Position numbers and translations under genes: made by a program. 64,000 nucleotides of DNA from an uncultured delta proteobacterium (GTDB lineage Bacteria > Desulfobacterota > Syntrophobacteria > BM002): assembly GCA_963712115.1 (NCBI GenBank), contig CAVQGX010000055.1, positions 1 to 64,000 on the forward strand, written 5' to 3'. Positions 1 through 64,000 of the stretch are shown here, piece after piece (the first letter of the stretch is position 1; each line of letters begins with the position of its first letter). Below the pieces are notes generated by a model. The model was not told the origin of the DNA. It ran no database searches and saw only the letters and a list, made by a program, of their open reading frames with translations.

Positions 1-47
1 TCTTCTTTTTTGGATTTGACAGACTCTAGTTTTTCCTTGTCAAACAT
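1..47 (-). CDS. 5' end of a gene running off the window (MFDKEKLESVKSKKE...); N-terminus loosely resembles methylmalonyl-CoA mutase large-subunit starts
   Basis: GAGGAGG RBS 4 nt before ATG at 47; open to the window edge; only 15 codons visible. Confidence 0.4.
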   Translation of the reverse strand, partial: MFDKEKLESVKSKKE

Positions 48-176
48 GCTTCCTCCTCTCTGAATCATCGTGCTGGCTCAGCAAAAGATGTATTTTTATC
101 AAATCGTCAATATCAATTCAACAACATATATTCAGTCCCGAATGCAGCATCGAGCATCCAGTATCCAGCATCGAGT

Positions 177-1232
177 TCAAACTTTGAAGCGAAAAAAGAT
201 GACATCACCGTCCTGGACGATATAGTCTTTTCCTTCCAAGCGCACAACCCCCTGTTTTTGCGCTCCAGCATAGTTGCCGGCCTTTTCTAGATCATCATAG
301 GCGACCACCTCGGCTCGAATGAAACCACGCTCCATGTCCGTATGTACAACGCCAGCTGCTCTCAGGGCAGAGCTACCCTCTTTTATGGTCCAAGCCCGTG
401 CTTCTTGTTCATTTGCGGTGAAAAAGGAAATCAGGCCGAGAAGTCGTGAAGAGGCTTGAATGACCTGCTCCCTGGCGAGGGCCTCGAGCCCGAGCTCCCC
501 CATAAATTCACCGGCCTCCTCTGGAGAGAGCTGCGCCAGTTCCATCTCCAGCTTGCCTACTATTTCCAAGTAAGGCCCCATGGTGCTATCAGTGATTTCT
601 TTCGGGAGGGGTTGCACATCTTCCTCAGGTTGATTGACCAGTATAAGCATAGGTTTCGCTGAGAGGAAACTAAATCCCCGCATAATGGGCACATCCAGTA
701 TATCCGCCAGGGGACGAAGAGAATTGCTGGCCTCGAGGGTTGCCAGACATTGTTCCAACAAGCGCACTTCTTCGGTACTCTCCTTCTTCCCCTTCTTTCT
801 CTCAGTGGCAATGCGTTCAAGTCGCTTCTCTGCAACCAGCAAGTCGGCCAGAATAAGTTCTGTTTCTACCCGTGATATATCGCCCAGTGAATCCGGAGGC
901 CCGTGCAGAGGGTGCTGGAAGTTGCGGACAACATGTACCAGTGCATCCACTGGTCTTATGTGATTAAGAAAAGCCTCTCCCAGTTCTTCACCTCTTTGTG
1001 CGGCGCCGGTCAAACCACCCACATCCACATAGTCCACCGTGGCTTCTGTAACTTTCTTGGGATTGTATAGCTTTGCAAGAAATGGTAGTCGAGGCTCCGG
1101 CACCTTTACCACAGCCAGATTGGGACCCCGTTCAACCGTGGAAAAATCTGAGACCTGCGCGGAACTACTGGTTAGAGCATTAAAAACAGTGGTCTTCCCA
1201 CAGCCAGGAAGTCCGATGATGCCCAGTCGCAT
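177..1232 (-). CDS. ychF: YchF/OLA1 ribosome-binding ATPase
   Basis: P-loop GLPGCGKTT, VPEPRL, DVGGL, C-terminal HTDMERGFIRAEV and LEGKDYIVQDGDVIFFRF. Confidence 0.95.
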   Translation of the reverse strand: MRLGIIGLPGCGKTTVFNALTSSSAQVSDFSTVERGPNLAVVKVPEPRLPFLAKLYNPKKVTEATVDYVDVGGLTGAAQRGEELGEAFLNHIRPVDALVHVVRNFQHPLHGPPDSLGDISRVETELILADLLVAEKRLERIATERKKGKKESTEEVRLLEQCLATLEASNSLRPLADILDVPIMRGFSFLSAKPMLILVNQPEEDVQPLPKEITDSTMGPYLEIVGKLEMELAQLSPEEAGEFMGELGLEALAREQVIQASSRLLGLISFFTANEQEARAWTIKEGSSALRAAGVVHTDMERGFIRAEVVAYDDLEKAGNYAGAQKQGVVRLEGKDYIVQDGDVIFFRFKV

Positions 1233-1261
1233 AGCCTGATCCTCAAAACACCGATTGATAA

Positions 1262-1408
1262 ACTAATTAGTATGCATCCGGAAACCGCGTTTTCGGATGT
1301 CATTCTGAGGAGCAAGGCGACGAATAATCTCATGGTCAAATGGTTCGGCACAGATTCTTCGCTTCGCTCAGAATGACACTGGGTAGTTTCCGGATGGAAA
1401 CTAATTAG
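1262..1408. mobile_element. MITE/REP-like palindromic element
   Basis: ACTAATTAG at both ends (1262-1270, 1400-1408); inverted repeat CATCCGGAAAC/GTTTCCGGATG; inner inverted repeat GTCATTCTGAG (1299)/CTCAGAATGAC (1367). Confidence 0.6.
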
Positions 1409-1837
1409 ACTGCGTAAGTGGGGATGCAGATTTGGGTCAAATATCATTTAGAAGTAGATTTTAGAAGTTCTTCCTTAGAAATTTCCTGAGCGGGAGCCCG
1501 CATTCCGAGCACCGAAAACCTTTGCTGACCCTCCTCTTTTGTGCTAAGGACTTTACAACAGTGCTGCGTGGGTGTCAATGGAATCACGGAAGCGGCATAG
1601 AGCATAGGGTAAGAAGCGAGACGGGCGAGACGGGAGGTCGGGCGAGACGAGGATGTAAATGTGGAAGTCGGAACGCGGAACGCGGAAATATTTCCTGTGC
1701 TCAGAATCAACGGGCTAAACCGTTTACCGTTCACCGTTTACCATTTACGACTTGAACGATTTCAACGGTTTTAACGATCTGACCAATAACGCTTGGCTCT
1801 ATACCCCATGCCCTATGCTAATAAGGAGTTGACTGAA

Positions 1838-2197
1838 ATGACTTTGCAGGAGATTGTGGATGCTATCAAAAAACGTCCTGACTTTGACAGGGTAGGTATG
1901 GTTGCCTGTCATAACGGTGTTGTCAGGGCAACTTCCAGGGATGGTCGTAATGTCAGGGGTTTAGAGATTGAGGTAGACCGTGACCGCCTCGAGACGATTC
2001 TCCTAGAAATGAATGGCCGTGAGGGAATAATCGAAGTGGCGGTCCATTTGATCGAGGGCTATCGGAAGGTGGGTGAAGATGTGATGTTTGTCGCTGTAGC
2101 CGGCGATATACGGGAGCACGTCTTTCCAGTGCTGGAAGAGACAGTGGAGAGGATCAAGAAAGAGGTCACTCAAAAAAAGGAATTCTTCATAGAATAG
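1838..2197 (+). CDS. moaE: Molybdopterin synthase catalytic subunit MoaE-like protein
   Basis: GMVACHNGVVR, VAVAGDIREHVF, ERIKKEV; AAGGAG upstream of ATG 1838. Confidence 0.8.
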   Translation: MTLQEIVDAIKKRPDFDRVGMVACHNGVVRATSRDGRNVRGLEIEVDRDRLETILLEMNGREGIIEVAVHLIEGYRKVGEDVMFVAVAGDIREHVFPVLEETVERIKKEVTQKKEFFIE

Positions 2198-2198
2198 A

Positions 2199-2266
2199 GG
2201 TTTCAGTGTTCAGTGTTCAGGTTTCAGCATTTGTGTTCTTTCTCCTGACACCTGACACCTAAAACC
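2199..2266. repeat. Heptamer-built inverted repeat (GGTTTCAG/GTGTTCAG ... CTGACAC/CTGAAAC); about 10 copies in the window
   Basis: Related copies at ~3062-3138, 3726-3781, 5331-5380, 6024-6101, 22706-22741, 43239-43321, 53775-53859, 60438-60530, 63349-63406. Confidence 0.85.
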
Positions 2267-2284
2267 CAAAGTCGGGTTCTCCTA

Positions 2285-3046
2285 TTATTTACTTTTGATC
2301 TTGCCTATCAAATTTAAAATATTCCCACCCAGGATTTTATCGAGATCGGCCCCAGGTAAATTCAGAGCCTCAACCTTGCGCAGCTCATGTCCCGGTGCGC
2401 CGAAGGGAAAATCACTCCCAAACAATAGTCTTTCTGGGCCGTAGTGCTGGATAAAGTGGCGCATGTGTTCTATGGGTGCCAAAGCTGTGTCGGCATAGGT
2501 GTTGGGGCGTTGCCAGATTCCTGCCCTTTCCAGGGCAGGGTAGGAGCCGTTTAAGGCTCCTAGGTGGGGTATGATAATCACAGCTTCGGGAGCGAGATGT
2601 TCAACAAACCAGCAGGTATTGGTAAAGCTCTCTTCCAAAACCACAGGCATTCGCCGTTTGGTTATTTCCTGAATAATTTCCCCACAGCGGGGATCTTGGT
2701 AGTGATAGACGGGCTCGTTACTGTGGCGATGCCATTTGATCCCACAGTATTTCTGCTGGAGCTCATCAATGGCGAAGTCGTTCCAAACAAAAAGGTAGGG
2801 GAAAATCGACTTGGTTTCGGTTGCCAAATCCAGCAGATAACGATTGGCAGCTTGTCTGGTTTGCATCCACTTTTGGTTGTCCTGGAAATTAGGATTGTAT
2901 CGATCGTAGATATCTTCCACCGGGGCGTACAGACAGACCCCGTCGATGCCAGCATCTTGGAGAAGGGGTGAGATCGCTTCAAAGGGCAGGTCCACGTTCT
3001 GAATGCCGCAGTGAATATGGCTGTCGATTATCTGCATCTCCGCCAC
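2285..3046 (-). CDS. Amidohydrolase-2 family metal-dependent hydrolase
   Basis: IIDSHIH, PHLG, LLFGSDFPF motifs. Confidence 0.85.
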   Translation of the reverse strand: MAEMQIIDSHIHCGIQNVDLPFEAISPLLQDAGIDGVCLYAPVEDIYDRYNPNFQDNQKWMQTRQAANRYLLDLATETKSIFPYLFVWNDFAIDELQQKYCGIKWHRHSNEPVYHYQDPRCGEIIQEITKRRMPVVLEESFTNTCWFVEHLAPEAVIIIPHLGALNGSYPALERAGIWQRPNTYADTALAPIEHMRHFIQHYGPERLLFGSDFPFGAPGHELRKVEALNLPGADLDKILGGNILNLIGKIKSK

Positions 3047-3137
3047 TCAACCTTCTATCAAGGTTTCAGGTGTCAAGGCTTCAGCCATTAGGAAAAAGAC
3101 AACTAACGGGTAAAATCTGAAACCCGAAACCTGAAAC

Positions 3138-3626
3138 CTACTCCACCACAACGACGGCGCAACCTCGTGCTTCCCGAACCACTTTTGTAGAAACGCTCCC
3201 CTGTAAAACCTCACGGACGCGGGAGAGTCCACGTCTACCCAAGATCAGGGTGTGGTATTTGCCGAGCTCTGCTTCCTCGAGAATTGCATCGGGAATTTCA
3301 CCCTTTTTTACCCCAAACTTAGTCTTGATCTGTTCTGGCTCCAGTCCCGCCTTAACGAGGAGATCTTTGGCCTCGCCAAAGAACTCATTCATCTCCTCCT
3401 CATCCTCCACTCGCCAATACAGGCCGGCCAGGTCGGGACGCTCCACCTTGCGAGAATCAATAGTTTTGATTTCCTCTTTATCGAGGTTCATGCGGGAAAT
3501 TGCCGGGAGAATCTGAAAGAGCACCAGTCGAGCTTCTGGGTTTGGTGCAAATAATCTCCCCGCGTATTCAACCGCTCGCCGTGAATTTCGACTGCCATCT
3601 ACGGCAATGAGTACGTTGTGAAGCAT
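3138..3626 (-). CDS. Universal stress protein
   Basis: VLIAVDGS at the N-terminus; LGRRGLS...LQGSVSTKVV. Confidence 0.9.
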   Translation of the reverse strand: MLHNVLIAVDGSRNSRRAVEYAGRLFAPNPEARLVLFQILPAISRMNLDKEEIKTIDSRKVERPDLAGLYWRVEDEEEMNEFFGEAKDLLVKAGLEPEQIKTKFGVKKGEIPDAILEEAELGKYHTLILGRRGLSRVREVLQGSVSTKVVREARGCAVVVVE

Positions 3627-3796
3627 GAGGTTTTTCCTCCCATGTGGTTAAACTTAACCGTATAAGATTGCAGATGTGAGGTCTAAGAAATCGAAGAATC
3701 CAGGAACAAGTGGAACTGAGCATAGGGCTTCAAGTGTCAGGTTGCAGGTGTCATAATTCATAGATTTTAAGCCTGAACCCTGGATTTCCTTTAGTC

Positions 3797-4633
3797 CTAT
3801 AGGCTAGCAAAAAAGCTTTCAATTTTTTTGAAGTAATTGTTACCTCCGACAAAATATGTATCGTTATGTCCGGCGCCTGGTAAAATTACAAATTCTTTGG
3901 GGTTTGGCGCTGCGTCGAAAAGCTTACGACCAAGCTTAATTGGTACTATCCTATCTTTGTCACCGTGGAAAAAGAGGATGGGTACCAGCACCTTGGCAAT
4001 CTGACCCAAAGCATTCAACCGATGTTCTAGCAAAGTCTCAGCGAAAGGAAGAGGATAGTGGGCCCTGGCCATAGCGCCCATGCTGGTAAAAGTCGACTCC
4101 AAAATAAGACCATCGCAGCTTTTCGTAGCTCCCAAATGAGTAGCTGCAATGCCTCCCAGGGATCTTCCAAAAACAACAAGTTTGGAGCCATTTTGTTCAG
4201 CCCATTCTCTGGCCACCTCGTAGGCCGCCTCTGAATCAAGATAGAAACCCTTCTCACTGATGCGGCCTTGGCTGCGCCCGTAACCACGATAATCAAAGAT
4301 AAAGACGCTGATACCCCTGTTGTGGAGTAAGCGCACATTGTCTAGGCGGTGTGAAATATTGCCGGCGTTGCCATGACAGAAAAGGAGCAGGTATTTGGCA
4401 GAAGATGCCGGAATCAACCAGCCGTGCAAGCGCACAGAGTCACTGCTGGTAAACCAGATATCCTCAAATGGGAGGTCCAAGTCCACTGGCGTCTGTTCTA
4501 TGGTGGTGTCAGGGAAAAAAACCTGGCTTTCCACAAACCAATTCCAGCAACCGCTAAGAAAACCCAAGAGTAAGACCCCCAGCAGTAGAGCCCCGATTCG
4601 CAGGACCCTAAGTATAACCTTCTTAATGGCCAT
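3797..4633 (-). CDS. Alpha/beta hydrolase with N-terminal membrane anchor/signal
   Basis: HGNAGN, DYRGYGRS, GRSLGG nucleophile elbow, HGDKDRIVP, GAGHND. Confidence 0.9.
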   Translation of the reverse strand: MAIKKVILRVLRIGALLLGVLLLGFLSGCWNWFVESQVFFPDTTIEQTPVDLDLPFEDIWFTSSDSVRLHGWLIPASSAKYLLLFCHGNAGNISHRLDNVRLLHNRGISVFIFDYRGYGRSQGRISEKGFYLDSEAAYEVAREWAEQNGSKLVVFGRSLGGIAATHLGATKSCDGLILESTFTSMGAMARAHYPLPFAETLLEHRLNALGQIAKVLVPILFFHGDKDRIVPIKLGRKLFDAAPNPKEFVILPGAGHNDTYFVGGNNYFKKIESFFASL

Positions 4634-4804
4634 ATCGCCACCGATTGTGGAGCGAGACGGGCGAGACTGGCGAGACGAGCGAGACGTGAGAAGAAAGATT
4701 CTCAAACCTCTATACTGCGCGACCTCTCTTCGAGTTTATCCTGAGCTTGTCGAAGGACCCGACCTCTCGTCTCGTTGCGCTGAGCGCATTACGCTTAGCG
4801 CTAA

Positions 4805-5215
4805 TCATATTTCCTTAAAGACCTTGGCCAGTGACTCGCCGGCCACGTGGAGCTTCCATTCGTTGAGATAGCCAAAGGGCGTCACTGTAACGGAATATCC
4901 TGCTCTCTCCAGTCGATCACGGGCGTCTTGAACCAATTCCTCGGCAAAATCAGCAGAGGCCTTGCTGTTTGAAAGATGATTAAAGGAATGTAAAATTACT
5001 TTTTTGGAGTCAAATTTTCCAGCGAGCCATTTGATGTTTTTTACAAGCTTGGTTATTACCTTTCCCCGTCTCTCAAGGTCATTAGTCTCAACGTGATAGA
5101 AAACTACCACAGCTTCTTGACAATTGGCCTCCAATTCCTGGTCGTCCACGTGTTCCAGAACCTTTTGGTAGGTTTTGAACCAGAAAGAGGGAGCGTAGAA
5201 AAGAAGGAGTTTCAT
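4805..5215 (-). CDS. Free-standing archaeal-type threonyl-tRNA synthetase editing domain protein
   Basis: MKLLLFYA start, ILHSFNHLSNSKA and TPFGY motifs typical of the archaeal ThrRS editing domain. Confidence 0.75.
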   Translation of the reverse strand: MKLLLFYAPSFWFKTYQKVLEHVDDQELEANCQEAVVVFYHVETNDLERRGKVITKLVKNIKWLAGKFDSKKVILHSFNHLSNSKASADFAEELVQDARDRLERAGYSVTVTPFGYLNEWKLHVAGESLAKVFKEI

Positions 5216-5508
5216 CCGCACAGCCCCTTGGAATAAACTAATCTAAAATCATACAACGGCTGTAAGGTGGTGGTCAACAAAGAGTGGATATTTCCGATTG
5301 CGGATTCCGGATTTCGAATTTGAGATTTAAGGTTTCAGTGTTCAGTATTTGTTTTTCCTGAAACCTGAAACCTGAGACCTAGAGCCCTAGCTTCGAATGA
5401 AGTCTTTTTCCCATTTATGGAATATATTACCCCTTTCAACCAGGCTTGTTTTTTTCTCCTCTCTACTTAAATGCTTGAAATATTGATAAATCGTCGTATC
5501 AATAATTC

Positions 5509-5524
5509 TGGCACAACCTTTGCT
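5509..5524 (+). promoter_or_regulatory. sigma54 (-24/-12) promoter of the PilZ gene
   Basis: TGGCAC-AACCT-TTGCT, matches consensus, 52 nt before the ATG. Confidence 0.75.
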
Positions 5525-5576
5525 CCTAGTTGATTTTCTCTGTTGGCACTTTCTTACCACAAACAAGGATTAAAAT

Positions 5577-5960
5577 ATGGTTAATCCAAAAGAAAGACGG
5601 AACTACCCCAGGGCGAAGATCAAGTTGCCTGTTGTGAAGATGGCTGGAAACGGTCTGGTAAACGGCGAAATTCAAGATCTTAGTCTCGGAGGCGCATTTA
5701 TCCGCTGCTCAGAGATGGTGAACACCAAGGAAAAATTCCACATGGTTATAAGCGCCAAGGGACGGCTAATGTCAATCATTGGAGAGGTGGTGTGGCAAGA
5801 CGTCAACAAGATCAATAACAAGACCACATTGCGCGGAATAGGGGTGCGGTTTAGACAAATATTTAGTGGAGACCGTAGATTTCTTCGGGAGGTGATCGCC
5901 AGTCACCACAGTAACAGACTCACCGCATGGCTTCCAAGAATACTTAGAACCAACCGCTGA
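5577..5960 (+). CDS. PilZ domain protein (putative c-di-GMP receptor)
   Basis: ERRNYPR (RxxxR) and DLSLGG (DxSxxG), GVRF. Confidence 0.9.
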   Translation: MVNPKERRNYPRAKIKLPVVKMAGNGLVNGEIQDLSLGGAFIRCSEMVNTKEKFHMVISAKGRLMSIIGEVVWQDVNKINNKTTLRGIGVRFRQIFSGDRRFLREVIASHHSNRLTAWLPRILRTNR

Positions 5961-6115
5961 CCAAATTCAGACTAACCTTCCTGCCCATTTTGCTTCAAAA
6001 CTCTCAATATATTGTGCTAATTTAGGTTTCAGTGTTCAGGTTTCAGATTTTAGCCGTTATTTGTCTTTTTACTGACACCTGACACCCGAAACCTGAAACC
6101 TGAGGGGAAAGGAGA

Positions 6116-7102
6116 ATGTCGACTTTGGAGCCAAGGGTTGAGGCCGTTATAGGCACTGATATTGGCGGAACTAACATAAAAGTTGTCCTGGTTGATCCGC
6201 GGGGTGGAAGTGTGATTGATCAGGTCGATCTCAAGACTTCCGCCGAATCAGGAGCTGATGCCATAGTCACAGAACTTGGCACAACTCTAGCCACGATGAT
6301 CCATAAAGCAAAAGATGATCGTATCCGAGTTGGAGTAGTGGGAGTAGGGTGTGCAGGGGTTATTGATTTACAGAAGGGAGCGGTCACAGTCTCACCTAAT
6401 CTTCCCGGTTGGGAGGAATTTCCTTTACAGGAAAAGTTAATCCAGATATTGCAGATACCAGTCCGCGTCTACAACGATGTTGATTGTATCGGCTATGCTG
6501 AATACCACCTAGGTGGAGGTGGTGAATTGGGAGATTTCTTATGTATAGCACTTGGGACCGGAGTTGGTGGATCCCTTATTATCGGAGGTGGAGTCTGGAC
6601 CGAAGGAAGCACTACCGCTGGCGAAATAGGCCACATGACCATTCAGCCTGACGGGGAACAATGCCTTTGCGGTAACAGGGGATGCCTGGAAACGCTTGCC
6701 TCGGCAGGTTGGCTTGTTCGAAGGGCTGAGAAACGGTTACGGCAAGGGTTTTCAAGCACCTTGAAAGATAGTCTCGAAAAAATAGGAAGCTTGGATGCTG
6801 AGTCCATTCAGCAAGCAGCACAAGAAGGTGACTCATTGGCTCAAGAACTATTATCCTTAGTTGGTACTAGCCTTGCGATAGCCATCGCCAATGTGGTCCA
6901 ATTGCTTGGTATTCGAAGCGTTCTTATTGCCGGGGGCTTGTCAAATAGTTGGGATCTTTTCATAGGTCCTCTCCAGGAGGAGTTAGAAAGGCGACTTACC
7001 CTGGTTCGGCCAAGTGAGGTGAAAGTGGTTAGAACTACACTAGGATACTATGCTGGAGCTTTAGGCGCAGCCTACCTGGCCGCCGAAGTCGGAGAACTTT
7101 GA
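6116..7102 (+). CDS. ROK family sugar kinase (glucokinase-like)
   Basis: GTDIGGT, LGTGVGG, GEIGH, CLCGNRGCLE. Confidence 0.9.
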   Translation: MSTLEPRVEAVIGTDIGGTNIKVVLVDPRGGSVIDQVDLKTSAESGADAIVTELGTTLATMIHKAKDDRIRVGVVGVGCAGVIDLQKGAVTVSPNLPGWEEFPLQEKLIQILQIPVRVYNDVDCIGYAEYHLGGGGELGDFLCIALGTGVGGSLIIGGGVWTEGSTTAGEIGHMTIQPDGEQCLCGNRGCLETLASAGWLVRRAEKRLRQGFSSTLKDSLEKIGSLDAESIQQAAQEGDSLAQELLSLVGTSLAIAIANVVQLLGIRSVLIAGGLSNSWDLFIGPLQEELERRLTLVRPSEVKVVRTTLGYYAGALGAAYLAAEVGEL

Positions 7103-7135
7103 TGCTCCCGCATCAACCGAGTCAGAGGCAAAACC

Positions 7136-8233
7136 TTGGATAATCTCGTCGCCGTCGCAGACCAATTTAAACCGCAGGGCAAGGTCGTTGCCGTCGAGGA
7201 ATATGGAAATGGCAATGTCAATGACACCTTTCTGGTAACCCTGGATTCCAAAAAAGAGAAACACTTTATCCTTCAACGGATCAACGCCCAGGTGTTTCGC
7301 CAGCCGGAACTTGTCATGCTGAACATGCGTACCTTCAGCGAGCATGTTCGCCAGCGCCTCCAGCGCGCCCGCCTCAGTCCAGGCCGCCGATGGGAAGTGG
7401 TGCGGGTGCTTTCGGCAGAGGACGGTCAGGACCACTGGATTGACCCCGAAGGGTCATTCTGGCGCGGTATTAGCTTTATTGACGGATCGCAGTCCTTCGA
7501 AACCATCGAAGATATTGAGCACGCCCAAGAAGTGGGCCTTGCTCTCGGCATGTTCCACAACCTCCTCAGCGACCTGCCCAGCGAGAGACTGGCAGACACC
7601 CTGGAAGGGTTTCACATCACGCCCCGTTACCTTCACCATTACGATGAAGTCCTGGCACACAACCGCCCGAGGAAATCTCCGGAAGTGGATTATGGTTTGC
7701 AGTTCATTAAGGAGCGAAGGGGATGGGCAAACGTCCTCGAAGATGCCAAAGGGCAGGGCAGGTTACGTCTTCGACCCATTCACGGCGATCCAAAGGTCAA
7801 TAACGTAATGATTGACAACGCCACTGGTCAGGCAATCAGCATTGTTGACCTGGACACAGTCAAGCCCGGACTGGTTCATTACGATATCGGCGACTGCATA
7901 CGCTCGGGCTGCAATCCCCTGGGAGAAGAAACCGAGCAGTGGGAGATGGTTCGCTTCGATCCCGAACTCTGCCAGGCCATTCTGCAAGGCTATCTCTCAT
8001 TGGCAAGAAACTTCCTCACCCAGAACGACTATGAGTATCTGTACGACGCCATTCGTCTAATCTCTTTCGAGCTGGGACTGAGATTCTTTACCGATTATTT
8101 GGAAGGTAATGTTTACTTCAAGGCCAACCACCAGGAACACAATCTTGCCAGGGCACTCGTCCAATTCAAGCTCACCGAGAGCATCGAATCGCAGGAAACA
8201 GCCATCCGGTCCATCATCAGAGAGGTGAGATGA
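7136..8233 (+). CDS. APH-fold phosphotransferase (N-acetylhexosamine 1-kinase-like)
   Basis: GNGNVNDTF, ILQRIN, IHGDPKVNN, VDLDT, GLRFFTDYL. Confidence 0.8.
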   Translation: MDNLVAVADQFKPQGKVVAVEEYGNGNVNDTFLVTLDSKKEKHFILQRINAQVFRQPELVMLNMRTFSEHVRQRLQRARLSPGRRWEVVRVLSAEDGQDHWIDPEGSFWRGISFIDGSQSFETIEDIEHAQEVGLALGMFHNLLSDLPSERLADTLEGFHITPRYLHHYDEVLAHNRPRKSPEVDYGLQFIKERRGWANVLEDAKGQGRLRLRPIHGDPKVNNVMIDNATGQAISIVDLDTVKPGLVHYDIGDCIRSGCNPLGEETEQWEMVRFDPELCQAILQGYLSLARNFLTQNDYEYLYDAIRLISFELGLRFFTDYLEGNVYFKANHQEHNLARALVQFKLTESIESQETAIRSIIREVR

Positions 8234-8769
8234 ACGAATACAACTTTTCCCTTCAGCCATTTACCCCAGCACAACCACTGCTTTCTTTGAAGGTCAAGGG
8301 CAAGATCTTCCGGCGCTCCAACACACTTGCTCTACAATATGCCCTCCTCGGCCATCTGGGGGAGCTTGTTATTCCCACACCGGCAGACATACCAGCCCGG
8401 AAGAACGAACTTTGGAAAGAAACCTGCTTCGAGTTCTTTGTCGCAGTCAGGGATTCGCAACCGTATTGGGAATTCAATCTCTCTCCAGCCGGGCACTGGA
8501 ACGTCTATCGCTTTGCCGGTTATCGGCAAGGGATGGAGGAAGAAAAGGTTTTTACCTCAATGGACTTTAGCGTCCGGAGGCAACCGCAGTCTTTGCGTCT
8601 GGATCTAGAACTCAATTTGGATAAGATCGTTAAGGAAAAGCAACCACTCGAGGTTGCCCTCAGCGCAGTGATCGAACTCAAAGACGGCGAATTGACCTAC
8701 TGGGCATTGACCCATGGCGGACCGCAGGCCGACTTCCACCGTCGAGAAGGTTTCATCGTCAAATTGTAG
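8230..8769 (+). CDS. DOMON-like domain protein
   Basis: LWKETCFEFF, YWEFNLSPAGHWN, YWALTH...DFH; 4-nt overlap with the upstream kinase. Confidence 0.75.
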   Translation: MNEYNFSLQPFTPAQPLLSLKVKGKIFRRSNTLALQYALLGHLGELVIPTPADIPARKNELWKETCFEFFVAVRDSQPYWEFNLSPAGHWNVYRFAGYRQGMEEEKVFTSMDFSVRRQPQSLRLDLELNLDKIVKEKQPLEVALSAVIELKDGELTYWALTHGGPQADFHRREGFIVKL

Positions 8770-9060
8770 GACAGGCTAAGATTTGTTGGATTCTCTTTCA
8801 TATGAGGACAAACTCGGCGAAATATTATGAGATTCTTCGCGGAGAATAGGGTTGTCGGACAACCTCTTTTCCTCTATTATTTATTAATTCAGATATAGTC
8901 CTGCCCAGGACGCGACTCTATGGCAGACGAGTCGACTGCCATACTCCCCATAGGCGCCAAGCTGCACCGGCGCCCCGGTCACTCCAAGAAAGCCCAGGCG
9001 CAACACAGTTGAGTTTCGATTCCTTATATGTCGCAGTGAAGAATAAATAAGGAGGATAAG

Positions 9061-10366
9061 GTGATGACGAACCGCAAAGCATTCATTATTTTAGTTGGGC
9101 TGTTGCTGGCAGTACAGGTATTTTTTGTAAGCACGGTTGCGGCTCAGGAGGGAACGGTAGACTCCAAAGACGTTGAAAGACTGGAACGCCTCATCAAAGA
9201 ACAACAGCAGCAGTTGGAATCCTTGCAGCAACAAGTGAAGCAATTGAAGAAAACAGCTACAGATGCGCAAACCCAGGCCAAAGAAGCCAAGTCTGTGGCC
9301 GAAGAAGCGAAAACAACTGTGCAGGCGCCTGTTGAAAAGGTTGTTACCTCGGGTCAGGAGCGGGTTAAACTCGCCATCTCAGGGCAGGTCAACCGGGCGC
9401 TGAATATGGCCGATGACGGCAAAAACACCAAGGCCTACTACGTGGACAACGACGCCAGCAACAGTCGTATCCGCTTTATCGGCACGGCCAAGGCAACCGA
9501 CGATTTGACCCTCGGCTCGCTAATTGAAGTGGCAATTGCTCCGAATGAATCTGCAGACGTCAGCCAGGGCAACGAAGAAAGCGGCGACTTTTTCGACGAG
9601 CGCTGGGCGCAGGTGTCACTTGACAGCAAGCGCTTCGGCAAGCTTTCCCTCGGCAAGGGTGCCACCGCTTCGTATGGCAGCCCCTGGGTCGATCTGTCCC
9701 GAACCGACGTGGTGCAATACGCCAGCGTCGCGGACATTGCCGCGGGGCTCTTGTTCCGGCAAAAAGATGCTGATGACACCCTCACGGACGTCAGCGTCTC
9801 TGATGCGTTCAACAGCTTCAGCGGCTTGAGCCGGAAAAGCAGGGTGCGCTATGACACGCCCACATTATATGGTTTCCGCCTCGCCGGCTCGCTGATCAGC
9901 GACCAGCGCTACGATGGCACTTTGTGGTGGGGGGGACAAGGCTTTGGCTTTCAAGGCCGCCGGTGCTGTGGCTGTCGCTTTTCCCAATACGGACGACACC
10001 GACCATCAATACGACGGCTCCTTTTCACTATTGCACGAAGCCACCGGCTTGAATCTCACCCTTTCCGCCGGTTTGAAGGAGCGTGACAACCAGGGAGACG
10101 CCAACAACTTTTACGCCAAGATTGGCTGGCTGACGAGATTCTTTTCCTTGGGCGAGACCGCTTTTGGCGTCGACTACGACCGATCGGTTAATCTTCCCAC
10201 GGGCAGGGACGACGGGTATTCGGTCGGTGCGGCGGCGGTCCAGCAGTTCGAGGACTACGGCACTGAGCTTTACATACAGTATCGCCTTTACTCCCTCGAT
10301 CGGGATGTTGAGCCCAATGTCCAGGACATCAACGTGGGAACAATCGGGGCGAGGGTGAAGTTCTAA
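9061..10366 (+). CDS. Outer-membrane porin with N-terminal coiled coil; apparent +1 frameshift at ~9949-9951
   Basis: Signal peptide, Q-rich coiled coil, beta-barrel pattern (SRVRYDTP), C-terminal VKF. ORFs 9061-10086 and 9914-10366 join if one T is removed from TTT at 9949-9951. Confidence 0.75.
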
Positions 10367-10662
10367 TGGCTATCATTAGTACATCTAGAGGAAAAGTGTT
10401 GTGGATCGTGGCATTGTTGGTGGCGTTGCTGGTCCTTGCCGGCTGCGCCGGAATCAAGCCTTACGAGCCCCGGAACAACCGGGAAGAGGGACCAGAGAAG
10501 GGCCTGTTTACCGGATCAGAGGGCGAGTTCGTAATCTTGAGAAAGGCAGAGGAGCCACAGACGGGCAGCGAGGACAACAAAATCTCAGATAAAGCCTGTA
10601 GACGGCGAACAAGCGGAACCGGGCAGCGACGAAAGGGAAAAGACGGAAGAGACCAAGAGTGA
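10366..10662 (+). CDS. Small lipoprotein (C-terminus possibly frameshifted near 10591)
   Basis: Lipobox LAGC; TAATG coupling to the porin. Confidence 0.65.
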   Translation: MAIISTSRGKVLWIVALLVALLVLAGCAGIKPYEPRNNREEGPEKGLFTGSEGEFVILRKAEEPQTGSEDNKISDKACRRRTSGTGQRRKGKDGRDQE

Positions 10663-10961
10663 TTATCCCGGACATCCCGCCCATTCAGATCGCGAAGGAC
10701 TATCGAAGTGACCTATGCTTCATTAAACTTTATAAGCAAACTGCAGCGTCAGCGATTATCAGGGACGTTGATCGGTCATAAATTGTACCCGACAGCAATT
10801 TACGCCTTCGCATACCCTTCACCATTTCCTCTGGGTCCGATCTACCTCATCATGTTGTGTATGGGCAAAGGAGGTTCGGAAGTAAAAAGGCATGAGGTAG
10901 CACCGAGGCAACTGATGAATTCAACTCAAGAAATAGTTTAAGTGGATTTCTGCAGCGAAAA

Positions 10962-12287
10962 ATGGCATGTAGGATATTCCAACGAAGGAGTGACGGAGTG
11001 AATCGACCTGATCTGGATGATTCTGCTTCTTTTGTTTTTTCTCCCTGCCATCTGGCTTTCGGCCAGAGTATCATGGTCGGACCCGATGGAAAATTTGATA
11101 AGCAAGTCCTCAGCCTTCCCTACGCCTTCTACAATGAAAATTTTGGTTTTGCCGCTGCCTACGTGTACGCTGTGACCGGATATCCCCAGAAGCAGGCGGC
11201 ACTGATCTCCACTGCTATGGCCGGCAGCAAAGGGTCGGGAATGGGGTTCCTCATGGGCAGAGACCTGCAGATGCCATTCTTCGATCGACTGTTTCTGGAT
11301 GCGGTTTTCCAGGCCGGCTACTTCCAGGACAATGACATCTACGTGGACGGTAATCCTGATTTTCCCGATGAACGTGCCGGAAGCAACGACTCCGACAAAG
11401 ACGACTACGTTACAAGCGACGGCGGCTGGGACAACTTCTTCCGGCTCCGGTTCAAATATCTTCTCCCCATGGGCCACGGCCGCGACACCATTATCAATAC
11501 TCAGGTTATTGACCGGGGCATGCTCGTTCACGGGGCGACCGGCGGAGAGTCCTGGAACCCCTTTGAGAGCGGGCTAACCTACCTGGAGGTGAAGCCTTTC
11601 TACCGGCTGCAGCAAGTCGAGAGCGACGACGTGCGGGAGGATGTGAAGACCAACGGTCTCGAGGTTTCCCTGTTCCGCGATAACCGGGACTTTAGATTTA
11701 ACCCTTCGAGGGGAAGCGCCATTCGGCTCAAGTATAACCGGGATTTCGGCTGGTTCAACAGCTCGGAATCCTGGACTGCCCTCGATACCGAGATTGACAA
11801 GTACTTCTCACTGGGGGAGTCGGATTGGTTCCGCCAGCGTGTGCTCGCCTTTGATTTCTGGACATCGTATTCACCGACCTGGAACGAGAAAGACAACGGA
11901 GATATCGAACATCGTCCGCCGACCTTTGCTGGGGCCACTTTGGGTGGGCTCTTCCGTCTGCGGGGATACCCGTCACAGCGATTCAGCGACAAGGCGGCAA
12001 TTTACTACGGCGCGGAATTTCGGGCTATTCCACGGTGGAATCCCTTTGAAGGCTGGCCCTGGTTGCAGAAATATGTTGGGGTCCAGTGGTTGCAATTTGT
12101 CCCTTTCGTGGAGGTCGGGCGTGTGGCCCCCGAATGGGGCGTCAGTAGGCTCCATGAAGACATGAAGTGGGACGCGGGTTTAGGCCTGCGTTTGTGGGCT
12201 AAGGGAATCGTAGTCCGAATCGATTCGGCTGTCTCCGATGAGGGGTTCGGCGTTCAGATGATGGTCGCTCAACCGTTCCAATTCTAG
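10962..12287 (+). CDS. Omp85/BamA-TamA family outer-membrane barrel protein (5' end uncertain)
   Basis: LGGLFRLRGYPSQRF (VRGY-like motif), DNRDFRFNPSRG, terminal QF. A hydrophobic signal-like stretch (LIWMILLLLFFLP) lies in another frame at ~11008-11050. Confidence 0.75.
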   Translation: MACRIFQRRSDGVNRPDLDDSASFVFSPCHLAFGQSIMVGPDGKFDKQVLSLPYAFYNENFGFAAAYVYAVTGYPQKQAALISTAMAGSKGSGMGFLMGRDLQMPFFDRLFLDAVFQAGYFQDNDIYVDGNPDFPDERAGSNDSDKDDYVTSDGGWDNFFRLRFKYLLPMGHGRDTIINTQVIDRGMLVHGATGGESWNPFESGLTYLEVKPFYRLQQVESDDVREDVKTNGLEVSLFRDNRDFRFNPSRGSAIRLKYNRDFGWFNSSESWTALDTEIDKYFSLGESDWFRQRVLAFDFWTSYSPTWNEKDNGDIEHRPPTFAGATLGGLFRLRGYPSQRFSDKAAIYYGAEFRAIPRWNPFEGWPWLQKYVGVQWLQFVPFVEVGRVAPEWGVSRLHEDMKWDAGLGLRLWAKGIVVRIDSAVSDEGFGVQMMVAQPFQF

Positions 12288-12451
12288 CTAGTGTCCATCC
12301 AGAAAATCCTGGTGGACAATAGCTGGTTGCGTATTGACAATACTTTTAGCATTCTTAATTTTGCGAGTAATTCATAGTCTAGGCCGTCTCTATCAATAAA
12401 CTCATTGGTAAGACAAGACTCGATCCAATGGTAGAAAAAGGAGGATTTCTT

Positions 12452-12997
12452 ATGAGAAAAGCAGGTGTATTAGCGCTCGTTGCAATTTGGCTTATATTTG
12501 TCCAGGGTGTATCGGCATGGGCTGCATGGGATCCGACTCAGGAGCAAAGGGAAAAGGCGATGGTAGAGGAAACCATCGCCAAGTTCAAGGAGGCCGATTC
12601 CAGTATGCAAGTATTTTTTGATAAGGCTTACGGTTACGTTGTTTTTCCGGGCATCGGTAAAGGAGGCTTTATCATAGGTGGTGGTCACGGGACTGGCTGG
12701 GTGTACGAACAGGGTACACACGTCGGCCTTGCCACGGTGACCCAACTAACAGTTGGCGCTCAGATAGGTGGTCAGTCTTATAGAGAAATCATCTTTTTTA
12801 AAGATAAAGAAACGTTAGATGCTTTTAAGAAGGGGAATTTGGAACTTAGCGCTCAGGCATCGGCAATTATCGTTAAGCAAGGAGCGTCCAAGGACTCAAG
12901 TTACGACCGTGGAGTGGCCGTTTTCACCATGCCAAAAAAGGGTGCCATGGCAGAGGCCAGTGTTGGTGGTCAGAAATTTAAATACACCCCCAAGTAA
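12452..12997 (+). CDS. Exported SYLF/Ysc84-like lipid-binding protein
   Basis: Signal peptide; AYGYVVFP, KGGFIIGGGHG, GAQIGGQ, EASVGGQKF. Confidence 0.8.
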   Translation: MRKAGVLALVAIWLIFVQGVSAWAAWDPTQEQREKAMVEETIAKFKEADSSMQVFFDKAYGYVVFPGIGKGGFIIGGGHGTGWVYEQGTHVGLATVTQLTVGAQIGGQSYREIIFFKDKETLDAFKKGNLELSAQASAIIVKQGASKDSSYDRGVAVFTMPKKGAMAEASVGGQKFKYTPK

Positions 12998-13240
12998 GAT
13001 GCCGGGCTAGGCTAGCAGGCTGCTGACAAACTCACCCAATCCGTCATTCTGAGGAGCGGCACGCGACGAAGAATCTCATATATCAAGGCGCGACCATTGT
13101 AGCCCCCTTTGGGCATGGCCAAGTCCTCAGAACTTGGATTCTTTGCTTTAAGATGAAGGAGTTCGGCGGAAAGTTCTTCAGCTAGATCTGAAGAGTTCTC
13201 CTTTGCCCAGGCGTGACTCCTTTTTCTTAATGGAGACGTA

Positions 13241-13573
13241 ATGAAGATTGTCGAAAAGAGAGAGAACGACATTTATATTTTAACACCAGTTGGTCGTCTG
13301 GATGTAAACACCTCCGAATCATTCAGAGAACACCTACTGCAAATTATCGCAGATGGAACAAAGAATATTATTCTTGATTGCCATAGTCTGGACTACATAT
13401 CAAGTGGAGGCTTGCGAGTAGTCTTGGAAGGAGCAAAAAAAATCTGGCAGATTGAAGGAAAAATGGTTCTTTGCTCCTTAAAAGACTATATCAAGGAAGT
13501 GTTCGAAGTAACCCAATTTGATTCATTCTTGCCCATAGCAGAGACAGTTGAAGAAGCTCTCAAGAAATTTTGA
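13241..13573 (+). CDS. STAS domain anti-sigma factor antagonist
   Basis: GRLDV, LDYISSGGLR (phosphorylatable Ser), VFEVT. Confidence 0.9.
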   Translation: MKIVEKRENDIYILTPVGRLDVNTSESFREHLLQIIADGTKNIILDCHSLDYISSGGLRVVLEGAKKIWQIEGKMVLCSLKDYIKEVFEVTQFDSFLPIAETVEEALKKF

Positions 13574-13635
13574 TTACTACCGCGCGATTTGCGACAAGTA
13601 TTCAGGATGGAAGAACAGAAAGTCGCTGAGAGATT

Positions 13636-14763
13636 GTGAGGTTTTCGATGCAAGAGCAGCTCACCTCATCTGAAGTAATTTTAGATTCCTTAAGCGACGG
13701 CGTTTACGTGTGTGACCGTGAGCGTAGGATTGTGTACTGGAGCACATCTGCACAAAGGATAACCGGATGGGAGCCTGGGGATGTGGTGGGTCGTCTCTGT
13801 TTGGAAGACGTCCTTTGCCATGAGGATAAGGACGGGCACCGGCTGTGCGGCGAAGAGCACTGCCCGCTGCACCGTTCCATGGTCACTGGAGTCACCACCA
13901 CCGTGCCGGTGATAGTTTTTGCCCGCGGCAAGGATGGCCGTAAAATTCCCATGCAGGTCACCGCCGCACCGATCCGCAATGAGTCCGGCGAGGTGGTGGG
14001 TGGAGTGGAAACATTTCGCGATGTCGCGCCCATGCTCCAAGACCTCGAGCGGGCCAAGAAGATTCAGGCCCAGACTCTTGAGCAAGATCTCCCCGCTGAC
14101 CAGCGCTTGCGGTTCTCCACCTTTTATCTGCCCCATGACATTGTGGGCGGGGACTATTATGCGGTCAGACAGCTCGATGGGGACCGATACGGTTTTCTGC
14201 TGGCGGATATGGAAGGGCATGGTCTGGCTGCAGCTCTATACACCATGCAGCTGGGTTCTGTGTGGAACCAGCATTTCCAACTCCTGACAAATCCAGGAGG
14301 GTTCGCTGCCGAGGTCAACAAAGAACTGGTGCGGATTTTCGGTAGTGTCGTAACCTTTGCTACGGCAGTTTGCGGGGTCATCGATGCTCTTACAGGAAAG
14401 GTGAGCTTAACCGGGGCCGGCGGTCCGCCACCTCTAATCATCCGGGCAAATCGGACGACTGAGAAAATAAAATGTCCAGGTCCCCCCTTTGGGGTAATGG
14501 AAGGTGTTCCTTACGAGAAGCAGACTATAGAGCTGGAGCCCGGCGACTCGCTGCTCTTATTCAGCGACGGGGCCTTTGAAATTCGCAATGCCAGGGATGA
14601 ACTGCTGGGTGTCGATGGTTTGGCAAGAATTCTCACAAGCCTTGATTACCCGCGGAATCAACTCAACATAAATGTGTTACAACAAGAACTCCTGAAATTC
14701 TCAAACGATATCCGGCTCCAGGACGACATAAGCATTATCGAGGTAAGGTTTTGGGGTCAGTAA
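13636..14763 (+). CDS. PAS domain plus PP2C/SpoIIE (RsbU-like) phosphatase
   Basis: PAS with CHEDKDGHRLCGEEHCP; VGGDYY, ADMEGHG, FSDG, DDIS. Confidence 0.9.
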   Translation: MRFSMQEQLTSSEVILDSLSDGVYVCDRERRIVYWSTSAQRITGWEPGDVVGRLCLEDVLCHEDKDGHRLCGEEHCPLHRSMVTGVTTTVPVIVFARGKDGRKIPMQVTAAPIRNESGEVVGGVETFRDVAPMLQDLERAKKIQAQTLEQDLPADQRLRFSTFYLPHDIVGGDYYAVRQLDGDRYGFLLADMEGHGLAAALYTMQLGSVWNQHFQLLTNPGGFAAEVNKELVRIFGSVVTFATAVCGVIDALTGKVSLTGAGGPPPLIIRANRTTEKIKCPGPPFGVMEGVPYEKQTIELEPGDSLLLFSDGAFEIRNARDELLGVDGLARILTSLDYPRNQLNINVLQQELLKFSNDIRLQDDISIIEVRFWGQ

Positions 14764-14827
14764 AAATTGACTGATTTTTAGATAATTCTCAAGGGTCTAT
14801 TTGTCTTTAAATAAGAAAAGTCACTTG

Positions 14828-15088
14828 CAGGTTGCTGACAAACTCACTATTTTGAGTTCTAGTGCCAAGTCCGTCATTCCGGAATCCGCCGGCGGCGGAT
14901 ATCCGTAATCCAGACGCCGTCTCCGCGAAGGCGGGGAACCAGATACCAAGTAACGTCATTGTAGTTGTCTGGATACCCCTTCGACTTCGCTCAGGGTGGT
15001 GAGCCTGTCGAACCACGGATCTCGTCCGCCTGAGGCGGACTCGTCCGGTATGACGTTTTATCCATTTCCGTAGTTTCTCAGTAGCCTG
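14828..15088. mobile_element. MITE-like element with IS-like terminal inverted repeats
   Basis: Left CAGGTTGCTGACAAAC vs reverse complement of the right end CAGGCTACTGAGAAAC (13/16 identical); internal GTCATTCC...GGTATGAC palindromes. A related left end at 13016 and an internal piece at ~17807-17848. Confidence 0.6.
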
Positions 15089-15127
15089 TTAGAAGGAATT
15101 AGCTTCCAACATCTTGGGAGGTGAAAA

Positions 15128-16177
15128 ATGATGAGACGATTACATCTTACATTTCTGGTGTTACTCTGTCTTGCCGCCAGTTATCTCGTGAGCTGTTCCA
15201 CTGCTCCAAGCCATCGGGCCTCCTTGCAGTTCAAGGAAGCCCCCTCGCCCAGTGTGAAAGGTCAGTTTCCCAACTGGCAATTGCCACCCCATGAGTTGGA
15301 GACCACTATATACAAGAGAGCGCTGGCAGGGAAGTTACACGGGGAGGAAGTGAAGAGGACGGCACATGGTACGACCGGCGCATTTTATCTCGTCACCGAG
15401 GATGAAGTAACTGGCAAGGACATAAAGTGGAAATTCAAGAAAAACGTCCCGGGCTGGGTCGACAGCTTCAACACCTCTCCCCGCAAAGAGCTTGCTGCGT
15501 AAGAGGTTCAGAAGTTTTTTCTGGATCCCGAGGACTACGTGGTGCCCACTGCTCTACCGATCTGCATACCCCGTGATAGGTATATGAAGAGGGCTGGTTA
15601 CGCTGCTGCAACCCCAGAGGGAACGGATTGCATTCTGGGCCTTGCTTCCATCTGGATGGTGGACGTCACCATTCCCGACACCTTGTACGATGAGTCGCGC
15701 TTTATGGAGGATCCCACCTACGCCTACTTTATGTCTAACTTTAATCTTCTCACCTACCTGATCCAACACCGCGATGGCCGGGTGGGACAATTCCTGGTTG
15801 CCAAGGACGACAAGCGGAGACAGGTATTCTCCATTGACAACGGTATTTCCTTTGGCTTTTGGCCCTACAATTTTTTCATAACTCAGTACGATGAAATTCA
15901 TCTGCCGGCGCTGCGCCAGGATTCCATCGACCGGCTGCGCAAGATAAAGCGGCAGGATCTGGATTTCCTGGCCGTCATAGCCCAGTTTGAATTAGATGAG
16001 GACCTCGTTTTAAAACATGTTCCGGTAGGGAAAAATTTAGACCCCGAAACAGGTGCGAAGTACAAAGATGGCACACTGCAATACGGTCTCTCCAACATCG
16101 GAGATCGACTGATCGTTTGGGATCGTATCCAGAATGTAATTGCCGAGGTGGACGCCGGCAACATCCAGGTTTTCTAA
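15128..16177 (+). CDS. Lipoprotein with atypical (PI3/PI4-kinase-like) kinase motifs; interrupted by in-frame TAA at 15500-15502
   Basis: Lipobox LVSC; KWKFK, RKELAA*EVQ...VVPT, HRDGRVGQFL, SIDNG. The two ORFs are in the same frame. Confidence 0.6.
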
Positions 16178-17510
16178 GCCGGAGATCGGAAATGAAACGG
16201 AGAGCCCCTTCAAAGCCATATTCGACATCAGGAAGTCCGAGCTGCCCCTCGCGCTTTTGATGTTCAGCTATTTCTTCCTGGTCATCACCAGTTTTTGGAT
16301 TCTCAAGCCCATTAAGAAGTCGCTTTTCATCGAGTTCTACGATAAAGGCGGCTTCGATCTCTTTGCCTGGCACATGTCCGGCCCCCAGGCGGAGCTGCTC
16401 GCCAAAGTGATGAACATGGTGGTGGCCTTTGCCGCCGTGGTTGTGTTTACCTGGCTGGCCCGTCGTTTCCGGCGGCAGCAGCTTACCTTCATTTTCACCA
16501 CCTTTTTCCTGGCCAGCTACGTTGCCTATAGCTTTGTAATAGAGAAACCCCAGAGTATTACGGTCTGGAGCTTCTATCTCTTCGGGGATCTTTTCTCTAC
16601 CCTGATGGTGGCAACCTTTTTCGCCTTTCTCAACGACAGCGTGACCCCTGACGCTGCCAAACGCCTCTACGGTCTGGTGGGGTTGGGAGGAGTCGTTGGC
16701 GGGGTCTTCGGTACCTCAACCGTGAGAGTGCTGATCGCGAGAATCAATACGGTGGGCTGGCTTTGGATCGCCTTTGGTCTGGGCCTGGTGATCCTCGCCG
16801 TGGCTTTTGCCGCTGGACGTATGGTAGATCGAAACCCGCCCCCTGAGCCCGAGCCCGCTCCAGCTGAGATGGAGGAGAAAGGGAAGGGCAATCCTGCCAT
16901 AGAGGGGGCACGGTTGGTATTCAGCTCACCCTATCTATTGTCCATTGTGGCGATTGTGGGTCTCTATGAAATAGTCTCCACGGTGATGGATTTTCAATTC
17001 ACCAGTACCATCGCTCATTACCTGGACGGTCCTGCCATCGGAGAGCAATTCTCCACAGTCTTTGCCATTACCAACGTCGTCTCTATGTTGGTGCAGCTCC
17101 TCCTCACCAGCTTTGTCATGTCCCGACTCGGCGTGGGGGTGGCGCTCTTGTTTCTGCCTATTGCTGTTCTCGCCGGATCAATGGGTTTTACGGTTCTTCC
17201 CATCCTTTGGGTGGGCAGCTCCCTGAACACGGTGGACAATGCCTTCAGCTACTCCATCAATCAGTCGGCCAAGGAGTCCCTGTACGTCCCAACCACCAAG
17301 GACGAAAAGTACAAAGCCAAGGCTTTCATTGACATGTTTGTGCAGCGCTTTGCCAAAGCGGTGGCAGTGGGAGTGAGCCTTGGGATCACAACCGTGTTTA
17401 CAGACTTTTCCAGCATCCGCTGGCTCTCGGGTTTCACCATTCCCATTATCATCGTCTGGATCTTCGCGGCGCGCTATGCAGGACGCAAGTTCAGGGAAAT
17501 GACAGAGTAA
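16140..17510 (+). CDS. NTT/TLC family (ADP/ATP translocase-like) MFS transporter
   Basis: ILKPIKKSLF, AKRLYGLVG, YSINQSAKESLYVP, KYKAKAFIDMFVQR; multiple TM segments. The true start may be the out-of-frame ATG at 16192 behind a GGAG. Confidence 0.85.
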   Translation: MPRWTPATSRFSKPEIGNETESPFKAIFDIRKSELPLALLMFSYFFLVITSFWILKPIKKSLFIEFYDKGGFDLFAWHMSGPQAELLAKVMNMVVAFAAVVVFTWLARRFRRQQLTFIFTTFFLASYVAYSFVIEKPQSITVWSFYLFGDLFSTLMVATFFAFLNDSVTPDAAKRLYGLVGLGGVVGGVFGTSTVRVLIARINTVGWLWIAFGLGLVILAVAFAAGRMVDRNPPPEPEPAPAEMEEKGKGNPAIEGARLVFSSPYLLSIVAIVGLYEIVSTVMDFQFTSTIAHYLDGPAIGEQFSTVFAITNVVSMLVQLLLTSFVMSRLGVGVALLFLPIAVLAGSMGFTVLPILWVGSSLNTVDNAFSYSINQSAKESLYVPTTKDEKYKAKAFIDMFVQRFAKAVAVGVSLGITTVFTDFSSIRWLSGFTIPIIIVWIFAARYAGRKFREMTE

Positions 17511-17928
17511 GGATTGCGGATCTCGGATTAAAATTTAAAATGGATTGGCAGGCTCTGATGAAAAATATATTTAAGTGAAGAGACAAAGGAGAGAGAGTAA
17601 TCTAATTAAGAGTGAAGATTTGTGATTGTGCGTCTCTGAGAAGAAATGCGCTATTGTATGCAGCTTACTGGTACAAGTTACGTACGCGTTTATATTATTG
17701 AGTAAAATATGAAAAAAGAGTTCTGTTACAGTGTATGAAACTAAGAACTTATGCATTTTAGACTAAGATTAGGAATTGGCTAGTTGTACATTTTATTATT
17801 ATCTTCGGATCTCGCCCGCCGAAGGCGGAGCTCGTCCGGAATGACGGGGTCGGCGAAATGTGCCATAGTTTCCAAGCCCAGAAGGGATTCTTGCGAAGCT
17901 TATTTAGCTGAGATAGGCTAGTATAAGA

Positions 17929-20382
17929 TTATTCGATTTTGGCGCGGTAAAGTCGCAAGCTGTTTGAGACAACGGTGATGCTGCTCAGTGCCATAGCAAG
18001 GGCTGCCAGGATGGGATGTAGCTGTCTAAGAGCGGAAGGTAAGAAAACGAGAGGATAAAGCAGACCAGCAGCGACCGGAATGAGAATTATATTGTAAACA
18101 AAGGCCCAGAAGAGATTTTGTTTAACCGTTCTCATAGTGGCTCGACTCAACTGGATGGCCCGGGAAACTCCCAAGAGGTTGCCACTGGCTAAAATGACGT
18201 CAGCGGTCTCCATGGCAACATCAGTGCCGGTCCCGATGGCAATACCCACATCTGCTTGGGCTAGGGCAGGGGCGTCATTGATGCCGTCTCCTACCATGCC
18301 AACCATTCGACCTCTGCTCTGGAGTTCTTTAACCTTCATTGATTTTTCTTCAGGACGGACTTCAGCGACAATCTCATCCACCTGCACTTGTTCTCCAATG
18401 GATCTGGCCGTCTGAATGTTATCTCCGGTGAGCATTACCACTTTTAGACCTTGACCACGAAGCTCGGCAACAGCCGCCTTTGACTCAGGTTTGAGGGAAT
18501 CGGCAACCGCAATCAAGCCCGCCAGTTCTTTTTCCACTACAACTGCCATCAAGGTTTTACCCTGACTCTGAAGGGTTCTGACATAGTCGCTTCCACCCAC
18601 CATATCCACACCCATCTCAATGAACCAGCCCGGCTTGCCCACGTAGACCAACTTCCCATTTATCCTGGCTTGAACCCCGAGTCCACCGGATGCCTTGAAT
18701 TCCTCAGGCTCGAACAGTTCCAAGCCTTGTTTTTCCGCCTCCTTCAGTATTGCCCGTCCCACAGGATGTTCGGATCCCTTTTCTACGGATGCGGCAATTC
18801 GCAGGAGTTCCTTTTTATTCTGAACTGGAGATGAAGTGTTGAAAGCGATCACCTCAGCCACTGTCGGTTTGCCAAGGGTAAGCGTTCCAGTCTTGTCGAG
18901 AACAATAGTTTGCAGCTTGGTGGCTTTTTCGAGGGCCTCACTGTCCTTGAACAGGATACCTTTCTCTGCACCTTTGCCGGTCCCAGCCATGATAGCAGTA
19001 GGTGTGGCCAGGCCAAGAGCACAGGGACAGGCAATGATGAGAACCGCCACCAGCCTGATCATGGCAGGTACGAACTCACCGCCAAGGGTCCACCAGAGGA
19101 TAAAGGTAATCGTGGCAATCCCAATAACACCGGGAACGAAAACAGCTGCCACCCGATCGGCAAGAGCCTGGATAGGGGCTTTGCTCCCCTGAGCCTCCTG
19201 AACTAGCTTTATAATCTGGGCCAGGGCGGTATCCTTTCCCACCTTGGTTGCCCGAAACTTGAGGAGACCCTCTGAGTTGATGGTGGCACCTACAACTGTG
19301 TCTCCAGTGCTCTTGTCCACCGGAATCGGCTCACCAGTTAGCATGGACTCGTCAACAGCCGAGTTTCCCTCCAGGACCACACCATCAACTGGGATCTTTT
19401 CACCGGGACGGACGACTAGCACATCACCCACCTTCACCTCTTTGAGGGAGACCTCCACTTCCTTGCCGTCCTTTATTATAGTTGCGGTCTTTGGGCGCAA
19501 ACCCATGAGCTTACGGATGGCGTTCCCCGTCTTCCCCTTGGCTCGCGCCTCCAACATCTTACCCAGTTTGATCAAGGTGATGATCACTGCCGAAGTCTCG
19601 AAATAGACGTGGCTGCCTAGGGCAGGGTAGAGGAGAACCGCAAGGGAATAGAAGTAGGCAACCGAAGAACCCATAGCCACCAACACGTCCATGTTGGCGC
19701 TGCGGTTTTTCAGGCTTTTCCAGCCGCCAGTGTAGTAATCCCAACCAGTATAAAACTGGACAGGCGTTGCCAGGGCCCAGAAAGCCCAGTTAACCCAAAG
19801 AGCGTGACTCCACGCACCCAAGAGGCCGAAGTCCCTTCCCATGCTCCAGAGGAAAAGAGGCAGTGTGAAGACAAGACCGATAATGAATTTTCTGGTTTGC
19901 TCAGCAATTTCAGCCCGCCGCGCCCTCTGTTCAACGTCCTCATCTTCTCCGGTCTCATCTGGAAGGATAGCGTCAAAACCCGCCTGCCTAATTGCCGCAA
20001 TTATCTCTTCAACACTTGTAAGATTGGGAAGATATTGGACCGCAGCTCTCTCGCTGGCAAAATTGACTGAAGCCTGCACCACCCCCGGAACCTTTTTGTT
20101 CAAGGTTCTCTCTATGTTCATGGCGCAGTTGGCGCAGGTCATTCCGGTTATGGGAAGTTCAACCTTGGCAGAGGCAATCCCATAACCAGCGTCTTTAATC
20201 TTTTTTATGAGGTCATTTACTTGGACCTGTTCAGGATCAAATGACACCGATGCCTGCTCTGAGGCGAAATTGACACTTGTGTCCTCCACCCCCTGAAGTT
20301 TTTTCAGATTCCTTTCAATGTTCAGGGCGCAATTGGCACAGGTCATTCCGGTTATGGGTAATGTTACGTTTTCGCTGGCCAT
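17929..20382 (-). CDS. copA: P1B-1 type Cu(I)/Ag(I)-translocating ATPase
   Basis: Two GMTCANC HMA domains, [22 protein letters not shown] and MALSS motifs. Confidence 0.95.
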
Positions 20383-20599
20383 CGTCACTCACTACGTTCG
20401 TCGCAGAGCGCATAACTTTAAAGGCTTAGGGCGCAAGGCCTGTCTTAGCTGGCAGTAGACAACAAGCAGCAGACAGAAGTCAGAGGTCGGAAGTCAGTGG
20501 GCTCTATCCCTTTCCAAATTCGCAATCCGCAATCCGCAATCCGCAATAGTGCCCTATGCCCCATGCCAATCATCCAACTGACGCGGGCAGAACTGCCCG

Positions 20600-20806
20600 C
20601 TAGTCCACTGCTGGGTAGTTTATCTCCCTCAGGGTCTCTTTAATTTTCTCCAGGGTAGCCGGTACATCCCACTCTAAAGTAATGCTTTTGCCGGCGGGAT
20701 CTCCTTCAACTTTGCTAACTCCTGCAACCTCTCCAAGTTCCTTCTTGATGGTCATAACACAGTGGCCGCAAGAGATATTTGGTATGGATAGTGTCTTTGT
20801 TTTCAT
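20600..20806 (-). CDS. copZ: Heavy-metal chaperone (CopZ-like HMA)
   Basis: ISCGHC motif, 68 aa, directly upstream of copA. Confidence 0.85.
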   Translation of the reverse strand: MKTKTLSIPNISCGHCVMTIKKELGEVAGVSKVEGDPAGKSITLEWDVPATLEKIKETLREINYPAVD

Positions 20807-20991
20807 TTTAACTCCTTCGGAGCAGGCATAGGGCGCAAGGCTTAAGGCTCAGGGCACAAAAGAGGATTTTTTCGCTCCTCATTACCTGTGTCTTAGGCCT
20901 TATTCCGCATGCTCCAAAATTCTAAAATCTGCCTATTAACTCTTCGCCGTTTCAACAATGTTTCGAGTGCCTAGTGCGTGGTGCCTAGTGC

Positions 20992-21282
20992 TTAGTTCTC
21001 ACCGCATGCTGTCTGGTGCTCGCTGACTCCAGTTTTCTTAAACCAATCGTTGAAAATCGCCCAGGCACAGCCGACTCCAGCCCGCACGGTTACTGCCTCC
21101 GCCGGACAGTTCATGGTGCAGGCACCGCATTCCATGCAATCATTCTTGTCCAGGATTCGAATAGAACTACCGTCGAGGGCAAAAACCCCGTGAACGCATA
21201 CCTTAGTGCACATCCCACAGAGGGTGCACTTGTCAATATCTAACTCCAGAGTGACAACATCTCTTAAATATTGAAAACCCAT
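20992..21282 (-). CDS. hgcB: Mercury methylation ferredoxin HgcB
   Basis: CTLCGMCTKVC and CMECGACTMNCP, GVGC; immediately downstream of hgcA; GAGGAG RBS. Confidence 0.92.
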   Translation of the reverse strand: MGFQYLRDVVTLELDIDKCTLCGMCTKVCVHGVFALDGSSIRILDKNDCMECGACTMNCPAEAVTVRAGVGCAWAIFNDWFKKTGVSEHQTACGEN

Positions 21283-21290
21283 CTTACTCC

Positions 21291-22434
21291 TCACAAGAAC
21301 TTGTCAAGCATTAGTGCGACTCCGCCTGACACAATAAATAAGATAATCACTGGCACTGCAATGCGCATCTCTTTTTGGACACCAGAGAGTGAAGTAAAGG
21401 TACTGCAGCCGGTGAAGTTCATGGCAAAATATGCAGCTATGGCAGGAGCTATGAGAAAAAGGGCAATGATACTGCCCACGCTCCAGGTAGAAGCCAAAGT
21501 AAGACTAACTGCAAAGCGCCCACAAGAAACCAACCTGGGCTCCTTTCAAGGAGAAGGCTCTCCCGGGAATCCAGGGTAGAAGAATAGGGGTCACGAAGGA
21601 TCCCATGAGGAGTGCGCCCAGGTATATCAACGCAGGAGATAGGCTGCGTGAAAGTGCCCCCTGCAAACTAAAGTCTTGCCCGCTCAATCCTCCTATAACG
21701 AAGAGGAGGAGCAGGATGACTAAAGACGGCTTCCAGGCACCTACCAACTCCACAGGGGTTAAAATCAATCTATCCCGAAGGGTAAAATGAATCCGCCTGT
21801 TTTCCTCGCTGGCTTTCAGACCATTAACAAGAAATAAGGGTAAATCATGAGCCCGAATAGGGCCGTATTTAACCCTGAATCCGGTTGCCTTTTTTACTTG
21901 GTGTGCGGCCACACCGCTGGCTCCCAGTTGGGGCAGGATTATGGTCCTGTGTTTAACCAGTTTGTCCAACTGCACTTTTTGGACACGGCTTATGAGTTCA
22001 GCGGTGCCAAAAGTCCCCTTTCCGGCAGCACACCAGACGTTTATGCCAAAGGTTTCTAGGACCAGTAACCAGAGGTCCTTACCCGATAGCTCACGTCTGA
22101 GCAAATCGAAGCTCAGCTTGAAGTTTGCAGTAACCAAAACCGGAGATTCAGGCGTGGGGTGGCCAACAGCATAGAGTCCGGCGGGAACATTGTAATGCAT
22201 CCTCCGGATTCCCCATCTCACCCTGCAACCTCCCAGCTTGTCCCTGAAGCCCATATGAGTTGAAATGCGTGCCACTCTGCCTATAGGGGTCTCCATCCAA
22301 CCCCTGAACCAGGTAGCCTTTTCATCCACCACTTCCCCACCGGGGACGGTCTTTGGCCCTCAGCAGGGCTCCGCTGCCTTGCCCTCAACCGTGGAAATGC
22401 TGCACTGTTTGTTCAATAAGTCATTCGGTTGCAT
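21291..22434 (-). CDS. hgcA: Mercury methylation corrinoid protein HgcA, selenoprotein form (U25), with apparent +1 frameshift at ~21513-21515
   Basis: Cap-helix GINVWCAAGKGTFG; C-terminal TM part with MNFTGCSTFTSLSGVQKEM; in-frame extension MQPNDLL...EPC-TGA-GPKT from ATG 22434, which has a GGAG RBS. Confidence 0.92.
22334..22346 (-). promoter_or_regulatory. SECIS-like hairpin of hgcA
   Basis: TCCCC-GGT-GGGGA stem-loop beginning about 13 nt 3' of the in-frame TGA (22362-22360). Confidence 0.65.
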
Positions 22435-22513
22435 GGTCTTTTACTCCATGTCCTATACCCACTAGAACCGTTAAAGAAACCAGGTACTGCCAGCCTTTTC
22501 ATAATGATACGTT

Positions 22514-22540
22514 ATTATAACAGATAATTCCTATTTGCAA
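22514..22540 (-). promoter_or_regulatory. Putative sigma70 promoter of hgcA (extended -10)
   Basis: TTGCAA ... TGT-TATAAT on the minus strand about 80 nt before the ATG; spacer is only 15 nt. Confidence 0.4.
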
Positions 22541-22747
22541 CGTGGGAATAGGTGATCTGAGATTTTAGATTTCAGATTGCAGATTTGAGGAGGCATAGAG
22601 CATAGAGGAAGGAGCCAGGAGTCAGGAGTCAGAATTCAGGAGAAAAGCAATCAAGAGCGATTCCCTCTCAACTACTTGCTACTCGATATGAGATTTGAGA
22701 TTGCAGGTTTCAGCCCTTGCGTTTCATCTGCTGACACCTGATATCTT

Positions 22748-25700
22748 TCACATGACACATCTCATGTCACTCATCTCTGAATCCTCATCAAGAATCTCTC
22801 GGATCGTCTCGAGCAGGTGACTTACATCAAATGGCTTGCCAACAAAACCCTTGGCCCCGGCTTCTATGGCTGCTTTACCGGGCCCGTTAGCAGAATAACC
22901 GCTGACTATAAGGATCTTCGCCTTTGGGTTTATTTTGAGTATCTCTTCGTAACATTTCTTACCGCCCATACCAGGTATCACCAGATCCAAAATGATCAAA
23001 TCAATCTTTTCTTGCTCCTTGCGATAGAGCTCCAGACCCCCTTCTCCATCAGTTGCTGTAAGGACCTTGTAGCCCGCGTCTGTGAGCAGCTCTACCCCCA
23101 ATTCCCTGATATACTCTTCGTCGTCCACCAGCAAAATGGTCTCGTCTCCTCCCTTGAAAAGATCTTCCATCTCATCTGGCTTTTGCCTTTGTCCACTTTG
23201 CTCCATGGCAGGGAGATAGATTTTGAATGTGGTCCCCGTACTGAGTTCGCTATAGCAAAGAATATAACCTTCATGGTTCTTGATGATGCCATAGACCATG
23301 GCCAATCCCAATCCTGTACCTTTCCCCACATCTTTGGTTGTATAGAAAGGCTCGAAAACATGCTCCAGGATTTCTCGGTCCATGCCATGCCCGGTGTCCG
23401 AAATGCTCAACAGAACATACTCGCCGGGTCTTGCTCCCAAGTGGGTTTTGCAGAATTGCTCATCGAGCCTAACTCTTTCGGTCTCAATGACGATTTTTCC
23501 TCCCTCGGGCATGGCGTCCTTGGCATTTACCGCCAAATTCATAATCGCCTGTTCCACCTGAATGGGATCGGCACTCACTACTGCCGGGCATTCACTCAAG
23601 TAGAGTTCAATCTCTATCATTTTGGGAATAGTGCGCTCCAAGAGCTTCTTTACCTGCTCTACCTCCCGGTTAAGGTCTAGAGGCCTCCTTTCGCTTTGTA
23701 CCTTGCGACTGAAGGTAAGCAACTGCCTGGTCAGCTCAGCCCCTCTCTTGGAAGAGCGGTGGATTTTTTGCAAAGCTTCAAAACTGGACTTATTTCGACC
23801 TACTTCGTTCTGCAATACTTCGGTATAGCCCTGAATAACCTGAAGCAAATTATTGAAATCGTGAGCAATCCCCCCAGCCAAGGTACCTACGGCTTCCATC
23901 TTCTGGGCTTGAAATAGTTGGGCCTCGAGGGCGACTTCCTGGGTCACATCGCGATTCACCGATACAAAGTTAGCAATGACTCCGCTCTTGTCTCTTATAG
24001 GAGAAATTGTTGTCTCAAATTGGCGCAGTGACCCATCCTTCATCCTGTTGCTTATCCTGCCGGCCCACGCCGTGCCACTTTTGATCGTCTTCCACATTTC
24101 TCGATAAAAAACCTCGTCGTGTCTGTCACTTTTGAGAATGCGGAAATTCTTGCCTACTATATCCTCACTGCTATAGCCGCTAAGCCGTTCGAAAGCAGGG
24201 TTGACGTAGTGGATGGTTCCTCTTCTGTCCGAGATGATGACGCTTTCAGCCGCCTGCTCCACCGCTGTTGCCAGACGAATGCGTTCTTCCACCGCCTGCT
24301 TGCCTTCGGTTATGTCCAGAATCATTCCAGATATGACATCTCCTTCCAGCACCCCGGTCAAGATCACATTCTTCACAGCGCCGCTCTTGGTTAGCAGGTC
24401 CACCTCAAAGTGATTGATTTTACCTGTTCTCTTGAGGGTTTTGATAAAAATGTCGCGTTCATCCAGGTTACTGTACCTGGCAAGGACACCAACTGATTTC
24501 ATGTCCTCGTAAGACTCGAATCCCATCATCTTAATTAGAGCTTCATTGGCATAGAGAACATTGCCTTCCAGGTCGGTTTTATAGATGCCGACAAGGGCAT
24601 TATCCACAAGATTTCTGTATTGTTTCTCCGATTCTCTCAGCGCCTCTTCCCTACGCCTGCGCTCAGTAATATCTTTGTAAATTGCATACACGCCAACCTG
24701 CTCGCCATTGAAAGTTATGGGGTACCCCAATATGGAAACATCAACTAAGGTGCCGTCCTTGCGTCTTCGCACAGTGTCCCTTGTCACAACCTGACACTCT
24801 AGAGTTCTCTGGGTCAGAGCTCTGGCTTCATCACGAAGATCTTCGCCAACTACTAAGTCATTGATGTATTTTCCTTTAATCTCCTCAATAGAATAGTCGA
24901 ATAGCTTTTCGAACTCTGTGTTTACGTCAACAATCCTATCCTCTTTATCCAGGATTACGCTCGCTTCCGGAGAGTTCTCGAAGAGATGTTGAAAATATGT
25001 CTTTTGGAGACTCAGCTCCCCCTCAGCGCGTTTGCGCTCTTCAATTTCCAGCTTGAGTTGTTCGTTTGCCCGCACTAATTCAGAGGTACGGTCTGCTACG
25101 CTTCTCTCGAGCTCGCAGTGAGTTTTCCGTAGTGATTCCTCCGCCTGCTTGCTCTCAGTAACGTCACGGAGAATAACTATGTTACCGGCGGGATGTCCGT
25201 CACGATCCAGAAAGAGAGAGGTGCTCAGTTGAATGTCCAGCAACCTGCCTCCTTTCGTTAACCGCCTAGTCTCGAACAATTGTACATTCTCCCCCCGAAG
25301 CATTCGGTCTATTGATTCCTTTGTCTCTTTCCAATTTTCTTCGGGGACAAAATCTATACGCTTGCCTTTAAGTTCATCAAAGGACCAGCCAAATGTTTGG
25401 CTAAAGGCTGGATTTACATAAGATACCTTTCCTTCCATATCATAGACCACAAGGGGGTCAGACGATGCTTGCAGGAGGGAACGATGGCGCTGCTCGCTTT
25501 CAAACAATTCGGCAGAGCGCTCAATAACCCGTTCCTCCAGTTCTTCGTTGAGTTTTCTTATTTCCTCATCGGATTTATTGCGTTCGCTGACGTCACGAAT
25601 GATGGCTTTTTCCCATTCTCTGTAAAGGAGGATGACCAAGGCCATGATCAGGAAGATCACACTCAAGCTTGAGGTTGAGCCCATGAGGGAGTAGGAGAGA

Positions 25701-25768
25701 TAGCCGCCAGCTGAAGCGGTGAGTAAGGCCAATAAAGTTAAAACTAACAAAACCGTCCTGAGTTTCAT
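22748..25768 (-). CDS. Membrane-anchored multi-PAS hybrid histidine kinase/receiver
   Basis: Two N-terminal TMs, four PAS domains, GIAHDFNN H-box, GKGTGLGL, C-terminal REC. Confidence 0.92.
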   Translation of the reverse strand: MKLRTVLLVLTLLALLTASAGGYLSYSLMGSTSSLSVIFLIMALVILLYREWEKAIIRDVSERNKSDEEIRKLNEELEERVIERSAELFESEQRHRSLLQASSDPLVVYDMEGKVSYVNPAFSQTFGWSFDELKGKRIDFVPEENWKETKESIDRMLRGENVQLFETRRLTKGGRLLDIQLSTSLFLDRDGHPAGNIVILRDVTESKQAEESLRKTHCELERSVADRTSELVRANEQLKLEIEERKRAEGELSLQKTYFQHLFENSPEASVILDKEDRIVDVNTEFEKLFDYSIEEIKGKYINDLVVGEDLRDEARALTQRTLECQVVTRDTVRRRKDGTLVDVSILGYPITFNGEQVGVYAIYKDITERRRREEALRESEKQYRNLVDNALVGIYKTDLEGNVLYANEALIKMMGFESYEDMKSVGVLARYSNLDERDIFIKTLKRTGKINHFEVDLLTKSGAVKNVILTGVLEGDVISGMILDITEGKQAVEERIRLATAVEQAAESVIISDRRGTIHYVNPAFERLSGYSSEDIVGKNFRILKSDRHDEVFYREMWKTIKSGTAWAGRISNRMKDGSLRQFETTISPIRDKSGVIANFVSVNRDVTQEVALEAQLFQAQKMEAVGTLAGGIAHDFNNLLQVIQGYTEVLQNEVGRNKSSFEALQKIHRSSKRGAELTRQLLTFSRKVQSERRPLDLNREVEQVKKLLERTIPKMIEIELYLSECPAVVSADPIQVEQAIMNLAVNAKDAMPEGGKIVIETERVRLDEQFCKTHLGARPGEYVLLSISDTGHGMDREILEHVFEPFYTTKDVGKGTGLGLAMVYGIIKNHEGYILCYSELSTGTTFKIYLPAMEQSGQRQKPDEMEDLFKGGDETILLVDDEEYIRELGVELLTDAGYKVLTATDGEGGLELYRKEQEKIDLIILDLVIPGMGGKKCYEEILKINPKAKILIVSGYSANGPGKAAIEAGAKGFVGKPFDVSHLLETIREILDEDSEMSDMRCVM

Positions 25769-25892
25769 CGCAAACTTTCACCCCTGCAATGAGGCCAAGG
25801 GTATCTCTTCGTAACCCCAGTAATGATCGTGGGATCACTTAGCTTGTGGCAGTAAATTTTGATATCTCAAGGAGAGACTTACCATTGAGGCG

Positions 25893-25908
25893 AGCACAAA
25901 TCATGCCA
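25893..25908 (-). promoter_or_regulatory. sigma54-like promoter
   Basis: TGGCAT-GATTT-GTGCT about 125 nt upstream of the kinase. Confidence 0.5.
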
Positions 25909-25964
25909 AAGAGGATACTTACCTACGGTAAAGAATCCGCGCACCAGAGATGCGGATTCTTATT

Positions 25965-26056
25965 GGAGTAATGGAGCGGTGGAGTGTTGGAGTATTGCTA
26001 GTTGTGAACTTCTATTCTTTCCCAATACTCCATTACTCCATTACTCCAGTACTCCA
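25965..26056. repeat. Octamer inverted-repeat element (GGAGTAAT/GGAGTATT ... TACTCCA)
   Basis: Similar copies at ~31654-31763 and 54238-54344; partial copies at ~53752-53887 and 60568-60590. Confidence 0.8.
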
Positions 26057-26064
26057 AAAAAACA

Positions 26065-26100
26065 AAGACCCCATCCTCCAAGTCGGAGAACGGGGTCTTC
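26065..26100 (-). terminator. Intrinsic terminator after the octaheme gene
   Basis: AAGACCCC...GGGGTCTT stem followed by a T-rich run on the minus strand. Confidence 0.6.
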
Positions 26101-26135
26101 TGGTTAACGAGATGTTGCCAGTTAGTTATGGGAAC

Positions 26136-27533
26136 TTATTTGTACTTGTCAAAGACCTCGGCAGGCCTAGTGGTATTGCCTGTGGCATTGGGAAAGTCGG
26201 TAGCCACGTAAGCCTTCGTGTTGTGCTCGATCAGATCACGGGATTTTTCCATGAATCTGCTGAACCGTTTTTTGCACTCATAAAAACCATGCCACCAGGC
26301 ATAGTCCGGTGCCATCATGGCCGCGCCAAATCGAGCTCTACGGCCCTCGTGGTGCCACAGCTCGTAGTACTCCACTTCAAGTTCTTCATCGAAGAACTTG
26401 GTCTTGTCAAGGAGACCTTTCTCGTAAAGTTCATCGAGCATCTTCTTTGCTGGTTTGAAATAGACCTCGTTATACTCGACGTTAATCTTATCGTACTTGA
26501 CGAAATGGTCATCCACCCAGACCTTGCCGTGACACTGCTTGCAGACCTCTTTCATCTTCTCCCGTTCAACCTCATGGTTGACCTTGGCGGGGAAGGGCTT
26601 GAAGTCTTCCGGCCTAATCGACAATGGGGCTTGAGACTCCCAGGCCAGCCTCTCGGTCACATCGTGACTGGTGAGCACCGTTCCGGCACCAGACATGTGA
26701 CAGGCGGCGCAGGTCGGTCCTCGAAAGTCAACACCAGCAGACCAGGTTCCCGGTGCAGCATTCCAGTTATACTCATCACCGAAGGCCGTATAAATATCAC
26801 CATGTTTCGATTCCATGTAAATCTCGATCTGGGGATGATCCGGCCCCAGGTGACATTGACCACAGGCCTCCGGCTTCCTGGCTTCCATCACTGAAAACCG
26901 GTGCCGGGTATGGCAACTGGTGCAGCTCCCCAAGCTGCCATCCATATTTACCCGTCCTACACCCACATTGGGCCAGGTCTCGGGATCCAGCTTGCCGTCT
27001 TTCGTATGCTTGACCACTGTGCCATGGCAGTGGAAACAGCCAGTGGCACGCTCAAAATCACTGTTCATGCCCAATTTTAGCCAGGGATCAATCTGCCAAA
27101 TTATGTACTGAGTGTTGGCGTGCTTGCTCCTGGCATACTGCTTGGCCTCATCAGGGTGGCAACGGGAACAATCTTTAGGTGTGACCACCGCAGCCACCGG
27201 AACCCGGTAATCTTTACTGCCGTACTTCATATCACGCCGCTCGTACTGCTTGTAATGTTCCTTGCTCACATCTGGATCGAAAGACTCCGCTTTGTGGCAG
27301 TCGTAGCAAGTAACGTTGGCGCTGGCATGTCGGCTGTTGGCCCAATCACCAAAGATGCCGGGATGTTCGGCCTTGTGGCATTCGATGCACGCTACCGCCT
27401 CCTTGGGCATACTGCGCTCTAGCCTGAATTCCTTGACCTTAGGAACATTCTGGGCCTGGGCTACGACACTGCCCAAAACAAGAGGGCCCATTATCCCTGC
27501 AACCAAAGCTGAAGCAATCAGGTACCTTCTCAC
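26136..27533 (-). CDS. Octaheme cytochrome c, HAO family (probably reductive, epsilon-Hao-like)
   Basis: Signal peptide, 8 CxxCH, CHLGPDHPQIEIY, PDYAWWHG. Confidence 0.88.
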   Translation of the reverse strand: MRRYLIASALVAGIMGPLVLGSVVAQAQNVPKVKEFRLERSMPKEAVACIECHKAEHPGIFGDWANSRHASANVTCYDCHKAESFDPDVSKEHYKQYERRDMKYGSKDYRVPVAAVVTPKDCSRCHPDEAKQYARSKHANTQYIIWQIDPWLKLGMNSDFERATGCFHCHGTVVKHTKDGKLDPETWPNVGVGRVNMDGSLGSCTSCHTRHRFSVMEARKPEACGQCHLGPDHPQIEIYMESKHGDIYTAFGDEYNWNAAPGTWSAGVDFRGPTCAACHMSGAGTVLTSHDVTERLAWESQAPLSIRPEDFKPFPAKVNHEVEREKMKEVCKQCHGKVWVDDHFVKYDKINVEYNEVYFKPAKKMLDELYEKGLLDKTKFFDEELEVEYYELWHHEGRRARFGAAMMAPDYAWWHGFYECKKRFSRFMEKSRDLIEHNTKAYVATDFPNATGNTTRPAEVFDKYK

Positions 27534-27608
27534 TTCTTCACCCCCTTTCTAGCGTAACCTAGAGCATTAATGCGCACTCCAGGCAAATTCGGATATTTTA
27601 ACCACTGC

Positions 27609-28175
27609 TTACGAGCCTAAACCACGGTAAGTGTCTCCGTATTGTTTGTAATCGTAAAACTCTCTGGGGTTGTGAACCAGGTTCTTATGACAATCTACGC
27701 ATTTCTTCTCATAACCCGGCCTGGCATAGACCACGTCACGGTGAGCAAGCATAGCACCACGTTTGTTTGGAATGAAAAGGAGATTACGATGGCATTTCTG
27801 GCACTGGTCATTCCTAAAAGAGGCATAGGCCTTCTGCCGCTGCTCTGCGTGGTCATATTCGCTCTGGAAAAAATGGACGAGGACGTCCTTGGCACCGTGA
27901 AAGGTTTTGGCATAGAAAAAGTCAAAGGTGTCGTGCGGAGCCGGCAGATGGCAATCCATGCAGTCGGCCACAAATCCCTGTTCATTGTTCACATGAGTGG
28001 AGGTCTTCCAGGTGTTGTAGGCAAATTGAATCTCGTGGCAGGTGGCACAAAATTGGGGCGTGGTTGTGCGTACCATGGTGTAATAGGTGAGACTGAATAA
28101 TGGAAAAGCGATAATCATACCGATGAAGATGAACATGGTGGGCTTGATGAACTTTTTCATGGTTCCGTCCCTCAA
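27609..28175 (-). CDS. NapC/NirT family tetraheme quinol dehydrogenase
   Basis: N-terminal TM, 4 CxxCH (FCATCHE, CMDCHLP, CQKCH, CVDCH). Confidence 0.9.
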   Translation of the reverse strand: MRDGTMKKFIKPTMFIFIGMIIAFPLFSLTYYTMVRTTTPQFCATCHEIQFAYNTWKTSTHVNNEQGFVADCMDCHLPAPHDTFDFFYAKTFHGAKDVLVHFFQSEYDHAEQRQKAYASFRNDQCQKCHRNLLFIPNKRGAMLAHRDVVYARPGYEKKCVDCHKNLVHNPREFYDYKQYGDTYRGLGS

Positions 28176-28626
28176 TAGGATTTTAGGTTAGGTCCTTTGA
28201 GTTTTGTCTACCACCAATTAAGTTAAGCTCATAGATCGCGCCCTGTAAACTCGCGGCACATTTTTCAGAATAGTTACTGTATATAAGAGAGTAGTTGTTT
28301 ATGAATAGATATGGAATCGCTAGTATCTATTAACTCAAACCGAATGACGCGTAATTGTCAAGATGTCAGTGTGAAAAAAATTATCAAATTTTCCTTCGCA
28401 GCTTCACCATACCACCCGGCCGACGATTGCGGAACGCGGATTGCGGAATGCGGAATAAAAATTTACTCAAAAGCTCGTGAGAATCAGAGAACAAATGGCA
28501 AAATCCGAGATCCGAAATCGAAGCCGAGGCGTACCTGAATGGTACGTCGCAAGGGTCTACACCCGAGGAGGCACGGAAGGAGGGCCATATCCGTGGTCGC
28601 AGTAAGCGATTCGTGGAACATCCGGG

Positions 28627-29658
28627 CTATGTCCCCGACAGGTTCATTTTTTCCCGTAGCCGCTGGGAAAGCTTTATGGTTGTCTGAAAAGCCTTCTCCA
28701 CGGTTTTCTCGCCGTCAGGATTTACCAGACAGCAGGTGGCGGGGGAGAGCATACTCCGAGACAGAAGAAATTGACGATCAATCCCTTTATTCGCCAGGGT
28801 AGTCCAGATCTCCTCAAGCCGCTTCTCCAGGCTGTCGAGATTCTCTTGCTCAAATGGTTCAAAATTGCTGGGGATTATTCCCCACACCAGCCTTCCCCCT
28901 CGATCCAGAAACTTCCGGATCGATCCTGCGTATTGGGCGAAGACCTCACCATTGCTGTAGACATCCAAAGAAAGAACGTCCATATCCAGCCCGAGGAGAA
29001 AGTCCCAATCAGGATTACCGCAAAGGTGCACTCCCCGGGGTCTTTCTATCATGGCGAAGAAGTTCTCCATGTCACCCCGTGCCGCCAGGTCCCCGTAACC
29101 TGCCATAGCACTGAAAAGGAATTGAAGACCAGGCTCGTCGACAAACATGAAGGCGTTGGGATTTAATTGCTTTAGGCGCTGCAATTGCACATTCACCCTT
29201 TTAGCCATAAACTCCATGAGAAACGGCCGGACGGTATCATTAAAAAGGATAGGCCGATCGTCCTGGTCCACCACGTTAAAACCGAAACTGATGGGCCCCT
29301 CGATTTGCCCCCTTATCGCCGGCCGATGGGAGAAATCCATCTGCAAGAACCTGTGGTACACCACGGAGTACTGCTCACTGATATCAAAATATTCCGGCTT
29401 GTCAAAATGAGCCATAGTATCTTCGAATTCGGCGATGAATTTTTCCATGGAAAAGCGCAAAGTACGTTTTTCCATATCCAGAAGGATTCCGGGAAAGTGC
29501 TCCGAGGCCTGAACATACATGTCCTCGTAATAGTTGACATGGGGTAGTTGCGGCCAGAAGGGTACATCCAAGGAAAGAGCCACCTCCAGGGCTCGATCTA
29601 CATCCCTGTGGGGCATTACGGCCATGGCCGTAGTTAGCAGGTTTCCTGGGATAGGCAT
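28627..29658 (-). CDS. Core-MetE-like (folate-independent methionine synthase type) protein
   Basis: FWPQLP, DEP, HLC zinc motif, WGIIP, SPATCC; single-barrel size of 343 aa. Confidence 0.65.
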   Translation of the reverse strand: MPIPGNLLTTAMAVMPHRDVDRALEVALSLDVPFWPQLPHVNYYEDMYVQASEHFPGILLDMEKRTLRFSMEKFIAEFEDTMAHFDKPEYFDISEQYSVVYHRFLQMDFSHRPAIRGQIEGPISFGFNVVDQDDRPILFNDTVRPFLMEFMAKRVNVQLQRLKQLNPNAFMFVDEPGLQFLFSAMAGYGDLAARGDMENFFAMIERPRGVHLCGNPDWDFLLGLDMDVLSLDVYSNGEVFAQYAGSIRKFLDRGGRLVWGIIPSNFEPFEQENLDSLEKRLEEIWTTLANKGIDRQFLLSRSMLSPATCCLVNPDGEKTVEKAFQTTIKLSQRLREKMNLSGT

Positions 29659-29852
29659 AGTTCATCCTCTATCAGAATTCATATCTCAAATTCAGGAGCC
29701 AGGAGGCAGGAGTCAATGGTAAACGGTAAATCGTTATAAAGCATCCAATCCCTTAATTCCTCAATCCCACATCCGCAATCATCTACTCTATGCTTTTTCG
29801 CTATGCGCTATGCGCTTTGCGCTCTGCGACCCTCAATCCGAAATCCGAAATT

Positions 29853-30296
29853 TCACTTCTTCTTTTCTCTCTCCTCCAGTTCGGCCAAACGCTTCTTGAG
29901 TTCCTTCTGTTTCAGAAAGCGTTCAGTGACATCGCGGATAATGGCGGCTGTGCCCAGGGGTTCACCTGAGTCATTGGTCACCAAGACTATGGTAAATTCA
30001 ATGGAAATGCGGTTGTCGTCCTTGGTAATTGCGGGTACCGCCAGGGTTTCCTTACCGTATTTTGTCTTCGCGGTTGCCATCACCTTGCGGTAGCCCTCCC
30101 AGTGCCTCTTCCGTAACTTCTCCGGCACAATGAGATCGAGGCTCTGACCTAAGGCCTCTTCCGCCGGGTAACCAAAGATAGCCTCAGCACCATCGTTCCA
30201 GAGTCTAATGATGCCCTCTTCATCAGCGAATATTATCGCATCTGCTGCCTTGTCGACTATCTGTCGGCTCAACCATTCTTGGGTATATGCAGTCAT
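29853..30296 (-). CDS. Stand-alone PAS domain protein
   Basis: DAIIFADEEGIIRLWNDGAEAIFGY, AIIRDVTER. Confidence 0.85.
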   Translation of the reverse strand: MTAYTQEWLSRQIVDKAADAIIFADEEGIIRLWNDGAEAIFGYPAEEALGQSLDLIVPEKLRKRHWEGYRKVMATAKTKYGKETLAVPAITKDDNRISIEFTIVLVTNDSGEPLGTAAIIRDVTERFLKQKELKKRLAELEEREKKK

Positions 30297-30309
30297 TGGG
30301 GTATTCCTC

Positions 30310-31614
30310 TCAGGCAACAGCCTCGGCCGCACTTTTAGGTGCATAGCGGTTCAAAATGGCAAAGAGTGCTATTGATAGCAGGGAAAGACCCAGGAATACC
30401 GCAAAGCCCTGCGAATAGCCTTCTACGCCAGACACTTTGACAAATAAACCCATTACAGGCGGTATGACAAAACCACCAAAGGCCCCCAGGCCTCCCACAA
30501 TCCCTGCAGACCCGCCAACCGTCTCGGGTGTGTACTTTGGTACCAACTTGAACACGCCGGCATTGGCAAACCCCATGCCAAGCGCAAGGAGCATCTCACC
30601 TGTAACTGCAAGAGCTAGGGACCCCGAGGCCAACATCATGGTGATTGCTCCACCAGTAACAACTACAAAGGAGAAGAACACCGTCTTCTCCCCACCAATC
30701 CGGTCTGCAGTGAAGCCGCCAAAGACCCTGAGTATGGAGGCAGATAAAGAATAGAGAGCGGTAAGTGAACCGGCCAGAACCAGGCTGGTGCCGAAATACT
30801 CCCGCCAATAAGTGGGGAACCAGACAGTGAGGGCGATAAATCCACCGAATGTTACAAAATAGAAGGAAGTCAATATCCAGGTTCGCCAACTGGAGCCGGC
30901 CTTTTTGAGAGAGTCGACGACTTTTCCCGATGGCATCAATTCCTCGCCACAGGCAATGAACAGAGCATCTTCGTCAATCTCGATTCCCATCTCTTTGTAT
31001 TGAAAATAGGGCGCATCTTTCATGTACAGCAAGAAAACAACAAGAAGACAGAGGAGCATACCGAGCCAGAGAACATAAGAAATGGCAAATCCCAGAGAAA
31101 CCACCAGAAAGGGCAGGGCCATAGCAAACATTCCCGGGGCCATGTTCCCCAACCCGGCATAGATGGCGAGGGCGGTGCCCTGCTTTTTCTGTGGGTACCA
31201 GTAGGATACCGTGGGAATGCCCACAGAAAAGACGGCAATACCACAGCCGCAAAGGATTCCCGCCATGAGGAACAGAGGGTAGTGAGATGGCTGGGGTGGG
31301 GAAAAAAGGCTGAACAACACCGTAATAGCTGTAATACCCGCCACGGCAAGGCCCAGAAGGATCAAAATGGGTTTCTTTCCCCCCATGCGATCTACCATGG
31401 CACCAAAGGGTATCCGTAACAACGAGCCGGAGAGCGCCGGGCTTGCCGCCAGTAGACCCATCAGCAAAGGACTCAGGGCCATAGTCTGTTTCAGCTTGGT
31501 GACGATGGGGCCGAAGGCAGATACGCCGGCAAAACCAGCAAAGAATGCTAAAGTAGTCCAAGTCAAAGCTGCACCTCGACTGGACTTAGCATAACAGACA
31601 GCTCCTTCATTCAT
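30310..31614 (-). CDS. narK: NarK-type nitrate/nitrite MFS transporter
   Basis: GSLLRIPFG, YAGLGN, YFVTFGGF, GIVGGLGAFGGF; downstream of narI. Confidence 0.85.
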   Translation of the reverse strand: MNEGAVCYAKSSRGAALTWTTLAFFAGFAGVSAFGPIVTKLKQTMALSPLLMGLLAASPALSGSLLRIPFGAMVDRMGGKKPILILLGLAVAGITAITVLFSLFSPPQPSHYPLFLMAGILCGCGIAVFSVGIPTVSYWYPQKKQGTALAIYAGLGNMAPGMFAMALPFLVVSLGFAISYVLWLGMLLCLLVVFLLYMKDAPYFQYKEMGIEIDEDALFIACGEELMPSGKVVDSLKKAGSSWRTWILTSFYFVTFGGFIALTVWFPTYWREYFGTSLVLAGSLTALYSLSASILRVFGGFTADRIGGEKTVFFSFVVVTGGAITMMLASGSLALAVTGEMLLALGMGFANAGVFKLVPKYTPETVGGSAGIVGGLGAFGGFVIPPVMGLFVKVSGVEGYSQGFAVFLGLSLLSIALFAILNRYAPKSAAEAVA

Positions 31615-31819
31615 AACCATCACCTCCTTCCCATAAGATATGTCCATCGGTTTTGGAGTACTGGAGTTTTGGAGTATTGGAGTGTTGGAAAAAGCTAAAA
31701 CCCCAAGATTCAATTCTAAAAAGTTTTTGCATTACTCCATTACTCCACCACTCCATTACTCCAGCTGACTCGTTTGCGAAAGCGGCTCTTCTGGGCCGAA
31801 TTCTTTACTTCTTTCCATG

Positions 31820-32503
31820 TCAAACATTTACTTCTCTGCGGCGAAATACGATCCATCTGCGGAAAAGATAAGTGAGCGGCACACTCCAAATGTGGACCAA
31901 GCGGCTGAAGGGCCAAAATCCTATTAGGGTCAGCACTGCGAGAATGTGAATCTTGAATCGTAAAGGCACTTCTAGCATCAGATTCGGATCTGGAGTCAGG
32001 GTGACGATTCCGCGGAGCCATGGGGCAACAGTGGCAAGAATGTCAAAGTGTTCGTACAATCCACCGACAACATTGGTAAATCCTGTGGCGACCACAAATA
32101 AAAGTAAACCCAGGGTGACAAAATCGTTTAGAGTTGTGGTAGCAAGTATTCGCTCTTTGGTGATTCGGCGATAGATCAACAGAGTGAGACCCAAAAGAGC
32201 CGCTGCTCCAACAAGAACCCCGCTATAGATAGCAAACACTGTGTGGGTCTGGCTATCGATACCCACCACATCCAAGTACCTCTGGGGAATGAGAAGCCCA
32301 ACCCCGTGCCCAAGCAGGGTGAAAATAATACCCCAGTGAAAAATTGTAACCGCGAACTTCAACCCCTTTTTTTCGAGAAGCTCGCTCGACCTCGTATTCC
32401 AGCCGTAGGGATCACTGATGTAACGGTATAGATGGCCAACCACAGAGGTAGAGAGCGCCAAGTAGGGGAAAACCAGAAATGCTAGCGTGTTCAAGGTGTT
32501 CAT
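31820..32503 (-). CDS. narI: Respiratory nitrate reductase gamma subunit
   Basis: FPYLA, WNTRSSELLE, FHWGI...GH, WPFSRLVH. Confidence 0.95.
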   Translation of the reverse strand: MNTLNTLAFLVFPYLALSTSVVGHLYRYISDPYGWNTRSSELLEKKGLKFAVTIFHWGIIFTLLGHGVGLLIPQRYLDVVGIDSQTHTVFAIYSGVLVGAAALLGLTLLIYRRITKERILATTTLNDFVTLGLLLFVVATGFTNVVGGLYEHFDILATVAPWLRGIVTLTPDPNLMLEVPLRFKIHILAVLTLIGFWPFSRLVHIWSVPLTYLFRRWIVFRRREVNV

Positions 32504-32507
32504 TTTC

Positions 32508-33038
32508 TTAGGCTCCGTTATTTTTTAACTCCCTGAAAATATCCAGAACGATCGAGAATATACCCGAATAGGAACTGTCTTTTTCTCCAAGGCGTAAACC
32601 GACGGCTTTTACTTGGTCGTAATACTGTCCAATAAATGAAAAACTGTTCGTAAGTCTATTTATGGACAGAAACTCCAACACTAACGGGAGATAGTCAGGC
32701 AGATCGTCATTGCAGCTTTCGTAGCCAGCTTTGCGGTAAAGGTAGTTTAACTCGGCGAGAGCATTTCCCCTTTCCCTGGCATCGCCCCACTTGTGGTAAG
32801 TGAGGTTGAGGCTGGTGGCGGGGTTAAGGTCGAAAGTGGCGGTGTACTCTTCCTGTAAACGGATCAGCGGGTTATTGCTCAGGAAGTTAAAAAAAATCAT
32901 ACACTTGTCTCGTTGCTCCACTTGAGGAATCTTTTCCACTGCTTCCTTCAACTCCTCAAGGGAGAGAATAAATTCATCGTCCGGATATTGAAGTAGTATC
33001 GATAGCACCTTCAGAAGAGATCGTTTTTCCTCGTTCAT
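32508..33038 (-). CDS. narJ: Nitrate reductase assembly chaperone
   Basis: LLQYP, LQEEYTATFD, RERG, LPDYLPLVLEF. Confidence 0.92.
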   Translation of the reverse strand: MNEEKRSLLKVLSILLQYPDDEFILSLEELKEAVEKIPQVEQRDKCMIFFNFLSNNPLIRLQEEYTATFDLNPATSLNLTYHKWGDARERGNALAELNYLYRKAGYESCNDDLPDYLPLVLEFLSINRLTNSFSFIGQYYDQVKAVGLRLGEKDSSYSGIFSIVLDIFRELKNNGA

Positions 33039-33198
33039 AACCACCACTAACTCCTCCTGCCACACAAGCAATAGCTGGGCTTAACATTGGATCTTTCGGT
33101 TGGCACTGCCCACCCAAATCTCAGATCACACATCCATCGACTACCCGCGTTTCGGAATTATCTACAAGTTCCCAGTTCTTTTCCTCGGTGCTTAGTGC

Positions 33199-34683
33199 TT
33201 AGTCCCTAGTGCCTAGCCTCTTCTGCCTGCTGCAATCTGCCCGCTGCCTGCTGGAAATTGCGCTATGCGGGTTGAATCCCGCAGCGCCCTGCTCGCGATA
33301 GAGATTTTTTTCCTTTTCCTTCTTAACCGTAGGAATGACAAAACGATCTTTGTATTTGGCGATGGCAAGCAATCGGTAAATCCCCTCTGCCATCTCTTCG
33401 GTCATTCCCACCTTCTCAAGAACGGTAGCATCTGCTTTGCCTTCCAGTCGCTTGGAGCGCATGTAGCTGCGAAGGGCCATAAGTCGACGCAAGGCCATGC
33501 GGACCGGCTCTTTATCCCCAGCAGTGAGAAGATTGGCAAGGTAGGTCAAGGGAATTCTCATCACCTCAGGGTCATGGACATCATCATCAGATTCCTCGAA
33601 AAACTGCACCAGGGGGCTCAAGGGAGGAATGTACCAGACCATGGGCAGGGTTCTGAATTCAGGATGGAGAGGAAAGGCCAATTGCCAGTCCACCGCCAGC
33701 TTGTAGACCGGAGAATGCTGGGCTGCTTCAATATAGCTCTGAGGTATTCCCTGAGAAATTGCTTCGGCAACAACTGCCGGGTCCTTGGGATTGAGGAAAA
33801 TACCAGTTTGTACTGGGTAAAGTTCTTTCTCGTCCTTGGTGGAGGCTGCCGTGGCAATCTGATCTGCATCGTAGAGAATCACACCGACATAGCGTATCTT
33901 ACCTACACAGGTCTCAGCACAGAGACTGGTCATTCCTGCTTCAATTCTTGGATAGCAGAAAATACATTTTTCGGATCTGCCGGTCTCCCAGTTGAAATAG
34001 ACCTTTTTGTATGGACAACCTGAGACACAATATCGCCACCCCCGGCATCTCTCCTGATCCACCAAGACAATTCCATCCTCCTCCCGTTTGTAGAGAGCAC
34101 CCGATGGACAGGAGGCCACACAGGCGGGATTAAGACAATGTTCGCAAAGACGGGGGAGGTAAAACATGAACACTTTTTTGAACTGCAGGTAAATCTGGTA
34201 GTCCAGGTTGTTGAAATTGACATCACCCGAGCCCGTTTCACTAACCCCGGCCAGATCATCCTCCCAGTTTGGTCCCCATTTGAGCCTTATGGGCTTGCCG
34301 GTGATCAGGGATTTCGGTTGGGTCGAGGGCTGATGCTTCTTCTGCGGAGTGGAAATTAACTTGTCATAGTCGTAGGTCCAGGGCTCGTAATACTCGTCAA
34401 TGGACGGGAGGTCAGGGTTGTGGAAAATTTTCAACAGCTTGCTCGGCGGACCGCCGGCACGGAGGCGAAGTTTTCCATCAATCTCCCACCCACCTTTGTG
34501 GATCGCCTGGTTCTCCCACTTCTTCGGGTAGCCGATTCCCGGTTTGGTCTCCACATTGTTAAACCAGATGTATTCGGCTCCAGACCTATTGGTCCAGACG
34601 TTCTTACAGGGAATGCTGCAGGTATGGCACCCGATACACTTGTCCAAATTCAAAACCATACCAATCTGGGCTTTAATCTTCAT
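33199..34683 (-). CDS. narH: Respiratory nitrate reductase beta subunit
   Basis: NLDKCIGCHTC, YLPRLCEHCLNPACVASCPSG, CRGWRYCVSGCPYKK. Confidence 0.97.
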   Translation of the reverse strand: MKIKAQIGMVLNLDKCIGCHTCSIPCKNVWTNRSGAEYIWFNNVETKPGIGYPKKWENQAIHKGGWEIDGKLRLRAGGPPSKLLKIFHNPDLPSIDEYYEPWTYDYDKLISTPQKKHQPSTQPKSLITGKPIRLKWGPNWEDDLAGVSETGSGDVNFNNLDYQIYLQFKKVFMFYLPRLCEHCLNPACVASCPSGALYKREEDGIVLVDQERCRGWRYCVSGCPYKKVYFNWETGRSEKCIFCYPRIEAGMTSLCAETCVGKIRYVGVILYDADQIATAASTKDEKELYPVQTGIFLNPKDPAVVAEAISQGIPQSYIEAAQHSPVYKLAVDWQLAFPLHPEFRTLPMVWYIPPLSPLVQFFEESDDDVHDPEVMRIPLTYLANLLTAGDKEPVRMALRRLMALRSYMRSKRLEGKADATVLEKVGMTEEMAEGIYRLLAIAKYKDRFVIPTVKKEKEKNLYREQGAAGFNPHSAISSRQRADCSRQKRLGTRD

Positions 34684-37600
34684 ACCAATCCACCCTTCCT
34701 GCCTTTCGGACCACGATAACTTCATCCCGTTGAGCGCCTGTTGGACCGTAATAGTTGAAGCCGTAACTCAGTTGAGCATATCCGCCGATCATTTGGGTTG
34801 GTTTCACCAAGATACGGGTAACACTGTTGTGAGTGCCGCCTCTCTTGCCGGAAAGCTGCGATCCGGGAGTGTTGATCATTCTCTCTTGGGCGTGGTACAT
34901 AAAAGCCTTTCCTCTGGGGATTCGGTGACTTACAACAGCCTTTGCCATTACTACCCCATTTACATTGAAGCACTCGAGCCAATCGTTGTCTTTGACTCCA
35001 ATGGAGGAGGCATCCTCGTCATTAATCCAGATAGCCTCACCTCCGCGGAAGAGGGTCAGCATTATGAGGGTATCGGAATAGGTGCTATGAATGGACCACT
35101 TAGAATGGGGGGTGAGGTAGTTCAAGACAATTTCCTTGGCCTCACTGCGAGTAATGTCGGTGGAACCCAGGGCCTGCATGTCCAGAGGTGGCCGGAACAC
35201 CGGCAGTCCCTCGCCAAAAGCCAGCATCCACTCGTGGTCCTGGTAGAATTGAGCCCGGCCGGTGAGGGTGCGGAAGGGAACCTTCTCCTCTATGTTGATC
35301 ACGAAGGCAGAATACATCCGGTCTTCGGACTCGATACCACTCCAGATCGGGCTGGTAATGATCTTGCGCGGTTGTCCATCAAGATCGGCGAAACTCATCT
35401 TTTCCCCTTTTCTATCGATACTCAAATGCGCCAGCTGCAGTCCGGTCTTCTTCTCCAGGCTCTCCCATGCCTTTACTGCTGTGTTTCCATTGGTCTCCGG
35501 CGCCAAGGCAAGAATGGCTTCGGCCACTTGCTTGCCTGTCAGCAGTTCCGGCATCCCCTGGGTAACTCCAGGGTTTGAGACCGTTCCAAGCTTTTCCCTT
35601 AGTTCCTCGTATTCTACGTCTGCTTTCCAGAAAATACCCTTGGAGCCAATTCCCGCACTGGCGACTAACGGCCCCAGGGCTGTCATCATTTTGTAGGTAT
35701 TTGGGTAATCTCGGGTTACCACTGTGAGATTTGGCAAAGTCTTTCCAGGTATTGGCTCTACCTCGCCTTTCTTCCAGTCTCTAACTGTCGGTTGGGCAAT
35801 CTCACCAGGTGAGTCGTGGAGTAGGGGAGTGGCAACCAAATCTTTCTCTTCACCTAGATGTTTCGCCGCGAGCTCCGAGAATTTCTCAGCAATGGCTTTG
35901 AACTGATCCCAGTTTGTCCTGCTCTCCCAGGGAGGATCTATGGCAGGATTAAAGGGATGGATAAATGAATGTAGATCCGTGGTACTTAGATCGTGCATCT
36001 CGTACCAAGAGGCTGCGGGTAGGGCAACATCTGCGTACAGGGCACTGGTGGACATCCGGAGCTCTAAGGTGACCAGGAGATCGAGCTTGCCTTCGGGGGC
36101 AGGATCCCTCCACAGAACCTCCTCTGTCTTTTTGTCACCCTCTCGATTTAGCACCGCGTGGTCCGTTCCCAGAAGGTGCTTGAGGAAGTACTCATGCCCC
36201 TTGCCGCTCGCACCCAGCAGATTTGCCCGCCAAAGGAAAAGAAGGCGAGGCCAATTTTCCGGACTGTCCGGGTCTTCCAGGGCAAATTTGACTTCTCCTT
36301 TCTTAAGTTTCTCCACCACGTAAGAGATTATCTCTTCATCCGAGCTTGCTCCATTTTCCACGGCTTCTTTGCACAGTTGCAGTGGATTCCGATTGAACTG
36401 TGGATAGGAGGGCAGCCAGCCGAGCCTGGCGGCAATTACGTTATAGTCAGCCAAGTGTTTGTCTACCCAGTTATCGGCCAAGGGTGAGGCTATGTGGCTA
36501 GCGTCAAAGGTCTCGTAGCGGTATTGGTCAGTGGCAAAATAGTAAAAGGAGGTGCCATTCTGCTGTCTCGGCGGCCTGCGCCAATCCAAGCCAAAGGCGA
36601 TGGCAGCCCAGGATGCCTGGGGACGAAGCTTTTCCTGACCAACGTAGTGGGCCCAACCGCCACCGTTCACCCCCTGGCAGCCACAGAGGGTTGTGAGGTT
36701 CAGAATAGCTCGATAGGTCATATCGTTGTGGTACCAGTGATTGGTGCCGGCACCCAGGAAGATCAGGGACTTTCCCTTGGTCTTGTCGGCATTCTGGGCA
36801 AATTCTCGAGCCACCCGGATAACGTCAGCTTTGGGAACTCCGGTTATCGATTCCTGCCAAGCGGGGGTGTATGGTTTCAACTCGTCATAGTCCTTGGCAA
36901 CCTCTCCTCCCTGCTGCCTGTCGACCCCAAGGTTGGCAGCCATGAGATCAAAGACCGTGGTAACCGTGATCTCCTCGCCGTCCCGCCTTATTTTTTTCAC
37001 CGGGACTTTGCCGATCCTTACCCTTGCACCCTGGAAATCAAAAAAGGGAAAGGCAACGGCAATCCAGCCATCATTTTCCTCAGCAAAGCTCAAGAGCGGG
37101 TCCACCGATTCCCCGCTCACCGAATCAAGCTGGTGAAGATTCCACCGTCCTTCCTCGTTCCAGCGGAAACCTATGCTGCCGTTGGGCACTACAAAACTCT
37201 TGCTGTTGATGTCGTAGTAGAGAGTTTTCCAATCTCCGTTGTTCTGGTCAAAACCGAGATCTGAGGCTCTTAAAAACCGCTCAGAAACGTAATGGTCATC
37301 TTTTGCTTTTAAAACCACGGCAAAGGGAAGGTCGGTATAAGCCTTCGCATAGGAAGTGAAATACTCGGACGGCCGCCCGAGATAGAATTCCTTGAAGATG
37401 ACAAAGGTCATTGCCATGGCCAGGGCGGTGTCGGTCCCCGCCTTCGCCGGTAGCCAAGTGTCGGCAAATTTCACATATTCAGCGTAGTCCGGTGCTACTG
37501 CTGTAACCCTCGCCCCCCGGTAGCGTGCCTCGGTAAAGAAATGGGCGTCGGGGGTTCGGGTCATGGGCAGGTTGCTCCCCCAGACTATCATGTAACTGGA

Positions 37601-38356
37601 CTCATACCAGTCAGCGCTTTCTGGAACATCCGTCTGTTCGCCCCAGATTTGGGGAGAGGCAGGGGGCAGATCGCAGTACCAGTCGTAGAAACTAATTAAA
37701 GAACCGCCTATGAGAGAGAGAAAGCGTGCGCCCGAAGCGTAGCAGACCATGGACATGGCGGGGATGGGGGTAAAGCCGAATATTCTTTCTGGTCCGTATT
37801 TCTTTATCGTATAAATTGTGGATGCCGCTATGAGAGTGGCAGCTTCATCCCAGGAAACACGGACAAATCCACCTTTGCCCCTGGCCCGCTGGTACATTTT
37901 CCTTTTTTCTTCATCCTCCACAATGGTCTGCCAGGCAGCCACCGGATCACCCTCGGAATTGACTTGATCTCGCCACATTTCCAATAGCACCGAGCGAATG
38001 TATGGGTATTTCAGTCGAACCGGGCTGTAAGTGTACCAGGAGAAAGTGGCTCCCCGAGGGCAGCCCCGAGGCTCGTGGTCGGGCAGATTGGGTCCGCAGC
38101 TTGGATAGTCGCCTCTTTGGGTCTCCCAAACTATGATGCCATCCTTGACGTAAACATCCCAGGAACATGAGCCTGTGCAGTTGACCCCGTGGGTAGAACG
38201 GACCTTCTTGTCATACTGCCATCTTTTTCGGTAGAAATTCTCCCAATCCCGCTCGCCACAGCGAACCTCAGCCCAACCCCCTGCAAGGGCTTCCTTTTCG
38301 CAGCTCTCACGAGGTCGAAGGAAGCGAAGAGAGGACAGAAGGTTTCTCTTTGCCAT
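34673..38356 (-). CDS. narG: Respiratory nitrate reductase alpha subunit (cytoplasm-facing, no Tat signal)
   Basis: STHGVNCTGSCSW, PRGCPRG, YDWYCDLPP, TPHSKWSIHSTY, GFNYYGPTG. Confidence 0.97.
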   Translation of the reverse strand: MAKRNLLSSLRFLRPRESCEKEALAGGWAEVRCGERDWENFYRKRWQYDKKVRSTHGVNCTGSCSWDVYVKDGIIVWETQRGDYPSCGPNLPDHEPRGCPRGATFSWYTYSPVRLKYPYIRSVLLEMWRDQVNSEGDPVAAWQTIVEDEEKRKMYQRARGKGGFVRVSWDEAATLIAASTIYTIKKYGPERIFGFTPIPAMSMVCYASGARFLSLIGGSLISFYDWYCDLPPASPQIWGEQTDVPESADWYESSYMIVWGSNLPMTRTPDAHFFTEARYRGARVTAVAPDYAEYVKFADTWLPAKAGTDTALAMAMTFVIFKEFYLGRPSEYFTSYAKAYTDLPFAVVLKAKDDHYVSERFLRASDLGFDQNNGDWKTLYYDINSKSFVVPNGSIGFRWNEEGRWNLHQLDSVSGESVDPLLSFAEENDGWIAVAFPFFDFQGARVRIGKVPVKKIRRDGEEITVTTVFDLMAANLGVDRQQGGEVAKDYDELKPYTPAWQESITGVPKADVIRVAREFAQNADKTKGKSLIFLGAGTNHWYHNDMTYRAILNLTTLCGCQGVNGGGWAHYVGQEKLRPQASWAAIAFGLDWRRPPRQQNGTSFYYFATDQYRYETFDASHIASPLADNWVDKHLADYNVIAARLGWLPSYPQFNRNPLQLCKEAVENGASSDEEIISYVVEKLKKGEVKFALEDPDSPENWPRLLFLWRANLLGASGKGHEYFLKHLLGTDHAVLNREGDKKTEEVLWRDPAPEGKLDLLVTLELRMSTSALYADVALPAASWYEMHDLSTTDLHSFIHPFNPAIDPPWESRTNWDQFKAIAEKFSELAAKHLGEEKDLVATPLLHDSPGEIAQPTVRDWKKGEVEPIPGKTLPNLTVVTRDYPNTYKMMTALGPLVASAGIGSKGIFWKADVEYEELREKLGTVSNPGVTQGMPELLTGKQVAEAILALAPETNGNTAVKAWESLEKKTGLQLAHLSIDRKGEKMSFADLDGQPRKIITSPIWSGIESEDRMYSAFVINIEEKVPFRTLTGRAQFYQDHEWMLAFGEGLPVFRPPLDMQALGSTDITRSEAKEIVLNYLTPHSKWSIHSTYSDTLIMLTLFRGGEAIWINDEDASSIGVKDNDWLECFNVNGVVMAKAVVSHRIPRGKAFMYHAQERMINTPGSQLSGKRGGTHNSVTRILVKPTQMIGGYAQLSYGFNYYGPTGAQRDEVIVVRKAGRVDWYED

Positions 38357-38595
38357 GGGTTTCCTCCATGTATGAGAATATTGATGAAGTCTTGAGACGT
38401 TTAGTAGATACTAGTTTTCAGTGGTTCAACTCTTTGAGTCTGGCTTGCATGCCTAGCAAATAGAAGGGGTTTATTTTGCTGTTACTTTGTCTCCGTTTTT
38501 CGATTGGTCATAGTGTGCTTTTGGAAAAGACCCTTTACTAATGAGTTAGAAGCAAATGGGCTATGCTGGCTAGCGGGGTAGGTTTTGTAAAGGGC

Positions 38596-38791
38596 TTACT
38601 CTTGCCAGTGGATAGCTTGCATCGGACAAGAGTCGATCGCCTCTTGAATGAGATCCTTCGGGACCTCCTTCCGGTTTGATTACTTCTGACTTGCCTTCTT
38701 CCTCATTGAGCCGGAAAACCTCAGGACAAATTCCCTCGCAGGTTCCACAGCCGATGCAACTGTCTTCATCTATGTAAACCTTCAGCGCCAC
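38596..38791 (-). CDS. Single-cluster ferredoxin (64 aa) with apparent +1 frameshift at ~38655-38658
   Basis: CIGCGTCEGICP. Removing one base gives ...GGPEDLIQEAIDSCPMQAIHWQE*, restoring the distal Cys-Pro. Confidence 0.8.
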
Positions 38792-39133
38792 TTTCCTTAT
38801 GTCCTCCTTGTTAACCAAATCATGATCCTGCATCCACTTTGCCAGCTATGAAGCCATAAAATCCGAATCTCTAAATTCGAAACCCTAAACAAATCCGAAA
38901 TTCAAATATCAAATGTTCAAAACAGGAAAGGCCTGGGAAAACAACCGTCAAAAGCCATTTGAAGCAGTGTCCTCAGTTGGTCGCGCAATTAATTAGTCGT
39001 TTTGGATTTTGAATTTCCGTCATTTGAATTTGTTTAGTGCTTGGTGCTTCGAATTTAGGATTTATCAGCTTATGCTGTCATTTCAGATAAGGGGAGGGGG
39101 CCAGCCCCTCCCACCATGACTAAGCCAACTAGT

Positions 39134-40768
39134 TTACCCTAATATCGCCTTGAGGTCCTGGTCCGGCGTGGTAATGGGCTTGATATCAAAGGTCTTCACC
39201 AGAGTATCGAGCACAGCAGGCGACAGAAAAGCCGGCAGTGATGGACCAAGGCGAATGTTCTTGATTCCCAAATGCAGGAGGCTCAAGAGGATGGCCGCTG
39301 CTTTTTGCTCATACCAGGAGCAGATTATTGAGAGCGGCAGGTCGTTTACTCCCACATTGAAGACATTTGCTAGGGCCACGGCGATCTGGATTGCCGAATG
39401 GGCGTCGTTGCACTGACCAATGTCCAGCAACCTTGGGATTCCGCCGATATCCCCCAGATCCTTGTCGAAAAAGCGAAACTTGCCACAAGCAAAAGTCAAC
39501 ACCATGCAGTCCTGGGGAACCTTCTCGACAAACTCGGTGTAATAGTTGCGACCGGGCTTGGCCCCATCACAGCCTGCCACCACAAAGAAATGTCGGATGG
39601 CTTTGCCCTTTACTGCCTCGACGACCTTGTCAGCAACACCCAAAACGGTATTTCTGCCGAAACCTGCCATTACTTCGCGGCCGTTTTGATCCTCTTGAAA
39701 GCCTGGCATTGCCAGTGCTCTGTCGATGACCGGCTTGAAGTTCCGATCCGAGATATGGGAAATTCCCGGCCAGCCCACCAGACCACAGGTAAAAAGGTTA
39801 TTCCTGTAGTCCTCCTTGGGTCTCTGAATGCAGTTTGTGGTCATAAGGATAGCGCCGGGGAAGTTGACAAACTCTCTTATCTGGTTCTGCCAGGCCGTAC
39901 CATAGTGGCCGTAGAAATGCTCATATTTCTTGAGCTCCGGGTAGGCGTGGGTGGGAAGCATCTCCCCATGAGTGTAGACGTAAATTCCCTTTCCCTGGCT
40001 CTGCTTCAAGAGCTCTTCTATATCCTTCAGGTCATGACCCGAGACCAATATGGCTTTGCCTTTCTTGTGGCCCAAGGGTACCTTGGTTGGTACCGGATGG
40101 CCGTATGTACCTGTGTTTCCAGCGTCCAGTAGCTCCATGGCCCTCAGGTTGATTTCTCCACATTTCAAAGCCAGGCCAACCCAATCGTTGAGGCTCAAAT
40201 CATCCCTCTGAATGGCTGCCAAACCCTCGTGAATGAAACTGTAGACAGCATCATCCTCCTGCCCTAGGATGGCGGCATGATCCGCATAAGCACAGACGCC
40301 CTTGAGGCCAAATAGCAGCGTGTGTTTCAGAGAAAGAATATTGGGGTCGTCGCCAGGATAAGACTTGAGGCCCACTGCCTCCCCCTGCTGAACCAATTCA
40401 TCAAAATTGGTTGCCGGCCTGAAAGTGGCAGGTCCTTCGGCAAAATCCACTTTTCCTCCTGCTGACTTGACCTTGCCTTTGAGTTGCTCGCGCTTTTCTA
40501 CGGTTTGGTTGATCAACCCTACAAAGCGATCAGAGTCAAAATTTACATTGGTCAGGGTGGAAAACATGGATTTAACCGTAAAAACATTTAAATCCCGGTC
40601 ATTAACACCCACCCTGCGTCCCTCGGTGGCATATTGGGATAATCCCATGAGGGCATAAATCAGTAGATCTTGAAGGGCAGCAACCTCGGGTTCCTTTCCG
40701 CAAACCCCCAGTTTTGTGCACCCTTCGCCTTTTGCCGTTTGCTCACATTGGTAACAAAACATCAACAT
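39134..40768 (-). CDS. hcp: Hybrid cluster protein (NO/hydroxylamine reductase)
   Basis: MFCYQCEQT..GCT..GVCGK, SGHDL, YTHGEMLP, GQCNDA, SWYEQKA. Confidence 0.97.
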   Translation of the reverse strand: MLMFCYQCEQTAKGEGCTKLGVCGKEPEVAALQDLLIYALMGLSQYATEGRRVGVNDRDLNVFTVKSMFSTLTNVNFDSDRFVGLINQTVEKREQLKGKVKSAGGKVDFAEGPATFRPATNFDELVQQGEAVGLKSYPGDDPNILSLKHTLLFGLKGVCAYADHAAILGQEDDAVYSFIHEGLAAIQRDDLSLNDWVGLALKCGEINLRAMELLDAGNTGTYGHPVPTKVPLGHKKGKAILVSGHDLKDIEELLKQSQGKGIYVYTHGEMLPTHAYPELKKYEHFYGHYGTAWQNQIREFVNFPGAILMTTNCIQRPKEDYRNNLFTCGLVGWPGISHISDRNFKPVIDRALAMPGFQEDQNGREVMAGFGRNTVLGVADKVVEAVKGKAIRHFFVVAGCDGAKPGRNYYTEFVEKVPQDCMVLTFACGKFRFFDKDLGDIGGIPRLLDIGQCNDAHSAIQIAVALANVFNVGVNDLPLSIICSWYEQKAAAILLSLLHLGIKNIRLGPSLPAFLSPAVLDTLVKTFDIKPITTPDQDLKAILG

Positions 40769-40864
40769 CCTCCTTTTCTAAAGCTGAACTAATTTCACCC
40801 AACAGTTTTTTTTCTATTTTAGGTTTATTGATTGTAACCGTAATAAATCACATCGTCACCGGCA

Positions 40865-40878
40865 TTGACTTAAGTCAA
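40865..40878. promoter_or_regulatory. Crp/Fnr-family (HcpR-like) operator
   Basis: Perfect palindrome TTGAC-TTAA-GTCAA about 100 nt upstream of hcp. Confidence 0.7.
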
Positions 40879-41069
40879 GGGAGAAGAAAATCGTAAACAA
40901 GATCAGAAATCATGTTATCGACGATAACCTCGGAATTCTCTTTAGGCTGGAACGAGGACAACTCCAGAATGGAATAGCGATGTTCCATAATAGCATAATC
41001 CCCATAGAAAATCACTTAACCCTGAATCACAACTATCTAATATTAAATGACTTTTTAAATACATTCTTC

Positions 41070-41085
41070 TGGCACGATTACTGCT
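41070..41085 (+). promoter_or_regulatory. sigma54 promoter of cooS
   Basis: TGGCAC-GATTA-CTGCT about 100 nt before the ATG. Confidence 0.65.
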
Positions 41086-41184
41086 CTCAAATTATGCTCT
41101 CTCCAATCACAACAAGTGGTTTTAACTTCTCGTTAGCAAGATCCAGGGATCAAAGTTATCTAAATCTTTTAAGGAGAAAAACTT

Positions 41185-43170
41185 ATGGCAGAAGAGGTAA
41201 AGGAGAAGAAGAAAAAAGAATTACCGATCATGGAGGTAACCACCTGCAAGTCAACCCAGCAGATGTTGCGCAAGGCAGCGGAAGACGGTGTAGAGACTGC
41301 CTTTCACCGGGCGGCAGAGATGAAGGCCTGTCCCATTGGGGCGGACTCTGCCTGTTGTAAGAACTGCTCCATGGGACCTTGCCGTCTATCGAGCAAGGAT
41401 CCTTATGCAAAGACGGGCATATGCGGTGCGAGCATAGATGTAATTGCCTCGAGGAATTTTGCCCGGATGGTGGCTACGGGTACTGCGGCCCACACTGATC
41501 ACGGCATGACCATGCTGGATGTATTTCGTGGTGTGGTAAAGGGCGAGATCAAGGACTATCAGATCAAAGACGAGCAGAAGCTTTTCGATGTCGCGGAAGG
41601 ACTTGGGATCGAGACTGCTGGTCGTGAGGTCAAAGAGATAGCCATGGATCTCTATAAGGAGTTGGAGCGGACCTACACCCAGGTTGAGGGCGAGATTCCC
41701 TTTGCCAACCGGGTACCGCCCAAGACTTTGGCCAAGTGGCGCGAGTTGGGCATAGTTCCCCGGGGATCCATGCGTGAGATTATGGAGATCATGCACCGGA
41801 CCCATATGGGAGTGGATCAGGACTACGAGAACATGGTAAAGCAGTGTTCCCGTACTGCCCTTTCAGATGGTTGGGGTGGATCCATGGTGGCCACAGAGAT
41901 TTCTGACATTTTGTTTGGCACACCCTCTCCGGTACTGGCTGGTGTTGACATGGGGTGTTTGGATGAGAAGCAGGTGAACATCATCGTCAATGGTCATGAG
42001 CCCAACATGTTTGAGTCCATGATTGCTTCGGTAAATGATCCCAAGCTGTTGGAAGAAGCCAAGGCAGTGGGAGCCGAGGGTATAAATATTTTGGGTATGT
42101 GTTGTTCTGGTGCTGAGGTATTGGGTCGTCACGGGGTTCCCCATGCGGGCAATTTCATGAGCACCGAGGCGGTTTTGATCACCGGTGCGGTGGATGCCAT
42201 GGCAGTGGATGTGCAGTGTATCATGCCTGCTCTGGCTCCTTTGGCGGATTGTTACGGCACCAGGTTTTTCACCACCAACCCCCGGGCCAAGATGGAGGGA
42301 GCCGAGCACATCGAGTTTGAGGAGCACAAACCTCGAAAGTGCACGGACAAGGTGGTTAAGGAGGCGATCAAGCGGTTTAAGAATCGCAAGGCCAAGATAG
42401 TGATCCCTCAGAACAAGTCTATGGGTATTCACGGTTTCAGCCACGAGTACATCAACTACATGCTTGGTGGCACCTTCAGGGCTTCTTATGTGCCCCTGAA
42501 TGACAACATCATCAACGGCCGGATTCGGGGAGTTGCCGGTGTGGTAGGTTGCACCAACCCCAGGGTGCGGCAGGACTATGTGCATGTTGAGTTGGTTAAA
42601 GAGCTGATCAAAAACGATATTTTGGTGGTACAGACGGGTTGTTCCCAGATAGCTTTGGCCAAGGCCGGGTTGATGAAGCCTGATGCCTCGGTGCTGGCAG
42701 GTGATGGTTTGCAAGAAGTTTGCGAGACCGTTGGTATGCCGCCGGTACTGGGTCTGGGTAGCTGTGTGGACAACAGCCGGATCCTGATTGCTTGTGCTGA
42801 GATGGTGAAGACCGGTGGTTTGGGTGACTCCATAGCAGATCTGCCGGTGGCTGGAGTTGCCCCCGAGTGGTACAGTGAGAAGGCCATAGCCATTGGTCAG
42901 TATGTTGTGGCCTCGGGGATATTTACCGTCTTTGGCGTTACTTTCCCCACCATAGCCGAGACCAAGTTCCACAAGTTGCTCTTTGACGGTTTGGAGAAGC
43001 AGGGTCTGGGCAAGTGGGGTTTTGCCAAAGATCCCTACGAGATGGCCGCCATGATAATCGACCACATTGATAAGAAGCGTGAGGCTCTGGGCATTATGGG
43101 TGAGCGCGAGCGCGTGCTTATGGATATGGCGGATCGTCAGGCTCTGGAAGTTGAAGCGGGCGAAGAGTAA
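41185..43170 (+). CDS. cooS: Anaerobic Ni-CO dehydrogenase catalytic subunit
   Basis: CPIG....CCKNCSMGPC, GHEP, MCCSG, DVQC, VVGC, TGCS, GSCVDN. Confidence 0.95.
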   Translation: MAEEVKEKKKKELPIMEVTTCKSTQQMLRKAAEDGVETAFHRAAEMKACPIGADSACCKNCSMGPCRLSSKDPYAKTGICGASIDVIASRNFARMVATGTAAHTDHGMTMLDVFRGVVKGEIKDYQIKDEQKLFDVAEGLGIETAGREVKEIAMDLYKELERTYTQVEGEIPFANRVPPKTLAKWRELGIVPRGSMREIMEIMHRTHMGVDQDYENMVKQCSRTALSDGWGGSMVATEISDILFGTPSPVLAGVDMGCLDEKQVNIIVNGHEPNMFESMIASVNDPKLLEEAKAVGAEGINILGMCCSGAEVLGRHGVPHAGNFMSTEAVLITGAVDAMAVDVQCIMPALAPLADCYGTRFFTTNPRAKMEGAEHIEFEEHKPRKCTDKVVKEAIKRFKNRKAKIVIPQNKSMGIHGFSHEYINYMLGGTFRASYVPLNDNIINGRIRGVAGVVGCTNPRVRQDYVHVELVKELIKNDILVVQTGCSQIALAKAGLMKPDASVLAGDGLQEVCETVGMPPVLGLGSCVDNSRILIACAEMVKTGGLGDSIADLPVAGVAPEWYSEKAIAIGQYVVASGIFTVFGVTFPTIAETKFHKLLFDGLEKQGLGKWGFAKDPYEMAAMIIDHIDKKREALGIMGERERVLMDMADRQALEVEAGEE

Positions 43171-43198
43171 GAATCCTAAAATAGTTAAAGTGATTCAA

Positions 43199-43238
43199 TA
43201 AAAAACCCGGCAGGGTAGGGACCCTGTCGGGTTTTTTT
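43199..43238. terminator. Bidirectional intrinsic terminator
   Basis: AAAAAACCCGGCAGGGT...ACCCTGTCGGGTTTTTTT between convergent genes. Confidence 0.85.
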
Positions 43239-43421
43239 AGTGTTCAGGTGTCAGTGTTCAGTGTTCAGTTTCAGGTTTCAGCTATTGTGTTTCTTCTTCC
43301 TGACACCTGAAACCTGAGACCCTATGCTCTTACCTATTACAACAAATGACAGCGCAGCGTAGTGACTTAATGACGGCGAAGCCAAATGACAAATGATAAA
43401 TTACCAGCACCATGCCCCATG

Positions 43422-44402
43422 CTAATGCTCGGACCAGTTCGAGATTTCCTCGTCATAGAATTGTTGGCAGTAATGGATGAATTCCTTGCGGCCTCGAGAG
43501 GAAACGTAAGCGTACAAATTCTGCACGAATTTTCTCGGCAATTTTACCTTTGTCTCTGAAAACACCGATTCTTGGTTCTTAAGAATTTTCCAGTACTCTA
43601 TCCCCGAGCAAAGGATAAAGCGAATAAAGTAATCGTATGAGTCATTCCCAGGAGGCAGGAGTTTGAAGTATTCAATTGCTCGCGGTATATCGTTTTTCAG
43701 AACATCTAAGCACATCCTGTTCAATATCTTTACCTTGTCTTTTTCTTTTTCGAAATAGCTCTGGGGCCAGAAGGATCTTTTCTTGGTGATCTTATCTTCT
43801 TCGTAATCTCTTATTATATTGAGTTTCTGTTGGAACAGACCGAAAGAAACACTATTAGTTGCAAGTTTTTCGAAGATTTTGTCCGTAATATTGCTGCCCT
43901 TCAACTTCAGGAGGTGGGTCAGATATAGACCTACGGTACCGGCCACATAGTAGCAGTACTCATTGAGGTCAGCGCTAGTGTTAATGGGTTTTTTCAAAAA
44001 AGCGCACATGCCTTGGGCCATCTCGCCGGTCCATTTCCGTGCCAGCCCCTTCTCTTCGCTGGACAAGGTGCTGTAAAGACTTATGGTGGCCTGGTAATTC
44101 TTGAAAACAAAGGCCTCCTCTAGTGGGGTAACCTCGAGCATACGCTCTTGCACTTCGGGGGAGAAACCATCTCGCTCCAAGTAGTGGCTAAAAGTGGCAA
44201 TTAAATGAATTTTTTCGTCTGCTTCTAGACCTGTTGCGTCTTCAATAGTATCAATCGTCTTGTTCAGGTTATATTCAACCATTATGGGGGTTCTAAAGCG
44301 TTCATCAAGGTTCAGAATGGGGATAGAAAAACTGCGGGATTGATTTATGAGTGATTCCTCATTGGACTTTATCCACTCTTGCTTAACAGGGCTATCTACC
44401 AC
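43422..44402 (-). CDS. Squalene/phytoene synthase family protein
   Basis: SRSF, DTIED, YCYYVAGTVG, QKLNIIRDYEED. Confidence 0.8.
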   Translation of the reverse strand: MVDSPVKQEWIKSNEESLINQSRSFSIPILNLDERFRTPIMVEYNLNKTIDTIEDATGLEADEKIHLIATFSHYLERDGFSPEVQERMLEVTPLEEAFVFKNYQATISLYSTLSSEEKGLARKWTGEMAQGMCAFLKKPINTSADLNEYCYYVAGTVGLYLTHLLKLKGSNITDKIFEKLATNSVSFGLFQQKLNIIRDYEEDKITKKRSFWPQSYFEKEKDKVKILNRMCLDVLKNDIPRAIEYFKLLPPGNDSYDYFIRFILCSGIEYWKILKNQESVFSETKVKLPRKFVQNLYAYVSSRGRKEFIHYCQQFYDEEISNWSEH

Positions 44403-44451
44403 GTAGATCCTTTCCCTTAAAGACCATAAAACAATTTCAGCGATTAAAGGT

Positions 44452-45594
44452 TCATGGGTGAGTATATTCGCTCAAATGAATCTCCTGCAATCTTAACCGG
44501 AATTCCTGCTCCGACACACTACTATTCCAGTGTCCTGTAATGCTGGCAGCGTAAACCAACCCCAGATACAACACGACTATGACAGCGCCTAATCTGGCAA
44601 CAGACCAACCCTTCTTCGACATACCTACGGTTCTTAGCTCCAGGGTATTCCTAACTGGACAGACCAGGGTGCAATCCATGCAGCCGTTGCATTCAGGACT
44701 TATTATTCGGAGCTTTCGATCAACAGTCAAATGGTAAGGGCACACCTCCGAACAGAGCTTGCAATCAATGCAGGTCTCGGGATTCCGCTGGACTCGCGTG
44801 GGACTGAAAAGGGAAAACAACCCCATCAATGCCCCGTAAGGACAAAGGTACCTGCACCAAAAATTGCGAACCACAAGGGAGACAAGAGCCAAAGTAATCA
44901 GAACCACAGCCGTGATAGTAGACATCTGGGTGAAGAAAAATAGCATCTTTACATCGGACATTTTGTAATAAGGACCCTGGAGAAATGCGAGAATGGCAAG
45001 GCGACTCATTGAAAAAATCGTCCACACAAAGAATGCCAGAAGTAAATATTTCAAAGTACGCAAGGGAAAGTCCAGCCACGGCGGCAATTTGTAATTTCTC
45101 CCGAAAAGTTTTCTGCCTGACTTCCACAACCATTCAGATAAAGTTCCAACTGGACAAAACCATCCACAAAATGACTTCCTCAGTCCAAGGGAGATTGCTG
45201 CTGCAAAGCCGAGAATAACCATAGCCGCAGGATGGACGGGATCCCATTTGCCAGTCAGCAGAAATAACTTCCAGCCCATGAGTGCTCCAATGGGAAGAAA
45301 TCCCTCCACACCGGCTGGCCTTGATATGGTGATGGCACCCTGGCCCGCTGCTTGGTGAACATAAATGAAAAAGTGGATTCCTATTCCAACCGTAAGCAGA
45401 AACACAGCCAGTTGGACGTAGTTCCGTAAACCCCACGAATAGGGTCTTGTTTTGTGGTCTAGTTTTCTAATGGACCTCGAAACCTGTTTTTGCTCTTTTT
45501 TTTCTTCTGCAGATTGAGGTGCCCCTTGTCCTGCAGCGATGAGTGATTTCACCTGATGGATGGGCTGATGAAACTGTCCTTTGTCCTGATACAT
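44452..45594 (-). CDS. Membrane 4Fe-4S binding protein (NapH/YccM-like)
   Basis: FCGWFCPVG, WCRYLCPYG, two CxxCxxCxxxCP motifs. Confidence 0.85.
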   Translation of the reverse strand: MYQDKGQFHQPIHQVKSLIAAGQGAPQSAEEKKEQKQVSRSIRKLDHKTRPYSWGLRNYVQLAVFLLTVGIGIHFFIYVHQAAGQGAITISRPAGVEGFLPIGALMGWKLFLLTGKWDPVHPAAMVILGFAAAISLGLRKSFCGWFCPVGTLSEWLWKSGRKLFGRNYKLPPWLDFPLRTLKYLLLAFFVWTIFSMSRLAILAFLQGPYYKMSDVKMLFFFTQMSTITAVVLITLALVSLVVRNFWCRYLCPYGALMGLFSLFSPTRVQRNPETCIDCKLCSEVCPYHLTVDRKLRIISPECNGCMDCTLVCPVRNTLELRTVGMSKKGWSVARLGAVIVVLYLGLVYAASITGHWNSSVSEQEFRLRLQEIHLSEYTHP

Positions 45595-45632
45595 TATCAC
45601 CTTTCTTCAAGTGACCGGCCGCATTTTTATGC

Positions 45633-45956
45633 CTATATGGGAGGGGCAATGGTCACCAGAACACGCATATTGGTTTTAGCTTTCAAGCCGTGCGGCTCGG
45701 CGATTTCAGAGATCAAAATATCCCCAGGCTCAGCCGGAAGGGTTTCATCGTCTCCAGCCAAAAACTCTCCTTTTCCTTCGAGCACAGTAATGCTCACTTC
45801 TCCTTCAATGTCGTGGGAGTGAAGGGGTAACTCCTGGCCGGCTTTGAAGTTAAAGTTTAAGATCTTGAAGTAAGGAGAATCATGGACGAGCAGACGACTC
45901 AGTCCGCTTTCTTTGAAACTGTTTTCCTTGTACATGCTTACCTTCTTCATGTGCAT
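45633..45956 (-). CDS. Cupin domain protein
   Basis: LPLHSH...E...VLEGKG, EPHGL. Confidence 0.85.
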   Translation of the reverse strand: MHMKKVSMYKENSFKESGLSRLLVHDSPYFKILNFNFKAGQELPLHSHDIEGEVSITVLEGKGEFLAGDDETLPAEPGDILISEIAEPHGLKAKTNMRVLVTIAPPI

Positions 45957-46037
45957 CTAACCTCCCTATTTCCAGTGATTGGTCAAATTTTCCTCGTCAA
46001 TGTTCTTTCTATTTAACCTGAGTGAAATGTTTATCCA

Positions 46038-46051
46038 TTGACCTAGGTCAA
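46038..46051. promoter_or_regulatory. Second Crp/Fnr-family (HcpR-like) operator
   Basis: Perfect palindrome TTGAC-CTAG-GTCAA about 80 nt upstream of the cupin gene. Confidence 0.7.
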
Positions 46052-46205
46052 GAAAATAGCAAAAACCCTATTGAAGCTCAAGGAAGCTTGCTGCAGGTGG
46101 CTCCAGTTTGGTAAATTGAAAGAGTATTCTTTTCCGGACTTTTTTCCACCTCTACTGGTGAAGGTTGACTCACCTGTGGTGATGACCTGAGCAGGAAGGC
46201 ACATT

Positions 46206-47687
46206 TTGACCTCCCCCATACAACCAGGAATGATCTCGAGCAAAGAAGTGATGGCACGTACGGGCATCTCCAGGGCCACACTCAATAATTATATCGGTTT
46301 AGATCTCATTCCGCCCCCATCAGTTAGGCCGCCAGAGGAGCCGGGGGGGCCCACCAAAATCGGCTACTTCCCTGAGTGGGTTGTGGAAAGAATAGAGAAA
46401 ATTCACCAGCTCAAAGGTCAAGGTATGCGAATGTCCCAAATTGCCATGCACTTTATGGATGAGAAAAAAGAGCCCACGGAAGCCGCAGCTCAACCACTGA
46501 TGTATCAATGGATTGACCAGATCATATTTCCCGCCATTCTTGTCAGTCGGAGTTGGGAGATCATCGGCCTGAACAACATGGCTGAGAAACTCCTTCTTGG
46601 AGAGAGGAGGAGAGGGCTCCAATCTTTTGTAAAACAAGGATTTCTGGACCCCACTTTGATCAGGGAATTGAAAGATCGTTTTGCCAACTGGAGAGAAATT
46701 CTCATACCCCATATTCGCTTGGCCAAAAAAGATCTGGGAGCAGAGATTCTTCAACCTTTACACCGCGAGGAAGACTCCCAGCTGCTAAACCAGCTCAGAC
46801 AGTTGTGGAATGAAGCAGAGTTGCCGCAATATCTGCCATTTGGCCATCAAACACTGTCACTGAAATATCACCATGGGGGAGCTGAGCAATATACGCTCCT
46901 TTCGTGGGCGCTGCCAGAAGGGACACTCTTGCTTTATGCACCGGCTAGCATGCAATTGGATCAGATGATCGATTTACTCACAGGAAGGGCGAAGATATCA
47001 ATACCTGCGCTTTTGCGAGAAGCTCCCTCTGCTAAACCCTTGTGTATTCTTGCCGCCCGTCTTGACTCTGAGCTTCATTTGCGCACAGCTCTTCCCCCGT
47101 CCGCATACCTCGATTTGATCAATCAGATCATCCTTGGTTGGCACCGGTGCTTTAGAGACCACGGCGCAACACCCGGCCGATCCTACCAAGAAGGTGCTGT
47201 TTGTTTTTTTCTCGAAGAGCCAGGCAGGGAAGATGACCATCTATTTCAGTCCTTGTTGTGTGCCAAGGCTTTGAACAGTATGGTAAGGAGGATCGACCGG
47301 GAGTGGAAAAGCAAACAACCATGGAACAACACCCTGAGGGTCAACATAGGTATCCACTGTGGACGTGACTGGTTGGGAATGGTGCCGTCGCCGTCGGCAT
47401 TTGAGTTCACTGTGGTGGGAGACACCTTGGTTGAAGCAGTAAAGCTCAGTGAATTTTCTCAAGGGGGGGCTATCTGGGCCAGTAAAGAAGTGATTGAAAA
47501 TCTCTCGCCCTCCAACCGAGAGCGAGTGGAATTTGGCATTAGGCTTAGGCTTTATGAGGAAGGATTTGTCAGCCCCGGCCTCTACTCGCCGGTGGCAGAG
47601 CTGCTTAGTCAGGACGAATTGAAAGGGAAAAGACTTCAAAGCATAGGAGGCCTAACGGTCACCGAAGTCCTAGATGTCCTCACCTGA
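46206..47687 (+). CDS. MerR/AlpA-like HTH fused to a PAS-like region and a degenerate class III nucleotide cyclase domain
   Basis: EVMARTGISRATLNNY; LRVNIGIHCG, FTVVGDT. Confidence 0.7.
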   Translation: MTSPIQPGMISSKEVMARTGISRATLNNYIGLDLIPPPSVRPPEEPGGPTKIGYFPEWVVERIEKIHQLKGQGMRMSQIAMHFMDEKKEPTEAAAQPLMYQWIDQIIFPAILVSRSWEIIGLNNMAEKLLLGERRRGLQSFVKQGFLDPTLIRELKDRFANWREILIPHIRLAKKDLGAEILQPLHREEDSQLLNQLRQLWNEAELPQYLPFGHQTLSLKYHHGGAEQYTLLSWALPEGTLLLYAPASMQLDQMIDLLTGRAKISIPALLREAPSAKPLCILAARLDSELHLRTALPPSAYLDLINQIILGWHRCFRDHGATPGRSYQEGAVCFFLEEPGREDDHLFQSLLCAKALNSMVRRIDREWKSKQPWNNTLRVNIGIHCGRDWLGMVPSPSAFEFTVVGDTLVEAVKLSEFSQGGAIWASKEVIENLSPSNRERVEFGIRLRLYEEGFVSPGLYSPVAELLSQDELKGKRLQSIGGLTVTEVLDVLT

Positions 47688-47739
47688 AGCCTAAACCTTT
47701 TGATCTGGCAGTTTCATCCCGGCCCCGCGCAGATCTTCC

Positions 47740-48033
47740 TCACTCGTCTTCTTCGGCTGGAGCTTCTTCTTCCTCTTCATCCCCTTCCCTCGGGGCTTCC
47801 ACCTCTTTCTCCTCTACGACGGCAGGTTCACCCTCCTCGCCGGTTTCCAGAACACCAAGTACTCCCTGAAGCTCATCCACGGCTTCTTGCAATAGAGTCT
47901 CGGCGCCCTGAAACCAGATCAGGTTGGGGTTGGACCTCTCAGTGTGAATTATTCCAGTACAGGAATCCCTCAACACGTACAGTTTGGCCACTATGCCTTC
48001 CACCCTGTCGTAGACTTCACCATGGCTGGCCAT
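47740..48033 (-). CDS. Small helical protein, paralog 3 (with acidic tail)
   Basis: TGATG coupling, GAGGAGG RBS, clear similarity to its two neighbours. Confidence 0.8.
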   Translation of the reverse strand: MASHGEVYDRVEGIVAKLYVLRDSCTGIIHTERSNPNLIWFQGAETLLQEAVDELQGVLGVLETGEEGEPAVVEEKEVEAPREGDEEEEEAPAEEDE

Positions 48034-48233
48034 CAACTACCCTCCTCCAGAGCTAGAAGAGCCTTTTGGAGTTCATCCACTCCTTCCTTCAACATGGCCT
48101 CGGCGCCCTGAAACCAGATCAAATTGGGATTAGGCCCTTCCTTATGGATTACGCCTGCGCAGGAATCTTTTAAGACGTAGAGTTTTGCCAGGATACTTTC
48201 CACCTTGTCATATACTTCACCATGGTTGCTCAT
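48033..48233 (-). CDS. Small helical protein, paralog 2 (66 aa)
   Basis: TAATG coupling, GAGGAGG RBS. Confidence 0.8.
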   Translation of the reverse strand: MSNHGEVYDKVESILAKLYVLKDSCAGVIHKEGPNPNLIWFQGAEAMLKEGVDELQKALLALEEGS

Positions 48234-48433
48234 TAACTACCCTCCTCTAGAGAGCGGAGTGCCGTTTGCAGCTCATCCACCGCCTCTTTCAAAATAGTCT
48301 CAGCACCGTGAAACCAGATCAGGTTGGAAGTTGAATCTCCCTTATGTATAACACCTGTACAAGAATCCCTCAATACAAAGAGTTTTGCCAAAATGGTCTC
48401 CACCTTGTCATATACTCCACCATTACCAGCCAT
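48233..48433 (-). CDS. Small helical protein, paralog 1 (66 aa)
   Basis: AGGAGGT RBS before ATG 48433. Confidence 0.8.
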   Translation of the reverse strand: MAGNGGVYDKVETILAKLFVLRDSCTGVIHKGDSTSNLIWFHGAETILKEAVDELQTALRSLEEGS

Positions 48434-48495
48434 TTTTTCACCTCCTGGGTTTTTACCGTTAGACGGTAATCGTTGACGCCATTGACTTAACCATT

Positions 48496-48885
48496 TCATT
48501 TCAGTCGCTCAGCAAGTTCCACAGCTTCCTCAACCAACTTTTGAAGCTGAACCAACTCGAAGGGCTTAACTATGAGAAAATCAATATTGGAATCTCCAAA
48601 TCTTTTCTCATAGAACTCAATAGCTAAAGTTGCCATCATTGCTATTGGTGTCATTTGATCTATCTCTGCCAGCTCATCGACGAATTTTCTAACATCAAGG
48701 TCCGGCAGATTCTGATCGAAAATTACCAGGTCATACTTGCGGTTAGAAAATTCTGTGAGACAGTCATGCTCGTTACTAACGGCTGTGACCTCAAAGCCGA
48801 GGTTTGTGAGCATCTCTTCGACTAGTTCTCTTTCAGTTGTGTGTTTGTCCCATAACAATATTTCTGTTTTTTTGGCATCTCGCAA
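48496..48885 (-). CDS. Atypical single-domain response regulator
   Basis: YDLVIFDQNLP and VKPF present; acidic pocket degenerate (LLWDKH). Confidence 0.8.
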   Translation of the reverse strand: MRDAKKTEILLWDKHTTERELVEEMLTNLGFEVTAVSNEHDCLTEFSNRKYDLVIFDQNLPDLDVRKFVDELAEIDQMTPIAMMATLAIEFYEKRFGDSNIDFLIVKPFELVQLQKLVEEAVELAERLK

Positions 48886-48915
48886 AGTAGTATCTCTTCC
48901 TGATGCGTTCCGGGC

Positions 48916-49335
48916 TTAGTCAAGCTTCTTAACCTTTCGCAGTCCTATGTCTAGCAAAACAAGGCCATCTAAATCCACTGTCTTATAATGGCGAAGGCTT
49001 CTCAAGTCCTGTAATGTCATGCTCAGGGATTGCAATTGTTCCTTGATTATTTCCAGTTTTTTCCTGGTGGTCTGATCTTCTGCCCTGGACAACAATAGAT
49101 CGACGTGTCCAATTACTATTGTTAGTGGTTGACTGAAGAGATGTGCCACCGTGGCTGCTGCGGTTAGGGCCCCTTGCAGTCTCTCCTCTTCGACCTTTCC
49201 CCAGCCACCCCGTCTATCCTTAATACTTCTTCTCTCAGCACCACTACGCCTGTCCCTTCGAGAGCGCCTATCAGTATCGCTCCTCCTGTCCTTTCCCTTA
49301 CGCCGATCGCCGTAGGTTTCAAATTCATCTGCCAT
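48916..49335 (-). CDS. DRR-repeat protein with HisKA-like dimerisation helix, no ATPase domain
   Basis: Six (D/E)RRxxx repeats followed by AATVAHLFSQPLT. Confidence 0.7.
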   Translation of the reverse strand: MADEFETYGDRRKGKDRRSDTDRRSRRDRRSGAERRSIKDRRGGWGKVEEERLQGALTAAATVAHLFSQPLTIVIGHVDLLLSRAEDQTTRKKLEIIKEQLQSLSMTLQDLRSLRHYKTVDLDGLVLLDIGLRKVKKLD

Positions 49336-49367
49336 CAGACCACCTTGAGTATATTCCCACCGGTTAC

Positions 49368-49383
49368 AGCAGAATATGTGCCA
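49368..49383 (-). promoter_or_regulatory. sigma54 promoter
   Basis: TGGCAC-ATATT-CTGCT about 33 nt upstream of the 49335 start. Confidence 0.65.
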
Positions 49384-49631
49384 AACTCAAGGCAGCAACT
49401 AAGAGGAGGAGAGGCAGAGGGTGTGCAAACCAATCTTTTATCATATTATCAGATAGTTAATTGCTGAAAGGAAAGAAGTTCTTGGAGATGTGGGAGCGTA
49501 AGGTTAAACAGAGAGGAAAAATCAATATTATCTGAAAAAACCTTGGATTGGGTGTGGTCTAGGGTAAATGATTGATATCCAACATAGTTATGTTCATGGG
49601 TTGAACCGAAGCTTGAAGGTGCAACGATTAT

Positions 49632-50150
49632 CTATCCGCCGATCATTCGCCATTTTCTGCCAAAAACCCTGTTCCACCAGCCCATTTTTTTCAGCCGCCT
49701 AAGTTCTTCTTCCATCATGTGCAATTTGGCCGTGACCTTCTGCAACTCCTTTTCTCTGTCGTTCAGCACGCTTTTAATCTTCACCATACTATCTTTATAA
49801 ACAAGAAGATTCCGGTTTTCTAGCTCGAGTCGTCCCAGTCGAGTCAGCATTTCCTCGTAATGATCTCTATCAACAATGACAGTAGTCCCACCACTTTCTC
49901 TAGATCCAGCTTCAGTGGCAACCACATCCTTTCTCTCAGCAACCCTCGCTTTCGGGGTGATGACTGCCGGATCTTTCCTTGCCTCGAGCAGTCGATTAAT
50001 CTCGTCGGTTAAAATATAAACCGTCGCCCCTTCTTTTATACGTGACAGCTTGCCATTGTTTAAATAGTGGACTACGGTCCCCTTTGATACTCGCAGGGTC
50101 CTGGCCGCCACTTTAATAGTGACTTTTTCTTCTGATGACGCTTTCTTCAT
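49632..50150 (-). CDS. HTH plus coiled-coil protein with amphipathic WWNRVFG tail
   Basis: TIKVAARTLRVSKGTVVHYLNNGKL; heptad-rich C-terminal half. Confidence 0.7.
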   Translation of the reverse strand: MKKASSEEKVTIKVAARTLRVSKGTVVHYLNNGKLSRIKEGATVYILTDEINRLLEARKDPAVITPKARVAERKDVVATEAGSRESGGTTVIVDRDHYEEMLTRLGRLELENRNLLVYKDSMVKIKSVLNDREKELQKVTAKLHMMEEELRRLKKMGWWNRVFGRKWRMIGG

Positions 50151-50343
50151 AAATCACTCCCGGTCTTTGTCTGTCCGGTGCCAGCTGCAACCGTTCTGGG
50201 ACCAAATGCCCAGGGTAAATTATCGAATTCTTTGCTTCAGGTTTAACTAGAAATGTAGAACCTTGGCATGAACTAGTTCTGTACTGGGTTAAACTATTTC
50301 CTCATGATTCCTTTATATAACAAATTTTCCTGAAAACCAAATA

Positions 50344-50988
50344 TCACCTCTGCTGTTCCTGCAAAATATTGGGACAATCCCGTTCAATCTCCATCCTGAG
50401 CCTTGCATCTAATTCCGCTCCTTGGATAGTCTTAACCGTGGAAAGCTGCTCAACGGTAAGATTCAGCGCGCCTAGCAGTCTTGCCTTCCAGAGGACTGCC
50501 CCTTCCATTTTGGCCTCGGCGAAATTCGCCTTCTCCAGGTTGGCTCGCCAAAGCATAGTTCTTGCCAAGTTAGCCTTGTAAAGATTCGCTCCCACCAAGT
50601 TGGCCTTCCAGAAGTCAGCCCCTTCTAGGTTGGAACCTGCCAGAGAAGCTCCCTCCAGATCAGCCCCCAAAAACCCCGCTCTCCTCAAGTTGGCTCTGAT
50701 GAGCTCTGTACCACCTAGCTTGGCTTCCAGGAAATCAGCCCCTTTTAGGCTGGCTCTCCACAAATTAGCCTTGCCTAGATTTGCTTTCCAGAGTATTGCC
50801 ATCTCCAGGTTGACTCTCTCCAAAGAGGCTTGCTCTAAATCAGCCCTTGCGAGGAATGCGCCTTTCAGGTTGGTTTTGGAGAGGTCTGCTTTTTTTAGGT
50901 TAGGAAGAATATTCGGATTTTCTTCCCTCCATGTGTTCCAGGCTTTCACTCCTTGCTTCAGCTTGGCCAAGTGTTCTGGATCAGCCAT
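50344..50988 (-). CDS. Pentapeptide repeat protein
   Basis: GVKAWNTWRE followed by tandem A(D/N)Lxx repeats. Confidence 0.9.
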   Translation of the reverse strand: MADPEHLAKLKQGVKAWNTWREENPNILPNLKKADLSKTNLKGAFLARADLEQASLERVNLEMAILWKANLGKANLWRASLKGADFLEAKLGGTELIRANLRRAGFLGADLEGASLAGSNLEGADFWKANLVGANLYKANLARTMLWRANLEKANFAEAKMEGAVLWKARLLGALNLTVEQLSTVKTIQGAELDARLRMEIERDCPNILQEQQR

Positions 50989-51158
50989 CCCACCATTCCT
51001 TCTGTTTCATGATGATATGAGATTTCCGCTTGAAAATAACAAAATACAAATCAAAAACTCAATTCAAATTCCACAATCTATAATCTTCAATCTACAATCT
51101 CAAATAGCAAATACTCCAACACATGAGCGACACCCAGTCGCTATATCAAATGTAGACG

Positions 51159-51187
51159 TTGATTTCGCTCATACCAGATACTATAAT
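51159..51187 (+). promoter_or_regulatory. sigma70 promoter
   Basis: TTGATT-17 nt-TATAAT. Confidence 0.6.
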
Positions 51188-51233
51188 TCTAGGAATTTAG
51201 ATAGAGTGACTTTGTTGATCAAAGGAGAGATAC

Positions 51234-51428
51234 ATGACGGAAAAAAGACAGATGATGGAAGTCTGCAAGTGCGAAAACTGTGGCAACGAAGCGGAAATGA
51301 TAGTGACCTGCGAGCTTGTACCTGTAGAAGACCTCCAGAAAAAAGCTGCCGGGGTAGAGCAGCAGGAGAAGAAGTCCTTCACTTGCACAAGTTGCGGCAA
51401 TGAGGCGGATATGCTTGTTGATTTATAG
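51234..51428 (+). CDS. Small Cys-rich (zinc-ribbon-like) protein
   Basis: AAGGAG RBS; CENCGNEAEM and CTSCGNEADM. Confidence 0.75.
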   Translation: MTEKRQMMEVCKCENCGNEAEMIVTCELVPVEDLQKKAAGVEQQEKKSFTCTSCGNEADMLVDL

Positions 51429-51638
51429 AAAGACAAGCATTCACATTTTTCAGAATCGTCTATAAACCAATCTTTTCTCTCATGCCTGCCATATAGATAA
51501 CCCTCCAACGCACTGGAGGGTTATTAGTTGTCACCTTGTGAGTAAAATTGAGGAGTCTGTCCGACAACTCCTTTCCCCTCCCCTGGGGGGAGGGGATTCT
51601 GGGCTTGCCCTACAGCCTTTAAACGGGTATTTGTTGCT

Positions 51639-52190
51639 ATGGATTACCACTACTGCCCATTGTGCGGCGGTTCTTTGAGTGTAAACCCAGAAAGCAAGCG
51701 GCTCCGCAGCTATTGCCCCGAGTGCGCCTTCATCCATTACAAAAACCCAACCGTCGGCGTTGCGGTGATTCTCTTACGAGGGGACCAATTACTCCTTATA
51801 AGGCGGCGGGGTTCATACGATGGCATGTGGTGCATACCCTGCGGGCACGTTGAGTGGGACGAGGACGTACGGCTTTGTGCTCGCCGTGAATTGAAAGAGG
51901 AAACAGGACTCGAAGTGGAGTTAGGCCCGGTTTTCGATGTCCATTCCAACTTCCATGATCCAGATCACCAGACAGTTGGCGTTTGGTTCATGGGAAAGTT
52001 GAGTGGCGGTGAACTACAACCAGGTTCCGATGCCAGAGAGGCTAAGTTCTTTGCCCTTGATAGATTGCCGGGAAAAATGGCTTTCCCCACAGATCTGTTG
52101 ATTTGCCAAAAGCTAAAAAGAATTCTCCTAGACAAAAAAGATGGACTTGCGCAATTGTGCGAGGAGTATTCGGAATACCTCAAGGCATAG
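51639..52190 (+). CDS. NUDIX hydrolase with N-terminal zinc ribbon
   Basis: YCPLCG/YCPEC; GHVEWDEDVRLCARRELKEETGL Nudix box. Confidence 0.9.
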   Translation: MDYHYCPLCGGSLSVNPESKRLRSYCPECAFIHYKNPTVGVAVILLRGDQLLLIRRRGSYDGMWCIPCGHVEWDEDVRLCARRELKEETGLEVELGPVFDVHSNFHDPDHQTVGVWFMGKLSGGELQPGSDAREAKFFALDRLPGKMAFPTDLLICQKLKRILLDKKDGLAQLCEEYSEYLKA

Positions 52191-52358
52191 AGTAAGGAGC
52201 CAGGAGTTAGGAGTCAGAATCCAGCCGGCATAGGGCATAGAGCATAGGGTCCAAATTTCGAAATTCAAAATCATCCGTCCTCTGACCTCCGACTTCTGAC
52301 CTCTGACCTCTGACTTCTAAGCACCCTAGTGCTTAGTGTCTTAACTTCAGGAGCTGAG

Positions 52359-53750
52359 ATGACAAAACTGACATTCTTCGGTGCAACGGGCACGGTTACA
52401 GGATCTCGTTTTCTTCTGGAGGTCGACGGCAATCGGCTTCTGATAGATTGCGGCCTCTTTCAAGGATTAAAGAAAAATCGGTTGAGAAATTGGGAGCCCT
52501 TTCCCATTTCTCCTGCTGAGATAGATCAGGTTTTTCTCACCCACGCTCACATTGACCACTCCGGCTATCTGCCCCGGTTGATTAATCAGGGTTTCATGGG
52601 AAAAATCCATTGCACCCATGCCACCCACGACCTGTGTGAGATCATGTTGCGCGACTCTGGTCATCTCCAGGAAGAAGATGCCAATTGGGCCAATAAAAGG
52701 GGATTTTCCAAACACAGGCCGGCCCTGCCACTCTACACCGTAGAGGACGCAGAAAATGCCCTGTCACACTTTGAGCCATATCATTACGGAGAGGATATAT
52801 TTTTGAGCGAAAGTCTGCGGGTAAAGTTCAAAGACGCAGGTCATATACTGGGCTCTTCCTTTGTGGACGTAAAGTCAATGCAAGAGGGAAGCCCAAAGAG
52901 GATCGTCTTTAGCGGTGACCTGGGTAGACCGTCGAGACCTATCCTCCGCGATCCTGTTCAACCATTCGAGGTAGACTATCTTATCCTGGAATCAACCTAC
53001 GGCAACAGGTTGCACCATAACGAAACACCAGAAAGGGATCTTGCGGCCGTAATCAACGCCAGCGTTGACAGGGGAGGAGTGCTTGTCATTCCCTCATTTG
53101 CCGTGGGCCGGACGCAACAGTTACTCTACACTCTGCGAGAGCTGGAGGAAGATAAGGAGATTCCCTCGCTGCCGGTGTACGTGGACTCCCCCATGGCGAT
53201 AGATACAACAGCTGTTTTCGAGAAAAACAAGGGATATTATGGTCTAGTAGCGAAGGTACTGGAAATCAAAGGAACCTCCATTCTCAAGCCGCAACAGATT
53301 AGTTTCTGTCGGCATCGAGACCAGTCAAAAGCGCTCAACCAAATAAAGAAGAACGCTATTATTATTTCCGCCAGCGGCATGGCCACCGGCGGCCGCATCT
53401 TGCACCACATGAGGCACCGGTTACCCCGGAGACAAGACACCATGTTGTTCATAGGCTACCAGGCTGAAGGAACCAGGGGTAGGACTATCTTGAATGGAAA
53501 CTCCACGGTAAGAATCCATGGCGAAGATGTTCCCATCAAAGCTCAGGTTGAAAACATATCCGGGTTCTCAGCCCACGCAGATTACAACGAAATATTGGCC
53601 TGGCTGATCGGATTTAACCGCGCTCCAAAAAAGACCTTTATTGTTCACGGTGAGCCTGATGCGTCGGCATCACTGGCAGAAAAAATCACCGACAGATTAG
53701 GATGGAATGTCGTGGTTCCCAAATTCCAAGAAAGCTTCAAGCTAGAATGA
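52359..53750 (+). CDS. MBL-fold beta-CASP ribonuclease-like protein
   Basis: THAHIDHSG, AGHILGS, ESTYG, FAVGR, FSAHAD, VHGE. Confidence 0.92.
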   Translation: MTKLTFFGATGTVTGSRFLLEVDGNRLLIDCGLFQGLKKNRLRNWEPFPISPAEIDQVFLTHAHIDHSGYLPRLINQGFMGKIHCTHATHDLCEIMLRDSGHLQEEDANWANKRGFSKHRPALPLYTVEDAENALSHFEPYHYGEDIFLSESLRVKFKDAGHILGSSFVDVKSMQEGSPKRIVFSGDLGRPSRPILRDPVQPFEVDYLILESTYGNRLHHNETPERDLAAVINASVDRGGVLVIPSFAVGRTQQLLYTLRELEEDKEIPSLPVYVDSPMAIDTTAVFEKNKGYYGLVAKVLEIKGTSILKPQQISFCRHRDQSKALNQIKKNAIIISASGMATGGRILHHMRHRLPRRQDTMLFIGYQAEGTRGRTILNGNSTVRIHGEDVPIKAQVENISGFSAHADYNEILAWLIGFNRAPKKTFIVHGEPDASASLAEKITDRLGWNVVVPKFQESFKLE

Positions 53751-53925
53751 ATGGAGTAGGGGAGCACTGAGTAAGGTTTCAGTGTTCAGTGTTCAGGTTT
53801 CAGTGTTTTACCATTTATTTTTCTTTTTGCTGACACCTGAAACCTGACACCTGAAACCCTGCGATTTGCAATGCTCCATCACTCCATTAAGAAACTCTAA
53901 ACGCCAAATACAAGGAGTATAAGAG

Positions 53926-54141
53926 ATGGCAGACAAGGTTATTATCTTCGGCAAATCGACTTGACCTTACACCAACCAAGCCAGGTCGGCTTACGGTGAA
54001 GATGCCACCTATGTGGACGTTGTCAGGGAACCGGACAAACTAAAGGAAATGCTGCAGTTCTCAAAGGGAGTGCGGAAAGTGCCGGTTATCGTGGAAGGTG
54101 AAAAAGTAGAAATCGGCTATGGGGGAACATGAGGCGTGTGA
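53926..54141 (+). CDS. Glutaredoxin-like selenoprotein with two Sec (UXX-star type), 71 aa
   Basis: MADKVIIFGKST-U-PYT...VRKVPVIVEG...GYGGT-U-GV*; AAGGAG RBS; hairpins after both TGA codons (53962 and 54130). Confidence 0.85.
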
Positions 54142-54440
54142 CTACTCATCGGAGATGAGTTGGCACAGGTGGGAACGAGGTAAATGGGATTGATCCCTAC
54201 TACAATGTCCACTCTTAAAAAATACGGTTTCCCCACCTGGAGTAATGGAGTAGTGGAGTACTGGAGTATTGTGAAGGCCCAAAAACCTTTTATTATCTTC
54301 TATTGCACCCATTTACTCCAACACTCCAAAACTCCAACACTCCAGCGACATATTAGTCGGGTCGGGCAAGCTTTTTGCATAAAAATTAGTTTTTCCCTCA
54401 GGAGCATTACTTTCCTCGCAGAGAAAGAGGAATTCCTATT

Positions 54441-57287
54441 ATGCCAGAGCACCGACCCAACACCGTAAGAGTTTTAGCGGTTGACGACGAGCAACACGTT
54501 CGTGAGCTCTATGAGGAATTCCTCTCTTACCCAACATCCAACTACAAATTTGATTTGACCCTCTGCCGCCAAAGTAAAGAGGCGGTTGAGGCGGTGCGTG
54601 CGGCCACTGAGGCTGGAACCCCCTTTTCCCTAGCCTTCATTGATATCCGTATGGATTCAGGAAAGGATGGTGTATGGGCGGCAGGGGAAATCCGCAAGCT
54701 GGATCCAAAAATCGAGATCGTCATGGTGACAGCTTTCGGTGATGTGGACCCAGAAGAAATCGTCTCAACCGCTCCGCCTGCCGCAAAGCTGCTTTACCTC
54801 AAGAAACCTTTTTCGCCAGAAGAGATTAGGCAGTTTGCCCTAGCCCTCAGTGCAAAATGGCAGCAGGAGAGAGAGCTCCATAAAATGCAGGCAGAGTTGG
54901 AAAACCACGTCGAAGAGAGGACCGTTAACTTGACCAGCACTAACGAGCAACTGAGGCGGGAAATTGAAGATCGAAAACGAGCAGAGGAGGAATTGCGGAA
55001 GAGCGAGGAAAAGTACAGGACCATCCTCGAAAGCATCGAGGATGGCTACTTTGAGGTGGATCTGGCCGGGAATTTCACCTATTTCAACGACTCGCTGTGC
55101 AGAATTGCAGGATATCCTCGGGAAGAACTTATGGACATGAATAACCGAGACTACACCTCAGCCGCAACCGCCAAAAATATGTATCAAATCTTCAATAGAA
55201 CCTATAGCACGGGCAAGTCCGCTAAAATGGTAGACTACGAAATTTTCAGAAAAGATGGCAGCCCGAGAATATTGGAAATGTCTGCCTCCTTGATGAAGGA
55301 TTCCACTGGCGAACCCATCGGTTTTAGGGGTGTTGTCCGTGACGTAACTGAGCGCAAACGGGCAGAGGAGGCACTCAGGGAGAGCGAAGAACGCTTCAGG
55401 GAGATGGCCGAAAATCTGCGAGAAGTCTTTTGGATGTTTGACTGGTTAAAGCAGAAAGTAATTTATGTAAGTCCGGCTTACAAAGAGATTTGGGGGCGAT
55501 CAATCCAGGACCTTTACAAGAGTTATGAAGAGTGGAGCAAGAGCATACATCCCGATGACACCGAATACGCCCGAGAGTCCTTTGCCAAAATTGTTGAAAC
55601 AGGTGGCGGGGAGCCTAGAGAGTACAGAATTGTTCGACCAGATGGAACTGTTCGCTGGATATCGGACAGGGGTTTCGCTATCCAGGGTGAAGATGGCCAG
55701 GTGCAACGTATTGCAGGCATAGCTGAGGACATAACAGAGCGTTATCAGGCCATGGAGGCATTGAGGGCCAGTGAAGAGAAATATCGCACCGCCTTGGAAA
55801 CCAACCCCGACCCTGTGGTCGTCTACGACATCGAGGGTAAGGTTGTTTATTTCAACCCCGCCTTCACCCGAGTTTTCGGCTGGTCCCTGGGTGAACGTTT
55901 AGGCAAAAAGATGGACTTATTCGTGCCCGAGGAAAACTGGCCAGAAACCAAAATGATGATCGACAGAGTTTTGGCCGGCGAGAGTTTCTCCGGCATCGAA
56001 AGCAGTCGATACACCAAAAAAAGTAAGATTATTCCTGTAAGTATAAGCGGAGCCGTGCTTCGAGATATGGACGGTAACCCTGTGGGGAGTGTGATTAATT
56101 TAAGAGATATTAGCGAACAAAAGAATCTGGAAAGCCAACTCCAGCACGCTCAGAAAATGGAGGCCGTTGGCACTCTGGCTGGCGGAATCGCTCATGACTT
56201 CAACAACCTCCTCCAGGCTATACAGGGATATACGGAACTTTTGCTAATGCGCAAAAAGGATGGAGAGCTTGGATTCCGAGAACTGCAGGAGGTTATCCGT
56301 GCATCCAAAAGAGGAGCAGAACTCACTAAGCAACTGCTAACTTTCAGTCGCAAGGTGGAGAGCAAAAGAAAGCCCCTTGATCTCAATCAGGAGGTGGGAG
56401 AGTTGCGGCAACTGCTCGAACGAGCACTTCCCAAAATGATAGAGGTGGAGTTCAATCTAGATCCTGATCTGCAAATGATTAAAGCAGACTCGACACAGCT
56501 GAAGCAAGTTCTGATGAATTTAGCTCTAAATGCGAAAGATGCAATGCCTGAGGGAGGCAAGTTAGTAATTGAGACGCAAAACGTAACCCTAGATCAGGAA
56601 TTCTGTAAAAGATATGCCGAAATCAAGCCTGGTGATTACGTACTACTGTCCATGGCAGACACCGGCCATGGAATGGACAAAGAAACCCTTGAGCATATCT
56701 TCGATCCCTTCTATACCACCAAGGAAGTGGGAAAAGGAACGGGCCTCGGCCTGGCCATAGTTTACGGCATCGTCAAGAATCACGAGGGCTACGTCATGTG
56801 CTACAGCCGTCCGGAGTCGGGGACCAGTTTTAGAGTCTACCTCCCAGCCTCAGAAGCGGTGACAGAATGTGCAGAGGTAGTGGAATCGCTGGAAGCAAAA
56901 CCCCTTGCCATGGGAGGCGATGAGACTATTCTACTGGTGGATGACGAGGAATTCATCAGGGAACTTGGGGTAGATGTACTTGGACAAGCTGGCTACAAGA
57001 TCCTCACTGCCAGAAACGGGGAACAAGCGCTCGAGGTCTACAGGAGAGAGCAGGCTCAGATTGATTTGATCATTTTAGATCTGATCATGCCGGGTATGGG
57101 GGGCAGCAAGTGCCTTGAGGAGCTTCTCAAGATAGGTTCACAGGCGCGGGTACTTATAGCTAGCGGCTATTCGCCGGACGCTTCCACCAAAGGAGCGCTC
57201 GAGACCGGAGCAGCAGGTTTTATAAATAAACCTTATGATACCAAGCAGTTATTAGAACTAGTTCGTAAGATCTTGGACAAGAATTAA
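54441..57287 (+). CDS. Cytoplasmic REC-PAS3-histidine kinase-REC hybrid
   Basis: N-terminal REC, three PAS/PAC, GIAHDFNN, GKGTGLGL, C-terminal REC. Confidence 0.92.
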   Translation: MPEHRPNTVRVLAVDDEQHVRELYEEFLSYPTSNYKFDLTLCRQSKEAVEAVRAATEAGTPFSLAFIDIRMDSGKDGVWAAGEIRKLDPKIEIVMVTAFGDVDPEEIVSTAPPAAKLLYLKKPFSPEEIRQFALALSAKWQQERELHKMQAELENHVEERTVNLTSTNEQLRREIEDRKRAEEELRKSEEKYRTILESIEDGYFEVDLAGNFTYFNDSLCRIAGYPREELMDMNNRDYTSAATAKNMYQIFNRTYSTGKSAKMVDYEIFRKDGSPRILEMSASLMKDSTGEPIGFRGVVRDVTERKRAEEALRESEERFREMAENLREVFWMFDWLKQKVIYVSPAYKEIWGRSIQDLYKSYEEWSKSIHPDDTEYARESFAKIVETGGGEPREYRIVRPDGTVRWISDRGFAIQGEDGQVQRIAGIAEDITERYQAMEALRASEEKYRTALETNPDPVVVYDIEGKVVYFNPAFTRVFGWSLGERLGKKMDLFVPEENWPETKMMIDRVLAGESFSGIESSRYTKKSKIIPVSISGAVLRDMDGNPVGSVINLRDISEQKNLESQLQHAQKMEAVGTLAGGIAHDFNNLLQAIQGYTELLLMRKKDGELGFRELQEVIRASKRGAELTKQLLTFSRKVESKRKPLDLNQEVGELRQLLERALPKMIEVEFNLDPDLQMIKADSTQLKQVLMNLALNAKDAMPEGGKLVIETQNVTLDQEFCKRYAEIKPGDYVLLSMADTGHGMDKETLEHIFDPFYTTKEVGKGTGLGLAIVYGIVKNHEGYVMCYSRPESGTSFRVYLPASEAVTECAEVVESLEAKPLAMGGDETILLVDDEEFIRELGVDVLGQAGYKILTARNGEQALEVYRREQAQIDLIILDLIMPGMGGSKCLEELLKIGSQARVLIASGYSPDASTKGALETGAAGFINKPYDTKQLLELVRKILDKN

Positions 57288-57305
57288 ACTTTAACTGTAT
57301 AGGCC

Positions 57306-60300
57306 CTATCGTCCAGGGGCTCCGAGCTCCACCATTAACTCCAACTCAGCTTCATCTCGCTGCACTTGAACCTTAACGGTATTGCCCACATATTTGGTGG
57401 CAAGATTGGCCCTAATGTCATCCAAATCCTTCACCTTAATATCATCCACCGCCAGGAGAATGTCTCCCTTTTCCACCCCTGCCTTTAGAGCACCACCACC
57501 CTTGACTAGGTCGGCAACAATGAACTGCTCGCCCGATGTATCTAACACTACCCCGAGCTTTGCCTCCTCTGGAGCCTCAAGATTACTGGGAAATACAATG
57601 AAATCTGCTATACCGGGCTCCGGTAATTCTCCGGGATCGGGAAGGATAATGGCGTAATCTTTGGCAATCCGTCTGTGAGCCCTCTTGGGGATACCTGAGC
57701 CGTAGGCAAGGTGGCCGCTTCCAGCCAGCACTACCAGGTGAAAGTCAGGCCGATCTGTGAGAAAGGAGGCAAGGGTCTCGGCCATGGTTTCGTCCCAAAG
57801 GATCTGGGCCTGGTGAAAGTGTTCAAAAACCTGGGGTGCCTTTTTGCCGGCCAGTTCAGTCTGATGCATCTCGAAGACACGCCTCAACCTTTCCCTGTAA
57901 GGCTCATCGTCTAAAGCCATCTCAGCGGGTATTCTCCCTTTCTCTTCCTGGGTCAATTGGTCTAGTCCTTGGTTGGCAACTTTGCTGACCAACTCGTGCT
58001 CCTGGTTGAGAGCAACTACAGGAATATTGTGCTCTCTGGCATACTGCAAGATGTCCTCATAAAGGTGATAGTTGAACCTCCAAGTGTTTAAGTAGTCGGA
58101 CCTCTTAAGAAAAGTTTGCGTATCCGATTTGCCGGAGATGTATTCGTCCAAAGCCTCTTGGTAACGACGTTGAAACATCTCCATGCCAATGGCCAATTTT
58201 GGATACCGCTGGTGCAGATCGCGAATAATCTCGAGCTGTAGCAGGTGATCACCATAGCGGTCATGCTTTTCTCCCACATAAACAATTGTTCTATCCGCCA
58301 CCTGAGAAACAATTTCAGCTAAAGGAAGTACACTTTTGGTAGCGATTCCCCTAACCGGTGCATCCACTTCGTACTGAATTCCCCGGTCGCTGCTCTCGGT
58401 CTCCTTCTCCACGTTTCTTCCCCCAGAAAAGGTAAGTTTACTGTATTTCCCGTAGTGAAAAACCTTGTTTATTACTTCTTTCACTTCTTCGGAACTTTCA
58501 CCCAGAGCCAGGCCAACCACCAGATTGGGATTGAAGCCATTTTTCCTAATTTCAATACTGAATCCGCTTTTTGTCTCTGCTGACCTCGGAAAGAGGAACT
58601 CATGCTTACTATGATCTCCTAGAAATAACAAAGATTTATGACCTAAAGTGGAGTGATCCACCTTGTCGGCAGCCAACTTTTCAAAACCACGGCTCTCCAA
58701 GGCTTGAATCAAAGGCTGGTAGATATCCAGGTTGGTTTCAGGCAATACCACTGTTCGAGCTGGATCCCCCAACAGGCGACTCAAGACAGCCCTTCTCTCA
58801 ATTGGTTTCAAGGTACGAAAGAGGTCGTAGTCCGGATCTACAATGATCTCCTTTGCCCTGCCTGTGGTGGACAAGGCGAAAGCTTGTCTATCCTTCGATA
58901 GAGACAAAACCTTTTTCTCTTCCTTGTCTTCCGTGCGGATAACAAGGGGAATCAACACAGGCATTGGGCTGTTCCTAACCTGAAGGTTGAATTCCAGGGT
59001 GTAACCATCCGTCGACTGATTCAGCCTGATCTTATCGAGATTTATTGCCATTGCCCCTTTGTCCTGGAGCCAGAATTCAAAAAAAACCCTTAGATCCTCT
59101 GCCGCCGTGCTTGAAAATATCGCTTCGAGATCCTGCCAGGAGGTTAAGCGAAAGCGCTTTTTTACCACCAACTGCCTAAGTGCCTCTCTGAATGTTTTAT
59201 CTCCCACACGGTCGTTGAGCATATGGAAGACCATAGCGGTCTTGCCATATCCGACGGCACGCGAAGCGCGATCGTCCCCGCTGACAAAGTCCTGAATGGC
59301 GATCTCATTTTCCCCATGAACGTAACTCTCGTAATCCTCGATTATCCCCTTGCGATATTGCCAGCCCGTTCCTTGCATTTGTTCATAGTAATGATCTGCC
59401 AGATAGGTGGTTAAACCTTCCGACCAATTCCCCTTGGGGTAGTCTACGTAAACCGAATTGCCAAACCAGGAGTGGAGGATTTCATGCCCCAATGAAGTCT
59501 CTGGGATGAAGGGCAGCTTGAGTACCTCACGGCCCAAAAGGGTGAAGGTGGGCATTCCGTAGCCAGTGGGCAAAATATTTTCTACCACAGCAAACCGTTT
59601 GAAAGGGTAGGGGCCCAGCATGTTTTCATACATTGCCAAATATTTCTTGCTGGCATCCAGATAGCGGCGTGCAAAGTTCTGATCCTCGGGAAGCAAATAG
59701 GTCTCCACCTGCACCCTGCCGTGGTGGTCTGTTTCGACCAAATATGAAGCCATGACGAAATGGATATGCGTTACCGGGTGGGGGAAATCAAAACTTATCA
59801 GCTTTCGGTTTCCCATATCCTTAACAGTTATATCCTCGGCTTCAGAAACGGCCTGAAAGCTTTTGGGAACCATTGCTTGCAGTGAAAAGCGGGCGAGTTC
59901 GGCCTCTGCAGCAGGGTACCAATCTGAAAGGAGAAAAACACCTTCGTCACCAATGGTGTTTGCCAGGTTCTCGCCCTTTTTGTTGGAAAAGACTCCTTCG
60001 TATTCCATCTCTATGTGCATTGACCCTCCGTGGAGGGGGAGGGCGATGCGATTGTCTTTCACTTTTGGCGTAGCACTTTTTCCATTGATTACAAATCTGG
60101 TTATCCGCAGACCCCTACCGACCGCTATCGCTCTCACACTGTCGGAAAAAGTAGCATCCACTGTTCCAAAAATTTTGTGTTCTGCGAGATCGAAGGAGAT
60201 GTTTATGCGGTGTTCAGCAAGGGTATCGGCCATTCCAGCTGAAGGTAATCCCAATGAAGCGGTTATCATCAGGAGGCAGAGCAAAACAAGATTAATTGTG

Positions 60301-60329
60301 CGGCTGTATGTCATTGTAGAAATCTCCAT
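57306..60329 (-). CDS. Exported M1-like metallopeptidase-ChaN-PDZ fusion
   Basis: Signal peptide, HEILH...WSEG, VYVGEKHD/GMEMF ChaN-like region, C-terminal PDZ. Confidence 0.8.
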   Translation of the reverse strand: MEISTMTYSRTINLVLLCLLMITASLGLPSAGMADTLAEHRINISFDLAEHKIFGTVDATFSDSVRAIAVGRGLRITRFVINGKSATPKVKDNRIALPLHGGSMHIEMEYEGVFSNKKGENLANTIGDEGVFLLSDWYPAAEAELARFSLQAMVPKSFQAVSEAEDITVKDMGNRKLISFDFPHPVTHIHFVMASYLVETDHHGRVQVETYLLPEDQNFARRYLDASKKYLAMYENMLGPYPFKRFAVVENILPTGYGMPTFTLLGREVLKLPFIPETSLGHEILHSWFGNSVYVDYPKGNWSEGLTTYLADHYYEQMQGTGWQYRKGIIEDYESYVHGENEIAIQDFVSGDDRASRAVGYGKTAMVFHMLNDRVGDKTFREALRQLVVKKRFRLTSWQDLEAIFSSTAAEDLRVFFEFWLQDKGAMAINLDKIRLNQSTDGYTLEFNLQVRNSPMPVLIPLVIRTEDKEEKKVLSLSKDRQAFALSTTGRAKEIIVDPDYDLFRTLKPIERRAVLSRLLGDPARTVVLPETNLDIYQPLIQALESRGFEKLAADKVDHSTLGHKSLLFLGDHSKHEFLFPRSAETKSGFSIEIRKNGFNPNLVVGLALGESSEEVKEVINKVFHYGKYSKLTFSGGRNVEKETESSDRGIQYEVDAPVRGIATKSVLPLAEIVSQVADRTIVYVGEKHDRYGDHLLQLEIIRDLHQRYPKLAIGMEMFQRRYQEALDEYISGKSDTQTFLKRSDYLNTWRFNYHLYEDILQYAREHNIPVVALNQEHELVSKVANQGLDQLTQEEKGRIPAEMALDDEPYRERLRRVFEMHQTELAGKKAPQVFEHFHQAQILWDETMAETLASFLTDRPDFHLVVLAGSGHLAYGSGIPKRAHRRIAKDYAIILPDPGELPEPGIADFIVFPSNLEAPEEAKLGVVLDTSGEQFIVADLVKGGGALKAGVEKGDILLAVDDIKVKDLDDIRANLATKYVGNTVKVQVQRDEAELELMVELGAPGR

Positions 60330-60857
60330 TGTTGTATTTCGTCGTGTGCTCCGACTAAAGTAAGACTTTTTCGGGGGGGAATCAACCGCCGGAAGATGTC
60401 AGTGGTCCTTTGTCAGTAGTCAAGCACCAAATCAAAGGGTTTCAGGTGTCAGACTTCAGGTTTCAGGTGTCGGGTATCAGGAAAAAGAAACATAGAAGCT
60501 GAAACCTCAAGACGGAACACTAAAACCTCAGTCGTTATGATTTGTTATTTGGAATTATATTCATTCTAACACTCCAATACTCCAGTGTTCCAAAACAGTT
60601 CTCCATCTTTATCGGTAATCCCGCCAGCGGCGGGCCTGAGCTGGCCCATCGAAGATCCCGCTATGCGGCAAAGGATCAGTTTTCCAGGACTATACTGAAT
60701 CTGAACAGACTTGTGTACTTCTGAATCAGTGGACAGATAGATTTTGGAAGCAGTGAAGCTAAAGGGAGTAAAAACAATTTTCGCCAAAATCTGGAGGGTT
60801 AGATTCGATAGTGCCAGTTGTCCCTATTTACAACGGGCAACTGGCAACTATCTTTTC

Positions 60858-61334
60858 TTACATTTCTGGCATGTAAATGCTTTCGTACAATTCTTCTAGG
60901 CTGGCGAGGTGTTTCGCCTCGTCATGTTGCAGTCGTCGAAACATGCTCTCCATTGGTGCGCCTACACAGGCGTTTGCCATTTTGCCGTAGAAATCCACCG
61001 AACGTTTCTCTTCGTGGATGGCATAAATCATAACATCCTGCGAAGAGGAATCATTGTCAAGAGGCTTGAGTTGAAGTAGCACGGTCAACTCCATGCTGGG
61101 GCCTTCTTCCACACCTGCCTCGTGCAAGGCGATTTCTTCTTCGAGAAAGGCTTTTTCCAGAGTGTATTTGTGCTCTAGTTCTTCAAGAGCCAGCTCTTTG
61201 ACCAAATCTCTGGCCCTTTTATCTTCCACCATCTCATAAGCTTTCCGGTAAACGTCGAAGCTTTCTTTCTCCATCTCGATTGCCTTTTCAATTGCTCCTT
61301 CTCTGGTATAACATACCTCTTCGAAATCGCTCAT
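60858..61334 (-). CDS. Ferritin-like/rubrerythrin family di-iron protein
   Basis: AIEME..S...Y, EELEH, AIHEE..S..FY, DEAKH. Confidence 0.85.
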   Translation of the reverse strand: MSDFEEVCYTREGAIEKAIEMEKESFDVYRKAYEMVEDKRARDLVKELALEELEHKYTLEKAFLEEEIALHEAGVEEGPSMELTVLLQLKPLDNDSSSQDVMIYAIHEEKRSVDFYGKMANACVGAPMESMFRRLQHDEAKHLASLEELYESIYMPEM

Positions 61335-61482
61335 AGTTTTCCTCCATAGCATTCAATTTATATAGTGGATCTTTTCGGCTTGAAAGAAGTTTTAGGTATA
61401 TTACGTGATCATGGCAAAGGATTCAAGTACGATTTTTCACTATTTCACCCTGCTGACAACAGCGGCTGTATAGTTATTCAAG

Positions 61483-62385
61483 CTAAGGCCGAGCTAATTC
61501 TTTTGCTGACCATTTCAATTGCTCCAGAAGGTTCTGAATGACCTGGGTAAATGCAGTTTTCGCCAGCGACTCATCGGGCCCAGCGACAAATGGCTCTCCT
61601 GAGTCACAACTAATCACCACACGCGGATCTATGGGTATGCGGCCAAGAAATGGAACCCCCAGTTCCTTGGCTGCCTTTTCACCTCCACCAATCTTGAAGA
61701 GATCGATGCTTTCACCGCAGTGGGGGCAGGCCAGACCACTCATGTTCTCCACGATTCCAAGGACCGGAATGTTTATCTGTTTGCTGAAACTTACCGCTTT
61801 GCGTGAGTCCAAAAGGGCCACATCCTGAGGGGTGGTCACAATTACGGCCCCATCAACTTCCTTTATTAACTTGGACACACTTAAAGGTTCATCTCCAGTT
61901 CCCGGGGGTAGGTCGATGAAGAGAAAGTCCAGATCACCCCAATTCACATCTCTAAGGAACTGTCTGATGGCACTGTGCTTGAGGGGCCCCCTCCAGACAA
62001 TGGCTTTGTCGGGCTCCTGCGCTAATAGCGCCATTGATACTGCCTTAAAACCCGCAAATACCTCAACCGGCTCAACCCCATCTCCTTTGCTGATCAGATG
62101 TTGCCCCTCTATGCCCAACATTCTGGGGACATCCGGACCGTGTAGATCAGCGTCGAGGATTCCCACTTGATAGCCACGCAGAGCAAGAGAGGCAGCTATG
62201 TTAGTGGCTACGGTACTTTTTCCCACTCCACCTTTGCCACTCATTACCATTACCTTGCATCGAATGTGGTGGAGCTTCTCCTTCAATCTCTTTTGATCGT
62301 GCTCCTTCTTCTCAACCGTAGAACACTTGGGTGAAATTTCGCAGCTTTCACAAGGTTTCCTATCTTCACACTTGTTCTCTACCAT
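61483..62385 (-). CDS. mrp: Mrp/NBP35 (ApbC) Fe-S cluster carrier ATPase
   Basis: SGKGGVGKST, WRGP, DLPPGTGD, ENMS...CPHC. Confidence 0.93.
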   Translation of the reverse strand: MVENKCEDRKPCESCEISPKCSTVEKKEHDQKRLKEKLHHIRCKVMVMSGKGGVGKSTVATNIAASLALRGYQVGILDADLHGPDVPRMLGIEGQHLISKGDGVEPVEVFAGFKAVSMALLAQEPDKAIVWRGPLKHSAIRQFLRDVNWGDLDFLFIDLPPGTGDEPLSVSKLIKEVDGAVIVTTPQDVALLDSRKAVSFSKQINIPVLGIVENMSGLACPHCGESIDLFKIGGGEKAAKELGVPFLGRIPIDPRVVISCDSGEPFVAGPDESLAKTAFTQVIQNLLEQLKWSAKELARP

Positions 62386-62636
62386 GCCCGCTTCCTTATC
62401 TCAGTATTATTCTCTGTAATCACTTCTTGGGTAAAATATCGTTTCGCCAAGATCTTTTGTCAAGCACCGCGACTCACCACTGCCCACCAGGACCCCTCGA
62501 ACAATTTTTTATAGAATATCACGGGAGGATGTGGTTTTGGATATACTGTCACTAGAATAAGCATGATTTTTGCTTGTAGATTATGCTGTCACCAGATTAG
62601 CTTCCCATTAGGGGTGAAATAGGCCGGAGCAGAAAG

Positions 62637-63326
62637 ATGAATAGACTTATCCACGACCTTCTGGAAATAAATCGCAGGCTGTCCTTTGAACTATGGCACA
62701 TAACACCCATTAATGAGAGAGCCAGTGGGTTGTCGCCCAGGATGCTGCTGCCTACTCAGGTCAATGGGGACGTCCGCATCGGCGAGTATGAACCGATGAT
62801 TCTCTATTGCGGCTTGCTGAATGGTTTAAACTATTATTACTTGATCGAGAATCCCAGCGAGATGACTGCCACATCCGACTTGAATCTGTATGAAGTCAGA
62901 AACGACACTTTTAAAAAAGTTGCCGGAGTTGAATTCAAGGCCCACAATCCAGGCAAGGACATAATTTGGCAGGACATCCGCAAATTGGTCCGGGACAACA
63001 TAAGCGGAAATTGGTTCCACATCCTGGAGGATATCGACTCCGAGACCCTCAAATCTATTTTCTCAAAACTTACCGGTTCACTGAGAAGTTACTCTGACAG
63101 CCTGAGCGAGAACCCAATTTCAATCCTTTTCTGTTTTTGCGTTCTGGCAAGAAAGTGGACTTGCATCAAGCATTTTTACTATGACAAGTCCCGGGGAGAT
63201 TTTAGTATTTACGTGGACAATTTTTTCGATCTGGACTGTCAAGTGGAATCAGATCACATCGTTGTGAGCAAAGGTCTGGATTGGTATATTTTCCAACTCT
63301 ACACTGAAGGATTCCTGGGACATTAG
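62637..63326 (+). CDS. Hypothetical protein, possible PD-(D/E)xK fold
   Basis: GGAG RBS, 229-aa ORF, SDLNLY...VEFKAHN. Confidence 0.5.
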   Translation: MNRLIHDLLEINRRLSFELWHITPINERASGLSPRMLLPTQVNGDVRIGEYEPMILYCGLLNGLNYYYLIENPSEMTATSDLNLYEVRNDTFKKVAGVEFKAHNPGKDIIWQDIRKLVRDNISGNWFHILEDIDSETLKSIFSKLTGSLRSYSDSLSENPISILFCFCVLARKWTCIKHFYYDKSRGDFSIYVDNFFDLDCQVESDHIVVSKGLDWYIFQLYTEGFLGH

Positions 63327-63680
63327 CAAAGCGTCACATCACAAAAAGCTTTCAGGTGTCGGGTTTCAGGTGTCAGGAGAAGAAACACAGAGGCTGAAAC
63401 CTGAAATCCCAAATCCCAAGCGCCAAATTACAAATAAATTCCAAATTCCAATATTCAATGACCAAAACATGTTTGGAATTTTGAATTTCGGTCATTGTGA
63501 GTTGTTTGTTATTTGTGATTTGTAATTTGGAATTTCTATCAATCTGCGTCTGTGGATTTCCAGAACGAGGACGAAGTAATTCTGCAATCTACAATCCAAA
63601 ACTCTTTACATGCTGCCCGCTTTACGATATATAGTGAAAATCTGCACATCGGAATAAAGTATCGTTCAGGGAGTGATCAA

Positions 63681-63875
63681 ATGCAACCAGAAAGAAAAGC
63701 GGGAATCACTATAGTCTTCGGCGTTCCAGCCATCGTTGGCGCAGGTCTGGTCTGGCAGCTCTCAGGCAGTTGGCAGGTTGTCTTCGGATATCTTGGGCTG
63801 CTAGGTTTTATCCTCGGTGCCTTTCTTGCCAACCCAGAGCAAATGATCTCCAGGGAAAACAAAGCCGATCATTAA
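63681..63875 (+). CDS. Small two-TM membrane protein
   Basis: GGGAG RBS, two hydrophobic stretches. Confidence 0.6.
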   Translation: MQPERKAGITIVFGVPAIVGAGLVWQLSGSWQVVFGYLGLLGFILGAFLANPEQMISRENKADH

Positions 63876-63943
63876 AAAAGAGTTTGTCTGCTTATTCTCA
63901 ATTTCTACCAATAAAGGCAGACCCATCCTCTCAAGCTCTGTCC

Positions 63944-64000
63944 TCACAGAATACCCAACTCATCTCCTAATATTTTGTAAGGTTTGGGGAAATCGGGCTG
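63944..64000 (-). CDS. Possible 3' end of a gene entering from the right edge (...PYKILGDELGIL*)
   Basis: Open frame from the edge to TGA, followed by a hairpin. Confidence 0.3.
   Translation of the reverse strand, partial: QPDFPKPYKILGDELGIL

What the first reader, a model, noticed from the sequence alone, without database searches (positions are those of the whole stretch)
15128..17510. Exported kinase-like lipoprotein paired with an ATP/ADP translocase-family transporter
Seen in sequence: a lipobox protein (LVSC) with ordered kinase-like motifs (beta3 Lys in KWKFK, helix-C Glu in RKELAA, catalytic-loop-like HRDGRVGQFL, metal-binding SIDNG), immediately followed by an NTT/TLC transporter. 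Established: the periplasm normally lacks ATP, and characterised NTTs mostly serve energy parasites and plastids. Inference: in an apparently free-living anaerobe the NTT may export ATP to power extracytoplasmic phosphorylation. The nearby porin, Omp85-like barrel and SYLF protein could be substrates or partners.
Basis: partly seen in the sequence, partly recalled or inferred. Interest (0 to 1): 0.72.

Follow-up and report, generated by a model that had tools for sequence, protein, structure and literature searches.

The report
Broken exported kinase beside nucleotide carrier
A sediment-type bacterium carries a damaged copy of a widespread, undescribed gene pair, a kinase-like enzyme anchored outside the cell membrane next to an ATP/ADP-carrier-type transporter, which hints that some bacteria feed ATP into the periplasm.

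Summary
Window 15128-16177 encodes a roughly 350-aa lipoprotein whose intact homologue folds with high confidence (pLDDT 94.8) into a Fam20 / type II PI4-kinase-like kinase. The Lys, Glu, HxD and DNG catalytic residues are conserved. The next gene, 16140-17510, is a TLC/NTT-family transporter.

The family is large (598 clusters at 50% identity) and carries no annotation. Members have N-terminal signal peptides and a co-varying Cys pair. A TLC transporter lies in the fetched flank of 28 of 57 loci, from several phyla. One protein fuses TLC to the kinase. Exported phosphoesterases also recur: PtpB-type Y_phosphatase3 lipoproteins as neighbours, and Metallophos domains as fusions.

ATP export into the periplasm remains an inference. 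The proposed porin, Omp85 and SYLF partners are not conserved neighbours.

This window's copy looks defective:
- an in-frame TAA replaces a near-invariant Tyr;
- a +1/+2 indel pair scrambles 8 residues;
- the transporter has lost one base after its ancestral ATG;
- the phosphatase gene found in 13 of 17 same-genus genomes was not found here.

I could not tell real decay from assembly error. This scan has noted the same module in at least eight other genomes. My literature searches found no published description.

The parts
15128..15502 (+). N-terminal fragment of the kinase-like lipoprotein gene. It holds the signal peptide with lipobox LVSC, the Gly-rich loop, the beta3 Lys (KWKFK) and the helix-C Glu (RKELAA). 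It ends at the in-frame TAA.
   Evidence: hmmsearch 158.9 bits with the family profile
15500..15502 (+). In-frame TAA in place of a near-invariant Tyr (Y128 of P0002; Y in 67 of 84, aromatic or His in most of the rest).
   Evidence: 7 of 7 relatives have TAT/TAC. This is the only one of 10 same-genus matches with a stop.
15503..16177 (+). Remainder of the kinase-like gene, in the same frame: C-lobe with catalytic loop HRDGRVGQ and metal-binding SIDNG.
   Evidence: 428.4 bits with the family profile
16092..16111 (+). A +1 and a +2 insertion relative to 7 relatives. They compensate each other but replace the conserved K-SEID-x stretch with NIGDRLI.
16140..17510 (+). TLC/NTT-family transporter ORF, open from TTG 16140. 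The body is 96-97% identical to that of the nearest relative.
16192..16200 (+). ATG AAA CGG, the start used by relatives. One G of their GGG run is missing here, so this ATG is out of frame with the transporter body.
   Evidence: Relatives' contigs show a G put in at 16198.

Best explanation
The two genes are a damaged copy of a conserved extracytoplasmic phosphorylation module.

Gene 1 encodes a lipoprotein exported by the Sec/Lgt/LspA route and anchored on the periplasmic side. Its domain is a Fam20 / type II PI4-kinase-like kinase with a complete catalytic set: beta3 Lys, helix-C Glu, the catalytic Asp of HxD, an Asn or Gln, and the metal-binding Asp of DNG.

Gene 2 encodes a 12-helix TLC/NTT-family carrier. 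NTTs are counter-exchangers. In an ATP-making cell the carrier would most likely send cytoplasmic ATP out and take ADP back, feeding the kinase. This parallels how an ATP/ADP exchanger feeds Fam20 kinases in the eukaryotic secretory pathway.

In relatives an exported phosphoesterase completes the module, presumably reversing the mark. It is either a PtpB/IphP-type Y_phosphatase3 lipoprotein or a Metallophos domain. The substrate (envelope protein, glycan or lipid head group) is unknown.

In this genome the module is probably out of service. The kinase has a nonsense codon and a scrambled segment. The transporter has lost the frame of its start codon. The phosphatase gene was not found.

Shown here: the fold, the conserved catalytic residues, the export signals, the gene linkage, the fusions and the lesions in the sequence as given.

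Inferred: kinase activity, ATP as the transported substrate, the direction of transport, the role of the phosphatase, and that the lesions are real.
For: Fold:
- AF2 model of P0002 (85% identical to the window's C-terminal part): pLDDT 94.8, pTM 0.90.
- VIA: hydra Fam20 Z 16.7 (256 aligned, rmsd 3.5), Fam20C Z 16.0, PI4KII-alpha Z 15.2, CtkA 11.3, CotH 10.8, Vps34 about 10.
- Foldseek: PI4KII-alpha E 6.2e-8.
- The family profile aligns its HRD..N...DNG stretch to the DRH..N...DFG of Vps34, E 0.01.

Catalytic residues: all five present together in 77 of 84.

Export:
- Hydrophobic N-terminus in 77 of 84; lipobox-like motif in 49 of 84.
- Cys149/Cys171: both present in 77, both absent in 5, one present in 2.
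- Fusions to a beta-lactamase-family domain and to Metallophos sit behind signal peptides.
- In the TLC-kinase fusion P0226, an extra hydrophobic segment (488-506) after the last carrier helix would place the kinase outside.

Linkage:
- TLC in the flank of 28 of 57 loci; within 300 nt in 19 of 57; in 18 of 34 loci with at least 5 kb on both sides. Record titles for the linked loci name Syntrophobacteria, Myxococcota, Spirochaetaceae, Methyloprofundus, Binatia, Polyangiaceae and Oligoflexia.
- 5 of 5 genomes whose kinase locus lacks a TLC encode PF03219 elsewhere, against 0 of 14 control genomes.

Phyletic pattern: within the window's genus, kinase in 9 of 17, TLC in 14 of 17, phosphatase in 13 of 17. 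Outside the genus, 0 of 14 for each.

Phosphoesterase partner:
- Y_phosphatase3 in 9 of 57 loci, 7 of those 9 with a lipobox.
- It is homologous to M. tuberculosis PtpB, E 9e-18.
- Kinase-Metallophos fusions: P0201, P0241, P0389, P0390.

Transporter: homologous to the solved plastid ATP/ADP carrier AtNTT1, E 7.6e-16.

Lesions: and (the only stop among 10 same-genus matches).
Against: - No assay and no residue-level test of the transporter's substrate. It scores 82 bits against TIGR00769, whose cut-off is 387, so it is a distant member. Characterised NTTs also carry NAD, SAM and other nucleotides (recalled).
- About half of the family's loci (29 of 57) have no TLC in the fetched flank.
- The outer membrane is leaky to small solutes, so a periplasmic ATP pool would be costly to keep (general knowledge).
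- The window and 11 of 84 homologues have Gln instead of the Mg-binding Asn.
- The kinase halves hit no Pfam or NCBIfam model.
- Two of the 9 Y_phosphatase3 neighbours (L028, L040) show no signal peptide.
- Whether the lesions are real is unsettled. No public run held the window's own allele (share at most 0.25). The genome is a 70-contig assembly with 5.99% contamination. This locus lies at contig ends or gaps in 5 same-genus assemblies. The transporter frame stays open from an upstream TTG.
Confidence: 0.5

Rival explanations
1. The linkage is real, but the carrier does not deliver ATP. It moves the kinase's substrate or product, or another nucleotide-like cofactor such as NAD, SAM, a nucleotide sugar or a phosphorylated metabolite. 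The exported kinase-fold enzyme then takes its phosphoryl or nucleotidyl group from another source, or performs other chemistry such as AMPylation.
For: The transporter is a distant TLC member: 82 bits against a 387-bit cut-off for TIGR00769, and only E 7.6e-16 to AtNTT1. Major et al. 2017 (PMC5381601, passages read) state that the functions of NTT homologues in free-living bacteria are unknown. Characterised NTTs have varied substrates (recalled).
Against: The complete ATP-type catalytic set is conserved in 77 of 84, which is what an ATP-using kinase needs. The recurrent pairing with phosphoesterases fits a phosphorylation cycle. No other donor-supplying gene recurs among the 79 immediate neighbours scanned.
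Confidence: 0.25
2. The window's copy is actually intact. The TAA, the indels and the lost G would then be consensus errors of a metagenome assembly from mixed strains, so the organism has a working kinase-transporter pair that simply lacks the phosphatase nearby.
For: The genome is a 70-contig assembly with 5.99% contamination. Many related contigs at 85-99% identity co-occur in sediment runs. The locus sits at contig ends or N gaps in 5 same-genus assemblies. The lost transporter base lies in a G run, as does a frameshift in the nearby porin-like gene. Identity of the kinase gene to two groups of relatives is mosaic along its length.
Against: Long genes elsewhere in the window are uninterrupted, at 1245, 1030, 1009, 965 and 819 aa, so the general error rate is low. 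Four lesions fall within about 700 bases of one module. The phosphatase was not found anywhere in a 94.4% complete genome.
Confidence: 0.35
3. The lipoprotein is a pseudokinase or a binding module, for instance a nucleotide sensor or scaffold in the envelope, and does not catalyse anything.
For: The kinase halves hit no Pfam or NCBIfam model. Asn is replaced by Gln in 11 of 84, including the window. Fam20A, one of the structural matches at Z 15.6, is a pseudokinase (its status is recalled).
Against: The catalytic Asp is invariant (84 of 84). Lys, Glu and the DNG Asp are kept in 78 to 83 of 84. Pseudokinases usually lose such residues.
Confidence: 0.1

Closest known systems
Fam20 secretory-pathway kinases (Fam20C Golgi casein kinase, Fam20B xylosylkinase), supplied with lumenal ATP by an ER/Golgi ATP/ADP exchanger
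   Same: Best structural match: Z 16.0-16.7 over 254-265 residues. Both act outside the cytosol. The proposed logic is also the same: a kinase in an ATP-poor compartment paired with a nucleotide antiporter. The eukaryotic supply route is recalled, not tested here.
   Different: Only 13-14% identity, and no hit to Pfam Fam20C. This one is a bacterial lipoprotein. The carrier belongs to the TLC/NTT family, not the SLC35 family. The substrate is unknown.
Type II phosphatidylinositol 4-kinases (PI4KII-alpha and -beta)
   Same: Top Foldseek hit, E 6.2e-8, and VIA Z 14.7-15.2. Both are membrane-anchored through a lipid. The catalytic loop aligns with the PI3K/PI4K DRHxxN...DFG motif.
   Different: The window's protein is below the Pfam PF00454 threshold; one relative reaches 19.8 bits against a 27.1 cut-off. 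It is exported rather than cytosolic, and phosphoinositide substrates are not expected in these bacteria.
Bacterial atypical kinases CotH (spore coat) and CtkA (Helicobacter pylori)
   Same: Same kinase superfold, Z 10.8 and 11.3. They are bacterial kinases that act outside the cytoplasm (recalled).
   Different: Clearly weaker matches than Fam20 and PI4KII. Neither has a lipoprotein anchor or a linked nucleotide carrier.
NTT/TLC nucleotide transporters (plastid AtNTT1, Chlamydia Npt1, Rickettsia Tlc1) and the uncharacterised NTT homologues of free-living bacteria (Major, Embley and Williams 2017, PMC5381601)
   Same: Pfam TLC 79.7 bits. Homologous to solved AtNTT1 at E 7.6e-16, including the C-terminal K-E..Y.P...D.K.K.KA.ID stretch. 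NTT-HEAT and cNMP-binding genes lie beside several related loci, as that paper describes.
   Different: Far below the TIGR00769 cut-off. The organism is free-living with a 4.9 Mb genome. The proposed direction is export. The paper's text never mentions 'periplasm' or 'export' (0 occurrences each), and the passages shown link no kinase to these transporters.
PtpB/IphP-type phosphatases (Pfam Y_phosphatase3; M. tuberculosis PtpB)
   Same: The third gene of the module in relatives scores 225 bits against PF13350. It matches PtpB 1ywf at E 9e-18 and 8dhi at E 4.8e-32. 7 of 9 carry a lipobox.
   Different: Not present in this window or found in its genome. Its substrate is unknown.

Membership tests
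Protein-kinase-like fold, Fam20/PI4KII branch | Bilobal kinase fold that superposes on solved Fam20 or PI4KII structures over most of the domain | tested here: met
   Model pLDDT 94.8. Z 16.7 with 256 aligned (Fam20); Z 15.2 with 245 aligned (PI4KII-alpha). Foldseek E 6.2e-8. The test was made on intact homologue P0002, not on the broken window copy.
Protein-kinase-like fold, Fam20/PI4KII branch | Catalytic set: beta3 Lys, helix-C Glu, catalytic Asp, Asn, metal-binding Asp | tested here: met
   K105 82/84, E124 78/84, D219 84/84, N224 72/84 (Q in 11), D240 83/84; all five together in 77/84. In the window all are encoded, with Q at position 224, but they are split by the TAA.
Pfam PI3_PI4_kinase (PF00454) and Fam20C (PF06702) | Score above the family's gathering cut-off | tested here: not met
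   Neither window half hits any Pfam family at E 0.01. Relative P0241 reaches 19.8 bits against a 27.1 cut-off for PF00454. The Atlas lists these families only on 11-12% of members of more distant clusters.
Bacterial lipoprotein | Signal peptide ending in a lipobox [LVI][ASTVI][GAS]C | tested here: met
   MMRR + hydrophobic core + LVSC. Lipobox-like motif in 49/84 homologues; hydrophobic N-terminus in 77/84 by my own simple pattern and hydropathy test, not a trained predictor. Lipid modification itself cannot be tested here.
TLC/NTT nucleotide transporters (Pfam PF03219) | Score above the Pfam gathering cut-off and homology to characterised NTTs | tested here: met
   79.7 bits against a 21 cut-off. 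AtNTT1 9j3j E 7.6e-16. 10 hydrophobic segments by a crude hydropathy scan.
NTP/NDP exchange transporter (NCBIfam TIGR00769) | Score above the curated cut-off (387.2 bits) | tested here: not met
   82.3 bits.
TLC/NTT nucleotide transporters | ATP/ADP counter-exchange; conserved substrate-binding residues | not testable with these tools
   This needs a transport assay. The paper on the solved NTT structures was not in the library, so no residue list could be checked.
Three-gene module: kinase, TLC carrier, exported phosphoesterase | An exported phosphoesterase gene or domain beside the pair | tested here: not met
   None in the window. None found in the 94.4% complete genome. It is present in 13/17 same-genus genomes.

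The most novel reading that the evidence does not exclude
Diverse free-living bacteria run reversible, ATP-driven phosphorylation in the periplasm. A dedicated NTT-type antiporter exports ATP and retrieves ADP. A lipid-anchored Fam20/PI4KII-like kinase uses that ATP on envelope proteins, glycans or lipids, and an exported PtpB-type or metallo-phosphoesterase erases the mark. This would be a bacterial counterpart of the eukaryotic secretory-pathway kinase system, and it would overturn the textbook view that the periplasm has no ATP-dependent chemistry.
Probability: 0.4. Interest if true: 0.9.

Novelty: new variant of a known kind. Interest (0 to 1): 0.68.

Why it matters
The periplasm is taught as a compartment without ATP. 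Known periplasmic processes borrow energy across the membrane or use other donors.

A conserved pairing of an exported, catalytically complete kinase with an ATP/ADP-carrier homologue and an exported phosphatase would point to a regulated phosphorylation system outside the inner membrane. It would also offer a function for the NTT homologues of free-living bacteria, which Major et al. 2017 (PMC5381601) left unexplained.

The idea can be tested directly with intact orthologues, using a transport assay, a kinase assay and localisation. This window's own copy adds one point: within a genus where most genomes carry the module, one genome holds a version that looks disabled. That suggests the module is dispensable.

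Tried and rejected
1. Checking the TAA and the lost G in public reads. No run held more than 0.25 of the stretch's sampled words. The four runs laid gave only relatives' contigs. At 15499, all contigs in X4 and X11 differ from the window. So there is no verdict on whether the lesions are real. The RNA-library contigs of X15 cover parts of the stretch, but this does not show transcription in this organism.

2. 'Truncated modules' in G007 and G016 (a TLC fragment plus the phosphatase, no kinase). These looked like independent decay. The truncations abut 100-N scaffold spacers, so I rejected that reading. G010, G019 and G020 likewise have the TLC at a contig end.

3. Porin, Omp85 and SYLF as conserved partners. 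The window's Omp85 and porin halves hit 0 of 57 loci. SYLF hits only L004 (82% identity) and weakly L011. SpoIIE hits only L005. Of the 105 ORFs I listed as immediate neighbours, I scanned 79; the other 26 were left out, some of them (for example the Y_phosphatase3 ORFs of L001 and L003-L007, and L025:9064-11982) already scanned or identified. None of the 79 gave an Omp85 hit at E 1e-6, and many gave no hit at all.

4. Residue-level test of the transporter's substrate. The structure paper for 9j3j and 9j3n was not found, so this was not done.

5. Chimera test. Sliding identity of the kinase gene to 7 relatives is mosaic but shows no sharp break. Inconclusive.

6. Remnants of the phosphatase gene downstream (17511-17928). 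tblastn found nothing below E 1 anywhere in the window.

7. Metallophos genes near the 57 loci, searched with a two-sequence profile: 0 hits. That profile is weak, so this is no evidence of absence.

8. Not used: complex prediction (no claim of binding is made) and the second structure job.

9. Literature searches for a published description (also 18 and 52) found none. Subscription journals are not covered.
Full report
WHAT IS IN THE SEQUENCE

Window 15128-16177 (+) is one reading frame of 350 codons, broken by TAA at 15500-15502.

The N-terminus reads MMRRLHLTFLVLLCLAASYLVSC. That is a positive n-region, a hydrophobic core and the lipobox L-V-S-C.

KWKFK and RKELAA lie before the stop. HRDGRVGQFL and SIDNG lie after it.

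The next ORF, 16140-17510, scores 79.7 bits against Pfam TLC (cut-off 21) and 51.7 bits against MFS_1. Against NCBIfam TIGR00769 it reaches only 82 bits, with a cut-off of 387.

Neither half of the kinase-like gene hits any Pfam or NCBIfam model.

THE FAMILY

The C-terminal part found 397 proteins at E 0.001 or better among 707 candidates. Nearly all are 347-353 aa, and those with a name are called 'hypothetical protein', from Syntrophobacterales or Syntrophobacteria assemblies.

A profile search of the 50%-identity library found 598 clusters at E 0.001 or better, 224 of them at 1e-30 or better.

In an 84-sequence alignment the counts are as follows:

| Position | Kept in |
|---|---|
| K105 | 82 of 84 |
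| E124 | 78 of 84 |
| H217 | 76 of 84 |
| D219 | 84 of 84 |
| 224 | N in 72, Q in 11 (Q in the window) |
| D240 | 83 of 84 |
| N241 | 80 of 84 |
| All five catalytic positions together | 77 of 84 |

Two cysteines, C149 and C171, are both present in 77 sequences, both absent in 5, and singly present in 2. That is the pattern of a disulfide. The bond itself is inferred, because I could not measure distances in the model.

By my simple tests, a hydrophobic N-terminus is present in 77 of 84 and a lipobox-like motif in 49 of 84.

THE FOLD

AlphaFold2 on the alignment, with intact homologue P0002 as the target, gave pLDDT 94.8 and pTM 0.90.

- Foldseek against the PDB puts PI4KII-alpha first (4hne, E 6.2e-8), followed by Fam20C.
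- VIA-align gives hydra Fam20 Z 16.7 (256 aligned, rmsd 3.5), Fam20C Z 16.0, PI4KII-alpha Z 15.2, CtkA 11.3, actin-fragmin kinase 11.1, CotH 10.8, and Vps34 and PI4KIII-beta about 10.
- By sequence, the family profile aligns its catalytic stretch with Vps34 at E 0.01. HRD..N falls on DRH..N, and DNG falls on DFG.
- The language-model atlas finds only unnamed clusters nearby. Fam20C or PI3_PI4_kinase labels appear on 11-12% of members of more distant clusters.

This is a new family on the Fam20/PI4KII branch, below the thresholds of the existing Pfam models.

LINKAGE WITH THE TRANSPORTER

A scan of one genome per species found 57 loci encoding a relative. I searched them with a profile built from the locus transporters. 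The results are:

- A TLC-like ORF of 100 bits or more lies in the fetched flank of 28 of 57 loci.
- It lies within 300 nt of the kinase gene in 19 of 57.
- It is present in 18 of the 34 loci that have at least 5 kb on both sides.

Record titles of the linked loci name Syntrophobacteria, Myxococcota, Spirochaetaceae, Methyloprofundus, Binatia, Polyangiaceae and Oligoflexia.

In 5 of 5 genomes whose kinase locus has no TLC nearby, PF03219 matches above cut-off lie elsewhere in the genome. None of 14 control genomes has one.

P0226 (804 aa) is a TLC-kinase fusion. A further hydrophobic segment (488-506, preceded by RR) follows its last carrier helix. That would place the kinase domain outside, whether it is a thirteenth helix or the fossil of a signal peptide. 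This is a single protein, so a gene-calling artefact is not excluded.

THE THIRD PARTNER

In L001, L003-L007, L016, L028 and L040 (9 of 57 loci) a Y_phosphatase3 gene lies in the cluster (225 bits against PF13350 for L001).

Seven of these nine begin with a lipobox such as LLGCA. L028 and L040 do not.

The L006 protein matches 8dhi (E 4.8e-32) and M. tuberculosis PtpB (E 9e-18).

Other relatives fuse a Metallophos domain to the kinase behind a signal peptide: P0201, P0241, P0389 and P0390. In L014 a Metallophos domain with its own lipobox follows the TLC in the same open frame. P0147 fuses a beta-lactamase-family domain in front of the kinase.

NTT-HEAT and cNMP-binding genes also lie near several loci. 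Major et al. 2017 described that arrangement for NTT homologues of free-living bacteria (PMC5381601, passages read).

WHAT IS NOT A PARTNER

The window's Omp85-family gene and its porin-like gene have no counterpart in any of the 57 loci. The SYLF gene recurs only in L004 (82% identity) and weakly in L011. The SpoIIE gene recurs only in L005.

Of the 105 ORFs I listed as immediate neighbours, I scanned 79 against Pfam; the other 26 were left out, some of them already scanned or identified. The 79 are heterogeneous and include no Omp85 at E 1e-6. Earlier notes of this scan report an Omp85 barrel in other versions of the module. I did not see it in this subfamily.

THIS COPY LOOKS DISABLED

1. 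The TAA replaces a Tyr. Seven of 7 aligned relatives have TAT or TAC there.
2. A +1 and a +2 insertion at about 16092-16111 replace K-SEID-x with NIGDRLI.
3. Relatives start the transporter with ATG AAA CGG GAG. The window has ATG AAA CGG AGA, one G short, so that ATG runs into a stop. Only an upstream TTG (16140) keeps the body in frame.
4. No phosphatase gene follows. A copper ATPase on the other strand begins about 420 bases downstream. None was found in the whole genome, which is 4.9 Mb in 70 contigs, 94.4% complete with 5.99% contamination.

Across the window's relatives the three genes are distributed like this:

| Gene | Same genus | Outside the genus |
|---|---|---|
| Kinase | 9 of 17, all without stops | 0 of 14 |
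| TLC carrier | 14 of 17 | 0 of 14 |
| Phosphatase | 13 of 17 | 0 of 14 |

G000 is the only one of the 10 kinase matches with a stop. Five of the 'kinase-less' genomes have the TLC at a contig end or beside a 100-N spacer, so their kinase may simply be unassembled. Two phosphatase matches (G011, G019) contain one stop each, which I did not examine.

ARE THE LESIONS REAL?

For real lesions: other long genes in the window are uninterrupted, at 1245, 1030, 1009, 965 and 819 aa, while four lesions fall within about 700 bases.

For an artefact: this is a metagenome assembly. The locus is hard to assemble in relatives. Two of the indels, here and in the porin-like gene, sit in G runs. No public run held the window's own allele.

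I put real decay at about 0.6.

MECHANISM

The best-supported reading has three parts: an exported kinase, a carrier that supplies it with nucleotide, and, in intact versions, an exported phosphoesterase that reverses the mark.

The direction of transport (ATP out, ADP in) follows from the counter-exchange mechanism of characterised NTTs and from the ATP gradient of a free-living cell. That is established knowledge applied by inference, not something tested here.

The residue after the lipidated Cys is Ser. By the E. coli sorting rule (recalled) that would send the protein to the outer membrane, but the rule may not hold in this phylum.

The substrate class stays open. The nearest folds include protein kinases, a sugar kinase and lipid kinases. 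PtpB-type phosphatases are reported to act on both proteins and phosphoinositides (recalled).

NOVELTY

My searches and the passages read in PMC5381601 found no description of an exported kinase linked to NTT genes. Subscription journals are not covered.

This scan itself has noted the same kind of module in at least eight other genomes. Those are unchecked notes, and I did not use them as evidence.

Noticed in passing
window 9061-10366 (+), shift near 9929-9936: A porin-like outer-membrane gene is split into two overlapping frames (9061-10086 and 9914-10366). The shift coincides with a run of seven G. It could be an assembly error or a slipped-strand (phase-variable) tract.
   Followed up: partly
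window 15016-15056 and 17806-17846: A roughly 40-base element holding a GC-rich hairpin (core CGGATCTCG.CCGCC..AGGCGGA) flanks the kinase-transporter pair as a direct repeat, 88% identical over 24 nt. Seven matches with up to 8 mismatches occur in the genome. Read depth and loose ends pile up at 15016-15055 in metagenome contigs.
   Followed up: partly
G007, G010, G016, G019, G020 (same genus); loci L064, L065: In five same-genus assemblies the module lies at a contig end or beside a 100-N spacer, so this region seems hard to assemble. The 'single-contig' genomes G007 and G016 are concatenated scaffolds.
   Followed up: yes
L015:9426-10313 and L015:11967-13346: In the Methyloprofundus locus one transposase gene (DDE_Tnp_ISAZ013) lies between the kinase gene (8001-9062) and the TLC gene (10594-11877), and a second (DDE_Tnp_1_4) lies just downstream of the TLC gene.
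   Followed up: no
L004:11582-12964, and cluster members in L006 and L007: A fourth gene follows the phosphatase in three close relatives. It matches DUF2252 and the APH phosphotransferase family, so it may be a second kinase-like protein in the cluster.
   Followed up: no
L025:9064-11982, L034:6464-8371, L035:9018-10643, L036:1275-2900: In one group of TLC-less loci the kinase-like gene sits next to a trimethylamine-methyltransferase (MTTB) family gene. This may be plain synteny among close relatives.
   Followed up: no
window 4808-5242 (-): A stand-alone 145-aa protein matches the 'archaea-specific' editing domain of threonyl-tRNA synthetase (PF08915, E 1.2e-42) in a bacterial genome.
   Followed up: no
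window 26139-43167: A respiratory cluster: NarGHJI-type nitrate reductase (31823-38410), an MFS transporter, NapC/NirT and multihaem cytochromes, and two Prismane/hybrid-cluster family genes. This points to nitrate respiration in a lineage whose relatives are titled Syntrophobacteria.
   Followed up: no
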